Below are positions 1 to 64,000 of a stretch of DNA of 64,000 nt, one piece after another (the first letter of the stretch is position 1; the number at the start of each line of letters is the position of its first letter). The position numbers and the translations under genes are program-made. The stretch is from assembly GCA_030390025.1 (NCBI GenBank), contig CM059431.1, positions 124,684,001-124,748,000 on the forward strand, given 5' to 3'. The stretch comes from Squalus acanthias. Lineage: Eukaryota. The notes beneath the pieces are model-generated. The model searched no databases, was not told the DNA's origin, and worked only from the letters and a program-made list of their open reading frames with translations.

Positions 1-1518
1 GATAAAGACAGGATGCAACCTGTTTGCATTTGTGACAATAGCAAAAGATATGAGTGCTGGAATCGTTTTCCATGCACAAGTAAGGACCATTGTACTGGGC
101 AATCGAAGGCCCATCCAGACACATCAATACACAAATACCCCCACGGCTCTACAATGAGAGAGACATCGACGGGTGATTAAGCAAGCATTCGGGGGCCCCC
201 AAAACCCAGCCAGGGGAGGCTCCTAGCCGGTTCAACAATAGGGAAAACATTAACGGGTAGTTGGCCAGTTTCAGGTGCTACCGAAACCCGTTAAGGAAAG
301 AATCGCCCCATGCTGGGAGTTTTGAGTGCCAATATTATACAAAGGACAAACATTAAGATTTGGGTGGGAGATAAGGGAACACAGCACTATAACTATAGTG
401 AACAAATGTCCATCGCTCTTATTCTCTTATCTCGCTGCTGACTGCTGAGGGTTTATTCTCTTATTCCCTTGATTCGACTCCTGACACGCTCGATCGCGGG
501 CTGAAGCTCTTCTCTAGGGCTGGACTCTGTTGACTCTGGACTTTTAGCCGTACTGGACGGTTATTTGAATGTTAGGTGGAGCTCAATCGGAATGAGCCGC
601 CTCGACAAGGGCAAGTGACCGGGTGCACCATCCCGAGAGTCGGTAAACGGTGTCTGGACCCGAAGGCCCAACAAGACAAGACGAAATGACAAGAAAAGAA
701 GAATCCACGTGCCGCCGCGGTCAGTAAACCCCGACCGCGCCCGAAAATATAGGACCCACTTCTTGAATTCTACAGGTTATTGCACGAACCGGTTTTTGGG
801 TCCATCGAACTCCTCACAACAACAAGAAAGACTCTTCTTTGAATTCTACCGACAACTGGTGTCGGTACAGGAAGACTTTTCTTTGAGTTCTACAGCCGGG
901 CCCGAGTTCTGTCGAGTTCTTCATGACAACGGGGAGCCCGGCCTGCTTGCCGCAGCAGCGAAGATAAACAAGTGGGGCACAGAGACCCCTCCAAACACGT
1001 GACAGTCAGGCGCTGCAGCGAAACGAGCCGAGTGCCTGACTTTAAAATTCTCTGAAGTATCACGAGTGGTGAGCATGTTTCCCGATCCTACAAATCTAGA
1101 TGTAGTGTAGGTATTGATAGGGGAGGGTGGTTTTATTAAGGATAAAGTATAATATGTTCCCCTTTTTACGATGTGCCGTGCGTTCTTCATTACCATAGAC
1201 CAAGCTTTATGAATGTATGTATACTTGTACTCTCGTTAATTTGCACCTATGACATGTACTTCATGATTTTGGAAGCTATGCAATAAAGATTTCCATTTCG
1301 TACTATTCAACCGGGTCTATTTGAGTTTTTCTCTGCATTACTGCTCTCGCACGTAAGTCCAGTGTTAGAACCGTAAGGGCGAGGGGGTCGAACCACTCAC
1401 AGGTGCTTATTGCAGCAAGGCTGGCCGGAGACCAGAGCAAGCAATAGCATTAGACAACGAAGGCCCAACCTCGCACCAGCACCGTCTGTGATACAAGCAC
1501 GCCAAAAAAACCCTGACA
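1..1518 (+). repeat. 5' LTR of copy A (partial)
   Basis: Ends ...CCCTGACA, then GAAAA and PBS; AATAAA at 1282-1287; homologous to 61347-62991. Confidence 0.92.
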
Positions 1519-1522
1519 GAAA

Positions 1523-3346
1523 ATGGCGACCGCGGCAGGACATTGGCAGCGAGAGAGTAATGTTTTAGACCCTGGTGCGAATAGGCGAAATGTGATGGAT
1601 GAGAGGGTAGCCGACTATGTGTTTGGGAAGGTTAACTTAACCAAAAGGTGGATAAGTGACCTGCTGATGGATAAGCGTCCGCTAGACGCCGCTATCAAAT
1701 GGACAGGCAGTAAAGAGCATAAGAAGTCGGTAGAGAAAGCGGTCTGGCTGATGTGCTACAAGAAGCAAGTCCAACTTTCGGACCAGGTCACTGTGGCACA
1801 GGCAGCTCAGATCAGGGATTTGGAAGTTGAGATGGAGGAAAAGATCACGGGAGGACAGAAACTCATTGCATCATTGAATGCGTTACATCAGGAACGCCAG
1901 ATAGTAGCCAACCACCATGAGGCAAAAATTGATTACCTAGAGTGTCAGGTCACGGAAGCGAAATTAAACGAGGGTAAGATTAGAGAACGGTGTGCCTGCC
2001 TAGCTAACCAGATAAAAGCCCAAGAAGAAAGCTTGAAGTGAGTTAGGGCGGCATATAAGATGGCCCTCGAGGATAGGCATGATGGAGCCGACCACAGTGA
2101 TTGCCAGAAGGAGATAGGGAACCTAAGAGAGGCCCTGAATAATCCAAACGGCTTGGTGTGCCTCATCAGCCCGTCAGCAAACCAGCCACAGGTGGGTAGG
2201 GAATTCCCAAAATCCCTACCAGACAAAGCAGAGGAGGTATTTGCCACTGCGCCCTCCGCGCCACCCAGCTATTCGGCAACCTGGGTAAGGGAGGAAGTGG
2301 TGGAAATAGAAAAGGAGGTTCCCGAGGTAGGACAATCCCCGGAGGTAGAGTCGAAACCGGGACCGATGTGTCCGCTCCGAGGTCACAAGAGAGGTCCGGG
2401 TGGGGCAAATGGGGCAGAGGGGGATGTCCTGAACCAGCTTGTATTGCCTCACAGCTCACACCAGCTGAGAGCAATGATTAGTCATGTACGGAAGCAGTCC
2501 GAGTCAGACGACCCTTCCGTACACTTTAGGGAGGTAGAACAGACCGCAGCAATTAATGGCTGCGACGATGAGGAAAAGACCAAAATGTTGCTGTTCTCCT
2601 CAGATAGCTCGATCCTCCAGTGTCTCTCAGACGAGAGCAAGAAGGGAAATAAAACCTATGAGGAGTTAAGGGACGAGGTCCTAGAAGTGTTAGGGGCGGA
2701 TGACGAAGGTCCGTTCGTCAGATTGAGTCAAACCCTACAGATGGAGGGAGAACCCCCGAAGGTTTTCGCCGACAGACTGTGGCCAGTATACCAGCGTAGC
2801 TGCCCAGGTGTGCCACGCGCCACCGCCTGGGACGGTGCCGGTTTAACTCATTTGCTCAGGTGTTTAGTAGCCAACAGCTTGCCAGCCGTCAGGGAGCAGG
2901 CCAAAGCGTGGTTTGATCCCACAAACCCCGCCACAACAGAGGAGTCTGTCCTAAATCGACTCACCATAGGGTATCGTAACACTAGGAGCACGGGAGCGCG
3001 TCCCCTTAAGGGAAAGGTGCATGAGGCATGGCACGCAGCCCCGGCTCAAAAGGAGTGGCATCAGGAGGGAAACCGCGCCCCACAAGCCAGTGGTGCTTGT
3101 TACGGGTGCGGGATGACAGGTCACTGGCGTAAGAACTGTAGGAACCCCTGGAAGGACCCCAGGGATAAAAATCCCGCAGCCCGAACCCAAGTGCCTGTCT
3201 CTGAGAGAGGAGCTGGTGTGCCTATCCATCCCGATGCGATAGAATCAATGTTGGGAGCTATGCGGTTCCTTATGATTTTGCAAGGAAGGGTGGCAGTCGC
3301 AACCGGCCTCACAGATGCCACAACCCCGTCCACCAGTACCCAATGA
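1523..3346 (+). pseudogene. gag: gag of copy A, premature TGA at 2039-2041
   Basis: ORFs 1523-2041 and 2060-3346 are in one frame and colinear with intact Gag of copy B; PSAPPSY motif; CYGCGMTGHWRKNC zinc knuckle. Confidence 0.9.
1524..1541 (+). promoter_or_regulatory. Primer-binding site, tRNA-Arg(UCG), overlapping the gag ATG (1523)
   Basis: TGGCGACCGCGGCAGGAC is complementary to the vertebrate tRNA-Arg-UCG 3' end ...GUCCUGCCGCGGUCG-CCA (recalled sequence). Confidence 0.85.
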
Positions 3347-6300
3347 CTAGAGCCCGCGCAGCCCGTTTACCTGTGTCCTCTCAGCTATGATGCGTGGAAA
3401 AGACCCCTGGTTGAGATGGAGGTAGAGAAGCAGAAGGGTAGTTATTTGTTGGACACGGGAGCTTCATGCACCGTGATTCATACGGATAGCCCCTTTGACT
3501 CACCACTGTCTACCAAGGTCCCATTCAACTTAGCGGGGTTCATGGGAAAAGAGCAGGCTGGCGCATTCTCCATTCCACTCTCCATTCATTTAGGAGCACT
3601 CCACACCACATGGAAGTGCATACTGATGAAATGGCAAGAGGGGGGTGGCAGAGGTATCCTCGGATCGGATCTCCTATCAGAACACGGGATCCTCGTGGAC
3701 CTTAGGAATCACTGTCTCTGGGGAGCCAAGGGTGGGAAAGGCAAGGTAGTTGTAATGCCGGGGAAGGAAGGTAAAGGGGCCCTGTGTACCATGAAGCCAT
3801 CCGGAGGTTACGACCTCGGGCTTATGGTCGCGGATGTCCCAACGGACATGCAAGCGTACGTGTCAGATAATATGCACGCGTTTGCAACCCACAAGCACGA
3901 TTGTGGGAGGGTTACCGGGTTTGAGGTCAGCATAGACGGGGACCCCATGACCCGGCCCCAAAAGCAGTATAACTTCCCCAAAGAAGCAGAACCCGACATG
4001 GAGACAGCAATGTCTTCCTTGGTGCAGCAGGGCGTGTTGAGGCCGATAGCCACACACGTGAACTCCCCATTATGGCCGGTGAGGAAGCCGGATAATTCGT
4101 GGATGGCCACGGTGGACTACAGAGTCCTCAACAGTAACATCCCCGCCTGCGCGCCCACCATAGCAGCAGTTGCTGACCTAATAGGGAGTATCCCAGCGTC
4201 CGCGACCACGTTCACGGTGCTGGATATCTCGAACGGTTTTTGGTCCAGCCCGCTGCGGCTAGAGGACCAGTACAAGTTTGCCTTTACTTTTAAAGGACAA
4301 CAGTATACATGGAACTGTTTGCCACAGGGTTTCCACAACAGCCCCAGTATTTTCCACCAGTGTATGGCAGGAAGTTTAAAGGAGTTTAGTCAGCCCAATC
4401 AGATAGTGCAGTACGTGGATGATTTGTTCCTGTTCACGGACTCAAGGGAGGAGCATGGACCACTGCTAGCCGAGTTTTTGGAGCTGCTAGGGAGAAAGGG
4501 TTTTAAAGTTAACCCTAAGAAAGCACGTATCGGTCAGCAGGAAGTAAAATTCCTGGGTCTGACCATTCGCGCTGGGGAAAGAGCCATAGATAAGGCTAGG
4601 AGGGAGTCGGTGCAGGAGTTACCGATTCCCAACACCATAACGGGTGTGAGGTCCTTTCTGGGACTGAACGGAGACTTCATCGAGGACTATGCGGCCACAG
4701 CAGCACCGCTGCTCCGACTCCTCCATAAGGGAGTGGAGTGGTCTCGGGACGAGGGTTGTCAGGCAGCATTCGAGAAGTTAAAAAGGGATTTGCAGACCGC
4801 GCCAGCTTTAGGGGCCATAGATGGGGGGAAGGAGTTTTTCCTGGAGGTAGCTGCCAGCGGAGACAGCTTGAGCGCTGTGCTGCTCCAAGAGCGTCACGGC
4901 AAGCTGAGGCCGGTTGTCTATTCGTCCAGGGTGTTAACGGATGTGGAGAGGAGTTTCTCCAATTGCGAAAGGCATCTCTTAGCCACGCATTGGGCTGTGA
5001 AAAGATCAGCGATCTTCACAGGGCTCTCTCCCATCACTCTCCTCACCCATCACACACCAACTAAGATGCTTCTAGATGGGAGGATTAAGGATGGGACCGT
5101 AAGCAGCGCTCGCATTGCGCGCTGGACATTTCTCCTTTCCCAGATGGATCTTAGAGTTAAAGGTCTTTGCGAGCCCAGGCTCGCGGCCAACTTGGTGTAC
5201 CCCGGAACAGCCCACCGGTGTTCGGTGGAAGGGGTGTGGGAGGTCAACATAGGTTTGCGGGCCGGGATACATCCCACAGGTCGCGAGATTTATGTTGATG
5301 GTTCCAGCACAGTGTCCGCTGGCGAACGACTCACAGGGTGTGGAGTTTATGACCCTGCGGCAAACCTTGCCCTGGCAATTAAACTCCCCAGCACGATGAG
5401 CGCGCAGCAGGCTGAGCTGTCTGCGGTGGCGTACGTAGTGACCCACCCAGAGATTTTCCCAACCCCATACACGATTTGTTCGGACAGTATGTTTACGTGC
5501 AATTCGTGTACGGAACACCTGGCCATTTGGTCCCGCCGTGGTTACACCTCCGTGGACGGGCGACCTTTAACGGTGAAGCCCTTGCTGGAAAAGATCCTAG
5601 CAGCAGTAGGGGAGGAAGGGGAGATTTTCATCTATAAGGTGAAGGCTCACTCCTCCACAGAGCCCCGCGGGGAGGGCAACCAGCAGGCGGATGCGCTAGC
5701 CAGGGAGGGTGCCGTAGCGGCATTTTCTGGGACCCCTATAGACCCGCACCCGTGGCAGCGATCCAAGGCAGGGAAGGGAATCCTGGGAACACCAGGGTAG
5801 CACTGCCCCTAGACCTTAAGACCGTCCAGAACCAGGATCCCGCCCTAAAAGCAGTTCTCAGAACGATTATTGAGGGCAAGCAGGTAGAGGGCCCGTACAG
5901 TACGGCAACCCTCTCCGTTAAAGAAGGCATGCTGTTCCGCGAGGAACAGTGGGTTGTGCCGCAGCAGCACAGGAGGGAATTCCTCCAGTTGGCTCATGAG
6001 GGGCCGGGGGCAGGGCACCCCGGGCCCGAGGTTACCTGGCAACGGGTAGAGCAGGCAGGATGGTGGCCGGGACTCAGGGAGCAGGTCCGCGAGTTCTGTG
6101 CAAACTGTCTCGTGTGCGCTGCAAACAACCCAGACCCCCAGAAAAGGAAAGTGCACATGGGCCACATCAGGAGGGTAGAGGGACCATGGCAGTCGATACA
6201 GATCGATTACATAGGGTCCCTGCCCACCACCCAGGGAGGCTACAAATACTGCCTCGTCTTGGTGGATGTGTTTTCCAAATGGGTAGAAGCCTTCCCCTGT

Positions 6301-6737
6301 AGAACAGCTACGGCGCTGGGAACTGCCAAGATCTTGGTCGGAAGTGTTCTCACGGTGGGGACTCCCCCGTTTCGTGGAGTCAGACCAAGGGAGTCATTTC
6401 ACCGGCCAGGTGATGCAGAACACCCTCATGCTTTTGGGCATTGAAGGGAAGCGGCACTGTAGCGCACAATCCCCAGTCATCCGGGATTGTTGAACGCATG
6501 AACCGGACCCTAAAGGAGAAGCTGAGGAAAGAGACTATGAACTCGCCCCAAATATGGGCGGAGGTTCTGCCTCTAGTCCTCATGGGAATCCGGGCCAGCC
6601 AGTCGAAGAGTACGGGGTATTCCCCGTACGAGGTGATGACTGGGAGGATCATGCGAACCCCCACCCATGTACTAGCCCCGGTGCTCACTGAGGATCAGCT
6701 CCAAGAGGTGAAAAGGGACAAGTTTGTCCAGACCCTC
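3347..6737 (+). pseudogene. pol: pol of copy A (PR-RT-tether-RNase H-IN), frameshifted near 5712, 6340 and 6450, truncated in integrase
   Basis: LLDTGA protease, LPQG and YVDD RT, IYVDGSS...GNQQAD RNase H, H-H-C-C and QIDY integrase motifs. Confidence 0.92.
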
Positions 6738-6845
6738 ACAACAAGGCTGGCCGGAGACCAGAGCAAGCAATAGCATTAGGCAACGAAGGTCTAACCTCAC
6801 ACCAGCACTGTCTGTGATACAAGCACGCCAAAAAAACCCCTTACA
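6738..6845 (+). repeat. Remnant (U5 end) of the 3' LTR of copy A
   Basis: Matches 1413-1518 and 62885-62991; ends TTACA. Confidence 0.88.
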
Positions 6846-7643
6846 CATCCCTCTCCCGAACATCTGTCTGAGACTGAATCACACTGTTCGCAAACTTGGT
6901 GTCATATTTGACACTGAAATGAGCTTCTGACCACATATCCGCAGCATAACTAAGACTGCCTATTTCTACCCCCGTAACATCGCCTGTCTCCGCCCATGCC
7001 TCAGCTCATCCGCTTTTGAAACTCTCATCCATGCCTTTATTACCTCTAGACTTGACTATTCCAACGCACTCCGGACTGGCCTCCCACATTCTACCCTAAG
7101 TAAACTTGAGGTGATCCAAAACTTGGCTGCCCCTGTCCTAACTCGCACCAAGTCCCGTTCACCCATCACCCCTGTGCTCGTTGACCTACATTGGCTCCCG
7201 GTTAAGAAACGCCTCGAGTTCAAAATTCTCATCCTTGTTTTCAAATCCCTCCACGGCCTCGCCCCTCCCGAGCTCTGTAACTTCCTTCAGCAACCCTTCA
7301 GCAATCTCCCACAACCCCCCTAGATATCTGCGTTCCTCTAATTCTGCCCGCTTGAGCATCCCTGATTGTAATCACTCAATCATTGGTGGCCGTGCCTTCT
7401 GTTGCCTAGGCCCTAAGCTCTGGAATTCACTGCCTAAACCTCTCCGCCTCGCTACCTCTCTTTCCTCCTTTTCGATGCTCCTTAAACCTGCCTCTTTGAC
7501 CAAGCTTTTGATCACCTACCCTAATTTCTCCTTATGTGGCTTGGTGTCAAATATTTTTTGTCTTTTAATACTCCTGTGAAGTGCCTTGGGATGTTTTACT
7601 ATGTTAAAGGCGCTATATAAATACAAGTTCTTGTTGCTGTTGT
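6846..7643 (+). mobile_element. L2-clade LINE 3' portion (degraded ORF2 end and tail); the target of copy A
   Basis: VRKLGVIFD, LHWLPV, GGRAF...PKLWNSLP motifs; tail AAAGGCGCTATATAAATACAAG plus TTG repeats. Confidence 0.85.
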
Positions 7644-8009
7644 TTATGAGAATAAATTAAATAACGTGATCGGTCTGTTTTTTTCTTTTGTTTATTGGTA
7701 GATTTTCATCAATTACTGAGCTCTGATTTGTTGGCGCTGACTGTTTATTGGAACAATTTTATAAATTTCTTTTCTACTTCTTTATTGGCAAGGTTTTGCT
7801 CACCAGTCATAGTTCCAGAGTTCTGCTTTGTTGCTCTTTTACGAATATAAATTTTCGGCCAATCAGTTGCAAGTTTGATGCAAACTTTGAATGCAGGAAA
7901 TTGTGACAGCCATGTGCGACATTTGAGATATCATAAACATAATACGTGCACATGTAGTACTTTTATAGGACGATGGCTAGTTATATAATCAGATTTCTCA
8001 TTAGCTGCT

Positions 8010-8950
8010 TCAGAACAACAACTTACATTTATGTGGTGTATTTACATAGAAAAATGCCCTAAGACACTTTACAGAGGAGGAAAGAAGCAGACCCTAATCT
8101 TTTGAGGCAGGGCGATAGAAGAAGTGACCAAAGGCTTGGTTGACCACAGGGTTTGAGAAGGCTTTTGAAAGTGGTGAGAAAGGCAGAGAGGGACAGCGGC
8201 TCTGAGAGGAAACTCCAGAGAACACAGCTAAGAAAGTTAAAGGCTCTGGCATAAATGATTAAGTGGAGGATGTGGGAGTGAACAAGGAGACCAGGATCAT
8301 AGAACCAGAGAGCAAGAGAAGAGACAAAATTCTGGAGATGATTGCAATGGTAGGATGGAGGGCGAAGCCATGAATTTAGTAAAGTCCAAAGGTGACAAAA
8401 ATATGGATAAGGGTTTCTGTGGTGGTGAGTGAGGTGGGAGCAGAAACGGACAATGTTGTAAAGTTAAAAGTAAGTGGTCTTTTGAATTGGTATGGGGAGT
8501 TTGAAGATCAGATGTGTGCCAAACAGAACACCAAGGCTGTGCACACCATGGTTCAACCTGAGTGAGCAGCCAAGGTGGGGTGGGGGGTGGGGGGGGGGTG
8601 GTGGGGGAGGGGGTGGTGGGGGAGGGGGTGGGTGGAGGGGGCAGAAGGGACGGAGGAGGGGGGGGTGCGGGAGAGGATGGATCAGTGGTGTGTGAAGAGA
8701 TTTTGTTAGGTTTGGTGCATTTTGGTTTTCTGAAGCTCAATTGGAAGAAACTGTGTTTCATCATCCACAATTTAAAATCATACAGTCTGCCAGCGCAGAG
8801 GCAGTCGGGGTGTAAAGGGAACTGGTAGAGAGAGGTCAAGTTGGATGCGATTACCATAAGGAAGATGACCTCATTCCTGCAGGTGGTGTCACCTAGGGGC
8901 AGATAAGGAGAAGGAGCCAGCCAAAGATGAATCCATGAAGAGATCATTAT
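8010..8950 (-). mobile_element. Highly degraded L2-like LINE fragment containing a G-rich tract
   Basis: Minus-strand YLPLGD..RNEVIF resembles the L2 RT segment just before YADD; L2-like tail near 8015-8070. Confidence 0.5.
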
Positions 8951-10811
8951 TGTAGGGGCATCATGATTGGCTGCTACTTTGTTGTTGCCACTAATAAAAT
9001 AAAATGGTCATTAAAAATGGAGGAAACTTGGCCCCAAGTCAATTGGTATTGTCTTATTACCTTTGCTCTACTGAGGCTGTGCAATCCTTTGGTTAATCTG
9101 AAGCTATAAGATCCAGCAGGAGTTTCCATAGCTTTTTTGCTCTGAGTTAATTTTCTTCAATTGCATAACCATAGATCTATTTTTCTTGTAGCCTCGCCCC
9201 CCAGTTATGGGTTATTGTATACTATTAGTTTGAGACCTTCATTTTTATTAGATTTTTGTTCAAGCAAGTACTTTCTTTGCAGTTAGTTTCCAACATGTTC
9301 TGCTGTCTTTCGGCTTCGATTCAATTGTTTAGGCTGTTGCTTAGGGAGTTAGGATTCCACTTCTGTATCCATTTTTTTTCATTTTTATTTTATCTAGCAA
9401 GCATTTTGACATCCTTTAATAATGTAGAAATCTCCACTGTATTAGTGTTATCTTTTGTAGTGTTTGTTTTTTAAGCGTCTGTTTTTTATTGCTATCTGTT
9501 TGCCATTTTTTGAATTCATAATGTTATACTATTTTATTTATATCTAAAATTTCCTTTGCTGGGTGGGTTTTTATTAAAATCAGTGTTTAAAGTTGTCTTC
9601 ATGATATCTATAGCTAAAATCTCCATATTAATTCTGTATAATCATTTTTCAATATCGCGAGTGCTTGTATGTGCGACATGTTCCACACTCACACTTTTAA
9701 TAAAACATTCCTTACTCAATTTCCCTAGGATCTATTCCGGAACTGTGGCAGCAGGTTCATGTTGCTATTCTACTCACGGCTGTGCGTTTATAGCCCCATG
9801 TTTTTACAGCCCTAATGTTTGTAGATGGCTTTAAGCTATTTCTTCTTCGAGTCATTTAATAAAGAATATCTTTAACATATCTTCAATGTCTATGACTTAT
9901 CCTGACTTCTCTTTTGTTTCATATTGTTTGTTCGTACAGTAAGTTTATTGCTTATTTTGTACAGTGTTTTAGGTGTTAGTGCTCTGTCTCATCTGTCATT
10001 TGGTACAGAGTTATTTGTTCTATTATGCAGCTTCATTTTGCTCTGTTTGAATGTTACTTTTGTTCTTGTATGGTTGTGTTTTTTATTGAAGCCCATTTAC
10101 AGTATATTTAGTTGGCTACAGGTATTGTCAGCTTGGAAATTATTTTTGGCAATGTTGCTGCATGACTGGTTAATGTATCAAATTTATTTCTCCATTATTT
10201 TAGTTTATTCTAAACAAGTTAACAACCCTGTTAAAATTGCAAAGAAGAATTTGATACAAGCATGTTAAACAGTCGTATGATGACATCTAAATTTTAGCCT
10301 GTCATTTTTCACTTTCTACTTTATTTATCAATTTCATCTGTTTTCCGAGAAGCATGTGGCAGTTCAATGCAAGGGTCTCAAGAAGACTTTTTGGATGAGT
10401 CGTTTGATTACTGCCCCATTGTCAGATCACACACAAGGTAGGGCGGCGCGTATGTACCCAGCATATCAATACTGGGTACTTGACAGCCTGGTATACCATT
10501 TCCTGACATGAACCAACAGGTATATTTGCAACTGACATTTCTTGTTATGTTAATTGAAGTGTAGGGTTGCAGCAATCAACAATCACATCCCAGTGTTCTC
10601 CCATTGGTGCTGGAGCAGTGTTCAGAGCATCTTGATACTGCCCTTAACAATACTCTAATTGTTGGATTTTTAATCTGTCTGTATATTATTAAAAAACAGC
10701 AACTTGCATTTATATATAGTGCCTTAAACATTGTAAAACATCCCAAGGTGCTTCATTTTTCCAATCCAAAGTCCTATGTTAACAGTCCCTGTGGGGTTTT
10801 CAAAAGTAATT

Positions 10812-11537
10812 GGGGTAGAGTTTCCGCTTTGAGCGCATTCGCCGATTTAGGGCGCAAATTGCCCCCATTTTCAGAAGTGTTTCTTTTCTCAAGTTTAGGC
10901 TCAAACTCGTTTGCATATCACCGAACACAAAATCTGCCATGAACCAGCGCAATTGGGCAGTGTTTTAAAATGGAATTTTGAAAAAAAATTTGCTTTAAAA
11001 AATATCCTTGATATATTTAAGTGCGAACTTGATGCAGTTTGATTAATACAGCTGAAAATTAAAAATAAGCATTTTTAATCACATTGTCTTGTCCACCACC
11101 TGTGAGTAACCTGGTTTTAAATTACTTAAATTGTTTTTTTTAATATATAGAACCATTTACTAATTATATTGGGGTACAGTAGTCAGTTTCATAGTAAATT
11201 AAAAAAAATGCATTCAAAAGCATTTAAAACGTTCCTATTAGTGTCCTTGTGCCAAAAAGAACCAGCTTAATTTTTAGAGCCTCCTCGAAGGCCCGCAAAC
11301 GAGCCCAAATAGCGGAAACTCCCAATAGTGATTAATTCACCCAGGGGCGTGGCCAGTTTTGTGGGCAGGGCCTGCTTCTAGCACCATGCTTTTTAAACTA
11401 GCTCAAAAGATCACAGAAACTCGATTTGCACTGAACATAAATTGTGCTGAAAGTTTTACGATCTTTTGTGCTGGTTTGGCCGATTTTGGGCAAATTGCTC
11501 TGCAATAACCAGCGCCACCGAACGGAAACTCTACCCC
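10812..11537. mobile_element. MITE, probably PIF/Harbinger type
   Basis: TIRs GGGGTAGAGTTTCCG / CGGAAACTCTACCCC; 3-bp TSD ATT at 10809-10811 and 11538-11540. Confidence 0.8.
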
Positions 11538-11624
11538 ATTGTAGCCACACCTCTGTTGATGCCGCCCGTGTTATTTTAATGGGGAAATGTGACAGCCATT
11601 GATAGATAGCTTTTCATGGAATTT

Positions 11625-13401
11625 GGCTGCGATTTTCCCTACCTCGGCGGGTCCATGGCGGGCGATGTCGGTGGCGGTTCACAGTCCCACTGCTAGCTCC
11701 ATCCCGGCCTCTGACATGACTTTCCCCTGATTTGGTTTGTTAATCCTGCCCAGCAATTTTCCCGGCCATTTGAACGAAGCGGGTCGGATGATGTCATTTG
11801 ATGATGCATCATCAGTCGGTATCCTTAAAGTGGCCATGTGCAAATATACTTTGAAATTTCTGCTGTCAGTGTTCTACAGCATTGAGGTGTTGAACACACT
11901 GACAAGCACTGCACAGAGGTGCATGGCTGTGCCCGAGCTCTCCCAGGACTCCCTCCATATGCTTATGGAGGGAGTCACAACAAGCAGGGAGGTTCTCTTC
12001 CCTTCCAATGGGTGGAAGAGACTTCCCAAGGAGACCAACGCAGCCTGGTTGCACATTGCACAGGAGGGCACAAGCAAGGATGTTGTCAGGAGGACCAGGC
12101 TGCAGTGGCACAAACCCTTCAATGATCTCAGTAGATCACGAAATGTTACTGCCAAGCCAAACTCAACCTCATCCTGCTGTGCCACTCATCACATCTCCAT
12201 CAGTCTGCCTTCCCTACCCTACTCCTGTACATCTTTACTCACACCAACTTACTTTGCACCTCCACCCATCCCGCTCTATCTACATTATCACATCCCCATC
12301 TCACTAGCCAACCCTCACACTCACTCTCATCCGAGTCCAATCATACCAACTAACAACATAAAAGGGTAGGCACTAGGGTGTTTTAGCCAATGTTCATGTG
12401 ACGTTTCTGTTAATGTGCTGTCAAACATTGAAATCTTTATTATCAACACTTTGTGTTCTTGGACAGATTTGTGTGCACCTTTGGAAGTGGCTTAGTGAGT
12501 TGCAGTGAATGGTGAGACATAACAGTACCCCCCGCAATGGTGATGAGTGTGAAAGGAATGGCTTGGGCATTGTAGGGATGCTTTATGTTGTTGGTGTGGG
12601 GTGGTGCCAACCTGGCGCATCATGTGGCAGCCAGTGCGTGCAGCGTCAGGTGAAGTAAATCTGGCCATGGTGAGGCCATCCCTGTCCTCCCGGGCAGCAA
12701 GGTGGTCGGGTGCGGATGCCCTCTGTCCTATGCAGCATTGGGTGATTGCGGAGAAGGTTGGTGTGGTTGTTGGTGCTGCTGGTGGGCCTGGTGCTGCTGG
12801 TGTTGGGGCTGATCGTGGCCAGATTTTGAGGACCAAGGTGAGAGAGTATAAAGTGCACCCAAGCTGGCTGCTGGAATAGATGGCAGGTGAAGTAGAGATG
12901 ACAGAAGCGATCTGTCAATGGTGGGAGAAGTAATGAGGTCAGACTGGATGGAGACTTGTGTAAAGACTTGCAGCATTCTGAATCTGTAGTGGAAATGCAG
13001 TTTAGAGATGCTGCTGGTTAAGGGAACATTTCTCAATCAGCTGGGAGCTTTGACTTGACATTTGAAGCTGTCAACTCATCAGCTGATTCAATGGCCACTG
13101 ACCTCCTGCCTCAGCTTCACTGACGAGGTCTAGGCACAGCGGGAAACCAGTGGGCGGCCTGTCAAATTCAAAAAGCTGGGGAAAAAAACATGGTTAAGTG
13201 GTTGTAAACAAACCACTAATGATTTGAATTGGGTCCCCGCTGCTGCCTGTCGGGTCTGCTCAGCGCTGGCAGACCCGACATCAGGAGATGCAGGTGTGTG
13301 CACATTTTGACAGCGGGTTCACGATCCACTGTCTATCATTTTGTATTTCACAGCTGACCCGCCATCCATCCTGTCCGCTGAGCGCCGGCAAAATCACGGC
13401 C
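11625..13401 (+). mobile_element. Non-autonomous Harbinger-derived element with a decayed Myb/SANT-like exon
   Basis: Imperfect TIRs GGCTGCGATTTT / AAAATCACGGCC flanked by TTT; Myb-like remnant 11919-12140 (..AAWLHIAQE..PFNDLSRS); 12826-13330 is homologous to 36031-36550. Confidence 0.6.
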
Positions 13402-14831
13402 TTTCAGTCTGAATGCAATTGTCGGCCCTGGCGAATGGGTGGTGCCTGGGAGTATATTACTGAAATGCTTGTGCCACCTCAGATGCCATGTTATTTTCAT
13501 CTTGGGCAAGTAAAATTAATTTATTTTCAGTTTTATCTTTAACTTTTCAGATATTAGCATTTTAATTTTTTTAAATCATTTTTGAAACTGTTTTTGATAT
13601 CATTTTGCTTCTTTCATTACCCCAATCCCATTTACGGTCTCCGGATTCTCTCCCCAGCCCTCCACGCCAGCCTGTATGCCTTCCATTGTGCTCCACCAGC
13701 AGGTCTTGGTAGTACTCTGTTCACCTACCTTCCCATCGCCCACTTCCCTTCTAGTCCCCCTCTCTCCATCCTTAACTCCCTCCACCCCCTCCTCTCTCCT
13801 CCACACCCTGTCCCACCATACCCTTCTTGCGGTCCCTCCCTTCTCCCTCCTCTCTCTCCCTTGCCCTCCCTCCCTACTTCCTCTCCCTAACCCTGTCCTC
13901 CTGCCCCTCCCACAGTTTTGCTCTACCCCAGCTTATTTGCTGGTTGCAGCATGGCAATGACTTCCCCTGGGCTCCAGCTCCACTCTGATATCATCCAGTG
14001 GTAATTCTCTCCCATCCCCCTGCCTCTAACTCTGCTTGCCTGTCTCCCTCCCAGTGTTTAAGCCTGTTATACCTTCCCCCTCATCCTGACAACCATTAAT
14101 ACTGTCCTACCTTCTCCCACAGCCTCTAACCTGCTCTTTCTCCTTTACCCCAACCTCTAACCATATTCTACTTTCCGCTTTCTCATCTCATGCTTCTAAT
14201 ATTGCAACATGTTGTACCTCTCTCCACACAGACACACCCCCGCCCTTCCACCATATTATTCTGCCTTCTCATCCTTTGCTATCTCTATTGCCCCTGTGTT
14301 CTGTGCTGGCCTACTATGCAGTTATTTAGTCCCTCCCTTTTCTAATTCCTTCCCCGCACTACTGTGGTAGTTTTCCATCTCCCTAGATGCTGTTGCAAAG
14401 GGTCCTATCGTCCATTTGATGAACTCTTTTTCTGCCTCCCCCAATACTGAAATACTTATCCGGTCCTCCTCTCCACTCCCTCCCGATGTAGTTTTTCATC
14501 CTGTGATATTTTCCCAAACTTTGCCTCCCCTTTGCACTTCCCCTCCCTTTACCCAAGGCCCAAATTCCTCCCACCACTCTATAGTCCCCGTTTTGCCCCT
14601 AATCATCCATTTCCATTCCCATTAGAAACATAGAAAAACAATAGGTCAGTCAGCCCGTTGAGCCTGTCTGCCATTCAATTACATCATTGCTATAATGTAT
14701 TATCACATAATTTGTCATATGGTTTAGTATGAACATGCTTAGTTCACTCTGGCCTAGTAAAGCAAGCACATGGACTGGCAACTCATCGTGTTTCTGTCCT
14801 TCATTTGTTCTACCCACATATATTACATTTT

Positions 14832-14849
14832 TGGCGACGAGAATGGAAT
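14832..14849 (+). promoter_or_regulatory. Gypsy PBS, tRNA-Ser(GCU)-like
   Basis: TGGCGACGAGAATGGAAT versus expected TGGCGACGAGGATGGGAT (recalled sequence). Confidence 0.7.
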
Positions 14850-15956
14850 CTCATAGCCATTTCTTGGGATCATGGACGGACACAGTGTTCAACGTTCACG
14901 TGGAAAAGTTTAAAGTACTCATGTAGCGTGCTGAGTCAGTATTTAAGGGGATCGGGACAATCATGGCCACGCCTGTGGGATTCATCGGAAGCCTCGGCAT
15001 GTATGACCGAGCATGCGAACCATTCAGTTCTTACATTGAGTGGATGGAGATGTTTTTTAGGGCCAATAACATTATTGAGACCGAAAGTGCAGATGAGAAT
15101 GTTCAAGCTCAAAATAAAGTAATTTATGAACGGAAGAAAGCAATTTTTCTAATGGCGATCGGGCCAGATGTCTTCGGAATGTTGACAAACCTACTCGCGC
15201 CAGGGAAAGCGAAGGATGCGTCATTTGAAGACATTGTCGAGAAACTCGAGGACCATTTCGACCCAAAGCCATTAGAAATAGCAGAGTGCTATAAGTTTGA
15301 TACCAGAAACCAAAAACAAAGTGAAACCATCAGTGAGTACATTGTAGCTCTTAAAAACCTGTCTTTGCATTGTAACTTCGGCACATTTTTGGATCGTGTG
15401 TTGTGAGATAAGTTTGTGTGTGGACTGGTGGATGAGTGCACATAGTTCAAGTTATATGAACACTCTGAACCTAACATTTGACATAGCATGCAAAGTTGCC
15501 CTATCTATGGTGATGGCATCTAAGAATGCTAGGGAGCTCCATCCAACTCAAGTGATGAGTACAGCTGAGGTCTACAGTCACAAAGTCACCGCCAAACCAA
15601 AAGTTGTGAGACCAAGTCAAAAGCGTGTTGGTGAGAGCAGTTCAATAAATTGTTTTTGCTGCAATGGAAATCACTCACCACAGTCCTGCCAATACAGAAA
15701 TGCAAAGTGTTTTCACTGCCAGAAGCAAGGCCATATTTCAACAGCTTGCAGAGTTAGATTGAAAGCAGGAAGTAAGACCCATTCTAATGGCAATGCAAAG
15801 CAGCGACAACAAAATGGAATAATTCACAATATTGAAGTGAACACACCTGATGTTGAAGAACTAGGCATCTACATATCTATGCCTCTAGCGGCAACGCTAG
15901 CAGTCATGAGACAGACTTCCGTACAACATTTTTAATCAACGGGCAATATATTGATA

Positions 15957-16097
15957 CAAAAGCAAAATACTGTGGATGCTGGAAATCTGAAATAAAAACA
16001 GAAAATGCTGGAAATACTCAGCAGGTCAGGTAGCATCTGTGGAGAGAGAAACAGAGTTAACGTTTCAGGTCAATGACCCTTCGTCAGAACTGACTGA
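15957..16097 (-). mobile_element. Short Penelope pLTR-derived insertion with a hammerhead motif, inside the Gypsy protease region
   Basis: 14-bp TSD GCAATATATTGATA (15943-15956, 16098-16111); minus strand AGTT-CTGACGA-AGGGTCATTGACCT-GAAA-CGTT-AACT. Confidence 0.75.
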
Positions 16098-17956
16098 GCA
16101 ATATATTGATATGTGTATCGGCACGGCGGCGGACTGCTCTATCATGAGTAAGGACACATATGAGAGTAAGTTTAATCAAATACCACTTACAAAGAGTATC
16201 GCAGAGTTAAAAACCTACTCCGGAGACATCATAGAGACATGTGGACATTTGGAATGTACAGTTCAACACAATGGCCAGTCAGTAAAGCTGCTTATTATTG
16301 TAGCGAGCTACAACAACAGGCCAACTCTCATGGGCAATGACTGTTTGAGAAAGCTAAATCTAGACTGGAAAAACATCTTCAGTGTAGATGCTTCAAAGAA
16401 GTGACTCGACACAACACTGAAGAAGTACGACAGCATGTTCACATACAGTTATGAGGTCATCACTGGGTATGGCGCGCATATCCGCATCAAGTCCAATGCA
16501 AAGTCTGTCTATTGTAAGGTAAGGCCAGTCCTCTATGCGTTGAAAAATCGGGTGGAGGAAGAGCTGGCGAAGCTGAGAGAGAACGGAGTGCTAGTAAAAA
16601 CTAACAAAAGTGAATGGGCTACCTCGATTGTGGTAGTGCCCAAAGCAGACAAAACTGTACGTTTGTGCGGTGACTACAAAGTTACTATCAACCAAGCAGT
16701 TGATGATAAGCAGTACCTGTTACCTACATCGCAAGATTTGTATGCAGCACTCTCTGGGTCAAAGGTTTTCTCCAAACTTGACCTGTCGCATGCTTAGGCT
16801 CAGCTGAATGTTGACAAAGAGAGTCAACAGTATCTCACCTTAACATACACAAGGGTCTGTACTTAAACACACAATCTTCCAGGCTACGATAGATAAGATT
16901 TTGCAAGGAATTCCAAATTGCTTATGCAATCAAGACAATGTGCTGATCACAACAAGCAGCGAGGAAGAAAATCTAGAAGTGTTAGATATAGTGCTTCAAA
17001 GGTTGAATGCCCACAATGTCAAATTGAAAAGGAGCAAATGTGCTTTTGTGCAGCCCGAGGTTGTGTACCTTGGTCTGAAAGTTGATGCAAATGGCTTGCA
17101 ACCAGTTAAGGAAAAGGTTGATGCTGTCATCAATGCTCCAAAGCCACAGAACGTGTCTGATTTAAGATCTTTCCTTGGAATGGTCCAGTACTACGTATGT
17201 TTCTTACCTGAGTTAACTAGCTTTTTAGCTCCATTGCATGAACTTCTCAAGAAGGATGTCCAGTGGAAGTGGACGGAAGTGTAGCAGGAAACCTACGAAG
17301 CTTGTAAGAGAAGTCTCTCTAGCAATGCTCTACTTGTGCACTACGACACAGAGCATGAGCTTAAGTTAGCATGTGATGCTTTCAGTGACAGTGTGGGAGC
17401 TGTCATAAGCCACGTAATGGATGACGGCCAAGAGAAACCAATCGCATTCGCATCACGGATCCTCACAAAGAGTGAAAGAAACTACGCACAAATTGAAAAG
17501 GAAGCACTTGCCATAGTGTTTGGAATCAAGAAATTCCAACAGTTCCTGATGGGCAGAAAGTTTACACTGATAACCGATCACAAACCGCTCCTAGCAATAT
17601 TGGGGCCCAAATCTGCCATCCCTGCAATGGCTGCATCAAGAGTGCAACGTTGGGCAGAGTTGTTGTCACACTATGACTACACGATTGAATATTGCACTTC
17701 AAAGCAAAGCAAAATCGCAGATGCCTTGTCCAGGTTGCCACATGAGGACTCATGTGTTGGGAGTGAAAGTGAGATTTTCATGCTAGGTGCAGTTGACAAA
17801 GACTTTCCCGTGAATGCAACTGAGATTGCAGAAGAGACTCAAAAGAACTCAGTGCTGAAAAGAGTGTATGAAAACACCTTGAATGGATGGACTGATCAGT
17901 GTCTGGACACAGAGTTGAAACCATTCCATAACTGTCGTACCAAACTGTCTTGTGGC

Positions 17957-17976
17957 ATGTCAGCTGTGGCTCAGTT

Positions 17977-18007
<31 letters not shown>

Positions 18008-18405
18008 GTGGGTTCCAGGGACTTGAACACATAAAGCTAGGCTGACACTCCAGTGCAGTGCTGAGGGAGTACTGTACTGTCGGAGGTGCCGTCTTTCGGA
18101 TGAGATGTTAAACCGAGGTCTCTCAGGTGGACGTAAAAGATCCCATGGCACTATTTCGAAGAAGTGCCGGGGAGTTATTCCTGGTGTCCTGGCGAATATT
18201 TATCCCTCAATCAACATAACAAAAACAGATTATCTGGTCATTATCACATTGCTGTTTGTGGGAGTTTGCTGTGCGCAAATTGGCTGCCGCGTTTCCCACA
18301 TTGCAACAGTGACTACACTCCAAAAGTACTTAATTGGCTGTAAACGCCTTGAGACATCCGGTGGTTGTGAAAGGCGCTATATAAATGCAAGTCTTTCTTT
18401 CTTTT
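17957..18405 (+). mobile_element. tRNA-derived DeuSINE (SacSINE1-like) inserted in Gypsy pol
   Basis: A-box TGGCTCAGTTGG head, Deu-like core GGAGGTGCCGTCTTTCGGATGAGA, L2-type tail AAAGGCGCTATATAAATGCAAG(TCTT)n. Confidence 0.8.
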
Positions 18406-19658
18406 CAAGGTTGTATCAAGTGGGGAAACAGAATGGTGGTACCTATTTCTTTCAGAGATAGAATTTTGGCCGGACTTCATACTGAGATAGTCACTCAAGT
18501 TGGATTGAAGTGAAACACATGGGTTCAAATACTACAACTGAACATACCGCAGATGAGTTGAGGTCTATCTTTGCATGTCATGGCTTACCTGAAGAGCTTG
18601 TTTCTGACAATGGCCCTCAGTTCTGTTCTGCTCTATTCCAAGAGTTCATGAAATGAAATGGTATCAAACACACTCTTGTTGCACCATATCATCCAGCTTC
18701 AAACGGAGCAGTCGAAAGGTCAATCAGAATAGTAAAAGAAGCTCTCAAAAAGCAAGTGTTGCAGTGTTGCTCGGGACTCAGCATGAAGCAACGTTTGGCA
18801 AATTTCTGCTGAAGTACAGAACTACTCCGCACATTACAACTGGACATACCCCAGCAGAACTCTCGATGAAGAGGAGATTCAGAACGCGAATGAGTTTTGT
18901 TCAATCAAATTTGGCCTCAAGAGTTGAACAGAAACAGTTAAGTCAGAAACGTTATTATGACAGCAAGCAGAAAGAACGCAGTTTCAAACAAAATGCGTGT
19001 GTTCAATTTCTCAGTCTGCCTGGCAAGTTGAGTTCACACAAGTGGGATATAGGAACCATAGTAGAGGTTGATGGAACCAAGAGATATTTGGTTGAAATTG
19101 GTGACAACATCCAAAGTGTTCATATAGATCAAATGATCTCTGCTACAGATGAACCAAGATGTGATCTTGAACCACTTGATCATGAACACATACATGAGTT
19201 TGACTCCATTCAGACTTCAGTAACTGAAGTACCAGGTTCAAACAAATCTGAGATAGAAACAGGATCATCTTTGAGTTCGGAACCAAAACAAAACAGCCTG
19301 AAAGCTGGTTCAACAACAAAACCTTCTGTAAGGAGATCAGGAAGGCTACGCAAACCTGTTATTAAGCTGGATTTGTAGTTCATTTGTAGGATTTGTAGTG
19401 CATTTAGAAGAAAAAAAGCCAGGAGTTTTTGTTATGTGGTACATGTAATGCTGGGAAAGGTGGGACCATAGTTTTGTTGTATTTGAGAGGGGAATACATA
19501 CATTTTTTAAGGGGAAAGCAGTGTAATGCATTATCACATGGTTTGTCACATGGTTTAGTATGGGCATGCTCAGTACGCTCTGGCCTAGTAAAGCAAGCAT
19601 GTGGACTAGCAACTCATGCTGTCTCTGTCCTTCATTTGTTCTACCCACATATATTACA

Positions 19659-19912
19659 ATTGCCACTCTGTACCTCAACTCTATTTACCCACCTTTGTTC
19701 TGTATCCCTTCATACCCTTACCCAATAAAATCCTATCGATCTCAGTCTTGATAATTTTAACTGACCCATCATCCACAGCCTCTTGGGGAGAGAGTTCCAG
19801 ATTTCCACTACCCTTAGCAAGAAAACATACTTCCTGATTTCACTCCTAAATGGCTTAGCTCTAATTTTAAGATTAAGCCCTCTAGTTCTATATTCCCCCA
19901 TCATAGGAAATA
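19659..19912 (-). mobile_element. CR1 LINE 3' fragment; its tail continues at 14622-14690 on the other side of the Gypsy element
   Basis: TRGLNLKIRAKPFRSEIRKY..RVVEIWNSLP motif. Confidence 0.75.
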
Positions 19913-19992
19913 GTAGGGTAAAAATTTGTCTGGACCCTTTTTTGGGCCAAAAATTGGTGCTGCCCAGCAATGGTGCACTCCAACCGGAAATT

Positions 19993-21560
19993 ATAGAATC
20001 ATAGAATGCTTACAGCACAGAAGGAGGCCATCCGGCCTGTTGAGCCCGTGCTGGCTCTCTGCAAGAGCACTGCAGCTAGTCCCACTCCCCCGTTGTTTTC
20101 CTGTAGCCCTGCAACCCTGTACATTTTTAAAATTCAGGTACTTATCCAATTCCCTTTTGAAAGCCGTGATTGAATCTGCTTCCACCACCCTCTCAGGCAG
20201 TGCATTCCAGATCCTAACCAGTCGTTGCGTAAAAAAGTTTTTCCTCATGTCGCCTTTGGTTCTTCTGCCAATCACCTTAAATCTGTGTCCTCTGGTTCTC
20301 GACCCTTCTGCCAATGGGAACAGTTTCTCTCCATCTACTCTGTCTAGACCCCTCATGGTTTTGAACACATCTAGCAAATCTCCTCTCAAACTTCTCTGCT
20401 CTAAGGAGAACAAGCCCAGCTTCTCCAGCCTATCCACATAACTGAAGTCCCTCATCCCTGGAACCATTCTTGTAAATCTTTTCTGCACCCTCTCTAAGGC
20501 CTTCACACCTTCCTAAAGTGCAGTGCCCAGAATTGGACACAATACTCCAGTTGAGGTCGGACCAGTGTTTTATAAAGCTTCATCATAACTTCCTTGCTTT
20601 TGTATTCTATGCATCTATTTATGAAGCCCAGAATCCCATATGCATTTTTAACCGCTTTCTCAACCTGCCCTGCCACCTTCAATGATTTGTGCACATATAC
20701 CCCAGGTCTCTCTGTTCATGCACCCCTTTAGAATTGTACCATTTAGTTTATATTGCCTCTCCTCATTCTTCCTACCTGACATAAGAAAACTACTCGGCAC
20801 TTGGTCTAAGCGTTAAACAAAGTTTTAACCAACTGTTTTACAACATGGAGGTCTGGTTGTGTCCTTTAGTAGTTCCTGTTAAGAATGTCCTGCGCAAGCT
20901 GGGCCCGTGCCCGTGTATTTATACTCTCCCTGGACAGCGCCACCAGCAGGCCGCCCAGTATTATTTCATAAGTCATTTCCACATGAATGACAAGATTCAT
21001 GTCACTACCGAAATGTATCACTTCGCACTTTTCTGCGTTAAATTTCATCTGCCACATGTCCGCCCATTCCACCAGCCTGTCTATGTCCTCCTGAAGTCTA
21101 TCACTATCCTCCTCACTGTTCACTAAACTTCCAATTTTTTTGTCATCTACAAATTTTGAAATTGTGCTCTGTACACCCAAGTCCAAGTCATTGCTATATA
21201 GCAAGAAAAGCAGTAGTCCTAGTACCGACCCCTGGGGAACACCACTGTACACCTTCCTCGAAAAAACAACCATTCACCACTACTCTCTGTTTCCTTTCAC
21301 TTAGTCAATTTCGTATCCATGCTGCCAGTATCCCTTTTATTCCATGGGCTTCAACTTTGCTGACAAGCCGATTATGTGGCACTTTATCAAACGCCTTTTG
21401 GAAGTCCATGTACACCACATCAAGCGCATTGCCCTCATCAACCCTCTCTGTTACCCCATCAAAAAACTCAATCAAGTTAGTTAAACACGATTTGCTTTTA
21501 ACAAATTCATGCTGGCTTTCCTTAATTAATCCACACTTGTCCAAGTGACTATTAATTTTG
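19993..21560 (-). mobile_element. CR1 LINE ORF2 (RT) 3' fragment, degraded, interrupted by a solo LTR
   Basis: [46 protein letters not shown] motifs; (ATTCTATG)-type tail. Confidence 0.92.
20777..21004 (-). repeat. Solo LTR (228 bp) of an unidentified LTR retrotransposon
   Basis: TGACAT...ATGTCA termini; 5-bp TSD CTACC (20772-20776, 21005-21009); TATAAATA on minus strand. Confidence 0.85.
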
Positions 21561-21737
21561 TCCCGGATTGGCCCTTGGGTATCATTGCAATCATTTGGCA
21601 AGCCAATCATGCTTACAGGGGCAACTCACCCATTTTGGAAAACTAATTTTGGGTTGTTTGCCTCGCCGGCAGCGGACCTCAGGGAAGTGTTGGGAAGGTA
21701 GAGATCGGCCAATGGCAGCCAGCAGCAGCCATCAGGT

Positions 21738-21942
21738 GTGTTGTGGAGCCAAGAGGAGCTCTCCTACTCCACCTGGTGTGTTGTGGAGCAAGGAGGAGCT
21801 CTCCTACTCCACCTGGTGTGTTGTGGAGCCAGGAGGAGCTCTCCTACTCCACCTGGTGTGTTGTGGAGCAAGGAGGAGCTCTCTTACTCCACCTGGTGTG
21901 TTGTGGAGCCAGGAGGAGCTCTCCTACTCCACCTGGCTCCAC
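21738..21942. repeat. Minisatellite, 5 copies of a 40-bp unit
   Basis: Unit TTGTGGAGC(C/A)AGGAGGAGCTCTCCTACTCCACCTGGTGTG at 21741, 21781, 21821, 21861, 21901. Confidence 0.95.
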
Positions 21943-22859
21943 AGCAATTTCAAAAAATGACTTACCCATTTTGGCAGCGGCCACTGGCTGAGCCGCCTCC
22001 AATGCTGGAAAACCTGAGCGGTGCAGTTCGCCGCCTACTTCTCTCAGAGCAGTCCAATTTCTCTGTGGGTACCTGAAAACAAGCGTTAGGACCCTCATTA
22101 GCATACAAAGGGGCCTGTCGCCCACTTACAACAACCACCTGAAAATGACCCAACCCAATTTCAGGCTGAATATTGTTCAGGTATTCTTGGGGCATTCGGC
22201 CTTGTAATGCACGTTTTACCCCAGTTTCTCTGTATCAACCCTGTCAAAGTAGTTTATCATATTAAACACCTTAAAGGACTACAAGCCAAGTTTATGCAAC
22301 CTTTCCTCATAATTTAACCCTCTAAGGATGGTATCATTCTGGTGAATCTGTACTGTACCCCCTCCAAGGCCAATATATATTTCCTGAGACTTTATAAGCA
22401 AAGGACAAAAGAATGTACACCTACAAAGGGAGAAAGGTGAAAAGACACATCAGAGATCCATGTACAAGCAAAACATGAGAAATGAAAGAGAAAAAAAGCA
22501 ACAGATGCAGCAGATATAAAATCAAAACAAAAAATGCAGGATAAACACAATGGGGGCGAAATTGGATAGCTCCCGAAAACGGGCGTGGGGATCGCGATGC
22601 ATAATTACCCCATGCCCGTTCAATGTAATGCAGGCAGCACGCCATCTTCATGCTGCCTGCTCATTAGCATGATTTCTAACCATGCTGTTGATTGGCTGCA
22701 TGCAGCAGCAGGGGGCCAAAATCGATACTTGCTAGCACTACTTAGAGCTAGCCTGCACTGTTTAAAGTTAGCCTGTGCCTCTTAAAGGGGAGGTGCATTG
22801 TAGCTGGAGCAGGTGCTGTTGTCCTTTTGAACTGAATCTGACCTGGGAATGACAGACGA

Positions 22860-23383
22860 ATGGCTGAACATGGGAGAGAGCAAGCAGCCAGGATTTCCGA
22901 CGCTGCACTTGAGGTCTTGGTGGAGGAGGTGGAAAGGAGAGGAGACGTCCTGAATCTGCAGGGGGCCAGGAGGCCCTCCAGACACATGATGAAAAGGCAG
23001 TGGGAGCAGATAGCCATGGAGGTCAATGCCATGAGTTTAGTCCCAAGGATGCAGTGCCGCAAGGTGTCTAATGACCTCACATGAGTGGTCAAGGTCAGTG
23101 AATGCATCTTCAAATGACATATCCTACCAACTGCACCACTAGCCTCAGCCACTGCTCAAATCACCACACCCCCATCACTCACCTCCCAACAATCTCTATC
23201 AATCAGGACTCATAGCTAACATCTAATTGCTTCACATCACCCTCACACACTTAGCACTGCTGCAAGCCTCACACCCACATCCCACAGCTTGCACACACTG
23301 CCAGCCACATCACCCAAACATACTGTACGACACTCACTGACACAATTTTCTATCTCCTGCAGGAGAAGGTGGCACACAACCAT
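22860..23383 (+). pseudogene. Harbinger-associated Myb/SANT-like DNA-binding gene remnant (exon 22860-23093, intron 23094-23362, exon 2 from 23363)
   Basis: ARISDAALEVLVEEV..RQWEQIA..QCRKVSNDLT; AAG|GTCAGT donor and TCTCCTGCAG| acceptor; same structure on the minus strand at ~31570-32100. Confidence 0.75.
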
Positions 23384-25144
23384 ATGTCCATCATGGCACT
23401 CTACACCAGTATCCCCCACGATGATGGCATCGCTGTGACAGCCTCAGTACTCAACACCAACAACAGCCAATCTCCAGAAGCCATCCTACAACTCATCCGC
23501 TTCATCCTTGACCACAATGTCTTCACCTTCGACAGCCATTTTTTTACCCAAACACACGGAACAGCCATGGGGACCAAATTCGCACCCCAATATGCCAACA
23601 TCTTCATGCACAAGTTCGAGCAAGACTTCTTCGCTGCACAGGACCTCCAACCAACGCTGTACACCAGATACATCGACGACATTTTCTTCCTTTGGACCCA
23701 CGGTGATGGATCACTGAAAAGACTACACGATAACATCAACAAGTTCCATCCTACCATCAAACTCACCATGGACTACTCCTCAGAATCGGTTTCATTCCTG
23801 GACACACGAATCTCCATCAAAGACGGACACCTCAGCACTTCACTCTACCGCAAGCCCACGGACAACCTCACGATGCTCCACTTCTCCAGCTTCCACCCTA
23901 ACCACGTTAACGAAGCCATCCCATATGGACAAGCCCTGCGAATACACAGGATCTGCTCAGACGAGGAGGAACGCGATGGACACCTATGGACGCTGAAAGA
24001 CGCCCTCGTAAGAACGGGATATGACGCTCGACTCATCGATCGACAGTTCCGACGGGCCGCAGCGAAAAATCGCATAGACCTCCTCAGAAGGCGAACACGG
24101 GACACAACCAACAGGATACCCTACGTCGTCCAGTACTTCCCTGGAGCGGAGAAACCACGTCATGTTCTTCGCAGCCTTCAACATGTCATCGATGACGACG
24201 AACACCTCGCTAAGGCCATCCCCACGCCTCCACTACTCGCCTTCAAACAGCCGCCTAACCTCAAAAGTACCATCGTTCGCAGCAAATTACCCAGCTTTCA
24301 GGAGAACAGCGACCACGACACCACACAACCCTGCCACGGCAACCTCTGCAAGACATGCCAGATCATCAACACAGATACCATCATCACACGTGAGGACACT
24401 ACCCACCAGGTACATGGTACATACTCATGTGACTCGGCCAACGTTGTCTACCTCATACGTTGCAGGAAAGGATGCACCGGAGCATGGTACATCGGCAAGA
24501 CCATGCAGACACTGAGACAACGTATGAACGGACACCGTGCAACAATCGCCAGGCAGGATTGTTACCTCCCAGTCGGGGAACACTTCAGCAGTCAAGGACA
24601 TTCAGCCTCGGATCTGCGGGTAAGCGTTCTCCAAGACGGCCTTCAAGACACACGACAACGCAAAATCATCGAGCAGAAACTGATAGCCAAGTTCCGCACC
24701 CATGAGGACGGCCTCAACCGGGATCTTGGGTTCATGTCACGCTGCATGACGTAGAGTCATCCAGACTTGAGTCGTCGTTGGCTTGTTCACAGATGTGATT
24801 TCCATTTAAAAAAAAGTAAAATTTTTAAAGTTTATACAGACTGCATTTGACACATTAGACCCCCTGTGACCCCACCTCATTGTCTTAGCTGTATCTTGCT
24901 ATGTCTTTGATATAATGCCTTCCTGACCTGATTGTATCTCTGCCGAGGTGTGATAAAAGGCAGTCAGAAAGATTAACTGTAGTCGTCTGATATAGTACGC
25001 TACACAGGCATTGTTCTCTGTCTATATATGCTTTGCCGATTCATATTCCTTCACTTCACCTGACGAAGGGGCAGCAGCTCCGAAAGCTTGTCATCTCAAA
25101 TAAAACTGTTGGACTATAACCTGGTGTTGTGCGACTTCTGACTT
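23384..25144 (+). mobile_element. 5'-truncated Penelope-like element: RT C-terminal part plus GIY-YIG endonuclease (ORF ends 24754) and 3' pLTR
   Basis: GTAMG, YIDD, LYRKPT; VVYLIRC..WYIGKT..LRQRMNGH GIY-YIG; hammerhead core at ~25056-25094. Confidence 0.93.
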
Positions 25145-26650
25145 CTATTTTACTAGGGCTCCTTGATGCCACACTCGGTCAAATGCTGCCTTGATATCAA
25201 GCACATTCACTCCCACCTCACCTCTGGAATTCAGCTCTTTTGTCCATGTTTGGACCAAGCCTGTAATGAGGTCTGGAGCCGAGTGGTCCTGGCGGAACCC
25301 AAACTGAGCATCGTTGAGCAGGTTATAAGTGATCAACTACCGCTTGATAGCACTGTTGACCACACCTTCTATCACTTTGCTGATGATTGAGAGTAGACTA
25401 ATGGGGTGGTAATTGACCAGATTAGATTTGTCCTGCTTTTTGTGGATAGGACATAACTGGGCAATTTTCGACATTGTCAGGTAGATGCCAGTGTTGTAGC
25501 TGTACTGGAACAGCTTGGTTAGAGGCTCGGCTAGTTCTGGAGCACAAGTCTTCAGCACGACAGCCGGGATGTTGGGACCCATAAACTTTGCTGCATCATG
25601 CATTCAGCTGTTTCTTGATATCATGTGGAGTGAATCGAATTGGCTGAAGACTGGCTTCTGTGATGGTGGGGAATCACAGGGATCACGCCGAGATGAATCA
25701 TCCACTCGGCATGTCTGGCTGCAAACGTTTAAGCCTTGTCTTTTGCACTCACGTGTTGGGCTCCACCATCATTGAGGATGGGGTGGTTCATGGAGCCTCC
25801 TCTTCCCGTTAGTTGTTTAATTATCAACCACCATTCACAACTGGATGTGGCAGGACTGCAGAGCTTTGATTGATCCGTTGGTTGTGGGATCGCTTAGCTC
25901 TGTCTATAGCATGCTGCTTCTGCTATTTAGCATGTATATGATCAAGTGTTGTAGCTTGCCCAGGTTTGCACATTATTTTTGGGTACACCTGCTGCTGCTC
26001 CTACTCTACACTCCTCCTTGAGCCAGGATTGGTCCCTGGCTTGGCTTGATTGTAATGGGTGAGTGAGGGATATGCCGGGCCATGAGGTTACACAAATGTG
26101 GTGTAATACAATTCTGCTGCTGATGGCCCACAGCACCTCATGGATACACAGTATTGAGCTGATAGATCTGTTCCATTTAGCATGGTGGTAGTGCCACACA
26201 ACATGATTGAATGTGTCCTTAGTGTGAAGACGGGACTGCATCTTCTTCCAAGTAGTGTTCAACATGGAGGAGTACTGATTCATCAGCTGAGTGAGGGCAG
26301 TAATCAGCAGGTGGTTTCTGTGCCCATGTTTGACCTGATGCCATGAGACTTCATGGGGTCCGGTTTTATTCTTAGTAGATTCTTCTTTGTAGCAGTTTGA
26401 TACAACTGAGTGGTTTATAGGCCATTTCAGAGAGCAGTTAAGATTAAACCACATTACTGTAGGAAGATTTCCTTCCCCTAAAGGGGAGCAATCTGATAGT
26501 TTCACGGTCACCATTACTAGCTTTTTATTCCAGATTTGCTGAACTTAAATTCCCCAGCTGCCGTGGTGGGATTCGAATTCACTTCTCCAGATCATTAGTC
26601 CAGGACTCTGGATATCTAGTGCAGTAACATTACCACTATGCTACCATACC
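25145..26650 (-). mobile_element. Degraded CR1-group LINE (endonuclease-RT) with a tRNA-like 5' head
   Basis: QFGFRQDHS..LDIKAAFDRVWH and NYHPISLLS motifs; A- and B-box-like sequence at 26555-26650. Confidence 0.75.
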
Positions 26651-26770
26651 CACCTGCTGCTTAATGCATGTTTAGCTGTGTGAGCTTGAAGAGAGGATGT
26701 CAGCTAGAAAGTTGAGCTCCAAAATGGCAGCCATGGCATGAAATGAGCGAGGCAAGCTAATTGACATCAT

Positions 26771-27912
26771 GATAAGATAAGAGCTCACGGAGTTGGGGGT
26801 AATATATTAGCATGGATAGAGAATTGGCTAACTAACAGAAAGCAGAGAGTTGGGATAAATGGGTCATTTTCCGGTTGGCAAACGGTAGCTAGTGGGGTGC
26901 CACAGGGATCAGTGCTGGGGCCTCAACTATTTACAATCTACATTAATGACTTGGATGAAGGGACCGAGTGTAATGTAGCCAAGTTTGCGGATGATACAAA
27001 GCTGGGTGGGAAAGCAAGTTGTGCAGAGGACTCAAAGAATCTGCAAAGGGATATAGACAGGTTAAGTGAGTGGGCTAACATTTGGCAGATGAAGTATAAT
27101 GTGGGAAAGTGCGAGGTTATACACTTTGGCAGGAAAAATAAAAAAGCAAATTATTATTTAAATGGAGAGAGATTACGTAATGCTACAGTTCAGAGGGACC
27201 TGGGGGTCCTTGTGCATGAAACACAAAAAGTTAGCATGCAGGTACAGCAAGTAATCAAAAAGGCAAATGGAATGTTGGCCTTTATTGCAAGGGGCTTGGA
27301 GTATAAAAGCAGGGAAGTCCTGCTACAACTGTACAAGGTATTGGTGAGGCCACACCTTGAGTACTGCGTACAGTTTTGGTCTCCTTATTTAAGGAAGGAT
27401 ATACTTGCATTGGAGGCAGTTCAGAGACGATTCACTAGGTTAATTCCAGAGATGAGGGGGTTGACTTATGAAGAAAGGTTGAGCAGGTTGGGTCTACACT
27501 CATTGGAATTTAGAAGAATGAGAGGTGATCTTATTGAAACATATAAGATACTGAGGGGGCTCGACAAGGTAGATGCAGAGAGGATGTTTCCTCTCGTGAG
27601 GAAATCTAGAACTTGGGGGCATAGTTTCAGAAAAAAGGGTCGCCCTTTTAGAACTGAGATGAGGAGGAATTTCTTCTCTCAGAGGGTCGTAAACCTGTGG
27701 AATTCTCTGCCCCAGAGAGCCGTGGAGGCTGGGTCATTAAATACATTTAAGGTGGAGATAGACAGATTTTTGCAAGATAAGGGAGTGAAGGGTTATGGGG
27801 GGCAGGCAGGGAAGTGGCTTTGAGCCCTAGATCAACCATGATCTTATTGAATGGCGGAGCAGGCTTGAGGGCCAAGTGGCCTATTCCTGCTCCTATTTCT
27901 TATGTTCTTATG
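26771..27912 (+). mobile_element. 5'-truncated CR1 LINE, RT C-terminus still open (26897-27823)
   Basis: [25 protein letters not shown]; (TTCTTATG) tail. Confidence 0.93.
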
Positions 27913-29017
27913 ATCTGTCCGCTCTGCATATTTCCGGCGGACGTTAACTGTATGCGAGCTAATGCCTTTACCAATATGGCGTCGGCCGCACTTCTTGTCA
28001 GAAGTGCGCACAGCAGACGCCATTTTGGTACCCTAATGGCAATCGTAGTGCCCAAACAGAGGTGCGACCGAGCCCAGTTTTTTGCCCATTGTATCCACCA
28101 ATTGTGAGAAGAGAACATGAGCCTGCCAATGCTGTGCTCCGACAAAGGGTGTTCAACACAAATATCAAACTGTCTGCTCTGCTCCATAAACTGACAAACC
28201 CTGTCCACTTTGCAAGAAAATAGCTGCGGTCTAAGCTTACAAAAATCAATTTTGAGTCCGGCCTCCGACACCCCCACACTGTCCCACCCCTCCCGACCCA
28301 ATCCCTCCCTCCCTCTTCTCTGTGGCTTAGTGGCTTAGTGCCACAGGGTTACCCGCCCAACTGCCAGCCAGCCTTTCCATCTGGCTGGCTGCAGGTGGGA
28401 ATCAGTGCTTACAAATAACACAGTAACTAAACTGAGGAAAATTCTCTGTAGGACTTATTAACTAATGAGAACAGTGCCAGAGTGACAGATCTGGGCTTAA
28501 ATTGCAGCTGAATCACTTGCAATGGAAGAACAAGAGTTAGCTTTAGTCCTTGATGTTAAAATGTGTTATTTTTAGGTGAGTCAGTGAATATCGCACGTCA
28601 AAGGAAACAGTGGAATATGTGGAAGAAGCAATCTTATTAACAAGCCCTAAGGCAGCAAAACAGTAACACAGGAGGAGCACAGGGAATTGAAGAAAATATG
28701 AAAACCATACACAAATAATCAGAAAATGTTGTTTCACTGTTACAGCTATATATTAATGGAGCTGCAAAGAGATGAAGAAAGTGTTGGATATTAAACAAAA
28801 TCAACAAAAAAAATGAGGTTATGGTAAAAATGAACAACAGTTTCATGGAATCATAGAAGAGAATAAGTGGAGTTTATATATTAGCAAAAATAAAGAGATT
28901 GTTCAGTCTTTTTCAAACGTGTAATTTATAATGAAAATCATTGACATTTTTGTGAATTTGCTTCTATAGTGGGATGATAATGTGAGGAAAATAAGAAGAA
29001 CATTGTTGAAATCAAAA

Positions 29018-29149
29018 ATAACAACAGAAAACGCTGGAAAAACTCAGCAGGCCAGGCAGCATCCGTGGAGAGAGAAAGAGAGTTAACGTTTCAGGTCGAT
29101 GACCTTTCGATATTTCAGATTTCCAGCATCCGCAGTATTTTGCTATCGT
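29018..29149. mobile_element. Short Penelope pLTR-derived insertion with an inverted segment
   Basis: Same family as 15957-16097; 16-bp TSD ATTGTTGAAATCAAAA (29002-29017, 29150-29165). Confidence 0.7.
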
Positions 29150-29757
29150 ATTGTTGAAATCAAAATGAGATCAACTATAAAACAGTAGGTTGATATAGCA
29201 GAAGAATTGAAAGCTGAGATAATGTTTAATATTGTTTAATTGGGGGAACTGGCTATTAATCTGAAGACTTAAACACTTTTCCATTTTCAGAGCCCAGTAT
29301 TCACAGGCAGCCCTTACAGGTTAGACATAGCACACAAACCAGAAGCAGAATAAAGTTTAAAATAAATGGGTTAAGGCCTCTGATAAAATAGCAGAGAGGG
29401 GGATTTAAAATGAGTGTATTAATCATTTGTATGTTAGTATCCCACAGCACAATTTCAGCACCATACATTTTTAGTCCATTCGGAAAGGAATCCCCCTTAC
29501 CTACTTCATTACCTCCAATGTTTGGAATTAAATATATGAGATTGCACTAATATGATTGTAGTCAGGGCAGTCACTGTAGTGTATGTTCAGAACTGAAATA
29601 TATGAAGAAACTAGAATTTAAGTGGAATTTATCTATTGTTTGGAAGTCACATGAGGGTACTAAATCACCAAATAATTAAAGAGGAACCAAGAAAGTGAAA
29701 CAATGCCATGCTCAGGGTGTTATAACGCAAGCCTCATTAGATTCCTAATAAATATAG

Positions 29758-29972
29758 GGGTCATGATGCAAAGATGCCGGTGTTGGACTGGGGTGGACAA
29801 AAATGAGAAGTCGCACAACACCAGGTTATAGTCCAACAGTTTTATTTAAAATTACGAGCTTTCGGAGCGCTGCTCCTTCTTCAGGTACAAGTACAGTGAA
29901 GAAGGAGCAGCGCTCCGAAAGCTCATAATTTTAAATAAAACTGTTGGACTATAACCTGGTGTTGTGCGACTT
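29758..29972. mobile_element. Palindromic Penelope pLTR insertion
   Basis: 78-bp inverted arms 29806-29883 / 29897-29974, homologous to 25058-25144; 13-bp TSD CTAATAAATATAG. Confidence 0.85.
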
Positions 29973-30799
29973 CTAATAAATATAGAATGAGCTAAAGATA
30001 GATTGTGAGAAAGACAAGGTTTATTTTCATAAATATACAAAACAAATCACTTTTAAATCACCTGGTTCAGAGTCAACAATATAACCCTGTCTAAAACCAG
30101 TACACCACCTTGTCCTACTGAGCATGCCCACATGCAATATATGAATGTTCCTCGGCTTGAGTTTTGGACATGGTTACATATTTATAAAGTCTTGTAATCT
30201 TCTTGCTTCACACTTGTTTTAAGAATATGTTACCTTCTAATGTGAGCAATAAGTGATCACTCCATTCTCCCTTCCTCCCGCAACCCCTGCATCACCCTCC
30301 ACCACCCCCACCAGCACCCCACCGCCCACCCCCGCTGCCCCTTGCTTCGTTCTCTTCCACCTGGATCTTGCACCTCCTGCTATCAAGGCAACTGGACAGC
30401 TTGCTTATAGGTCACCGTAAACACCTAGGTGCCAAAAAGGTGTGAGAGAGTGAGTCATTGGTGAAAACACACCATCTGATTTTCCATCTATGTTCCCCTG
30501 AGAAACATAAATCTTTCCACACAGTGCTGTTGAGAGCAACATTATCTGGAGTGGAGGAACAGAATTTTTCCATCACTTCACCTTGTGTGCTGGAGTTTCC
30601 TCTGTGGGCGCAACCTGAAAGTTAGAACTGTAAATGTGGCCACTGTTGCTCCCATTTTGCCAATATCAAGTTTTGCCCAAGTATCCTCCCAATTTCATTA
30701 GAATACACCTGAACTTAAAATGGGCATAAATCAGCGTAAACCAGCTCAGATACTGGCACTGCGTGGAGTTTAGAGGGTATCTTAGATGAGGGATCTGCA

Positions 30800-32100
30800 T
30801 GTGGTTAGTCACCAGGCACGAGTGGGCTGCAGCCAGGGCAGGGGGAAAGGGTAGCACAGGTGCCAGCTCCACGGAGGGCGAGGTCGCACACAGGTTCTGC
30901 TGCACAGGACTCAGATGTGGACTTTGATGGGGTGGTCTACAGAAGAATGCTGATGGGTTTGCACAACAGAATGCTTGGTGAAGTGGCAGGCCTGCCAGAA
31001 AGCCTGAGTGCAATGTCAAGGAGCATGGAGGAATCCGGCACCTACCTTACACACGGCTTTGTGCAGAGCTGCAGGCCAGTGTCTCACCACGTGCAGATCC
31101 CACCTCTAATCTATCTTCTAAACTATGTGGAGTGTCAGTATCTGAGCTGATGGCTGCGCGTGTGAAATCAAGTGACGGTGCTGTGTCTTCATCATTAGTG
31201 TCTTGGTGCTCTTATATTAGTGATCCTCCACCAGTGCCTGGCCAGGTATCAGTTCTTATCTATCTGAAAGGAGAAAGGCACAAGGGTAAGGTGGTGCTGA
31301 GGGGAAAGGGAGAAAGTAAGAGGTGCATGCTTACATCATGTGCAGCTTGTAAATCAGAAGAGATTGTGGGATGAGGGGGAATTGAGATGTGAGAAGGAGG
31401 ATTACATCTGAGGATACTGGCATCTTGTATTCTTTCAGACCCGCCGCTGGCCATGGACTCAGCGATGGCCCTCCCAATAATGGCCAGCACCATCTTCTCC
31501 ATCGGGGTCTGGTTATGCAGGTGTGCCTGTCCCATGCCGGTTGGGTGCTGCTGGCACCAGTTGTGAGCCATCTTGTCCTGCGAGAGAAAGGGAAGTGTGT
31601 CAGTGAGTGTGGTGCAATGTGTTTGGGTGATATGCCATTCATATTTGAATAGCTGACAGTGTGTGCAAGCTGTGAGATCTGGGTGTGAGGCTTGCAGAAG
31701 TGGTAAGTGCCTGAGGGTGAGGTGAAGCTAGGAATGTGAGGTATGAGTCATATTTGGTAGAGATTGTTGATAGATGAGTGATACGGGTGTGGTGCATTGA
31801 GCAGTATGTGAGGCTAGTGATGCAGATGGTGGGATATAGCATTGGAAGCTGAATTCACTGACCTTGACCACGCGTGTGAGGTCATTAAACTTCTTCCTGT
31901 ACTGCGTCCAGGTCCTCAGGGCTATAGTGCTGGCATTCACAACGGCTATCTGCTCCCATTAGATTTTACGAATTTGCCTGGAGGGCCTCCTGGAACCCCT
32001 GTAGACACAGGACCTCTCTCCTCATTTTCACCTCTTGCACCAAGGCCTCCACTGCTGCATCAGAGAACCTTGGAGCACGCTCTCTCACCTGTTGTGACAT
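30800..32100 (-). mobile_element. Decayed Harbinger-derived element with intron-containing Myb/SANT-like gene
   Basis: RTWTQYRKKFNDLTRVVK|gtcagt exon end; later exon PMEKMVLAIIG. Confidence 0.65.
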
Positions 32101-32465
32101 CATTGCTTTTATTGCCTCCTCTCACACTCTTCCCCCAGTCAGTTGAAGACTTGATCTTGATCTCTAACACCCCCACCAGTGGAAGAATTTCTCTGTATCT
32201 ACCTTATCAAATCCCTTTATCATTTCAAAGAATTCAATTAGATCACCCCTCAAACATTTAAACTCAAAGGAATACAAGCCAACTTTTGCAATCTGTCCTG
32301 CTAATTTAACCCTTTAAGCCCTGGTATCATTCTGATGAATTTACGCTGTACCCCTGCCAAAGCCAGTGGCCTAGAAATTGTCCTCGGGCGGTGGCACAAA
32401 ACAGGCGGTTTCGGATCAGCCACCCGTTATACACAGCACCTGATATTCGGTTCTATTGCAGTCAA

Positions 32466-35060
32466 TGGTCTCACCAACGTCCTGTACAATTGTAGCAAGA
32501 CTTCCCTACTTTTATACTCCATCACTCTTGCAATAAAGGCCAACATTCCATTTGCCTTCCTAATTACTTGCTGTACCTGCATGCTAACTTTTGTGTTTCA
32601 TGTACGAGGAGCCCCAGATCCTTCTGTACCGTAGCATTCTGTAGTCTCTCTCCATTTAAATATTTTGCTTTTCTATTTTTCCTACCAAAGTGGATAACCT
32701 CACATTTTCCCACATTATACTGCATCTGCCAAATTTTTGTCCACTCACTTAACCTATCTATATCCCTTTGCAGACCCTTTGTGTCCTCCTCACAACTTGC
32801 TTTCCCACCTATGTTTGTATCATCAGTAAATTTGGCTACAGTGCACTCGGTCCCTTCATCCAAGTCATTAATATAGATTGTAAATAGTTGAGGCCCCAGC
32901 ACTGATTCCTGTGACACCCCACTAGTTACAGTTTGCCAACCTGAAAATTACCCATTTATCCTGACTCTCTGTTTTCTGTTAATTAGCCAATCCTCTATCC
33001 ATGCTAATATATTACCCCCAGCCCATGAGCTCTTATCTTGTGCAGTACCCTTTTATGTGGCACCTTATCGAATGCCTTTTGGAAATCCAAATATAATACA
33101 TCTACTGGTTCCCCTTGATTCAACCTGCTCGTTACATCCTCAAAGAACTCTAATAAATTTGTCAAACATGATTTCCTTTTCATAAAACCATGTTGACTCT
33201 GCTTGATTGTATTATGATTTGGTAAATGACCTGCTGCTACTCCCTTAATAATGGATTCCAGCATTTTCCCAATGACAGATGTTAGGCTAACTGGCCTATA
33301 GTTTCCTGCTGTCTGTCTCCCTCCTTTCTTGAATAGGGGTGTTACATTTGCAGTTTTCCAATCCACTGGGACCTTTCCAGAATCTAGGGACTGTTGGAAG
33401 ATTACAACCAATGCATCCACTATCTCTGCAGCTACTTCTTTTAAGACCTTAGGATGCAGGCCATCAGGTCCAGGGGACTTGTCACCCTTTAGTCCCATTA
33501 ATTTGCCTCGTACTTTTTCTCTAGTGATAGTGATTGATTTAAGTTCTTCCTTTTGCCGCTTGATTATCTACTATTATTGGGATGCTTTTAGTGTTTCTAC
33601 CATGAAGACAGATACAAAATATTTGTTCAAAGTCTCTACCATTTCCTTGTTTCCCACTATTAATTCCCCAGTCTCATCCTCTAAGGGACCAATGTTTACT
33701 TTAGCTACTCTCTTCCTTTTTATATACTTGTAGAAGCTCTTACTGTTTTTTTTTAAAGATTTCTTGCTAGTTTACTCTCATAATCTATTTTCTCCCTCTT
33801 TATTATTTTTTTCGTCATCCTTTGTTGGTTTCTAAAAATGTCCCAATCTTCTGGCCTACCACTAATCTTCGCAACATTGTATACATTTTCTTTCAATTTG
33901 ATACCATCCTTAACTTCCTTAGTTAGCCACGGATGGTTCATCCTTCTCGTAGAGTCTTTCTTTCTCACTAGAATATATCTTTGTTGAGAGTTATGAAATA
34001 TCTCCTTAAATGTCTGCCACTGTTTATCTACTGCCTTACCTTTTATTCTGTTTTCCCAGTCCACTTTAGCCAACTCTGTCTTTATACCTTTGTAATTGCC
34101 GTTATATAAGTTTAAGACACTAGTTTCAGACCCAAGTTTCTCACCCTCAAACTGAATGTGAAATTCTATCATGTTATGATCATTCTTCCCTGGAGGATCC
34201 TTTACTATGGGATCATTAATTAATCCTGTCTCATTACACATTACCAGATCTAAAATAGCCTGTTTACTGGTTGGTTCCACAATGTATTGTTCTAAGAAAC
34301 CATCCCAAATACACTCCATGAACTCATCCTCAAGACTGCCTTTGCCAATTTGATTTGTCCAATATATATGTAGATTAAAATCTCCCATGATTATTGCAGT
34401 ACCTTTCTAACAAGTCCCCATCATTTCTTGATTTATACTGTGTCCTACAGTGTAGCTACTGTTATAGACTTCTCCCACCAGTGGCTTCTTTCCCTTCGTA
34501 TTTCTTATCTCCACCCAAACTGATTCCACATCTTGATCTTCTGAGCCAAGATCATTTCTCACTACTGCACTGATCTCAACCTTTATTAACAGAGTTATCC
34601 CACCTCCTTTTCCTTTCTGCCTATCCTTCCAATATGTCAAATACCCCTGAATATTCAGTTCCCAGCCTTGGTCACCTTGCAACCACATCTCTGTAATGGC
34701 TATCATATCATACCCATTTATTTCTATTTGTGCAGTCAATTCATCTATCTGTTTTGAATGCTGTGTGCATTCAGATAAAGAGCCTTTAATTTTGTCTTTT
34801 TATCATTTTTCCCTACTCTGACTCTATTTGCTGGTGCACTCTTATGTTTGGACGCTCTGTCCCTTCCTGTCACACTCTGGTTACCATTACCTCTATCGCT
34901 ACCCTGCACTATTGTTGTGTCCTTTCTCTTTAACTTTCTAAATTTCCCCTCACCTGAACCCTCCCCCCCACTATTTAGTTTAAAGCCTGATCTGCAGCCC
35001 TAGTTAGTCAATTTGCCAGGACACTGGTCCCAACATGGTTCAAGTGAAACCCGTCCCAAC
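32466..35060 (-). mobile_element. CR1 LINE ORF2 (APE endonuclease and RT), degraded
   Basis: IAITEMWL, MGDFN, NDHNMI, SPGPDG, NYRPVSLTS, DFQKAFDKVPH, FTDD. Confidence 0.93.
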
Positions 35061-35074
35061 GGAACATCTCCCTC

Positions 35075-35600
35075 TTGGCTGATCTTCTACCTTAACTCTA
35101 CTTTCCTGTACTATCCCCATATCCCTTGATTCCCTTAATATCCAAAAATCTATCGCTCTCTGTCTTGAATATACTCAACGACTGAGCCTCCACAGCCTTC
35201 TGGGGTAGAGAATTCCAAAGATTCACCACCCTCTGAGTGAAGAAATGTCTCCTCATCTCAGTCCTAAATGGCCGACCCCTTATTCTGAGACTATGACACC
35301 TGGTTCTAGACTTCCCAGCCAGGGAAATCATCCTCCCTGCATCCATCCTGTCAAGCCCTGTAAGAATTTTGCATGTTTCAATGAGATCACCTCTCATTCT
35401 TCTAAACTCTAGAGAATATAGGCCCAGTCTACTCAATCTCTCCTCATAGTACAATCCCCCCAATCCCAGGAATCAGTCTGGTGAACATTCATTGCACTCC
35501 CTCTATAGCAAGTATATCCTTCCTTAGGTAAGGAGACCAAAACTGTACACAATACTCCAGGTGTGGTCTCACCAGGGCCCTATATAATTGCAGTAAGACA
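35075..35600 (-). mobile_element. CR1 LINE 3' fragment
   Basis: YEERLSRLGLYSLEFRRMRGDLIE..WNSLP. Confidence 0.9.
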
Positions 35601-35813
35601 TTGTTGTTATGTAGCCACTGTTGTAGGGAAATGTGACAATCAATTTGCATACAGCCAATTTGTGAAAAGAGTTATTCTCAGACACCAAGCTAGGTTTTCC
35701 CCTTCTACACAGATATGGGGTGTTGGGTAATGGCAGTTGCCGGCAATACATATTGGTATGTGGAATCTCGCTGTTATGACTTTTCTTTTGTCTTCAAATA
35801 ATACAACAATAAT

Positions 35814-36618
35814 GGCCCGGAATCTGCAGTGGGTAATAACAGCGAATGAACAGCGTTCGCTGTTATTAACCCTTTGAAACTGACCATAACTTCAGGATTT
35901 AGCGCATATGCATCCGAACGCGGAAATAATGAAGTTGCGGTCAGTCATTCACTGCTCTGACACAGGCTGCGCTGTAGCACCCCACCCCGCCCCATAGCCG
36001 GCCATCAGTCTAATCAGGGAAATCAGGACTCTGAGGACCAAGGTGAGACAGTATAAATGGCACCCATGCTGATGGAATTGATGGCAGGTCAAGTTGAGTT
36101 GACAGAAGCAATCTGTCAATGGTGAGAGAGGTTTTTCCAATGAGTTGACACTGGCTGGAGACTTTGCTGGAAACACTTGCAGCCTGCAGAAAGTTAAATC
36201 TGTGCTGGCAATGTAATCAGCAACAGCTTCTGCCTGAGGAAAGTGATCTGCTGTGAGGTCGGAGCTTTTATAGTACATTTGATGCTGTCAAATAATCAGC
36301 TGTAGCAATGGCCACTCAACTCCCACATCAGGTTGGCAGACGTGGTTCCAGAGCTATGTGAATCCTGTGGCCATTCAGGGAAATTTGAAATGTAGAGGGA
36401 AAAAGGCTCTTAAGTGTTTGACAACAAGTCCATAATGATTTTAATTAGGTCGCCCGTCTTTGCCGGTCGGGTCGCTGCTGTACCAGCAAACATGCCTGAG
36501 GGAAAGGCGTGTGGGGGGCGGGATGACGTCGGGATCCCGACCCACTCTGACTTTTTTCAAATTTCCCACCTGACCTGCCTCCGATGGCGCCCACACGGAC
36601 CCCAGAAAATTCCGGTCC
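35814..36618. mobile_element. Harbinger-like non-autonomous element, partly re-duplicated at 37013-37140
   Basis: Internal homology to 12826-13330; imperfect TIRs GGCCCGGAAT / ATTCCGGTCC. Confidence 0.5.
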
Positions 36619-37724
36619 ATGAGTATGTTTCACCCATTCACTTGCTGGCACCCACTTCCATAATCTAAAACAGAAATTTTGCACCAGATATACTTTTTAC
36701 AATACAGCTCTGAGCATAAAATAGGAATAGGCACAGAGACATCAGGGTTCAGCACAGTAAGGTACATTTTAATGTACCGTAAATTTTGCCACTAATTGAA
36801 ATAGGTTGCTGTCAATCCCTGTTCTATAGAGACCAAGTGATATCAACACATTCTTGTAAGTAACTTTGCTATTAAGATGTAATAGGAGCAGCCACACTCA
36901 CCAGAAATATATTTCCCTTTACGGATATTAAAAAATTGAACTCAGCTGTGGATCATGGTGTGCCAATGGGGAATTATATATCCAAGGCGGCTCCTAATCG
37001 GGCAGCTCTCGACTCTTAAGTGTTTGACAACAAGTTCATAATGATTTCAATTAGGTCGTCCGTCTCTGCCGGTCGGGTCGCTGCCGTACCGGCAAACATG
37101 CCCGAGGGAAAGGCACGTGTGTGGTGGGATGACGGCGGGTTCTAGACACAAAAGGCATCAAGGGGTATGGGGAGAGAGCGGGAATATGGTATTGAGATAG
37201 GGATCAGCCATGATCATATTGAATGGCAGAGCAGGCTTGAAGGGCTGAATGGCCTATTGCTGCTCCTATTTTTCTATGTTTCTACAGATAGATTTCTAGA
37301 CTGAGCTCTCCTTTGCAACTCTATCTGTGGTCATCCATTACCATCCTATGGTCTTGCTTAAGATCACCTGGCCCTAATAGTGGGTACATTTTTGCTCAAA
37401 CTATAAGCTGAAGTTACAAGTTGAAAGCGACCTTCACAGAGCACATTGCCCATACCACAACCCTATTTGTTGTGTCTTTACTGTGCTCTTTTCAACAGTT
37501 GTAACACTGCTCAAATTTGATTTCCAGGACTCCTGGATTCCTCTGTCAACAGGACTATGCTGTTCTGCTGGACTGCACTGTAAGACCTGGCTGCTTTAAC
37601 TCTGACCTGCTACTCAGTTGCTTCAGTTTTTAAGGTAACCGGTTGTACGGTGCTCACCGCACCCGCCCCCCCCCCCCCCCCCCCCACCTGCTGCTGTTTG
37701 CTGCTGAGTTTCTGGACAGTAAAC

Positions 37725-38587
37725 ATCGCAAACAATGGCTTTGGTCTTCCCAATATTTAATTGGAGAACATTTCTGCTCATCCAGAACTGGATGTCGGAC
37801 AAACAATCTAACAATTTAGAGTCCATGAGCTCCTCACACTTGTTATCGGAGGTGAGGGTGGAGGAGACAGGGGAGAGGGGTTTAAGAACACGGTTAGCAG
37901 TAAAGAATAGGAGCCGAGGTTTATCTTTGCATTCCAGAATGATTCTGGAATAGTCAGCAATTTTGGTAGATGAGAGCAGGACTTGATAATGCTTTATGTG
38001 GTCCAGCCAGATCTGGCGGTGAATGGCTAAACCGTTGTCCACCATACCCATTCAAGTCTGCGTCCCTTGGACTTAAGGAAGCAAAGATGAGGGCCGTACC
38101 AGGGGGAACGGCCAGGGTGAGAGAGAGTAATTGTTTTAATAGGGACTAGGGCATCAAAAGTGGGGGCGAGTGTGTGGTTGAGCAGATCTGTAGCTGCAGA
38201 AATGTCATGGTGAATGGAGGGCCAAAGGCTCGACAGTTAGGATTTCGGAAGTGCAGTTGTAAGAGAGTTGGAGAGAGTTTTTTTTCCGGGGCGGACACAG
38301 AAGGAAGTAGGGTTGGGGGTTGGTGGAAGGGAGATGTGGGTGGAGAGGGATACAAGGAAATGGTCTGAGATGGCCTTATCTGCGATTGGCACAATGGGAA
38401 TAGCGAGGCCACGAGAGTTGGCAAGATCGAGGGGATGGCCATGAATACGGGTTGGGGAGATTACATGGAGGGAGAGATTAAGGGAGGATCGGAGGATAGT
38501 GAACTCAGAGGAGAGAGAGCATGATGAATTGAGATGGAGGTTGAAATCACAGAGGATAAGAAGTCGCTCAGTGCAGAGGCTGAGGGA
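37725..38587 (-). mobile_element. L2 LINE ORF2 fragment (downstream part), split by copy B
   Basis: LLILCDFNLHLN, HGHPLDL, ISDHFLV, LQLNIGKT motifs; continues beyond 51110. Confidence 0.85.
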
Positions 38588-40177
38588 TGTAAGGGATACT
38601 CTCCTGACCCTGCGTGTCTCGTAACCTGTGAGGTTCACGCGGCTCTGTGCAGCCTGTATGTCAGTGCGGGTCTAGGCCTGGTCTCCAGCCAGTCTGGGAA
38701 CACTAGACACCCCTGTGAGTGGTTCGAATCACTCTCCCTTACGGTTCTAGACACTGGACTTAGATGCGAGAGCAGTAATGGAGATAAAACTCATGTAGAC
38801 TTGGTTTGAACGGTACGAAATGGAAAATCTTTATTGCATGATACTTAAAATTATGAAATACATGTCATATGCACAGATTAATGACAGTACAATCTTACAA
38901 ACAGTTATAATCACTCTTAGGGAAACGAGGAACGACCAGCACAACGTAAATAGGGCACACATTACAAATATCCTTACTTTAAACCCTCCCCTATCAATAA
39001 CTATCCTAAAACTAGCTTCGTAGGATCCCGAGACTCATGCTCACCACTCGTAATAACTCGGAGAAATCCCGAATAGCTGATCGGATGTTTTTCACCGCAG
39101 CACCCACGTGTTGGTCAGGAGATCTCCTGGTCCCACTTGTTTACTGCTTCTGCTGCTCGGTCAGTCGGCTGGACCGTCCGCTGTAGTGAAGACCTCTGTT
39201 GGTGGACTTTACAGTTCAGTCGAGGAGCACCGTTGTCAATATCATTGATACGATGTGTTTGCACAGTCCAGTTATCGTCGATGCAATATGTCTTGTTAAA
39301 GAAGAAAACTTCGTTGTCAAGAAGACTTGGCTGATCGACCTACAGGCGCGGTCGGGATTTACTGACCGTGGCGATGGATAAGGTCTTCTTCTCTTCTCCT
39401 CTCATCTCATCTCATCTCATCTCATCTCATCTCATCTCGGGCCTTTGGTTCCGCTGCCAGCTACCAACATAGGTCTTTGCAACAGTCTTTTACCCAGGAG
39501 CAGCCACGATGATAACAGCAGCAAGCGGCAAGAGTCACGAACACGAGGCAAGAGAGCGAATGGACGGTTTGGGGCCTGCAATTATAGTGCACAGTTCTTC
39601 CGTTTCCCGCCCAACTACAATGTCCATTCTTTTGTTTAAGGTTTGGCGCCCAAAAATGTCCTGTATGGGTGATCTCTGTCCTTAATGGGTTTCGGGGCTA
39701 CTCCTGAATGTTTGAGTACCTGTTAATATTTCTCCCATTGTTAAATCGGTCGGTGTTCCCCCTGGAGGGGTTTGGGGCTTCCAAGTGTCCTGTATAACTA
39801 CCTGCTAACGGCTCTCTCATCGTAGAGCCGTTGGGAGTTTACATATTAATGTCCTTTGGATGGGCCCTTGATGGCTTTCCTTTGTACCTGGGAGACCGAT
39901 CCCAGTATCGATGTTTATACTGCAAACCCATAATGTCCTGTGTATTGTCTTCACTGTGCTGAATCGTTATCGATCCTGCAAAAATGTTTATTGGAACGCC
40001 ATCTTGTCTGCCTGCCGAAAAGTCTCGAATGTTCTGTCACGCGGTGCGGCGGCCATTTTACAGGCTGCTTGTGTCCAATTTAAACCTGACAGCATTCCGC
40101 TGAAATAAAAGCTGTTTTGAACGAAACTTGTGTTTTCTCCTTATTAAAATGAAATCGCGATAATTGCGAATTCTACA
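38588..40177 (-). repeat. 3' LTR of copy B (1590 bp)
   Basis: Near-identical to 49514-51109; AATAAA on minus strand at 38830-38835; (CTCAT)7. Confidence 0.97.
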
Positions 40178-40189
40178 GTCCCTCCTGTT
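40178..40189 (-). promoter_or_regulatory. Polypurine tract of copy B
   Basis: Minus strand AACAGGAGGGAC directly precedes the TGTAGAA start of the 3' LTR. Confidence 0.75.
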
Positions 40190-40599
40190 GATGCGAATAA
40201 CTCCGCTTATCGTATCAAAAACTCAGTGGTGAGCAATCTTATCTCGATTTCACTCCGAATCCAGTAAATTAATCCCATAAAATTTTAACTTCACTAGGTC
40301 TCTGTGTCGTCCTTATTTCCCAAGAAAATCACATTTTATATCACCATAGGCATCATTTGCCCTTAAACTTACACCACTTGTTTTCCTTCCCGGCGTAACC
40401 AGGCCGATACCTCACGCATCACCTGTATATTTATCTTTTATTCAGGGAAGGAAAAACAAAACCCAAAAAACCAAACAATCAACACCATCACCAAAATAAA
40501 CAAATCCCGACTCTTAAACATGTCGAGTTTCCAACGTATTTACACTGAGTACAAACTTCCGCGGCGCACGTGGCGAGCGGGAGTGACGCCGTTTTCCCA

Positions 40600-42951
40600 T
40601 TACACTGCGCTCTCATCGTGCACGCGCACGTAACGTTCTCGCCACTCTCCCGTGTTCTCATGCTTGGTGAGGCGCTTGTCTCTTTTACAATGTATAAACA
40701 AAAGGTATACTACAATAAACACTTGACAGACGACTAAAATGTGGGAGGCTATTCTGACCCATGAGGGCACTTCAATATTCGTGAACAGATTCCACCACGG
40801 TGGAACCACTATGTCCAAAATGTCTGTACCTATCTCGACGGTTTTCTGTTCTAATGTATAGAAATGCTTTTGTGACACCGCGACGGCTTTTAGAAGTTTG
40901 GTTAAATGCTCGGGGAGAGGGGGAATGAGGTACCCAAAATGTGCGACAAATCGCTGCAAGTCGGTAAAATTCTCTTTTACTGTGAGATGAACAGTGGATG
41001 GTTCAGGGATTGGGATAATTCGCTGTTGTGCTACTTGAACTTCAGCCCTGGGTTTAAAACAGAAACTGCTGTCACTCACCGGACACCGGCTACGGTTTCC
41101 ATGCTGGTAGTGTTGCGCTGCAGTGGTAACACAATATGTTCCACCCCCGATGTATGCTACCTGCGGAGGCACATGATCTTGTGCCATTGCCTCCATGGTG
41201 CAATTCATGGACTTGGCGCCAGCCGTTCTGAACCCGCACTGTGGTGTTAAAAAGGCATTCAAGTGCTGGGGGCACAGTATTATGTGTGCTCCCCTGCCAC
41301 GACAACCAGAGAGATCTGTACCTGTCATCGTTTGCTCCCAGCGGATGACGTAAGGTGGAACCGCTGCATAACGAATGTGGGCTCCCCCCTGAATGACACC
41401 GATGTTCTCTACCCGATACACCGGGGCGGGCTTTGCTGTGTTGCCCAAAACCGGCATGCGTAATACTATTCCCATAATAGTATGGTTTGAACGTCCGCAG
41501 TCCACGGGGACTGGGTAAGCTTCTGAAGCTAGCCTGAGCTGGCACGGACTTAATGCATTCTGAAAAGGGTGGAGCGCCCGCAGGTGTTTGTTACTTATCC
41601 AGGACGGAACCAAACCTTGTTTTAAATCCTCCAAATTACTGCGGCCCTCGCCCAGTAACCACGCCCCGTAAAGCACGCACACCTCGTTCTGCGCAGCTTG
41701 ATCGGATGCATTCCGATCTTCCCTGATCAGGGCATTTACCGTACGCGCATGTTTCTCCAGCTCTGCTATAATCTCTTTTAAGTGTAGTGTCATGGCTTGG
41801 TCCTCGTGCAGACCCGACCCTACCACTTTATTCTCATCTGTAAGAATATCCTTTAACTGTGTTTTTAAACCATTAATCTGGGTCTGCAGCTCCACACTGT
41901 CTAGAGCGTTGACCACAGATGTCCCTGTGTTAAAAGCAGTGAACGCATCGTTCACCAAACCCCTTCTTTGCCTCCCAACTTGATCCAAAACTTCCTGCGG
42001 TGCGGTGTATAAACTTGTCTTATCAATTTCTGCAAAATCAAATTCGTAAAACTGCCTGAACATCTTGGTCAACGGGACCTGGTACAACTGTTCCGTCTTT
42101 TTGGGGCACCACTCTGGTAACCGTACCTCAGTGAGATTTAAAATCACCGAGGCCACCGCGTAATGCACTCCCTGAAATAGTATCTGGTCTGTGGGGACCA
42201 GTACCAAACCGTTCCCGGGTCCCTTACTAGTTTTAGGGCACCCTTCTTCCTCAGTTAGAACTACCGGAATCGTGGGCGGGGCTTTGCGTGGGCGCGTAAT
42301 GAGCTCAGTGGCATTTACTGGGATCGGGGAGAATGGGGCTCCGCACCCCCTGGTGCTCGCATCCCACCTCATCCCCTGTCCGTTATCCTGCCACTGGTTA
42401 ATAAAGAATATGGAGATGCCTTTGGGGCAAACGTACTTTGACCCCCACATACAAACATAAATCCCCTCATCTGGTTCCCACCATTTGTCCCAACAGACTT
42501 TCACTTGTCCATCTGTCCCCGTAATTGTCCGATGGGTATTATTACCCAGTCGCTCCCACTCAACCGAAGAGTTCCTCATAGTTTTGCTCAGCTTTCGCAG
42601 CCACCACCATCGGCTCAATGGGACATTCCCACTGCAGGTCAAACAAATCCGTTTGCCGACGGTGACGCTGATCCTGGGTGCGATGATCCGTACTTTGGGG
42701 CACATTAAAGAAGTCTCTTTGTAGGCGAACCCCGATGTGCTGGAATACTCCGTTGAGTTCGTTCCCAGCCATCCTGGCCACCTTCCCTTGTGGAAATAGG
42801 TGCTGGTCCCTTCTGCCTTCCGTCTCCCGGTCCCATCCACCGCGATGGGGGCCGTGTCCCCGGAACATCCAAACACCACGACATCCTTGGTGAGGCCCCG
42901 ATAGGCCAATCCACATCCGATTGCCACGAGCAAAACTAGAAGTCGTTCCAT
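40600..42951 (-). CDS. env: Envelope glycoprotein, 783 aa: signal peptide, Ig-like domain, furin site RQRR, fusion peptide and heptad repeat, Cys-rich region, TM
   Basis: Uninterrupted ORF between pol and 3' LTR; MERLLVLLVAIGCGLA leader; RQRR|GLVNDAFTAFNTG; TM IASHILVVCQVFIVVYLLFI. Confidence 0.92.
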   Translation of the reverse strand: MERLLVLLVAIGCGLAYRGLTKDVVVFGCSGDTAPIAVDGTGRRKAEGTSTYFHKGRWPGWLGTNSTEYSSTSGFAYKETSLMCPKVRIIAPRISVTVGKRICLTCSGNVPLSRWWWLRKLSKTMRNSSVEWERLGNNTHRTITGTDGQVKVCWDKWWEPDEGIYVCMWGSKYVCPKGISIFFINQWQDNGQGMRWDASTRGCGAPFSPIPVNATELITRPRKAPPTIPVVLTEEEGCPKTSKGPGNGLVLVPTDQILFQGVHYAVASVILNLTEVRLPEWCPKKTEQLYQVPLTKMFRQFYEFDFAEIDKTSLYTAPQEVLDQVGRQRRGLVNDAFTAFNTGTSVVNALDSVELQTQINGLKTQLKDILTDENKVVGSGLHEDQAMTLHLKEIIAELEKHARTVNALIREDRNASDQAAQNEVCVLYGAWLLGEGRSNLEDLKQGLVPSWISNKHLRALHPFQNALSPCQLRLASEAYPVPVDCGRSNHTIMGIVLRMPVLGNTAKPAPVYRVENIGVIQGGAHIRYAAVPPYVIRWEQTMTGTDLSGCRGRGAHIILCPQHLNAFLTPQCGFRTAGAKSMNCTMEAMAQDHVPPQVAYIGGGTYCVTTAAQHYQHGNRSRCPVSDSSFCFKPRAEVQVAQQRIIPIPEPSTVHLTVKENFTDLQRFVAHFGYLIPPLPEHLTKLLKAVAVSQKHFYTLEQKTVEIGTDILDIVVPPWWNLFTNIEVPSWVRIASHILVVCQVFIVVYLLFIHCKRDKRLTKHENTGEWRERYVRVHDESAV

Positions 42952-43234
42952 CCTTCCTTGGTTCCTGTGATCAGATAGAATGAGGTAGCCAGCCTCGCAA
43001 AAAGTCTCTGGCTTTTGTGAAGGGTGAGCGGGTCCCCTGACCTCGCCTCACGTAAACTTCAACGTTTGCTAAACAGACTTCCTCTAAACCTAGCCTTACA
43101 ACTCCCATCATTTTATCGTTATCTGTTAAAAACACTACAAACTTAACCTTATTAAAACTACTTAAAACTTTAAACTAAACTTAAAACCTTAAACTAATAA
43201 CTTTACAATGCCGCCCGTTCTCAGGGCGGCCCCT

Positions 43235-46200
43235 TTAAATCCTGAGAAGGCTGCTGCGAGCTCTTCCCGACGGTGGGAGGGCACTGACCCTTCCCTCTGA
43301 TCTGCCGCAGCCTGTTACTGCTTCGATGTGGCCTGTCTCTACCCGGGTTATCTTAACCTGAAACTTACGCCCTGGGGCAGCCTGTGGACCTGACCACGTC
43401 TTCCTGGGCTGGGGTGCTCTGCTTGACCTACGGGGAATTGCTATGGGCGGGGGCTCCGTGACGGACGGACCGGGTCCCGAGACCTTCAACGGAATGACCT
43501 GGGGTTCCATCACAGGCGCCAGCCCCGCCTCCGCTGACTCCGCCTCCCTAACCTCGGGGCTGGCAGTTCGGGGCCCCGCCCTGCTCGGCCCAGCAGGCGG
43601 CCCTTCACTCGCGAACTCTGCCTCCCCTGAGGACTGGACGTTCAAAGCGGGCGGCCACACCTCTGGGAACCACATAGCGGCTGGCCCGGCCTCCTCTAGC
43701 TCCTTCCTCCTGCTGTCGGGACCTGCAGCTTGTGTGTCCACCCCGTATGGATCTCTACCTAACGGCCCCAATCCTTCCAGACCGTTCCTCTGAAACCACC
43801 CGTCATCATCACTATGCTCATCTGCACTATCCTCGTCTGACCAGGGTACCCTGGGGTCCTCGTCATCTAACCCCCAACTCCAGAAAAACGCTGCATGATC
43901 GTCCGGGATGTCCCTTCCCCTGATGCAAGCTGCTACGCCTGCCTGTGTGCCTTGTGGTCCTACCTGGGGCTGTGTTTTCCCATTGGCGGGATTTACCCCT
44001 GTAGTTTTCCCTTGCGCACCCGGCTGGTACAGTTTACATTGGTTTATGTGGAACCACTTAGTGCGCCGAGGTACTTTTACGGCGTAAACCATGGGACTTG
44101 CCTTGTCTACAATGTTGTAGGGTCCCATATACAGTGGTTCCAGACTCCCTACTCTGGCGTAGTTTCTGACCATGACCTGGTCTCCTACTTCCCACTCCCG
44201 CGTTTTGCGGGGTTCCAGCAACAAGCGATTGCCCTGGTGCTGCCTTCCCATGTTCCCAGCCGCCTGCTCATAAACTTGCTTCAGGCGCTCCAAGAGAGTT
44301 TGGGCGAACTTGTCCCTGCTGATCTCTTGAAGCTGACCCTCAGTGAGCACCGGGGCTAGCACATGGGTGGGGGTTCGCATGAGCCTGCCGGTCATTACCT
44401 CGTGCGGGGAGTACCCCGTACTTTTTGACTGACTGGCCCGGACCCCCATGAGGACTAAAGGCAGAACTTCCGCCCATTTTTGGGGCGAGTTCCTAGTCTC
44501 TTTCCTCAATTTCTCCTTCAGGGTCCGGTTCATACGTTCAACAATCCCGGATGACTGGGGATTGTGTGCTACGTGCCACTTCCCTTCAATGCCCAAAAGC
44601 ATGAGGGTGTTCTGCATCACCTGGCCGGTGAAATGACTCCCTTGGTCTGACTCCACGAAACGGGGGAGTCCCCACCGCGAGAACACTTCCCGGACCAAGA
44701 TTTTTGCTGTACCCAGTGCCGTAGCTGTTCGACAAGGGAAGGCTTCCACCCACTTGGAAAACACATCCACCAGGACGAGGCAGTACTTATAACCTCCCTG
44801 GGTGGTGGGCAGGGGTCCTATATAGTCGATCTGTATCGACTGCCATGGTCCCTCTACCCTTCTTACGTGTCCCATGGGCACCTTCCTTTTCTGGGGGTCT
44901 GGGTTGTTTGCAGCGCACACAAGACAGTTTGCACAGAACTCGCGGACTTGTTCCCTGAGCCCTGGCCACCATCCCGCTTGCTCTACCCGTTGCCAGGTAA
45001 CCTCGGGCCCGGGGTGCCCTGCCCCTGGTCCCTCGTGAGCCAACTGGAGGAATTCCCTCCTGTGCTGCTGCGGCACAACCCACTGCTCCTCGCGGAACAG
45101 CATGCCTTCCTTAACTGAGAGGGTTGCCGTACTGTACGGACCTTCTACCTGCCTCCCCTCAGCAATCGTTTTTAGGACTGCTTTTAGGGCGGGATCCTGG
45201 GCTTGGACGGTCTTAAGGTCTAGGGGCAATGCTACCCTGGTGTTCCCGGTATTCCCGTCCCCACCTCGGACCGCTGCTATGGGTCCGGTTCTATAGGGGT
45301 TCCAGAAAGTACCGTCGCGGGCACCCTCCCTGGCTAGCGCATCCGCCTGCCGGTTGCCCTCCCCACGGGGCTCTGTGGAGGAGTGAGCTTTCACCTTATG
45401 GATGAAAATCTCCCCTTCCTCCCCTACTGCTGCTGCTAAGATCTTCTCCAGCAAGGGCTTTACCGTTAAAGGTCGCCCGTCCGCGGAGGTGTATCCACGG
45501 CGGGACCAAATGGCCAGGTATTCCGTACACGAATTGCAGGTGAACATACTGTCCGAGCAAATCGTGTATGGGGTTGGGAAAATGTCTGGGTGGGTTACCA
45601 CGTACACCACGGCAGACAGCTCAGCCTGCTGCGCGCTCATGGTGCTAGGGAGCTTGATCGCCAGGGCAAGGTCTGCCGCAGGGTCATAAACTCCACACCC
45701 TGTGAGTCGCTCGCCAGCAGATACTGTGCTAGACCCATCAACATAAATCTCGCGCCCAGTGGGATGTATCCCGGCCCGTAAACCTATGTTGACTTCCCAC
45801 ACCCCCTCCACCGAACACCGGTGGGCTGTACCGGGGTATACCAAATTGGCCGCAAGCCTGGGCTCGCAAAGACCTTTTACTCTGATGTCCAACTGGGAGA
45901 GAAGAAGGGTCCAACGCGCAATGCGTGCGCTGCTTACGGTCCCGTCTTTAATCCTCCCATCCAGAAGCATCTTAGTTGGTGTGTGATGTGTGAGGAGAGT
46001 GATGGGAGAGAGCCCTGTGAAGATCGCTGATCTTTTCACAGCCCAATGCGTGGCTAAAAGGTGCCTTTCGCAATTGGAAAAACTTCTCTCCACATCCGTT
46101 AATACCCTGGATGAATAGACAACCGGCCTCAGCTTGCCGTGACGCTCTTGGAGCAGCACGGCGCTTAAGCTGTCTCCGCTGGCAGCTACCTCCAGGAAAA

Positions 46201-47697
46201 ACTCCTTCCCCCCATCTATGGCCCCTAAGGCTGGCGCGGTCTGCAGATCCCTTTTAACTTCTCGAAGGCTGCTTGGCAGCCCTCGTCCCAAAGCCACTCC
46301 ACTCCCTTATGGAGGAGTCGGAGGAGCGGTGCCGCTGTGGCCGCATAATCCTCGATAAAATCCCTGCAGTAACCGGTCAGTCCCAAGAAGGACCTCACAC
46401 CCCTTACGTTGTTGGGAATCGGTAATTCTTGCACCGACTCCCTCCTTGCTTTGTCTATGGCTCTTTCCCCAGCGCGTAGGGTCAGTCCCAGGAATTTTAC
46501 TTCCTGCTGACCGATACGTGCTTTCTTTGGGTTTACTTTAAAACCCTTTCTCGCTAACAGCTCCAATAACTCGTCCAGCAGTGGTCCGTGCTCCTCCCTT
46601 GAGTCCGTAAATAGGAGCAAATCATCCACATACTGTACTATCTGATTGGGCTGACTAAACTCCTTTAAACTTCCTGCCATACACTGGTGAAAAATACTGG
46701 GGCTATTGTGGAAACCTTGTGGCAAACAGTTCCACGTGTACTGTTGCCCTTTAAACGTAAAGGCAAACTTGTACTGGTCCTCTCGCCGCAGCGGGATGGA
46801 CCAAAAACCGTTCGAGATATCCAGCACCGTGAACGTGGTCGCGGACGCTGGGATACTCCCTATTAGGTCAGCAACTGCTGCTACTGTGGGCGCGCAGGCG
46901 GGGATGTTACTGTTAAGGACTCTGTAGTCCACCGTGGCTCTCCACGAATTATCCGGCTTCCTAACCGGCCATAATGGGGAGTTCACGTGTGTGGCTATCG
47001 GCCTCAACACGCCCTGCTGCACCAAGGAAGACATTGCTGCCTCCATATCGGGTTCTGCTTCTTTGGGGAAGTTATACTGTTTTTGGGGTCGGGTCATGGG
47101 GTCCCCATCTACGCTGACCTCAAACCCGACCACCCTCCCACAATCGTGCTTGTGGGTTGCAAACGCGTGCATATTATCTGTCACGTACGTTTGCATGTCC
47201 GTTGGGACATCTGCGACCATAAGCCTGAGGTCGTAGCCTCCGGATGGCTGTACGGTACACAGGACCCCTGTTTCTTCCTCCCCTTGAATTACCATTACCT
47301 CGCCTTTTTCACCTTTAGCCCCCCAGAGACAGTGATTTCTGAGGTCCACGAGGATCCCGTGTCCCGCTAGCAGATCGGACCCGAGAATACCTCTTCCACC
47401 CCCCTTTTGCCATGCCATCAGTATACACTTCCACTTAATGCGAAGTGTCCCTAAACGAATGGATAGCGGGAGGGAAAACGTGCCAGCCTGTTCTTTCCCT
47501 GTGAACCCTGCTAGCGTGAATGGGACCTTGGTAGATAGCGGCGAGTCAAAAGGGTCATCTGTATGGATTATGGTGCAAGAAGCTCCCGTGTCCAACAGAT
47601 AACTGCCCTTTTGTTTCTCTACCTCCATCTCCACCACAGGTCGCCTCCACGCATCATAGCTGAGCGGACACAGGTAGACGGGCTGTGCTGGTTCTAG
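43235..47697 (-). CDS. pol: Pol (PR-RT-tether-RNase H-IN plus C-terminal extension), probably made by readthrough; single 1-bp frameshift at 46252-46255
   Basis: ORFs 46225-47637 and 43235-46297 join if one A is restored in GTTAAAAGGG (copy A has 5 A); catalytic motifs intact. Confidence 0.92.
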
Positions 47698-49509
47698 TCA
47701 TGGGGCACTATTAGACGGTCCTGCGGCACCTACGGGGCCGGTTGCGACCGCCACCTGTCCACGCGCATTCAAAACCATCTTGCGCATGACTCCTAACACT
47801 GCCTCGAGGTCTTCGGGAGAGGTGGGTACCTTTGCTTCCTTAGCCGGGACAGGCGCCTGGGCTCGGACCGCGGGATTTTTATCCTTGGAATCCTTCCAAG
47901 GGTTCCTGCAGTGCTTGCGCCAGTGCCCTGTCTTCCCACACCCGTAACAGGCATTACTTGCCTGTGGGGCGCGATTACCCTCCTGATGCCACTCTCTTTG
48001 AGCCGGGGCTGCGGGTCGTACCTCATGTACTCTTCCCTTAAAGGGACGTGTTGCCATACCCCTTATGTTACGGTAACCTAACGTGAGTCGATTCAAGACC
48101 GACTCTTCCGTAAGGTTGAGGTCATTGGGATCGAACCAGGCTTTTGCCTGCTCTCTAACGGCTGGTAAACTGTTGGCTATTATGCACCTAAGCCAATGAA
48201 CTAAAGCGGCGCCTTCCACATCTTCGCGTTCGGGCGCACCTAGACAGCTGCGCTCATATACTGGCCACAGCCTGTCGGCAAAAACCTTCGGGGGTTCTCC
48301 CTCCATCTGCACTGTCTGTCCCACTCTAGCAAACGGACCTCCGTCGTTCGCTCCCACTACTTCTAGGACCTCATTTTTCAATTCCTCGTAACTTTTATTA
48401 CCCCTCTTGCTATCGCCTGAGAGGCACTGAAGGACCGAGCTATCTAATGAGAACAGCAGCATTTTTGCTGTCTCCCCATCATCGCAGCCGTTGATGGCTG
48501 CGGCTTGCTCAACTTCCCTAAAATGTACGGAAGGGTCGTCTATCTCGGTCAGCTTCCTTACGTGGTTTATCATAGCCCTCAGCTGATGTGAACTGTGAGG
48601 CAACACCAGCTGTCCGAGGAGATCCCCCGGTTCTTCCCCACCGTTTCTGCTTGGGCCCCTTTTAATCCCCGTTACTGGATACAACGATCCCTTTTCTACC
48701 TCTTTTTCAACGGGCTCTTTCGCTTCTTCCGTTGCTTCCTCCCTAACCCAGGTTTCTGAATAGCTGGGTGGCGCGGAGGGCGCAGTGGCTACTACCTCTT
48801 CTGCTTTACTTGGTGGGGAATTTCTAAATCTCTCATTTACTAGCGGCTGGCGTGCCGACGGATTAATAAGGCACACCATGCCGTTCGCATTATTCACGGC
48901 CTTTTTGAGGCTCTCTATCTCTTTTTCGCAGGCGCTATGGTCGGCTCCCTGAAACTTATCCTCAAGGGCCAACTTATACGCCGACCTAACCCCCATTAAG
49001 CTCTCTTCTTGAGTTCTTATCTGGGCAGCTTGACGGTTACATCTTTCCTTCATCCTATTCTCGTTTAATTTTGCTTCAGTGATCTGGCACTCGAGATACT
49101 CTACCCTTGTTTTAAGGTAACTGGAGACTTCCTGGCTTTCCTGGCGTAACTCATTTAAACTCTTAATGAGCACCTCCCCTCCAGAAACCTTCTCCTCCAT
49201 TTCCTCCTCTAAATGCTTGATTCGAGCGGTTAGCGCTGTATTGGTCTGGTTTGAAATCTGGACCTGCCTTTTGTAGCACATAAGCCAGACTGCTTTCTCA
49301 ACTGCCTTTTTATGCTCCTTACTATCCGTCCACCTTTCAGCTGCCTCTAATGGGCTCTTATCCGCTAACAGTTCGCTTATCCACTTTTTCGTTAGATTAA
49401 CCTTTCCAAATACGTAATCCGCTATCTTTTCCTGCATCACATTTTGTACAGTCATTCCAAAATCTAACACACTACCCTCTCGCTGCCAATGTCCTGCCGC
49501 GGTCGCCAT
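47698..49509 (-). CDS. gag: Gag, 603 aa: coiled-coil N-terminus, PSAPPSY late domain, capsid-like region, one CCHC knuckle
   Basis: Open ORF from the ATG overlapping the PBS to TGA; CYGCGKTGHWRKHC. Confidence 0.93.
   Translation of the reverse strand: MATAAGHWQREGSVLDFGMTVQNVMQEKIADYVFGKVNLTKKWISELLADKSPLEAAERWTDSKEHKKAVEKAVWLMCYKRQVQISNQTNTALTARIKHLEEEMEEKVSGGEVLIKSLNELRQESQEVSSYLKTRVEYLECQITEAKLNENRMKERCNRQAAQIRTQEESLMGVRSAYKLALEDKFQGADHSACEKEIESLKKAVNNANGMVCLINPSARQPLVNERFRNSPPSKAEEVVATAPSAPPSYSETWVREEATEEAKEPVEKEVEKGSLYPVTGIKRGPSRNGGEEPGDLLGQLVLPHSSHQLRAMINHVRKLTEIDDPSVHFREVEQAAAINGCDDGETAKMLLFSLDSSVLQCLSGDSKRGNKSYEELKNEVLEVVGANDGGPFARVGQTVQMEGEPPKVFADRLWPVYERSCLGAPEREDVEGAALVHWLRCIIANSLPAVREQAKAWFDPNDLNLTEESVLNRLTLGYRNIRGMATRPFKGRVHEVRPAAPAQREWHQEGNRAPQASNACYGCGKTGHWRKHCRNPWKDSKDKNPAVRAQAPVPAKEAKVPTSPEDLEAVLGVMRKMVLNARGQVAVATGPVGAAGPSNSAP
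49491..49508 (-). promoter_or_regulatory. PBS tRNA-Arg(UCG) of copy B
   Basis: Minus strand TGGCGACCGCGGCAGGAC, 5 nt after the LTR end. Confidence 0.85.
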
Positions 49510-49513
49510 TTTC

Positions 49514-51109
49514 TGTAAGGGATACTCTCCTGACCCTGCGTGTCTCGTAACCTGTGAGGTTCACGCGGCTCTGTGCAGCCTGTATGTCAGTGCGGGTCTA
49601 GGCCTGGTCTCCAGCCAGTCTGGGAACACTAGACACCCCTGTGAGTGGTTCGAATCACTCTCCCTTACGGTTCTAGACACTGGACTTAGATGCGAGAGCA
49701 GTAATGGAGATAAAACTCATGTAGACTTGGTTTGAACGGTACGAAATGGAAAATCTTTATTGCATGATACTTAAAATTATGAAATACATGTCATATGCAC
49801 AGATTAATGACAGTACAATCTTACAAACAGTTATAATCACTCTTAGGGAAACGAGGAACGACCAGCACAACGTAAATAGGGCACACATTACAAATATCCT
49901 TAACTTTAAACCCTCCCCTATCAATAACTATCCTAAAACTAGCTTCGTAGGATCCCGAGACTCATGCTCACCACTCGTAATAACTCGGAGAAATCCCGAA
50001 TAGCTGATCGGATGTTTTTCACCGCAGCACCCACGTGTTGGTCAGGAGATCTCCTGGTCCCACTTGTTTACTGCTTCTGCTGCTCGGTCAGTCGGCTGGA
50101 CCGTCCGCTGTAGTGAAGACCTCTGTTGGTGGACTTTACAGTTCAGTCGAGGAGCACCGTTGTCAATATCATTGATACGATGTGTTTGCACAGTCCAGTT
50201 ATCGTCGATGCAATATGTCTTGTTAAAGAAGAAAACTTCGTTGTCAAGAAGACTTGGCTGATCGACCTACAGGCGCGGTCGGGATTTACTGACCGTGGCG
50301 ATGGATAAGGTCTTCTTCTCTTCTCCTCTCATCTCATCTCATCTCATCTCATCTCATCTCATCTCATCTCGGGCCTTTGGTTCCGCTGCCAGCTACCAAC
50401 ATAGGTCTTTGCAACAGTCTTTTACCCAGGAGCAGCCACGATGATAACAGCAGCAAGCGGCAAGAGTCACGAACACGAGGCAAGAGAGCGAATGGACGGT
50501 TTGGGGCCTGCAATTATAGTGCACAGTTCTTCCGTTTCCCGCCCAACTACAATGTCCATTCTTTTGTTTAAGGTTTGGCGCCCAAAAATGTCCTGTATGG
50601 GTGATCTCTGTCCTTAATGGGTTTCGGGGCTACTCCTGAATGTTTGAGTACCTGTTAATATTTCTCCCATTGTTAAATCGGTCGGTGTTCCCCCTGGAGG
50701 GGTTTGGGGCTTCCAAGTGTCCTGTATAACTACCTGCTAACGGCTCTCTCATCGTAGAGCCGTTGGGAGTTTACATATTAATGTCCTTTGGATGGGCCCT
50801 TGATGGCTTTCCTTTGTACCTGGGAGACCGATCCCAGTATCGATGTTTATACTGCAAACCCATAATGTCCTGTGTATTGTCTTCACTGTGCTGAATCGTT
50901 ATCGATCCTGCAAAAATGTTTATTGGAACGCCATCTTGTCTGCCTGCCGAAAAGTCTCGAATGTTCTGTCACGCGGTGCGGCGGCCATTTTACAGGCTGC
51001 TTGTGTCCAATTTAAACCTGACAGCATTCCGCTGAAATAAAAGCTGTTTTGAACGAAACTTGTGTTTTCTCCTTATTAAAATGAAATCGCGATAATTGCG
51101 AATTCTACA
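49514..51109 (-). repeat. 5' LTR of copy B (1596 bp)
   Basis: Differs from the 3' LTR by one extra A near 49902 and one extra CTCAT unit. Confidence 0.97.
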
Positions 51110-51630
51110 GGGAGCAAAGCAGTGAAGATATCTTAGTAATAAAGTTTTTATGGTACTTGGGTGGGCGGTAGAGAACGAGAATTTTAAATGACAGGTGAGA
51201 GGGGTGGAATAAGGTGAGATGCTCAAGGAGGAGAAAGTGCTGGAGGAGTAGGGGGACAGACCAAGTTGTGATTTGGTGATGAGAGCCACACCGCCACCAC
51301 GGCATTCTGGACGGATGGGGCGGAGATTGGCAAGATTATCCCCCAGCAGGCATGCTGGGCGGGAAGGTCAGCGAGAAAGTAGGATGGGACAGTTGGGGTT
51401 GCTGCTCATGAGGAGGCAGTGACGAGTGCCTCGATGGGCCCTTCAGAGGATGCCAAGAGAGGCATGGAGGGAAGCTGTAGGCTTATCTAAGAGGGAGTCA
51501 AGCCTGGGACGGCGGCAGGAGAGTAGGAAGGTCGAAGAGTAATAAAGGAAAAGGAAAAGGGGGGAGAAAAATGTAGAAATAGAAGTGAACGGCTCAGGTC
51601 CGGAGCAGCAGCCAAAATGCGCACGCAAAT
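51110..51630 (-). mobile_element. L2 LINE upstream part (endonuclease N-terminus)
   Basis: FKILVLYRPPKYHKNFITKISSLLCSL joins SLCTERLLILCDFNLH across the TSD. Confidence 0.82.
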
Positions 51631-53277
51631 GGACACAGGGAAAAGCTCAGGTTACATAGGCCTGGTTATGTAGTAATTCATGGAATACATATTTCCTGGT
51701 GGTGTGTGACTTGGGGGAACTTGCAGGTGGTGGTGCTCCCATTCGCCTGCTACCCTTGTCCTTCTAGGTGGTAGAGGTCACAGATTTGAGAGGTGCTGTC
51801 GAAGAAGCCTTGGCGAGTTCTCTACAATTGTCTCTGAACCTGGACATTGCTTTGTTGATGCTCCAAGCTGACTCCAAGTCAACTTCATTTCAAGACAGGA
51901 CCTCAGACTAACTTTGGAACCACCCATATTGTCTCTTCCCCATCATCTGATTACAATCAGAACATGTCTCTCCTAATCATTGCCATGCCTATGTAAGCTG
52001 ATTCCCTCTGTGACCATTTTGGCTGTCATTCTGAACCTTATCTCCTTTTTAATCTTTTTTTAACTCTCAACTACATAGTTTTTAACCCTCCATTTACTAC
52101 GATACTTCTGCAGCTGTGTCAATTTGCACAACCACTCCCTCACCTCCTTATTTTATGCCCTTGTCCCCCATAACACCCTTAGGGCGTTATTTTGGTGGAT
52201 GGGTAAGAACAAGTGCTAAATGGGTCCTGTGCTAATAAGACATGCCTGTTTGAAAGTCTGGTTTTAGCATGCAATTTTCGTGGAGCAGTATATGTGGGCT
52301 CCATTCACCCACTTCCACTGAAGTTGTGGAGTGTGCTTGCTGACACACAGCGGCAGGTTTCAGGATGACTCAGGCACCGAGGCAGAGGGCGCACAGGTTC
52401 TCAGATGTGTCACTGGAGGTTCAAGTGAAGGATGTCCAGAGGAGGAGGGATGTCCTATATCCGCAGGGGGAAGGAGTCCACCTCGCCGTCCTGTCACTCC
52501 TGTCCCTCTCTCCTGCAGCAGCTGGTGCTGCTCTGCCTGGCCATAGGTCCTCCTCACATTCCTCCTGCAGACCAAGGGGGACCCCTAGCAAGATGCCGAT
52601 GACCAAGCACTCCCTTTCTCCTGGTGACTCCTATAAGGTTGAGTAGCACAGCACTTATGCTTTTTAGGTGAAGTCCTCAGAAAATTTCCAGAATAAATGT
52701 TGCTTGAGTGTTGGTGAAGTCTTGACAAAGTATCCCATGAAGTCTCCCGATGTGTTTCAAAAGTCGTCTTCAAACCTCCAGCAGCAGGTGAACAGTAAAA
52801 GATGAGTATGCCTTTAAGTAGCACTCTAAATCCTCAACAACAACTTGTTTACTCACAATCAGCTGGTCGTTGTTAGGAGAGGGCGTCAGGTCAAGCACTA
52901 TCCACCAAGATTATGTGCAACCTCTTTAGTGAGCGCTAGCAGGCAATTTAAGTGGCAATCAGCCCCTTAATGATCCTCCGGGTGGTCGTTCCCCGTGCAA
53001 GCTTCAACTCCATTAGCAAGATGCCATCTTGCGCTAAATGTGGGCTAAACCAACGTTTCAGCTTAAGACCCCATCTTGGTCATCTCGGAGGCGCTTTAGT
53101 GCCTAAAATATCCGGGGAATATCACCCCTTCTTTCTCTCCCACCCTGGTCATTTTTTTTTGTATGGGCCCCATCTTTGCCTCAAATCCAAGAGGCGGAGA
53201 CTTGATTAATCAGGCCCACAACTAGTTTAGCCATCCATCAGTAGATTTGGCTGGAATACATTAAGCACTATTGATCC

Positions 53278-53540
53278 TTGCTCTCCTCTGTCAATAGCGC
53301 TCCAAGAAGTCTGTTTTCCTCTGGCCTCTTGTGCATCCCTCACTTCCTTCACCCCACTATTGGTGACCGTGCCTTCAGCCATTTAGGCACTACGCATTGG
53401 AATTCCCTCCCTAAACCTTTTTTAACAAGCCTTGAGTCACCACTCCTAATATCTCCTTCTTGGCTTGGTGCAGAATTTTGCCTAACGAGGCTTCTGTAAA
53501 TTGTCTTGGTACGTTTTATAAATGCAAGTTGTTGTTGTTG
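53278..53540 (+). mobile_element. L2 LINE 3' end fragment
   Basis: IGDRAFSHLG..WNSLPK and TATAAATGCAAG(TTG)n tail. Confidence 0.75.
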
Positions 53541-54101
53541 AATTTACTTTATCAAAGAGAATACAGGCCTATTTATCATTAGTAGCTCTCTACAAAAACT
53601 TAACTGACATTAAGGCCTGGATTTTCCTTCCATTGGCTGGTTAGCAATGGAGGGTACATACCACCTGACAAAATGAACCCACTGATATTCCATTGCATTT
53701 TCTTCCCGGGCTAGCATTTGCTATGGAGGACAGGTTTGGAATAGTAATATCACTCCTAACAAGTTTACCACCACCGGGAAGGAGGGAAATACAGTTCTGA
53801 TGCAAACTTAAAAAGGCTGCAGCCAGTTCAAGAACAGAATCAGTTTTCTACAAGAATGGTTGAACCAGCATGGTCAGGAGAGTCAACAGCAAGAAGGTGC
53901 TACCTGATTCTTGGAAATTTCCTTGGAGGTCCTTCTAACATGGCAAGAGTACGATTATTGTGCACCAAAGGGAGGAAGCACCTTAAGAGGGTAATGCAAA
54001 CTGTATGGAGGAAGGCGGCAGAGTGAGTAAGCGCCACCTCCAGCACCTGCAGCACTGTGCCGGAAGAGGATCAGTGACAAGCAGGCACAGAGCTACATTA
54101 T

Positions 54102-54700
54102 TCACTGCCTGTTGTCACAGACCAGAGAGTGGAACCCCTTCCTGTTATAAAACATGGCTGGTTTGTGATAGGGAGAATGCAGGACAATGTGTACCCAGTA
54201 AATTATACCTTGCCACTGGGGAAATTCAGAAATGGAGGTAAACCCCTCAACTCTCACCACCTGATCAGCAGCCTGCATTGAGAAGGTGATGTATTGCTGC
54301 TTCCTTGTTAAGAAGGCACCCGTCACTTGCCTGATGGCCGAATGGACATCAAACTGACTGATGTTGCTGATGTCAGCTGTTTCAGCCTGGAATGAGCCTG
54401 TGGCATAAAAGTTGAGAGCCACCATTACCTTCACACCACAAGATGTGCTGTGTGTGCCCTGGTGGTTGGCTCCAATTTCTACTGCAACAGGTGCCATTTG
54501 TCAGTGACTGCCTGCTTGTTGAAGCACAACCTCCTCACACACTGCTCCACTGTTATGTTGAGATAAGACATCCTGTGCCGGAAGACTCACATGCTTTAAC
54601 GCCTCCTTGGCCCTTGCCTCTTTCCTGGAGCCTTCACAGGTCTGTGCAGCTGTTGCTGCGGCTGCTGTTATTGCTGTTGCCGCCGGTGTGGGAGCCTCAA
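54102..54700 (-). pseudogene. PIF/Harbinger transposase (HARBI1-like) fragment
   Basis: VKVMVALNFYATGSFQ..DISNISQ..FPQWQG..FYNRKGFHSL. Confidence 0.8.
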
Positions 54701-55219
54701 TGGTATTCCCAGCAACATTCCCACCTTTTCTGGGCCTCCTGCAGCCAATGGAGTCAAACAGTGCAGCTGCATCCAAAAATCAGCTCTTTAAAGCTAAGTT
54801 GCATCAAAAACTGCTGTACATCAGCCAAAACAGCCAACAATGGCTCCAATAATCCCCAAAATCGACCATCCAGAGACTTACTGGAATAGAGATGGGGACC
54901 CCTTTAAATAGCTCCCAGGCACCAATTTGCAAAGGGGTCCTAATTTTACTGAGGATAGCATTAATTACAAGCGGCCACCCGGGGTGCCTAATGAGCACCC
55001 TAACCAATATGGTGGCCGACACATTTTGTTCGCATTTCTGGTGCAAGTTTGGTAAGTGGAACGACGATTTTGTGCTCAAAAACTTGGGGAAATGCAAAGG
55101 AATTTCTATCCGAATGGCTTTAGAACCAAGAGACTGGTTGGGCACTGATTACTTATTTTAACCTGCAGACACTCCTCCACCCTACAGTTATGCATGGTCA
55201 TTTGTATCATAGAGTCATA

Positions 55220-56112
55220 GGGGGAAAAATTCAGTCGCGCCCCGTTTGGGGCGCAAATATCGTCCGGGCGCAAAAATTAGCGCCTGCCGCTAATTATCGC
55301 CAATGACTGGAAACTTCACTTTTAACGCCCCGGGAGGTGATTGGAGCGCTAAATCAGGCACTGCACACCTGTCTTAAGGCGCAAAGGCCGAGGAGCGAGG
55401 CGCTACCTCAGAGCGCTGGCGAAGCTCATGTAATGTCAGTCAGCAATGGAACACACACACAATGGCACGGGCCAGTTCTTAAAGGGGATGGTTAATCTTA
55501 CTTTCCATCCAAATCCTGTTCATTGCAGCCTTGAATCTCGGCCTGGAGAGACTTGCACATCAAATGTGCTGGAAAGAACAATGGAGAGTACCAGGCAAAG
55601 AGCTCAGAGTGCAGCCCCCACAATCTCTGCTAAATCGATACAAGGAATGGCAAATCAAAATGAACCTGCAAAGTGCTGCTCAGTACCCAAAACTCCTTCA
55701 CACAACGTTGAATCTCTCCAGAAGTCTCTCCCTCTCTCTCTCAGAATGCGTAGTTCAAAAATGGCACCAACAATAAAAGGCAGGAAGCGGTCACCTTTAA
55801 ATAGCGCTCCCCCTTTCCCTTCATGACTGCAGAACGCTCCCCTCAACCTGTCATTGCTAGCGTCAGGCGGTAAGGCAGGGGGCGCCACTCAATATCCGCT
55901 CCGGGGCGATACCGGGGCGTTGCACACTCGACTGACGTCATGATCTGCCGGCGCAGGAGATCGTGGCGGTAGTGTTTAGCGCCGCCGCAAAATGTCTAGT
56001 TAATTTCGCGAGCGGCGCAAACTTCGCCGCGCCTGGGCGCTAGATGCTTTGCGCCCCATTAGCGCCCTCTTAAGGCGCTAACGGGAGGCACAACCAACTG
56101 AATTTTTCCCCC
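55220..56112. mobile_element. GC-rich Harbinger-type MITE inserted in a CR1 tail
   Basis: TIRs GGGGGAAAAATTCAGT / ACTGAATTTTTCCCCC; flanks ATA and ATT within (CATAGAGT) repeats. Confidence 0.75.
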
Positions 56113-56601
56113 ATTGAGTCATAGAGTTATACAGCACAGAAAGAGGCCCTTGGGCCCATTGTGTCCGCGCCGGCCATCAAGCCCTGTCTATTTTAATCCC
56201 ATTTTCCAGCACTTGGTCCGTAGCCTTGTATGCTATGGCATTTCAAGTGCTCATCTAAATGCTTCTTGAATGTTGTGAGGGTTCCTGCCTCTACCACCCT
56301 TTCAGGCAGTGAGTTCCAGATTCCAACCACCCTCTGGGTGAAAAAGTTTTTCCTCAAATCCCCTCTAAACCTCCTGCCCCTTACCTTGAAACTATGCCCC
56401 CTGGTTATTGACCCCTCTACTAAGGGGAAAAGTTCCTTTCTATCTACCCTATCTATGCCCCTCATAATTGTGCACACCTCAATCAGGTCCCCCCTCAGCC
56501 TTCTCTGCTCCAAGGAAAACAACCCCAGCCTGTCCAGTCTCTCTTCATAGCTGAAGCGCTGAAGCCCAGGTAACATCCTGGTGAATCTCCTCTGCACCCT
56601 T
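56113..56601 (-). mobile_element. CR1 LINE 3' fragment
   Basis: RVQRRFTRMLPG..TRGHSFK..WNSLP; tail repeats. Confidence 0.9.
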
Positions 56602-57165
56602 TGACATATTTCTACAATAGTTACACTATTTATATCCAAATGAGCTTTTTATTACAAGCTAGACATCTTGCTATTTTCAGGGCATGAAAACACTTCGGGA
56701 CCAGCTTTATTTTCCATTGAGACTACAGCTTTTCAATCTCTGCACCTTGTTTCATCAGGATCTTAGTCCCAGCCTATCAATGAAAGAGTCCATCAAGCTT
56801 GGCATAATCCTTTGTAAGCAACTTTATTGCTTTGTGATTTGACTCCAAAACTGTTCCATTTTGAATATAAGCCATTCTGTAAATTAATATTCATCCTTTT
56901 TTGTGCATTTGTAGTTGAGGAGTGAATGGCAGATTTTTCCAGACTTTTGGATATTTGTTATAATTTGTTAATAGTCCATATATTCCAATCCCTAAGGGTG
57001 TGTACGCGCTGTGTACATACCCATAGGGACATTGAAATGCCGGTTTCAGGCATGCCAAGCGCATGAGCTAAAAACCGGCATTTCCGATCTGTCAAGAATG
57101 CTCTTGACAGATCGGACGCCTGCCCTGGAGAAGGGCCTCTGCGGGGGGAGAGTTCCGCTTTCTGG

Positions 57166-60100
57166 TGTAAAGTTTCGCAATTATCGCGATTCAAAATAAC
57201 ATAAGAGAAGCAGATTCATTTGATCAGTTTTATTAAACGAAATGCTGTCCTGATAATAAAGGACACCGAAGCCTGTAAAATGGCCGCCGCGCATCGTGGC
57301 AGAAGCTTCCAGAAACACAGTGGGCAGACAAGATGGCGTCGAATATACATTCAGTATAAGATTGGATCATACTCGGTAAACATTGATAAAGACAGGATGC
57401 AACCCGTTTGCATCTTAAACAATAGCTAAGATATAAGTGCTGGAATCGTTTTCCTATGCACAGTAAGGATCATTGTACTGAGCAATCGAAGGCCCATCCA
57501 GACACATCAATATACAAATACCCCCCTGGCTCTACAATGAGAGAGACATTGACGGGTGATTAAGTCGGTATTCGGGGGGCCCCAAAAACCAGTCGAGGAG
57601 ACGATTCATACACATCCTGGCTGGGTCAACAATGGGGAAAACATTAACGGATAGTTGGCCAGTTTCAGGTGCTACCGAAACCCGTTAAAGAAGATAATCG
57701 CCCCATGCTGGGAGTTTTGAGTGCCAAATATTACACAGAGGACAAACATTAAGATTTGAGCAGGAGATAAGGAGGACACATCACTATAACTATAGAGAAC
57801 AAATGTCCATCGCTCTCTTATTCCCCGGGCTGACTCTTATTCGCTTGCCTCTTCATGAACTCGCTTGACTTGTGGGCTCTTGATTTTCTCTCTGGACTTT
57901 GTTGACTCTTGACTCTTAGCCGTACTGGTCGGTTATTCGAGTGTTGGGTGGAGCTCAATCGGTACGAGCCGCCCCGACAAGGGCAAGTAACAGGGTGCAC
58001 CATCCCAAGTGTCGGTAAACGGTGTCTGGACCCGGAGGCCCGAGGAGACGAGACGAGAAGAAGACGAGAAGAAGACGAGAAGAAGTTTCACGTGCCGCCA
58101 CGGTCAGTGAACCCCGACCGCGCCCGAAAAATATAAATACAGGACTCTTCTTTGAGTTCTACCGACTACAACCTGTGTCGAACACAGGAAGACTCTTCTT
58201 TGAATTGTATCCGAGTTCCGTCGAGTTCTTCATGACAACAGGGAGTCTGGCCTGCTTTTCGCAGCAGCGAAAGTAAACAAGTCGGGTGCAGAGACCCTTC
58301 CAAACACGTGACAGTCAGGCGCTGCAGCGAAACGAGCTGAGTGCCTCACTTTAAAATCTCTGAAGTAACACGAGTGGTGAGCATGCTTTCCGATCCTACA
58401 AATCCAGACGTAGTGTAGGTATTGTTAAGGGAGGGTGGTTTTAAATAAGGTTAAGAGATAATGTGTTCCCCTTTTTACGATGTGCCGTGTGTTCTCCATT
58501 TCCATAGACCAAGCTTTATGAATGTATGTATACTTGTACTATCTTTGATTTGCGCCTATGACATGTATTTCATGATTTTAGACGCCATGCAATAAAGATT
58601 TCCATTTTGTTCTATTCAACCGGGTCTATTTGAGTTTTTCTCTGCATTACTGCTCCCTGCACCTAAGTCCAGTGTTAGAACCGTAAGGGCGAGTGGGTCG
58701 AACCACTCACAGGTGCTTATTGCAAAAAGGCTGGCCGGAGACCAGAGCAAACATTAGTATAGGCAACAAAGGCCTAACCTCGCACCAGCACCGTCTGAGA
58801 CACGCCCCCCTTACAGAAAATGGCGACCGCGGCAGGACTCTGGCAGCAGGAGAGTAATGTTTTAGACCCTGGTTTGAATAGGTGAAATGTGATGGATGAG
58901 AAGGTAGCCGACTATGTGTTTGGGAAGGTTAACTTGACCAAAAAGTGGATAAGTGACCTACTGATGGATAAGCGTCTGCTAGACGCCGCCATCAAATGGA
59001 CAGGCAGTAAAGATCATAAGAAGTCGGTAGAGAAAGCGGTCTGGCTGATGTGCTACAAGAAGCAAGTCCAACTTTCGGACCAGGTCATTGCAGCACAGGC
59101 AGCTCAGATCAGGGGATTGGAAACTGAGATGGAGGAAAAGGTCACGGGAGGACAGAAACTCATTGCATCATTGAATGCGTTACATCAGGAACGCCAAATA
59201 GTAGCCAACCACCACGAGGCTAAAATTGATTACCTAGAATGTCAGGTCACGGAAGCAAAATTAAACGAGGGAAGGATTAGAGAACGGTGTATCCGCCTAG
59301 CTAACCAGATAAAATCCCAGGAAGAAAGCTTGAGGGGAGTTAGGGCGGCATACAAGATGGCCCTCGAGGATAGGCATGAGGGAGCCGACCACAGTGTTTG
59401 CCAGAGGGAGATAGAGAACCTAAGGGGGTCTATGAATAAGGCAAACGGCTTGGTGTGTCTCATCAGCCCGTCAGCGAGCCAGCCACAGGTGGGTAGGGAA
59501 TTCCCAAAATCCCTACCGGAAAAAGCAGAAGAGGTATCTACCACTATGCCCTCCGCGCCACCCAGCTATTCGGCAACCTGGGTAAGGGAGGAAGTGGTGG
59601 AAATAGAGAAGAAGGTTCCCGAGGTAGGACAATCCCCGGAGGTAGCGTCGAGACCGGGACCGATGTGTTCGGTCCGAGGTCATAAGGGAGGCCCAAATGA
59701 GGCAGATGGGGCAGACAGGGATGTCCAGAACCAACTTGTATTGCCCCACAGCTCACACCAGCTGAGAGCAATGATTAGCCATGTACGGAAGCTGTCCGAG
59801 TCAGAAGACCCTTCCGTACATTTTAGGGAAGTAGAACAGACCGCAGCGATTAATGGCTGCGACGATGAGGAAAAGACCAAAATGTTGCTGTTCTCTTTAG
59901 ATAGCTCGATCCTTCAGCGTCTCTCCGACGAGAGCAAGAAGGGGAATAAAACTTATGAGGAGTTACGGGACGAGGTCCTAGAAGTGTTAGGGACGGATGA
60001 CGAAGGTCCGTTCGTCAGATTGAGTCAAACCATACAGATGGAGGGAGAACCCCCGAAGGTTTTCGCCGACAGACTGTGGCCAGTATACCAGCATAGCTGC

Positions 60101-61346
60101 CCAGGTGCGCCAGAGCGCAGCTATCTGCACGGCGCCGGGAAAGCTCATTGGCTCAGGTGCATGGTAGCCAACAGCTTGCCAGCCGTCAGGGAGCAGGCCA
60201 GAGCGTAGTTTGATCCCACTAACCCCGACACAACGGAGGAATCTGTCCTGAATCGACTCACCATAGGGTATCGGAACACTAGGAGCACGGGAGCGCGTCC
60301 CCTTAAGGGAAAGGTGCATGAGGCAAAGCCCGCAGCTCCGGCTCAGAAAGAGTGGCATCAGGAGGGAAATCGCGCCCCACAAACCAGTGGTGTTTGTTAC
60401 GGTTGCGGGAAGACAGGTCACTGGCATAAAAACTGCAGGAATCCCAGGAAGGATTCCAGGGAAATAGCTCCCGCAGTCCGAACCCAAGCGCCTGTCTCTG
60501 AGAAAGGAGCTGGTGTGCCTATCCATCCCGATGCGATAGAATCAATGTTGGGAGCCATGCGGTCCCTTATGATTTCGCACGGGAAAGTGGCAGTTGTTAC
60601 CGGCCCCACAGATGCCACAAACCCATCCACCGGTACCCAATGACTAAAGCCCGCGCAGCCCGTTTACCTGTGTCCGCTCAGCTATGATGCGTGGAAAAGA
60701 CCCCTGGTAGAGATGGAAGTAGAGAAGCAGAAGGGTAGTTACTTGTTGAACACGGGAGCTTCATGCACCGTGATCCATACAGATAGCCCCTTTGACTCAC
60801 CACTGTCTACCAAGGTCCCATTCACATGAGCGGGGTTCACGGGAAAAGAGCAGGCTGACGCGTTCTCCATTCCGCTCTCCATTCATTTAGGAGCACTCCA
60901 CACCACATGGAAGTGCATACTGATGAAATGGCAAGAGTGGGGTGGCAGAGGTATCCTCGGATCGGATCTCCTAGCGGAACACGGGATCTTCGTGGACCTT
61001 AGGAATCACTGTCTCTGGGGAGCCAAGGGTGGGAAAGGCAAGGTAGTTGTAATCCCACGGAAGGAAGGAAAAGGGGCCCTGTGTACCATGAAGCCATCCG
61101 GAGGTTACGACCTCGGGCTTATGGTCGCGGATGTCCCAACGGACATGCAAACGTACGTGTCAGATAATATGCACGCGTTTGCAACCCACAAGCACGATTG
61201 TGGAAGGGTTACCGGGTTTGAGGTCAGCGTAGACGGGGACCCCATGACCCGGCCCCAAAAGCAGTATAACTTCCCCAAAGAAGCAGAACCCGACATGGAG
61301 ACAGCAATGTCCTCATTGGTGCAGCAGGGCGTGTTGAGACCGATAG
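57166..61346 (+). mobile_element. Copy C of the retrovirus-like family: LTR 57166-58815, PBS 58821-58838, gag and 5' pol; interrupted by copy D
   Basis: LTR TGTAAAG...TTACA; gag with stops at 58883 and 60206; protease D-to-N (LLNTG) and stop at ~60827. Confidence 0.92.
58820..60643 (+). pseudogene. gag: gag of copy C (two premature stops)
   Basis: Colinear with Gag of copies A and B; ends TGA-CTA. Confidence 0.9.
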
Positions 61347-64000
61347 TGTAAAGTTTCGCAATTATCGCGATTCGAAATAACGAGATAGAAGCAGATACGT
61401 TTGATCAGTTTATTTAAACAAAATGCTTTCATGATTAAACAGGACACAGAAGCCTGTAAAATGGCCGCCGTGCATCGTGGCAGAAGTTTCCAGAAGTACA
61501 GTGGGCAGACAAGATGGCGTTCGAATAAACATTTTCGATAAGCACTGATAAAGACAGGATGCAACCTGTTTGCATTTGTGACAATAGCAAAAGATATGAG
61601 TGCTGGAATAATTTTCCATGCACAAGTAAGGACCATTGTACTGGGCAATCGAAGGCCCATCCAGACACATCAACACGCAAATACCCCCACGGCTCTACAA
61701 TGAGAGAGCCATTCTCGGGTGATTAAACAAGTATTCGGGGGCCCCCAAAACCCAGCCAGGGAGGCTCCGAGCCGGTTCAACAATGGGGAAAACATTAACG
61801 TGTAGTTGGCCAGTCTCAGGTGCTACCGAAACCCGTTAAAGACAAGAATCACCCCATGCTGTGAGTTTTGAGCGCCAATATTTCACAAAGGACAAACATT
61901 AAGATTTGGGCGGGAGATAGGGGAACACAGCACTATAACTATAGACAACAAATGTCCATCGGTCTCTTATTTTCTCTTATCTCTGCGGACTCTTGACTGG
62001 GGCTGAACTCTGCAGGACGAGCAGCATTCTGTGTTTCTCTGGACTCTGTTGACTCTGGACTTTTAGCCGCACTGGACGGTTATTCGAATTGGAACGAGTC
62101 GCCCCGACGAAGGCCAGTGACCGGGTGCACCATCCCGAGAGTCGGTAAACGGTGTTTGGACCTGAAGGCCCAACAAGGCGAGACGAAATGACAAGAGAAG
62201 AAGAAGAATCCACGTGCCGCCGCGGTCAGTAAACCCCGACCGTGCCCGAAAATATACGACCCATTTCTTGAACTCTACAGGTTACTGCACGAACTGGTCG
62301 AAGACTCTTCTTTGAATTCTGCCGGTAACTGGTGTCGGTCCAGGAAGACTTTTCTTTGAGTTCTACATCCGGGCCCGAGCACTGTCGAGTTCTTCATGAC
62401 AACGGGGAGCCCAGCCTGCTTGCAGCAGCAGCGAAAGTAAACAAGTGGGGTACAGAGACCCCTCAAAACACGTGACAGTCAGGCGCTGCAGCGAAACGAG
62501 CCAAGCGCCTCACCTTAAAATTCTCCGAAGTATCACGAGTGGTGAGCATGTTTCCCGATCCTACAAATCTAGATGTAGTGTAGGTATTGATAGGGGAGGG
62601 TGGTTTTATTAAGGATAAAGTATAATGTGTTCCCCTTTTTACGATGTGCCGTGCGTTCTTCATTACCATAGACCAAGCTTTATGAATGTATCTATACTTG
62701 TACTGTCGTTAATTTGTGCCTATGACATGTACTTAATGATTTTGGACGCTATGCAATAAAGATTTCCATTTCGTACTATTCAACCGGGTCTATTTGAGTT
62801 TCTCTCTGCATTATTGCTCTCGCACCTAAGTCCAGTGTTAGAACCGTAAGGGCGAGTGAGTCGAACCACTCACAGGTGCTTATTGCAACAAGGCTGGCCG
62901 GAGACCAGAGCAAGCAATAGTATTAGGCAACGAAGGCCTAACCCCGCACCAGCACCGTCTGCGATACAAGCACGACACACAACCCCTTACAGAAAATGGT
63001 GACCACGAAGGGACTCTGGCAGCGAGAGAGTAATATTTCAGACCCTGGTGTGAATAGGCGAAATGTGATGGATGAGAGGGTAGCCGACTATGTGTTTGGG
63101 AAGGTTCACTTAACCAAAAGGTGGATAAGTGACCTACTGATGGATAAGCGTCCGCTAGACATAGCCATCAAATGGACAGGCAGTAAAGAGCATAAGAAGT
63201 CGGTGGAGAAAGCGGTCTGGCTGATGTGCTACAAGAAGCAGGTCCAACTTTCGGACCAGGTCATTGTAGCACAGGCAGCTCAGATCAGGGACTGTGAAGT
63301 TGAGATGGAGGAAAAGGTCACGGGAGGACAGAAACTCATTGCATCCTTGAATGCGTTACATCAGGAACGCCAGATAGTAGCCAACCACCATGAGGCTAAA
63401 ATTGATTACCTAGAGTGCCAGGTCACGGAAGCAAAGTTAAACGAGGGTAGGATTAGAGAACGGTGTGCCCGCCTAGCTAACCAAATAAAAGCCTAGGAAG
63501 AAAGCTTGAAGGGAGTTAGGGCGGCATACAAAATGGCCCTCGAGGATAGGCATGAGGGAGCCGACCACAGTGTTTGTCAGAAGGAGATAGGGAGCCTAAG
63601 AGAGGCCCTGAATAAGGCAAACGGCTTGGTGTGCCTCATCAGCCCGTCAGCAAACCAGCCACAGGTGGGTAGGGAATTCCCAAAATCCCTACCAGACAAA
63701 GCAGAGGAGGTATTTGCCACTGCGCCCTCCGCGCCACCCAGCTATACGGCAACCTGGGTAAGGGAGGAAGTGGTGGAAATAGAGAAGTAGGTTCCCGAGG
63801 TAGGACAATCCCCAGAGGTAGAGTCGAGCCCGGGACCGATGTGTCCGCTCCGAGGTCACAAGAGAGGCCCGAACGCAGCCAATGGGGATGACGGGGATGT
63901 CCTGAACCAGCTGGTATTGCCTCACAGCTCACACCAGCTGAGAGCAATGATTAGCCATGTACGGAAGCTGTCCGAGTCAGACGACCCTTCTGTACACTTC
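61347..64000 (+). mobile_element. Copy D, nested in the RT region of copy C; LTR 61347-62991, variant PBS 62997-63014, gag runs off the window
   Basis: Pol of C breaks at GVLRPI into TGTAAAGTTTCGC; gag with TAG stops at 63494 and 63788. Confidence 0.92.

Follow-up and report, generated by a model that had tools for sequence, protein, structure and literature searches.

A very recent, probably SnRV-like retroviral insertion in Squalus acanthias and the predicted F-like fold of its envelope protein

A provirus of 12.5 kb lies on the reverse strand of a 64,000-nucleotide stretch of the Squalus acanthias genome (the whole of which is called the window below). It raises the question of which kind of virus left this copy, how recently it did so, and whether the family to which the copy belongs is still active. 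The original prediction answered with a very young, nearly replication-competent element resembling the lokiretroviruses. We compared the two long terminal repeats (LTRs), the frames and their products with other copies in the genome and with known retroviruses.

Structure and age of the insertion

The ends of the provirus were placed by local alignment of the LTRs and by the flanks. Positions are those of the window.

38588-51109, minus strand: provirus, 12.5 kb
38584-38587: target-site duplication GGGA on the 3' side of the provirus (LTR alignment and flanks)
51110-51113: target-site duplication GGGA on the 5' side of the provirus (LTR alignment and flanks)
38588-40177, minus strand: 3' LTR, 1590 nt, TG...CA (local alignment)
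49514-51109, minus strand: 5' LTR, 1596 nt, TG...CA (local alignment)
40179-40189, minus strand: putative short polypurine tract that borders the 3' LTR on its upstream side (by inspection of the letters)
50846-50851, minus strand: TATAAA in the 5' LTR (consensus match only)
49756-49761, minus strand: AATAAA in the 5' LTR (consensus match only)
49491-49508, minus strand: primer binding site (PBS) of 18 nt that would pair with the 3' end of tRNA-Arg(TCG) plus CCA

The insertion had been called young, and the alignment agrees: no aligned base differs between the LTRs and GGGA stands at both ends, so the clear LTR divergence named beforehand as contrary evidence did not appear. Two gaps separate the LTRs, one of 5 nt that corresponds to a single CTCAT unit (4 versus 5 units) and one of 1 nt within a short A run. 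Both had been assigned to a microsatellite, which is correct for the first and incorrect for the second, a mononucleotide run. Zero changes in 1590 nt give an age bound of ~0.43 My at 2.2e-9 per site per year. At the elephant-shark rate of 2.2e-10 assumed in an earlier study (PMC4422223) the bound becomes ~4.3 My, a figure that presupposes slow mutation in cartilaginous fish.

A tRNA-Arg(TCG) gene complementary to the PBS was found in the same genome, in a tandem array on another contig. The first four genomic loci matching the PBS complement were diverged proviruses, and none of them was a tRNA.

Gag and Pol

The frames and motifs of gag and pol are listed here.

47698-49455, minus strand: gag (open frame 47698-49560), from the first ATG beyond the PBS at 49455
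49509, minus strand: alternative in-frame gag ATG, overlapping the PBS
48760-48771, minus strand: PPSY in gag
47908-47949, minus strand: CCHC zinc knuckle in gag, aa 538-551
47698-47700, minus strand: gag stop TGA, then CTAG, with pol in the same frame
46225-47697, minus strand: upstream pol frame with protease and reverse transcriptase (RT), in frame with gag and behind its stop
47584-47592, minus strand: DTG of the protease
46621-46632, minus strand: YVDD of the RT
43235-46306, minus strand: downstream pol frame with tether (RT_RNaseH), RNase H (PF00075) and integrase (IN; H2C2, rve, GPY motif)
~46249-46282, minus strand: zone of the single pol frameshift (tblastn with relatives P0004, P0006 and P0007)

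Gag matched no Pfam family, and comparison with the PDB gave only weak zinc-knuckle matches. The two pol frames overlap by 82 nt, and the downstream one ends in a low-complexity C-terminal tail of ~260 aa. The retroviral type of the RT and RNase H was confirmed by the presence of both the tether (RT_RNaseH, 2.8e-18) and the additional RNase_H domain (1.2e-19). MLVIN_C reached E 0.0047 in the integrase, which is below the Pfam cut-off.

Open gag and env, and a single lesion in pol, were all claimed for this copy, and all three are found: tblastn with the three relatives gives one frame change. Because of this frameshift, the window copy would be unable to make RNase H and integrase alone. The frameshift is absent in 10/10 other full-length copies. 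Contigs of two runs have one extra letter across 45990-46291, which may stem from other copies. Joints in runs X9 and X18 at which the sequence goes back were ordinary junctions of the 3' LTR and internal region, not 2-LTR circles. The runs compared are contigs of low coverage and hold no evidence for or against an empty insertion site.

Family copies and recent activity

Searching the genome with the LTR gave 2745 first-look candidates, far beyond what chance would give, and the best 40, which were scored, were all 95-100% identical. Across searches, the genome-wide number of first-look candidates was 2745-3866. All 40 places scored with 1 kb of RT, the window's own copy among them, were ~100% identical, and all 40 scored with 2.2 kb of env were at least 99% identical. 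The copies compared below come from the best 40 LTR matches and are thus a biased sample.

LTRs differ by 1-5% between copies. Within the 16 other copies that were paired, LTR mismatches numbered 0 in nine, 1 in five, 3 in one and 19 in one, and 4-bp target duplications flank 10 of the 16. Ten other copies are full-length; gag is open and pol unbroken in all ten, env is open in nine, and five have an LTR pair with neither mismatch nor gap. Counting every copy that holds env, the frame is open in 14/15. Pol-deleted gag-env copies are also present, and these have identical LTRs and have kept env.

Very recent activity of the family, as originally proposed, is strongly supported, given that 14/16 LTR pairs have at most one mismatch and that all three frames are open in 9/10 other full-length copies. 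Between copies, pN/pS is 0.12 for gag, 0.07 for PR-RT, 0.07 for RH-IN and 0.04 for env, and 50 of the 62 variable env sites are at third codon positions. That the differences in gag, pol and env are mostly synonymous points to repeated infection of the germ line rather than copy-and-decay. Judged from these sequences, it is plausible that infectious members of the family are still in the host.

The insertions could instead be old, with slow host mutation and LTR gene conversion making them look young. The tenfold slower rate assumed for the elephant shark (PMC4422223) leaves some room for this, the bound for the window copy then being ~4 My. Yet most full-length copies are intact and most LTR pairs nearly identical while LTRs differ between copies, and the inter-copy differences, being mainly synonymous, would therefore have arisen in a replicating virus and not in situ. 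We regard old insertions as quite unlikely. Repeat collapse or cross-copy polishing during assembly is a further way to obtain identical LTRs and the pol frameshift. In favour of this, the family is present in a great many copies, each of the two LTR indels and the pol lesion alters length, as long-read errors most commonly do, and the extra letter in contigs of two runs, if not from other copies, would fit. However, the flanks are unique, clean 4-bp duplications border this copy and 10/16 others, and LTRs that differ between copies but match within them are unlike the outcome of a collapse. An assembly artefact is scarcely credible, and recent activity of the family remains our reading.

Placement of the reverse transcriptase

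The RT alignments printed in the supplement of PMC7947760 allow a comparison of short words. ISNGFWS, LPQGFH, QQYTW and IFHQ occur there only in the row of the snakehead retrovirus (SnRV; 3/3 occurrences each), as does NPKK (2/2 occurrences). Six words of 10-11 residues from the frog, coelacanth and window RTs were not found in the printed alignments, where the shorter words matched. By eye, the lokiretrovirus RT rows of this supplement are visibly unlike the window RT, and the lokiretrovirus RT motifs LPFGY and CAQGYW occur in 0/217 proteins matched in the RT, IN and env searches.

In a tree of 84 RT rows, built by a quick search without bootstraps from rows that exclude named SnRV, epsilonretrovirus, foamy and lokiretrovirus references, an SH-aLRT support of 100 separates all 68 rows of retrovirus type from the 16 that are gypsy-like. 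A position inside ordinary Gypsy clades, which would have told against the original prediction, was thus not recovered. The window RT belongs to an 11-row clade with coelacanth and frog rows (SH-aLRT 93). Its nearest relatives outside sharks are proteins of Latimeria and frogs (four proteins), at 50-52% identity, and of a turtle, at 45%. Relatives bear the NCBI name 'NYNRIN-like'. Rows bearing MLVIN_C are 41-43% identical and form part of another clade. Against the PDB, the RT scored 185 bits with foamy virus, ~170 with MLV/XMRV, 124 with Ty3 and ~60 with HIV, and the integrase scored 120 with foamy virus and 109 with Ty3. The element also departs from Ty3/gypsy elements (Metaviridae) in its extra RNase_H domain (PF00075). 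The hosts of the nearest relatives agree with the published SnRV-clade hosts (PMC12193657, PMC4977317, PMC4422223).

The RT would place the virus within Retroviridae proper, either inside the SnRV clade, a group of unclassified orthoretroviruses, or adjacent to it. The SnRV placement is based on the word test, on comparison by eye with the printed rows and on the hosts of relatives.

Envelope architecture, fold and splicing

The env gene and its candidate splice sites are as follows.

40600-42951, minus strand: env, 783 codons, ATG at 42951 (open frame to 43047)
41962-41973, minus strand: furin-type RQRR of Env, aa 327-330
Env aa ~245-655, minus strand: F-like body (structure comparison)
40693-40761, minus strand: membrane anchor of Env, aa 731-753, then a tail of ~30 aa
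49971, minus strand: env splice donor G/GTGAG, inside the 5' LTR
42964-42966, minus strand: env splice acceptor, AG after a run of pyrimidines, with exon 2 beginning at 42964, 13 nt upstream of the env ATG

The N-terminus of Env is signal-like, and an extra N-terminal part of ~225 aa gives weak Ig-like hints. Folded alone, this module is mostly beta with a mean pLDDT of 48.7, too poor for a fold search. Sequence searches with Env found little. Pfam at E<=10 returned only noise and no match to the fusion glycoprotein F0 family PF00523, PF00523 had no match at E<=1 in 14 Env relatives, and neither phmmer nor the Env profile found a fusion protein in the PDB. In the ESM Atlas, a single unnamed cluster from chordates matched at 0.84, which we treat as a lead only.

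The predicted structure was more informative. In Foldseek, the top matches of the Env model were all paramyxovirus or pneumovirus F proteins (E 2e-12), with 242 matches at E<=0.001. VIA-align gave Z 13.0-9.0 over Env residues 245-655, the 50 entries listed were all F proteins, and the best (Z 13.0) was hPIV3 F. As modelled, Env does have a paramyxovirus-F-like fold, so that the F-like Env of the original prediction is upheld at the level of the fold. In BFVD, the Env models of the epsilonretroviruses WDSV and WEHV-1 (ranks 10 and 28) and of feline foamy virus (E 5.5e-4) match the Env model too; by these models the F-like fold is not specific to lokiretroviruses. The foamy virus Env is F-like by solved structure (PMC11468914). 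Our literature search found no SnRV-clade Env described as F-like.

These results bear on the predicted lokiretrovirus affinity, under which the provirus would be the first sign in cartilaginous fish of a lineage that is sister to Retroviridae and has an F-like Env. Besides the Env fold, the dual RNase H would suit such an origin, as would the 'NYNRIN-like' relatives (in PMC7947760, CGIN1/NYNRIN is described as near to lokiretrovirus IN) and the Env relatives in frogs, which are known lokiretrovirus hosts (PMC7947760, supplement Table S1). The fold, however, is shared with epsilonretrovirus and foamy Envs, PF00523 is without a match in Env, and 0/6 Env words of 4-5 residues occur in the printed lokiretrovirus Envs, a result that argues against close kinship only. 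The RT words found only in the SnRV row, the visibly different RT rows and the absence of lokiretrovirus motifs in 217 proteins all speak against it. Moreover, no lokiretrovirus was reported in six cartilaginous-fish genomes (PMC7947760), including that of Chiloscyllium punctatum, which holds an Env relative (P0047). A lokiretrovirus is very improbable, and this part of the original prediction has to be given up. We consider it likely that the window copy was left by a multi-copy endogenous retrovirus (ERV) that entered the germ line here very recently, and that this virus belongs within or next to the SnRV clade and is neither a lokiretrovirus nor a gypsy element.

One contig of a presumed-RNA run (X6) contains a GT..AG joint that skips 7007 nt, with one side in the LTR and the other immediately upstream of env. 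This contig has a depth of 36, and the shorter side of the joint is 23 letters long. In the same run, the depth of env words is ~3-5 times that of pol words.

Proposed life cycle

The features above suggest the following cycle. Transcription would start in the 5' LTR, and tRNA-Arg(UCG), which the observed PBS matches, would prime reverse transcription. Full-length RNA would yield Gag, with its PPSY late motif and one CCHC knuckle, and Gag-Pol would arise by read-through of the in-frame UGA that precedes CUAG. Env would be made from an RNA spliced from the donor within the LTR to the acceptor that lies 13 nt upstream of the env start codon, a joint observed in one contig, and would be cut at RQRR. 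Its ~225-aa N-terminal module may bind the receptor, and its F-like ('class Ib') body would carry out membrane fusion. Integration yields the observed 4-bp target duplications. The family would have spread through functional viruses, from which the pol-deleted gag-env copies must presumably have borrowed their enzymes.

Alternatively, the family may be a retrotransposon-like ERV whose multiplication is confined to germ cells, which forms no infectious particles and in which env is a passenger. High copy number would be expected of such an element (2745-3866 first-look candidates, and near-identity at all 40 places scored, which include the window's own copy), and the pol-deleted variants, whose LTRs are identical too, would have been mobilised in trans. 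But constraint is strongest on env (pN/pS 0.04), and the gene is open in nearly all copies that hold it, is retained in the pol-deleted forms and appears to be expressed as a spliced RNA, judging from the one contig of the presumed-RNA run. Env constraint in HERV-K reportedly indicates reinfection, and the same reasoning would apply here. Multiplication confined to germ cells is unlikely.

The results may also be read jointly as an infectious SnRV-clade orthoretrovirus that circulates in elasmobranchs now, or did so within the last few hundred thousand years, and repeatedly enters germ lines. It would be 98-100% identical under several organism labels, and its F-like (class Ib) Env would bear an Ig-like module for receptor binding at the N-terminus. 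Taken with the foamy, epsilonretrovirus and lokiretrovirus Envs, such a virus would imply that the F-like fusogen is the ancestral retroviral envelope and not a lokiretrovirus peculiarity. This joint reading is possible, and we put it forward tentatively, with more doubt than confidence.

Significance

Cartilaginous fish are the oldest lineage of jawed vertebrates, and we know of no exogenous retrovirus from them. In the studies considered, their retroviral traces are endogenous, and the elephant-shark copies were dated at 54-75 My (PMC4422223). Endogenisation could be followed to advantage in a family that has near-identical copies by the dozen or more, open reading frames, an env under strong purifying selection and a spliced env RNA. 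An F-like envelope is by itself no proof that an element is a lokiretrovirus. Should foamy viruses, epsilonretroviruses, SnRV-like viruses and lokiretroviruses all have F-like Envs, ideas on how the retroviral envelope arose could be tested directly.

Comparison with known systems

Lokiretroviruses share with the window element the LTR-gag-pol-env layout (PMC7947760) and an F-fold Env with a furin-type site, as well as the tether plus RNase H, which is found in all Retroviridae and hence non-discriminating. Copies with identical LTRs are also reported among them (0-36.8 My; PMC7947760). The window RT differs visibly from every printed lokiretrovirus row. Lokiretrovirus Envs are recognised by PF00523, which the window Env does not resemble, and those printed are ~560 aa long and lack its ~225-aa N-terminal module. 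The window element has no match to a Pfam SMC domain.

Foamy Env and the paramyxovirus and pneumovirus F proteins ('class Ib') share the core fold predicted for the window Env, with Z up to 13.0. PMC11468914 proposes a scheme in which a receptor-binding module is added to a minimal F scaffold, and the modelled window Env fits it. In foamy Env the extra module lies between the subunits, whereas that of the window Env is N-terminal, and the window Env has neither a leader peptide nor a match to Pfam Foamy_virus_ENV. Spumaretrovirinae have a Gag without Cys-His knuckle, a Pol made from its own mRNA, a tRNA-Lys PBS and the foamy Env family (PMC5210030). By contrast, the window element has a CCHC knuckle, gag and pol in frame and a tRNA-Arg PBS; its Gag and gag-pol expression are not foamy-like.

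The epsilonretroviruses WDSV and WEHV are fish retroviruses with stop-codon read-through like that proposed for the window element, and their Env models match that of the window. RT relatives whose IN C-terminus is of the gamma/epsilon type (MLVIN_C) stand further from the window RT, at 41-43% identity, and group in another clade.

The ERVi category, meant for retroviruses that are invading genomes at present, is defined by identical LTRs, intact frames and insertional polymorphism (Wang et al., 2023; PMC10435555). Copies of the window family show the first two of these three traits; the window copy itself, with two LTR indels and a pol frameshift, does not. The legend to Fig. 2 of that survey lists 37 host orders, none of them cartilaginous fish, though 13 cartilaginous fish were screened.

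By its RT, the closest likeness is to SnRV. Within the printed alignments, the five tested RT words are common to the window RT and the SnRV rows only, and the RNase H stretch around YLA-W-RRG...ADG is alike by eye. Gag is likewise orthoretroviral with a CCHC knuckle. The coelacanth, frog and turtle hosts of the relatives match the published clade. SnRV is reportedly primed by tRNA-Arg, which, if so, would be a further likeness. Gag and pol of the window element are in frame with a stop codon between them, and gag-pol read-through is reported for SnRV in PMC13517186; the gag stop is UAG-GGC in SnRV and UGA-CUAG here. The Env tail is 136 aa in SnRV (PMC12193657) but ~30 aa in the window Env. 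SnRV also has accessory ORF1-3 and a 3'ORF, whereas no frame of at least 100 codons was found from the env stop (40600) up to the 3' LTR (40177); accessory ORFs are recorded as a trait of SnRV itself. SnRV-like ERVs were already known in one cartilaginous fish, as the elephant-shark CmiERV lineage I (PMC4422223). Those copies are dated to 54-75 My (PMC4422223), whereas the LTR pairs of the window family mostly show 0-1 mismatch and its frames are open.

Structure of the provirus and its surroundings

Local alignment resolved two long direct repeats, both with TG...CA termini, at the ends of the provirus (window positions 38588 to 51109). The two LTRs differ by 0 mismatches and two gaps, namely a single A within a short A run and one CTCAT repeat unit, and GGGA flanks the provirus at both ends. 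The minus strand carries every long frame: gag (620 codons), pol (490 and 1023 codons) and env (815 codons). The main features are:

38588–40177, minus strand, 3' LTR (1590 nt)
43238–44023, minus strand, low-complexity C-terminal pol tail, ~260 amino acids past the integrase, without a Pfam family
47694–47700, minus strand, gag stop codon UGA followed by CUAG
49514–51109, minus strand, 5' LTR (1596 nt)
49971, minus strand, putative env splice donor inside the 5' LTR, 457 nt upstream of the LTR 3' end

The 490-codon pol frame continues the reading frame of gag directly past its stop codon and overlaps by 82 nt the 1023-codon frame, which is in a different one. Using three relatives as tblastn queries, we located exactly one frame change in pol, at ~46249–46282. 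The original prediction had proposed these coordinates and LTR lengths, LTRs without substitutions, a GGGA target duplication, open gag and env and a single pol lesion; given the LTR alignment, the frames and the single tblastn frame change, this description is correct. The copy in the window is defective in pol.

Pfam families matched in pol are retropepsin, RVT_1, a degenerate RNase H (RT_RNaseH, the tether), the added RNase_H (PF00075), Integrase_H2C2 and rve. No Pfam family was matched by Gag or by Env; Gag has a PPSY motif and a single CCHC knuckle. According to a review (PMC13517186), UGA-CUAG is a context for efficient read-through in vertebrate cells, and the gag stop context of snakehead retrovirus (SnRV) is UAG GGC. 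An 18-nt primer binding site lies five bases past the 5' LTR, and a short purine run just before the 3' LTR. The complement of the primer binding site, minus CCA, forms the end of a tRNA-Arg(TCG) gene elsewhere in the genome, within a tandem array of tRNA genes. This array (contig 26, ~40.51–40.90 Mb) has a 1623-nt period and contains tRNA-Arg(TCG) and tRNA-Ser(GCT); ~90 of the 100 pattern matches listed fall on this contig.

The window consists mostly of repeats, including the following:

2042–6444, plus strand, second, older relative of the same group
17285–18034, 23255–24754 and 26765–27823, plus strand, RT fragments of other retroelements
36407–37150, 138-nt direct repeat just outside the provirus, two copies 606 nt apart with 88% identity
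58886–60208, plus strand, 440-codon frame without a Pfam match

The older relative has a gag-like frame with 66% amino acid identity to the provirus gag, an in-frame stop after gag, and then PR-RT (89% amino acid identity), tether and RNase H, followed by a truncated integrase. In an alignment, parts of the 440-codon frame resemble gag of this virus group, which brings the family members within the 64 kb to three. The RT fragments comprise a gypsy-type RNase H region without the added RNase_H and two RVT_1 pieces.

Placement among retroviruses

The closest RT is a shark protein (91% identity), followed by coelacanth and four frog proteins (50–52%), a turtle protein (45%) and sequences with a gamma/epsilon-type integrase end (41–43%). 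The closest Env and Pol proteins are from skates and sharks (53–83% identity), which suggests a probable elasmobranch host. Two sawshark proteins annotated as "Niban 1-like" (P0002) and "zinc finger ZFP2-like" (P0003) contain Env pieces of the provirus's group (59% and 53–54% identity, respectively); these gene models probably result from annotation that joined ERV exons to host exons.

We built a quick IQ-TREE phylogeny of 84 RT sequences (68 retrovirus-type, 16 gypsy-like), without named reference viruses. The 16 gypsy-like sequences split from all 68 retrovirus-type sequences at SH-aLRT 100, so that the RT stands apart from gypsy. The provirus groups with the sequences from coelacanth and frogs in a clade of 11 (support 93). 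Among solved structures, foamy virus gives the best matches for both RT (185 bits, with MLV at ~170, Ty3 at 124 and HIV at ~60) and integrase (120 bits, with Ty3 at 109). The foamy traits of a knuckle-less Gag, a separate pol mRNA and a tRNA-Lys primer are all absent from the provirus. In published work (PMC12193657, PMC4977317, PMC4422223), members of the SnRV clade are ERVs from reptiles, birds, amphibians and fish, among them the main ERVs of coelacanth and one elephant-shark lineage. On the nearest RTs, the tree, the structure scores, these published members and the absence of foamy traits, we file the provirus as a probable SnRV-clade endogenous retrovirus, SnRV itself having been compared through printed alignment rows rather than in the tree.

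The provirus had been termed lokiretrovirus-like, a label that does not hold. In the printed alignments of the lokiretrovirus supplement (PMC7947760), inspected by eye, lokiretrovirus RT rows (e.g., Loki-Xtr) are visibly unlike the provirus RT in conserved blocks, whereas the SnRV row is close to it; the SnRV RNase H row is likewise nearer than those of lokiretroviruses. When five short words of the provirus RT were searched in these alignments, ISNGFWS, LPQGFH, QQYTW and IFHQ occurred three times each and NPKK twice, only in SnRV rows and once per alignment. The lokiretrovirus motifs LPFGY and CAQGYW were found in 0 of the 217 proteins matched in RT, integrase and env searches, and 0 of 6 provirus Env words in the printed lokiretrovirus Env proteins. 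We therefore reject a lokiretrovirus identity and favour the SnRV clade.

An F-like envelope fold

The N-terminus of Env is hydrophobic; further along lie RQRR (residues 327–330), a membrane anchor (731–753) and a tail of ~30 residues. Sequence-based methods matched Env to no fusion proteins. An AlphaFold model from 11 sequences had a mean pLDDT of 53.8, with values of 70–89 at residues 240–310 and 400–650. Foldseek against PDB returned 242 matches at E ≤ 0.001, with solely paramyxo- and pneumovirus F proteins in the top ranks (hPIV3 F, E 2e-12). VIA-align to hPIV3 F gave Z 13.0 over 331 aligned residues (rmsd 9.3), and 50 of the 50 entries listed were F proteins (Z ≥ 9.0), spanning Env 245–655. 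These rankings confirm, for the modelled protein, the predicted F-like Env at the level of fold, not of sequence. Residues ~1–225 are poorly modelled and have no F counterpart; weak hints there are Ig-like (Ig_3, E 0.44; CD22, E 0.0052; the UniRef name of a relative).

In BFVD, the model matches the Env of WEHV-1 (rank 10, E 1.3e-11), WDSV (rank 28) and feline foamy virus (rank 50), as well as baculovirus F and many mononegaviral glycoproteins. Foamy virus Env is F-like by solved structure (PMC11468914). Given these epsilonretrovirus and foamy matches and the solved structure, the F-like fold is no marker of lokiretroviruses. In our literature search, the Env of the SnRV clade or of epsilonretroviruses was nowhere termed F-like, although subscription papers or supplements may do so.

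Family copies and selection

Searching the 3.7-Gb genome with the LTR gave 2745 first-look candidates; all 40 that were scored are 95–100% identical. With 1 kb of RT (2792 candidates) and 2.2 kb of env (3866 candidates), all 40 scored places were ~100% and at least 99% identical, respectively, one in each being the window's own copy. Sixteen further copies, a biased sample, were drawn from the 40 scored LTR places. Their LTR pairs have 0 mismatches in nine copies, 1 in five, 3 in one and 19 in one, the last being probably nested or recombinant; 10 of the 16 have matching 4-bp target duplications. Ten are full-length, with gag open and pol a single unbroken frame in all ten and env open in nine.

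Five others of these sixteen (L021–L025) are ~9.2-kb copies deleted from protease through integrase. These retain gag (open in 4/5), the last ~255–280 pol codons, and thus the pol tail, and env (open in 5/5), and their LTR pairs have 0, 0, 1, 3 and 0 mismatches. Such copies are non-autonomous but still have an open env.

Differences between copies are overwhelmingly synonymous (pN/pS 0.12 for gag, 0.07 for PR-RT, 0.07 for RH-IN and 0.04 for env), and third codon positions account for 50 of the 62 variable sites in env. The pol tail, at 0.41 in 4 copies only, is less constrained. This pattern indicates that the diversity arose in a replicating virus needing all genes, env most, and points to reinfection, not decay in place. 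Recent activity of the family, as predicted, is well supported by the 14 of 16 LTR pairs with at most one mismatch, the open frames and the low pN/pS.

Sequencing runs and a possible splice joint

Among the runs sampled (X1–X23), those under seven organism labels contain 48–70% of sampled words from a 9.9-kb stretch. Two runs sharing study and label with one such run (X18) contain next to none, which could reflect presence or absence in individuals, kinds of library, or related species. Contigs from three runs span the whole element at 95–100% identity, with pieces differing from it at 0–21 positions per 247–963 nt.

One contig of run X6, a small run whose RNA nature is an automatic guess, skips 7007 nt; its depth is 36, and 23 letters lie on the shorter side of the joint. 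The joint reads CT..AC in plus-strand orientation and GT..AG in that of the provirus, where it connects G|GTGAG within the 5' LTR with an AG located 13 nt ahead of the ATG of env. Word depth in X6 is ~3–5 times higher in env than in pol, unlike in run X9. Joint and depth are thin evidence that fits a spliced env mRNA. The donor lies between TATAAA (50851) and AATAAA (49761), which would imply, with the transcript ends so placed, an R region of ~1 kb.

Age and comparison with known elements

With 0 substitutions in 1590 nt, a rate of 2.2e-9 per site per year bounds the age (95%) at ~0.43 My, and 2.2e-10, the rate assumed for elephant shark (PMC4422223), at ~4.3 My. The predicted "very young" age is thus relative to the host rate. 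In a survey of invading ERVs (PMC10435555), 13 cartilaginous fishes were screened and none of their orders is among the 37 host orders listed. Lokiretroviruses with identical LTRs are already known (PMC7947760). SnRV-like ERVs are also known, including in chimaera, but as old fossils (PMC4422223).

Follow-up and report, generated by a model that had tools for sequence, protein, structure and literature searches.

A gag-frame ATG overlaps the tRNA primer-binding site in an endogenous retrovirus family of the shark Squalus acanthias

The provirus and its genes

The window, which is the whole 64,000-nucleotide stretch of Squalus acanthias DNA analysed here (contig CM059431.1, positions 124,684,001 to 124,748,000), carries a minus-strand provirus at 51109-38588 (Table 1). 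Its 5' and 3' LTRs align without a mismatch and with 6 gap columns, and the element is flanked by TCCC, a target duplication of 4 bp. Because the 3' LTR copy ends at 38588 with the TCCC duplication, the end of the 5' LTR at 49514 is fixed. As judged from its sequence, the provirus is very young. A GATGA microsatellite in U3 (50309-50377) is probably behind the 6-nt difference in LTR length. The element has the parts of an endogenous retrovirus (ERV): paired TG...CA LTRs, the target duplication, a tRNA primer-binding site (PBS), a purine tract, gag, protease, RT, RNase H and integrase in this order, and an env-like ORF. The ends of the provirus are asymmetric, with 5 nt between the U5 CA and the PBS (49509-49513) and about 2 nt between the purine tract and the U3 TG (40178-40179). 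The usual gap between LTR and PBS is 2 nt.

Table 1. Features of the provirus and of the other three junctions, in window coordinates
Feature	Position	Strand	Remark
5' LTR, 1596 bp, TG...CA	49514..51109	-	contains the entire 5' untranslated leader
Probable major splice donor, GAGTG/GTGAGC	49966..49976	-	intron starts at 49971, ~460 nt upstream of the PBS
Poly(A) signal, AATAAA	49756..49761	-	downstream of the donor; same order in the other three copies
U5 hairpin, TTCGAA loop	49643..49660	-	like motifs in B and F copies
5-nt spacer GAAAA, LTR end to PBS	49509..49513	-	last A is the A of the ATG
Candidate gag start codon	49507..49509	-	context GAAA-ATG-G, A at -3, G at +4
PBS, 18 nt, tRNA-Arg(UCG)	49491..49508	-	partly encodes Gag residues 1-7 (MATAAG)
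24-codon N-terminal extension, predicted disordered	49438..49509	-	second in-frame ATG at 49455
Met25	49435..49437	-	conserved clade-wide; invariant column in the homologue alignment
gag ORF, 603 aa	47698..49509	-	TGA-CTAG at its end; pol continues in this frame
pro-pol (protease, RT, RNase H, integrase)	43235..47697	-	frameshift near 46230-46300 breaks the frame
env-like ORF, 783 aa	40600..42951	-	splice acceptor 42965/42964 just upstream
Short purine tract ahead of 3' LTR	40179..40186	-	from sequence
3' LTR	38588..40177	-	from LTR comparison
Copy 1 junction: spacer, ATG 1523, PBS, extension to Met25	1518..1597	+	
Copy 3 junction: ATG 58820	58815..58894	+	stop at codon 22, in frame
Copy 4 junction: ATG 62996, PBS of second tRNA-Arg(UCG) isodecoder	62991..63070	+	peptide MVTTKG

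By sequence and predicted fold, Gag consists of a helical head, a long coiled coil, a capsid-like domain and a CCHC knuckle. The top fold match of the capsid-like domain is the MLV capsid, weak at E 3.9e-3, and the knuckle (CX2CX4HX4C) occupies residues 521-534, with a PF00098 match on the homologue P0001. TGA and then CTAG stand at the end of gag with pol in the same frame, at 47697-47700 (-) and also at 3344-3350 (+). This border presumably resembles a leaky UGA readthrough context, and the in-frame gag-TGA-CTAG-pol layout suggests readthrough. When PDB sequences are ranked by similarity to the RT, foamy PR-RT chains come first (E 1.6e-53) and MLV-type RT follows. The env-like ORF is assigned only by its position, an RQRR site and hydrophobic ends; it matches 0 Pfam families at E<=0.01, and a PDB sequence search gave no significant match. 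Its N-terminal part (42951-42600 (-)) has a non-significant match to a junction adhesion molecule (E 0.99).

Other repeats surround the provirus. The region 57165-64000 holds two truncated proviruses of group A, which are separated by about 4.2 kb, both carry an LTR of their own and differ in PBS type. A fragmented Gypsy-type element at 14963-19378 (+) was recognised by eye from ORFs that resemble gag, RT, RNase H and integrase; the one at 14963 likewise opens with MAT, but this ATG lies outside any PBS and was discarded as a parallel case. Penelope-like RT with a GIY-YIG-type tail is seen by eye at 23384-24754 (+) and 31560-32093, CR1-like LINE fragments at about 20000-21600, 26800-27800, 32500-35600 and 56200-56600, and a tandem repeat of about six units with a 40-nt period at 21689-21936.

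The junction between LTR, PBS and gag

The original prediction placed the gag start codon inside the PBS in four copies of the element, at a junction LTR-CA/GAAA-A-TGG. This sequence layout is borne out by the same reading at all four junctions, ...ACA/GAAA-A-TGG, although these copies, as members of one family, are no independent observations. The ATGs, at 1523(+), 49509(-), 58820(+) and 62996(+), each lie in the gag frame 72 nt from Met25. An open stretch from this ATG into gag held in part: the frame to Met25 is kept in 4/4 copies and is open in 3/4, but copy 58820 is stopped in frame at codon 22. A Gag start further upstream in the LTR was rejected, since only 2-18 codons are open there and no ATG stands ahead of the PBS ATG. 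In group A, an out-of-frame ATG-TGA overlaps Met25 (ATGTGATG; 49437-49444 (-) and the corresponding positions of copies 1, 3 and 4). It is absent from group B and could be due to chance.

Genome-wide, exact matches to the PBS are preceded by A at 2706 sites and by C, G or T at 129, a ratio that mostly mirrors the amplification of a few young subfamilies. Controls with the reversed pattern gave 0 matches. A second type of PBS has 443 matches in a count that covered a preceding A, G or T, and among the first 100 of them 90 follow A and 10 follow T (eye count). The ATG junction is found in 58/60 near-identical loci, the other 2 being without a pattern match; this set includes the window's own copy twice and says little.

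The nearest named Gag homologues are those of skate and catshark. Their proteins (52% identity in skate, 36-38% in catshark) begin with MATTKG or MATAAG/MATAVG and have a Met at position 25. Among database proteins that cover this region at the N-terminus, called starts coincide with the PBS-encoded peptide in P0001, P0031, P0033 (skate), P0009, P0016, P0036 (catshark) and P0002, and in P0034 the peptide is present behind a longer called start. The called start is Met25 in P0032 and lies 14 residues ahead of Met25 in P0003. Such database starts come from gene callers, which always begin at a Met. Three remote Gag proteins (24-25% identity) have unrelated starts. Further homologue searches, one of them limited to lengths of 30-76 aa, added nothing, and atlas searches returned only generic gag and RT clusters.

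The 5' leader and the probable splice donor

The claim that no leader follows the PBS is right in that none lies between PBS and gag. However, a leader exists inside the LTR, in R-U5, and the donor is probably located there. The premise behind the claim, that donor and leader sit between PBS and gag, applies to orthoretroviruses only; in foamy viruses both lie in R-U5 (PMC2761275, PMC3694450).

The donor motif is present in 4/4 window copies, and the order of donor ahead of poly(A) motif recurs, under a loose pattern, in 9/12 longer loci. Contigs of four runs gave 11 joints, one of them with GT..AG ends; we guessed these runs to be RNA, although none of the runs that contain the element is recorded as such. 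The joint links position 49971, within the 5' LTR, with 42964, which lies 13 nt ahead of the env ATG, and comes from 1 contig of 1/4 runs (X1) with 23 letters on its short side, so that it weakly shows use of the donor. Because the donor lies upstream of the PBS, spliced env RNA would be without the PBS and the gag start.

Between donor and PBS there are 6, 11, 10 and 10 ATGs in the four window copies, and plain scanning to gag is therefore unlikely. The end of U5 is poor in ATGs: the last 150 nt of 14 related loci hold 9 ATGs as against about 32 expected and 18-34 in controls (hand sum), and 9/14 of these loci have none. Comparison of the leader fold with shuffles gave z=-0.34, and no shunt hairpin was seen. 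The U5 hairpin with the TTCGAA loop is possibly a docking element for the primer tRNA.

The upstream AUGs (uAUGs) would also be removed if gag were translated from an mRNA spliced from the donor in R to an acceptor at the LTR end (CCCTTACAG/AAAATG). Such splicing would explain the adjacency of start and PBS; it is compatible with initiation at the PBS AUG and competes with the shunt step only. Consistently, the donor lies upstream of every uAUG found, and a CAG stands 4 nt ahead of the ATG in 4/4 window copies. However, the G is missing from the spacers of lineage B (TAA, TAAA), which does have the ATG, the putative acceptor has a weak pyrimidine tract (7/12), and the G may belong to the integrase end. 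A donor-to-U5 joint is not among the 11 joints, and these contigs cannot count as absence. We regard a spliced gag mRNA as rather improbable.

Frame conservation in ATG-bearing and ATG-less lineages

Junctions were collected at 104 loci: 4 from the window, 40 of the 129 without a preceding A, 20 of the 2706 with A, 20 of 70 ranked by P0002 and 20 of the 443 of the second type. Six had no gag match and were left out (L076, L088, L091, L140, L152, L166), so that 98 were analysed. The distance to Met25 is exactly 72 nt in 59/61 copies with A before the PBS, and 54/61 combine this distance with a stretch that has no stop; those that do not, 7 in number, are scattered individual copies. The spacer in ATG-bearing copies is mostly 3-5 nt long and varies in length, but its last A is kept. 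In contrast, only 3/37 ATG-less copies are both in frame and open. Their spacings to Met25 are 68 nt (10 copies), 69 (3), 70 (14), 71 (4), 72 (3), 75 (2) and 88 (1), and are common to the members of each subfamily. Among copies of the C/D/E/F group, 28/33 have a substitute in-frame ATG exactly 30 nt before Met25, and those shown as examples carry a purine at -3. The first ATG past the LTR is in the gag frame in 59/61 ATG-bearing and 34/37 ATG-less copies (93/98 overall).

Because frame and openness are locked where the ATG exists and have decayed where it is absent, the PBS ATG is probably used as a real start. At the level of lineages the contrast is 4/4 against 1/7, with p=0.015 when database proteins are included and p=0.083 for this genome only, in a small test on related lineages. 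In a quick Gag tree, the ATG-less subfamilies fall within the same clade: C, D, E and F form one branch with a support of 100, and G and H fall outside this branch. Monophyly of the ATG-bearing rows together with P0003 is not rejected by an AU test (p=0.31), and both a single gain of the ATG and a gain followed by loss are compatible with the sequences.

The predicted conservation of the frame across relatives is seen in the ATG-bearing lineages, where it is locked, but subfamilies of dozens of ATG-less copies correspond in part to the frame disruption that was named as evidence against it. C-type copies, which are ATG-less, account for about 70 of 150 scored matches at 82-100% identity. ATG-less sister subfamilies thus replicated, which suggests that overlap of start and PBS is dispensable. 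Deeper relatives with T before the PBS make up subfamilies G (L154, L170, L180) and H (L148, L181). In subfamily G, an in-frame start 8 codons ahead of the core Met reads Met-Gly-Gly-Lys, possibly a site of myristoylation.

The N-terminal extension

Use of the PBS ATG would add 24 residues to Gag. Divergence of this extension was compared among 5 representatives of clusters with at least 2 copies, with 4 singletons left out. Changes at the three codon positions number 14/13/16 in the extension and 20/15/45 in the core. The pN/pS ratio of the extension is 0.28-0.56 within A, as against 0.05-0.13 in the adjacent core, and 0.74-0.83 between A and B, as against 0.29-0.51. Strong constraint at the protein level was thus not found by codon position or pN/pS, which suggests that the extension is weakly constrained. 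In 5/5 representatives the extension has no stop in the gag frame, whereas there are 3 in the other two frames. Synonymous divergence within A is 0.09-0.44 in the extension and 0.19-0.94 in the core, hinting at overlapping RNA signals in group A. In the predicted model, residues 1-28 have low confidence and the fold begins near residue 21.

Some of these data fit a Gag start at Met25, or at Met19, with the PBS ATG as a by-product of the A-rich spacer and the stretch behind it open by descent or RNA constraint. Met25 is invariant across the clade, the predicted fold starts only at about residue 21 behind a low-confidence segment, changes are nearly even over codon positions, and the lower synonymous divergence within A points to an RNA constraint such as dimerization or packaging. 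However, initiation at Met25 leaves unexplained why spacing decayed only in lineages without the ATG and why these lineages hold another in-frame ATG at a constant distance of 30 nt. Furthermore, under the scanning rule an upstream AUG in strong context is normally used. On balance, Met25 as the start is unlikely, and initiation at the PBS AUG remains the reading that we prefer.

The primer tRNA and the first Gag codons

All 18 nt of the PBS (49508-49491) are complementary to the 3' end of tRNA-Arg(UCG). The pattern of this gene end has 435 matches in the genome, and ARAGORN called Arg-TCG at 4/4 loci scanned. Tandem arrays with a period of about 1.62 kb are present at G000:C26 (~39.0-41.9 Mb, L062-L072), and in each sampled unit a tRNA-Arg(UCG) gene with an intron is accompanied by one for tRNA-Ser(GCU). 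The PBS of copy 62996 corresponds, with one mismatch, to a second tRNA-Arg(UCG) isodecoder whose pattern has 1 gene match. Thus 435 tRNA matches of the first pattern stand against 1 of the second, yet 443 proviral sites carry the second PBS.

The two PBS types differ at 4 bases that distinguish the tRNAs, and this changes Gag residues 4-5 from AA to TK (MATAAG vs MATTKG). Both types coexist in 2/9 clusters linked at 93% identity; the sampling of types was stratified, and only their co-occurrence is informative. MATTKG and MATAAG starts are also both present in skate homologues. The original prediction had the first six Gag codons re-templated from the tRNA in each replication cycle. The exchange of PBS types within 93%-identity clusters, and also in skate, supports such re-templating of the first codons, except that the tRNA does not template the A of the ATG.

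The overlap could also be a selected switch, in which the annealed primer tRNA or its 3' fragments mask the start codon and destine the RNA for packaging; amplification of lineages A and B may have profited from such a switch. By geometry, two bases of the AUG and the 16 nt behind them would be hidden under an annealed primer, and ATG-bearing sites outnumber ATG-less ones by 2706 to 129 among exact PBS matches. In accessible text, 22-nt tRNA 3' fragments are described as repressing retroelements post-transcriptionally at the PBS (10.1101/2025.05.12.650695). However, ATG-less lineages replicated, and exact-match counts favour young copies. The primer is mainly annealed during assembly in the retroviruses studied. 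Moreover, an annealed primer would hinder scanning to any downstream AUG, which would make an overlap unnecessary, and folding of 8 junction windows (z +0.39 to -1.70) predicted no structure that sequesters the AUG. We consider a selected switch very doubtful.

A proposed foamy-style mode of gag initiation

The element is likely to be a young ERV of foamy style, in which ribosomes would initiate at whichever AUG comes first behind U5; for A and B, this is the AUG of the PBS. All of its 5' leader, at least 460 nt of R-U5, would be contained in the LTR, where the splice donor would precede the poly(A) signal. On unspliced RNA, ribosomes would pass 6-11 uAUGs, most likely by shunting or internal entry, by analogy with prototype foamy virus. 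Translation would then begin at the first AUG after U5 in every lineage. In A, B and the skate and catshark relatives, this AUG would consist of the last A of the spacer and the UG of the primer site. Gag would thereby gain a loosely constrained extension of 24 residues, whose first codons would be recopied from the primer tRNA in each cycle. Selection would keep the frame open because the AUG is read, while the sequence of the peptide would matter little. In the sister lineages, the start would have shifted to a site 8-15 codons before Met25, followed by decay of the sequence directly downstream of their PBS.

Comparison with known systems

In prototype foamy virus (PFV), the accessible text describes a major splice donor that lies in R, ahead of the poly(A) signal (PMC3694450), at +53 of a 345-nt R-U5 that contains short upstream ORFs and is followed by 101 nt to gag, which is reached by ribosome shunting (PMC2761275). 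Foamy virus cis signals are reported to extend into gag (PMC5035957). The shark element resembles PFV, as far as these sources describe it, in a probable donor ahead of the poly(A) signal within the LTR leader and in the long R-U5 with uAUGs, but the distance from U5 to gag is 101 nt in PFV (PMC2761275) and 4 nt here. Other features differ from those of foamy viruses. The primer is tRNA-Arg and not tRNA-Lys1,2, which is usual there, with exceptions; the shark Gag has a CCHC knuckle whereas Spumaretrovirinae Gag is without a Cys-His knuckle; and pol follows the gag UGA in frame whereas Spumaretrovirinae Pol is made from its own spliced mRNA. The primer of the snakehead retrovirus is also tRNA-Arg. 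As read from its sequence, the shark ERV has a foamy-like 5' end, yet its knuckle, tRNA-Arg primer and gag-UGA-pol layout misfit Spumaretrovirinae.

A start codon in an RNA element with a second role has a parallel in hepatitis B virus, whose epsilon contains the core AUG, and an ATG within a PBS may also arise in plant LTR elements. Ty1 of S. cerevisiae (Pseudoviridae) has, in the accessible text, a 53-nt UTR and a PBS at nt 95-104 within GAG (PMC5454406). The shark PBS likewise lies inside the gag reading frame, where its translation is predicted from the frame lock. However, the Ty1 AUG lies about 40 nt upstream of a 10-nt PBS and Ty1 has no env, whereas here the start codon is partly the complement of the tRNA CCA end.

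The shark ERVs of class III, foamy-like or snakehead-retrovirus-like type (CmiFLERV and CmiERV lineage I), compared by their accessible descriptions, share cartilaginous-fish hosts and an RT nearest to that of foamy viruses (PMC5512871, PMC4422223), and the same text gives no description of the PBS or start codon of these shark elements. Lokiretroviruses, as described in the accessible text, share gag-pol-env with LTRs, a coiled-coil-rich 5' ORF and an RXXR site in env (PMC7947760), but the shark env has no match at E<=0.01 to PF00523, the Mononegavirales fusion protein that Lokiretrovirus Env resembles. Lokiretrovirus Gag starts are not of the PBS type among the 4 listed, and neither 'shark' nor 'Chondrichthyes' occurs in the accessible text of PMC7947760.

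In the mainly open-access literature searched, no gag start codon that arises within the PBS was found to be reported, and none is described in the accessible text of PMC1142308, PMC12440569, PMC5902531, PMC5512871, PMC5210030, PMC9040795, PMC10699275, PMC7947760 or PMC4422223. By this literature, a coding PBS is already known from Ty1, whereas a start codon within the PBS would be new.

Implications

The broadest reading combines three elements for the whole elasmobranch clade: a gag AUG made from the complement of the tRNA CCA end, an N-terminus rewritten by the tRNA pool, and an off-switch in which primer or fragment directs the RNA to packaging. It is improbable that all three hold together. 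If initiation at the PBS AUG is true, the family would represent a retrovirus without untranslated space behind its primer site, and the first residues of a viral protein would be set by a host tRNA gene and would change with the primer isodecoder. The clade, with starts inside the PBS in some lineages and downstream of it in others, would contain its own controls for gating of genomic RNA translation by primer tRNA or its fragments.

Follow-up and report, generated by a model that had tools for sequence, protein, structure and literature searches.

How has one copy of an endogenous retrovirus (ERV) come to carry a different primer-binding site (PBS) from its neighbours, and does the difference reach into the protein encoded immediately downstream? 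The window that we analysed is a stretch of 64,000 nt from Squalus acanthias (GCA_030390025.1 CM059431.1:124684001-124748000; host genome 3.7 Gb), and it holds four copies, A, B, C and D, of one large ERV family. The PBS of copy D differs from the PBS that copies A, B and C have in common, and the A of an ATG in the gag frame lies immediately upstream of it. A first-pass annotation, made from the sequence alone, proposed that mispriming by a sister tRNA-Arg had been fixed in copy D, such that the choice of a host tRNA diversified a viral protein. Here, we ask whether the two PBS sequences correspond to two host tRNAs, whether the exchange has happened more than once in this family, and what it could mean for the start of Gag.

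Results

Four copies of a retrovirus-like ERV with two PBS sequences

Copy B is a provirus with 1.6 kb LTRs that have TG...CA ends and are 99.6% identical to each other (Table 1). The layout of the element is LTR-PBS-gag-TGA-pro-pol-env; gag ends with TGA and pro-pol continues in the same frame, being read in copy B as two ORFs, PR-RT and RNase H-IN, with Pfam matches to RVT_1, RNase_H (PF00075), Integrase_H2C2 and rve. The Env translation of copy B starts in a signal-like sequence and has a hydrophobic stretch at its C-terminal end; in Pfam and PDB, no sequence match below threshold was obtained for either Gag or Env. Among solved structures, the best matches of the RT are to foamy virus PR-RT (1.6e-53) and to XMRV/MLV RT (about 1e-48 to 1e-49), placing it about equally close to the RTs of foamy viruses and gammaretroviruses. 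With an LTR pair, a target duplication, and gag-pro-pol-env including RT, RNase H and integrase, the element is a retrovirus-like ERV. The Env of Lokiretrovirus resembles the paramyxovirus fusion glycoprotein F0, PF00523 (PMC7947760); the 783-aa Env of copy B has no match to PF00523, even at E values up to 10, and we rejected an assignment to Lokiretrovirus.

Table 1. Positions of the ERV features discussed here, counted from the first nucleotide of the window.
Feature	Position	Strand	Remarks
Copy A PBS, A-type	1524..1541	+	5' LTR truncated by window start
Copy B provirus	38588..51109	-	LTR pair, 4-bp flanking repeat TCCC
Copy B 3' LTR	40177-38588	-	
Copy B env ORF	42951-40600	-	783 aa
Copy B gag ORF	49509-47698	-	603 aa; opens at PBS-overlapping ATG
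Copy B PBS, A-type	49491..49508	-	
Copy B 5' LTR	51109-49514	-	
Copy C 5' LTR	57166-58815	+	internal part of copy C interrupted at 61346 by copy D
Copy C PBS, A-type	58821..58838	+	18/18 to tRNA-Arg(TCG) isodecoder L016
Copy D 5' LTR	61347..62991	+	TG...CA
Copy D spacer GAAAA	62992-62996	+	5 nt, between LTR and PBS
Copy D ATG in gag frame	62996..62998	+	overlaps PBS (A + TG of TGG); context AAAATGG
Copy D gag reading frame	62996..64000	+	starts MVTTKG, runs off window
Copy D PBS, D-type (TGGTGACCACGAAGGGAC)	62997..63014	+	17/18 complementary to 3' end of L012 plus CCA
Dinucleotide TC 3' of copy D PBS	63015..63016	+	extends complementarity into tRNA T-loop, 20 nt total

In copies B and D, the 5-nt spacer GAAAA separates the 3' terminus of the LTR, ...CCCTTACA, from the PBS. 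The insertion point of copy D lies in the pol region of copy C (61346/61347), and copy D must therefore be the younger of the two. The A-type 18-mer, TGGCGACCGCGGCAGGAC, occurs three times in the window, in copies A, B and C, where 0.03 occurrences would be expected by chance; the D-type 18-mer occurs once, at 62997-63014 on the + strand. The span on which we focus, 62996-63016, consists of the A of the ATG, the 18-nt PBS and two further bases, and across the family these two bases are variable (AC, AT, GC, TC or CC). In an alignment of the four copies, copy D differs from the other three at PBS positions 4, 9, 12, 13 and 14. Over 1699 nt, identity between copies A and D is 93.9%, from which about 1.1 differences per 18 nt would be expected (Poisson P for five about 0.005), so the initial observation of five differences in 18 nt, more densely spaced than those in the flanks, is borne out. 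The encoded change from MATAAG, in copies A, B and C, to MVTTKG, in copy D, is likewise as first described. The gag frame of copy A starts at 1523 and is stopped after codon 172, that of copy B is continuous with the PBS from the ATG that overlaps it, and that of copy D has in-frame stops at codons 167 and 263.

Each PBS sequence matches a host tRNA-Arg(TCG) isodecoder

We searched the genome with patterns comprising the T-loop and acceptor strand of either type, and called tRNAs with ARAGORN. The D-type pattern has four genomic matches, one of which, L012, is called as tRNA-Arg(tcg); the remaining three turn out to be primer-binding sites in other LTR elements. For the A-type pattern we found 531 matches, among them L016, a standard tRNA-Arg(tcg), and the array copies L017, L019 and L021, which are also tRNA-Arg(tcg). 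Most other A-type matches are in 1623-bp tandem arrays on contig C26, alongside tRNA-Ser(gct). The array tRNA copies that we examined have a 17-nt insert after position 37.

The reverse complement of the 3' end of L012 plus CCA is exactly TGGCGACCACGAAGGGAC, the D-type PBS (18/18), and the reverse complement of the corresponding end of L016 is exactly the A-type PBS (18/18). Both of the vertebrate Arg-UCG isodecoder ends that the first-pass annotation had named are thus present in the host genome, and the proposed search for a host tRNA complementary to the D-type PBS returned L012. Copy D itself matches L012 at 17 of 18 positions, the mismatch being T for C at position 4, a CpG transition of the kind that had been claimed, which converts Ala2 to Val. 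Nine of 73 nt distinguish the two tRNAs, four of them in the part complementary to the PBS; their ends have 14 of 18 nt in common, including the eight 3'-terminal ones, and their anticodon loops are identical. Given the 14 shared nucleotides and the identical anticodon loop, cross-priming between the two would be expected to occur easily.

The PBS of the family exists in two discrete states

Allowing up to one mismatch, the D-type 18-mer occurs 446 times in the genome, and these occurrences include several unrelated LTR families. We therefore defined family members by the exact leader flank AATGG-N17-TGGCAGCGAGA, and found at least 3117 matching copies genome-wide, this strict flank missing older, decayed copies. 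At PBS positions 12-14, 2587 of the 3117 copies have GCA (A-type) and 362 have AAG (D-type). With all eight R-M-R combinations allowed, which 2965 copies satisfy, the six intermediate states together account for only 16 copies (0.5%).

A hand count of the first 100 copies listed in each class gave 84 exact tRNA copies in both cases, and the remainder consists mostly of single CpG transitions, which account for all 16 variants in the A-type class and for 12 of the 16 in the D-type class. None of the first 100 D-type copies listed has G at position 9, and four of the first 100 A-type copies have A there. We considered the latter combination, A at position 9 with GCA, as in L066, as a possible chimera of heteroduplex repair, and rejected this in favour of CpG decay because its frequency (4/100) equals that of other CpG variants. 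The first 100 copies of the unrestricted family list comprise 82 A-type, 15 D-type and three A-type with one other change. The PBS of this family therefore falls into two discrete classes, with 16 intermediates among 2965 copies, and does not form the continuum of random variants that would have spoken against the original proposal. Both states are also found on a common background: the flank typical of copy D's clade is present in 131 copies, of which 52 are D-type, and within that flank TC, GC and AC/AT each follow PBSs of both classes.

The PBS state has changed repeatedly

For a first tree, we took the 30 first-listed A-type and the 30 first-listed D-type loci, which all lie on contig C1, two further D-type loci and the four copies in the window (66 rows, with two duplicate loci dropped); the PBS was removed, and LTR (600 nt) and gag (900 nt) sequences were used. 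This tree has four changes of PBS label, of which at least three are forced by well-supported branches; shuffled labels give a mean of 22. With four long-branch rows removed, a tree from the LTR only has five changes (at least four forced), and a tree from gag only, which has the same overall order, has six (at least three forced). An AU test on 62 rows rejects a single split between D-type and A-type copies (delta lnL 553.6, p 1e-27). The order in the first tree begins with a ladder of young A-type copies, copy B among them, with tip branches of about 0.004, and a ladder of older A-type copies, and continues with a D-type ladder, a long branch, and a clade of mixed type with copies A, C and D.

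We then sampled copy D's clade more densely, in a second tree of 46 rows that includes 31 added loci picked by class and post-PBS dinucleotide, and in which AC-type A copies are under-sampled. There are 12 changes in this tree (bootstrap 11-13), at least five of them forced, compared with 15.6 for shuffled labels, indicating that the PBS label clusters only weakly within the clade. Inner branches are short and 18 of 43 forks lack resolution, for which reason the count of 12 is inflated and the number of forced changes is as low as five. Nonetheless, recurrent switching, for which the first-pass annotation had suggested inspecting an LTR tree, is seen in both samples, and shows that the family switched PBS state several times, in both of the lineages sampled. 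Recombination may account for part of the scatter of PBS labels on the trees.

By contrast, two parts of the original proposal are not supported. Copy D is not the product of a mispriming event fixed in that copy: there are at least 362 D-type copies, copy D among them, and its closest relatives carry both PBS types. Nor do the trees agree on a change from A-type to D-type, since the basal members of both main lineages are D-type in the first tree, and the A-type rows L097, L098 and L066 lie at the base of the clade in the 46-row tree, where a further A-type row, L096, is sister to a row of the D-type ladder. A related family (L013/L014) can be aligned with the main family solely in the PBS and a gag segment of about 80 nt (70-76% identity); this is too short for an outgroup, and polarity consequently rests on the lengths of tip branches. 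Copy D is thus one fossil of a family that has long carried both states, rather than a switching event, and its PBS state may be the older one.

The exchange is confined to the PBS

The immediate flanks of the PBS are identical between the A-type locus L069 and the D-type loci L027 and winD, including the TC that follows the PBS. Flanks in the other D-type lineage differ from -5 upstream and from +12 downstream. These limits mean that any imported tract could be no longer than about 35 nt. The identical flanks, and the rarity of intermediates in the census, support a change by block replacement confined to the PBS, with the flanks untouched, as had been suggested from copy D.

Position 19, after the PBS, has 5 parsimony steps, compared with 0-7 at nearby sites. 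Variability at this position as a trace of read-through at m1A58 is suggestive only, and we have not used it as support.

Discussion

A probable route to the two PBS states

In a retroviral PBS, the primer tRNA is the template of the plus strand and the parental RNA that of the minus strand, such that a cycle primed by a different tRNA gives progeny with a new PBS; ETnIIbeta is able to switch to tRNA-Lys1,2 in this way, and MLV is able to adapt from Pro to Gln (available part of PMC7472051). We consider it probable that the PBS of the present family has been rewritten from a tRNA template, by cross-priming between two near-identical isodecoders, perhaps with recombination helping to spread the result. 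Under this model, either tRNA-Arg(TCG) isodecoder could anneal to either PBS state, and plus-strand strong-stop DNA would copy the last 18 nt of whichever served as primer. A cross-primed cycle would leave a heteroduplex of parental and tRNA-derived sequence at the PBS, and its resolution could yield progeny with the alternative PBS and untouched flanks. Copy D is an ordinary D-type member, nested in an older A-type copy, that later underwent one CpG decay in its PBS. If the PBS-ATG is used, each switch would alter codons 4-5 of Gag (MATAAG to MATTKG), to which the decay in copy D would add A2V. The match of both tRNA ends to the two PBS states makes L012 and L016 putative primers, and cross-priming between them the likely cause of the swaps.

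A stronger version of the same idea is that the family is effectively bi-primed, the PBS being a two-state record of the last primer that flips at an appreciable rate, and the start of Gag being written by a tRNA in each cycle as either MATAAG or MATTKG. In this version, the last two bases of the start codon and codons 2-6 of Gag would come from the PBS. We advance it tentatively, and consider it somewhat less likely than not.

Alternative explanations

One alternative is that a single PBS has changed by ordinary point mutation and CpG decay, with the primer unchanged. Of the five differences in copy D, those at positions 4 and 9 are indeed CpG-type transitions, and 4 of the first 100 A-type copies listed have A at position 9. 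Nonetheless, positions 12-14 shift jointly from GCA to AAG, a transversion included, with the 16 intermediates noted above; the outcome matches a second host tRNA at 18 of 18 positions; and the identical triple change recurs at least three times on the tree. Because 3+1 simultaneous and recurrent substitutions, without intermediates, exactly match the second tRNA, point mutation is excluded as the source of the D-type state, and we regard that reading as refuted by the tRNA match, the scarcity of intermediates and the recurrence on the tree; hardly any probability attaches to it. A more serious competitor is that the D-type PBS was acquired only once, long ago, either by mispriming or by capture from another ERV, and was then passed around by recombination or gene conversion alone. 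Recombination is frequent in retroviruses, and between co-packaged, near-identical A-type and D-type RNAs it would scatter PBS labels without any new mispriming; reassortment of this sort predicts a label almost unlinked to the tree, as is found in copy D's clade (12 changes, with 15.6 for shuffled labels). Donors would also have been available, since unrelated LTR families carry a D-type PBS (L001, L003, L005 and L009-L011). However, these families share nothing but the PBS with the main family by BLAST, the D-type PBS stands in at least two flank backgrounds, such that two crossovers less than about 35 nt apart would be required for its transfer, and the switches fall at the same points in the LTR-side and gag-side trees. 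We therefore think it unlikely that one acquisition explains the whole pattern. Within a single clade, repeated cross-priming and recombination cannot be separated by these data.

Cross-priming could also be real and leave the protein unaffected, if Gag starts at Met25 and the frame opened by the PBS-ATG is an untranslated leader or a leaky upstream start. Met25 is present in 62 of 62 sampled copies, and its context in copy D is good (GTGATGG). Codons 7-30 do not have the excess of variable third positions that is seen further downstream: at the first, second and third positions of codons 7-30, 8/8/11 of 24 sites are parsimony-informative, compared with 17/18/55 of 70 in codons 31-100. Upstream ATGs are present as well, with at least one in U5, which opens a 15-codon frame, and possibly others in R. 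Against this, an A precedes the TGG of the PBS, creating an ATG, in 2683 of the 2687 copies with an intact 5' half of the PBS, in the strong context AAAATGG, and 59 of the 62 copies sampled have a frame that stays open from this ATG into gag, the exceptions with an in-frame stop being L007, L054 and winC. Moreover, the related L014 family has an ATG in its PBS, an open frame, and a spacing to a conserved Gag motif identical to that of the main family, although its residues 7-25 are unrelated to those of the main family and Met at codon 25 is absent. In one RNA raw-read run, a single run, there were 0 reads over positions 48700-51110 of the window. We see a start at Met25 as only a little less plausible than its opposite. 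Gag may be initiated at the PBS-ATG; MATAAG and MATTKG are what the DNA encodes, and as such are putative Gag N-termini, and each PBS swap could alter the first residues of Gag.

Significance

PBS switching is a known route of retroviral primer change, and it has been discussed as an escape from silencing in which KRAB zinc-finger proteins or 3' tRNA fragments target the PBS. A role in silencing evasion for the switch in the present family, which the first-pass annotation had raised, is speculation. As a natural record of PBS switching, the family is unusually clean: it offers thousands of copies in two states with almost no intermediates, both primer genes can be identified in one genome, and several switches can be placed on one tree. 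It therefore allows us to ask how often cross-priming occurs, whether bursts of copies come after switches, and whether the copy number of the primer genes has an effect, there being one D-type tRNA gene and hundreds of the A-type, intron-bearing array copies included. Should Gag start at the PBS-ATG, the family would be a retrovirus-like element with coding sequence templated by a host tRNA, of which we found no description in the open-access literature.

Comparison with known systems

The overall organisation of the family resembles that of both class I-like (gamma/epsilon-like) and spuma-like ERVs, which likewise have TG...CA LTRs, a 4-bp target duplication, gag-stop-pro-pol in one frame, the order PR-RT-RNase H-IN and an env ORF. 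Unlike these, it has no long leader between the PBS and the gag frame. In the open-access literature we did not find an 18-nt PBS of retroviral type that overlaps the ATG opening the gag frame and toggles between two isodecoders, and the available parts of PMC8278194 and PMC3383448 contain nothing relevant on a PBS overlapping the start of gag. The closest parallel for a PBS within sequence readable as Gag is Ty1 (Pseudoviridae), in which the PBS lies within the GAG ORF (available part of PMC4974528); the parallel is one of reading frame. Ty1 differs in that its primer is tRNAiMet and its PBS is 10 nt, bipartite and inside the ORF rather than at the start codon (same source). Moreover, Ty1 and Ty3 inherit the PBS strictly, without re-copying it from the tRNA (available part of PMC7472051), and the present element, unlike Ty1, is retrovirus-like, with RNase H of PF00075, env and an 18-nt PBS.

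PBS switching itself has already been described, for ETn and MLV. As in the present case, each of these is one family with two PBS types that match two related tRNAs (ETnIIbeta/ETnI, tRNA-Lys3 to Lys1,2; MLV, tRNA-Pro to tRNA-Gln), and the PBS is inherited as a parental copy on one strand and a tRNA copy on the other (available part of PMC7472051). Unlike in those systems, the two candidate primers of the present family are isodecoders that share one anticodon (TCG), copy number is very high, with 2587 copies in one state and 362 in the other, switching is recurrent and possibly in both directions, and the PBS overlaps an ATG in the gag frame.

Sequence around the PBS and its overlapping ATG

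Most family copies carry an ATG made of the A before the PBS and the TG of its TGG, which is in frame with gag and may possibly serve as initiator. Where the 5' half of the PBS is intact, the A of this ATG is absent (CTGG or TTGG) from only four copies of the family, two of them 11 kb apart on one contig. We found the same arrangement, an A-type PBS with an overlapping ATG, in the ERV family of L013 and L014, whose Gag is homologous to that of the window family and begins MATAAGLEG...; the conserved Gag motif lies at an equal distance in the two families, and residues 7-25 are unrelated.

Two of the five bases of the LTR-PBS spacer change more often than any other site close to the PBS (8 and 9 parsimony steps). 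On the other side, the TC that follows the PBS in copies C and D lengthens the match with the tRNA, here at its T-loop, to 20 nt. The N-C pattern at this dinucleotide would fit misreading at modified A58, the excess being modest (5 steps).

Features and their positions
Feature	Position	Strand	Remarks
LTR-PBS spacer	window 62992-62996		five bases; corresponding places compared in other loci
Dinucleotide after PBS	window 63015-63016		AC, GC, TC, CC, AT across loci
Copy D insertion point	window 61346/61347		inside RT-coding part of copy C
Copy B env ORF	window 40600-42951	-	783 aa
L013, L014	G000:C11:84128224, C14:75398194		ERV family distinct from, yet related to, window family
ATG-less copies	G000:C6:85973209, C1252:564866, C3234:250751, C3234:261747		all D-type PBS

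Host tRNA genes and other elements

The A-type 3' end is carried by hundreds of host tRNA-Arg(TCG) genes in tandem arrays (G000:C26, ~38.99-41.88 Mb; loci L017-L024), which have a unit of ~1623 bp and are shared with tRNA-Ser(GCT). The array tRNA-Arg(TCG) copies examined have a 17-nt insert directly after position 37, where tRNA introns usually lie. In contrast, the D-type isodecoder has one gene, L012 (contig C24).

The D-type tRNA-Arg PBS also occurs in LTR elements L001, L003, L005, L009, L010 and L011, which are unrelated to the window family outside the PBS. The PBS of L010, too, has an overlapping ATG, whose frame (MATTKGFDKR) ends after 10 codons.

Coding regions of copies B and C

At its junction with the nested copy D, copy C reads ...VQQGVLRPI, immediately followed by the copy D LTR. 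Pfam and PDB sequence searches with the copy B Env gave no match, the top hits being DUF6360 (E 0.044) and Ig_3 (E 0.43). The paramyxovirus F0 family likeness reported for lokiretroviruses was not found in this Env. Around residue 330 the protein contains an RQRR site, and a stretch that is hydrophobic and heptad-like comes after it.
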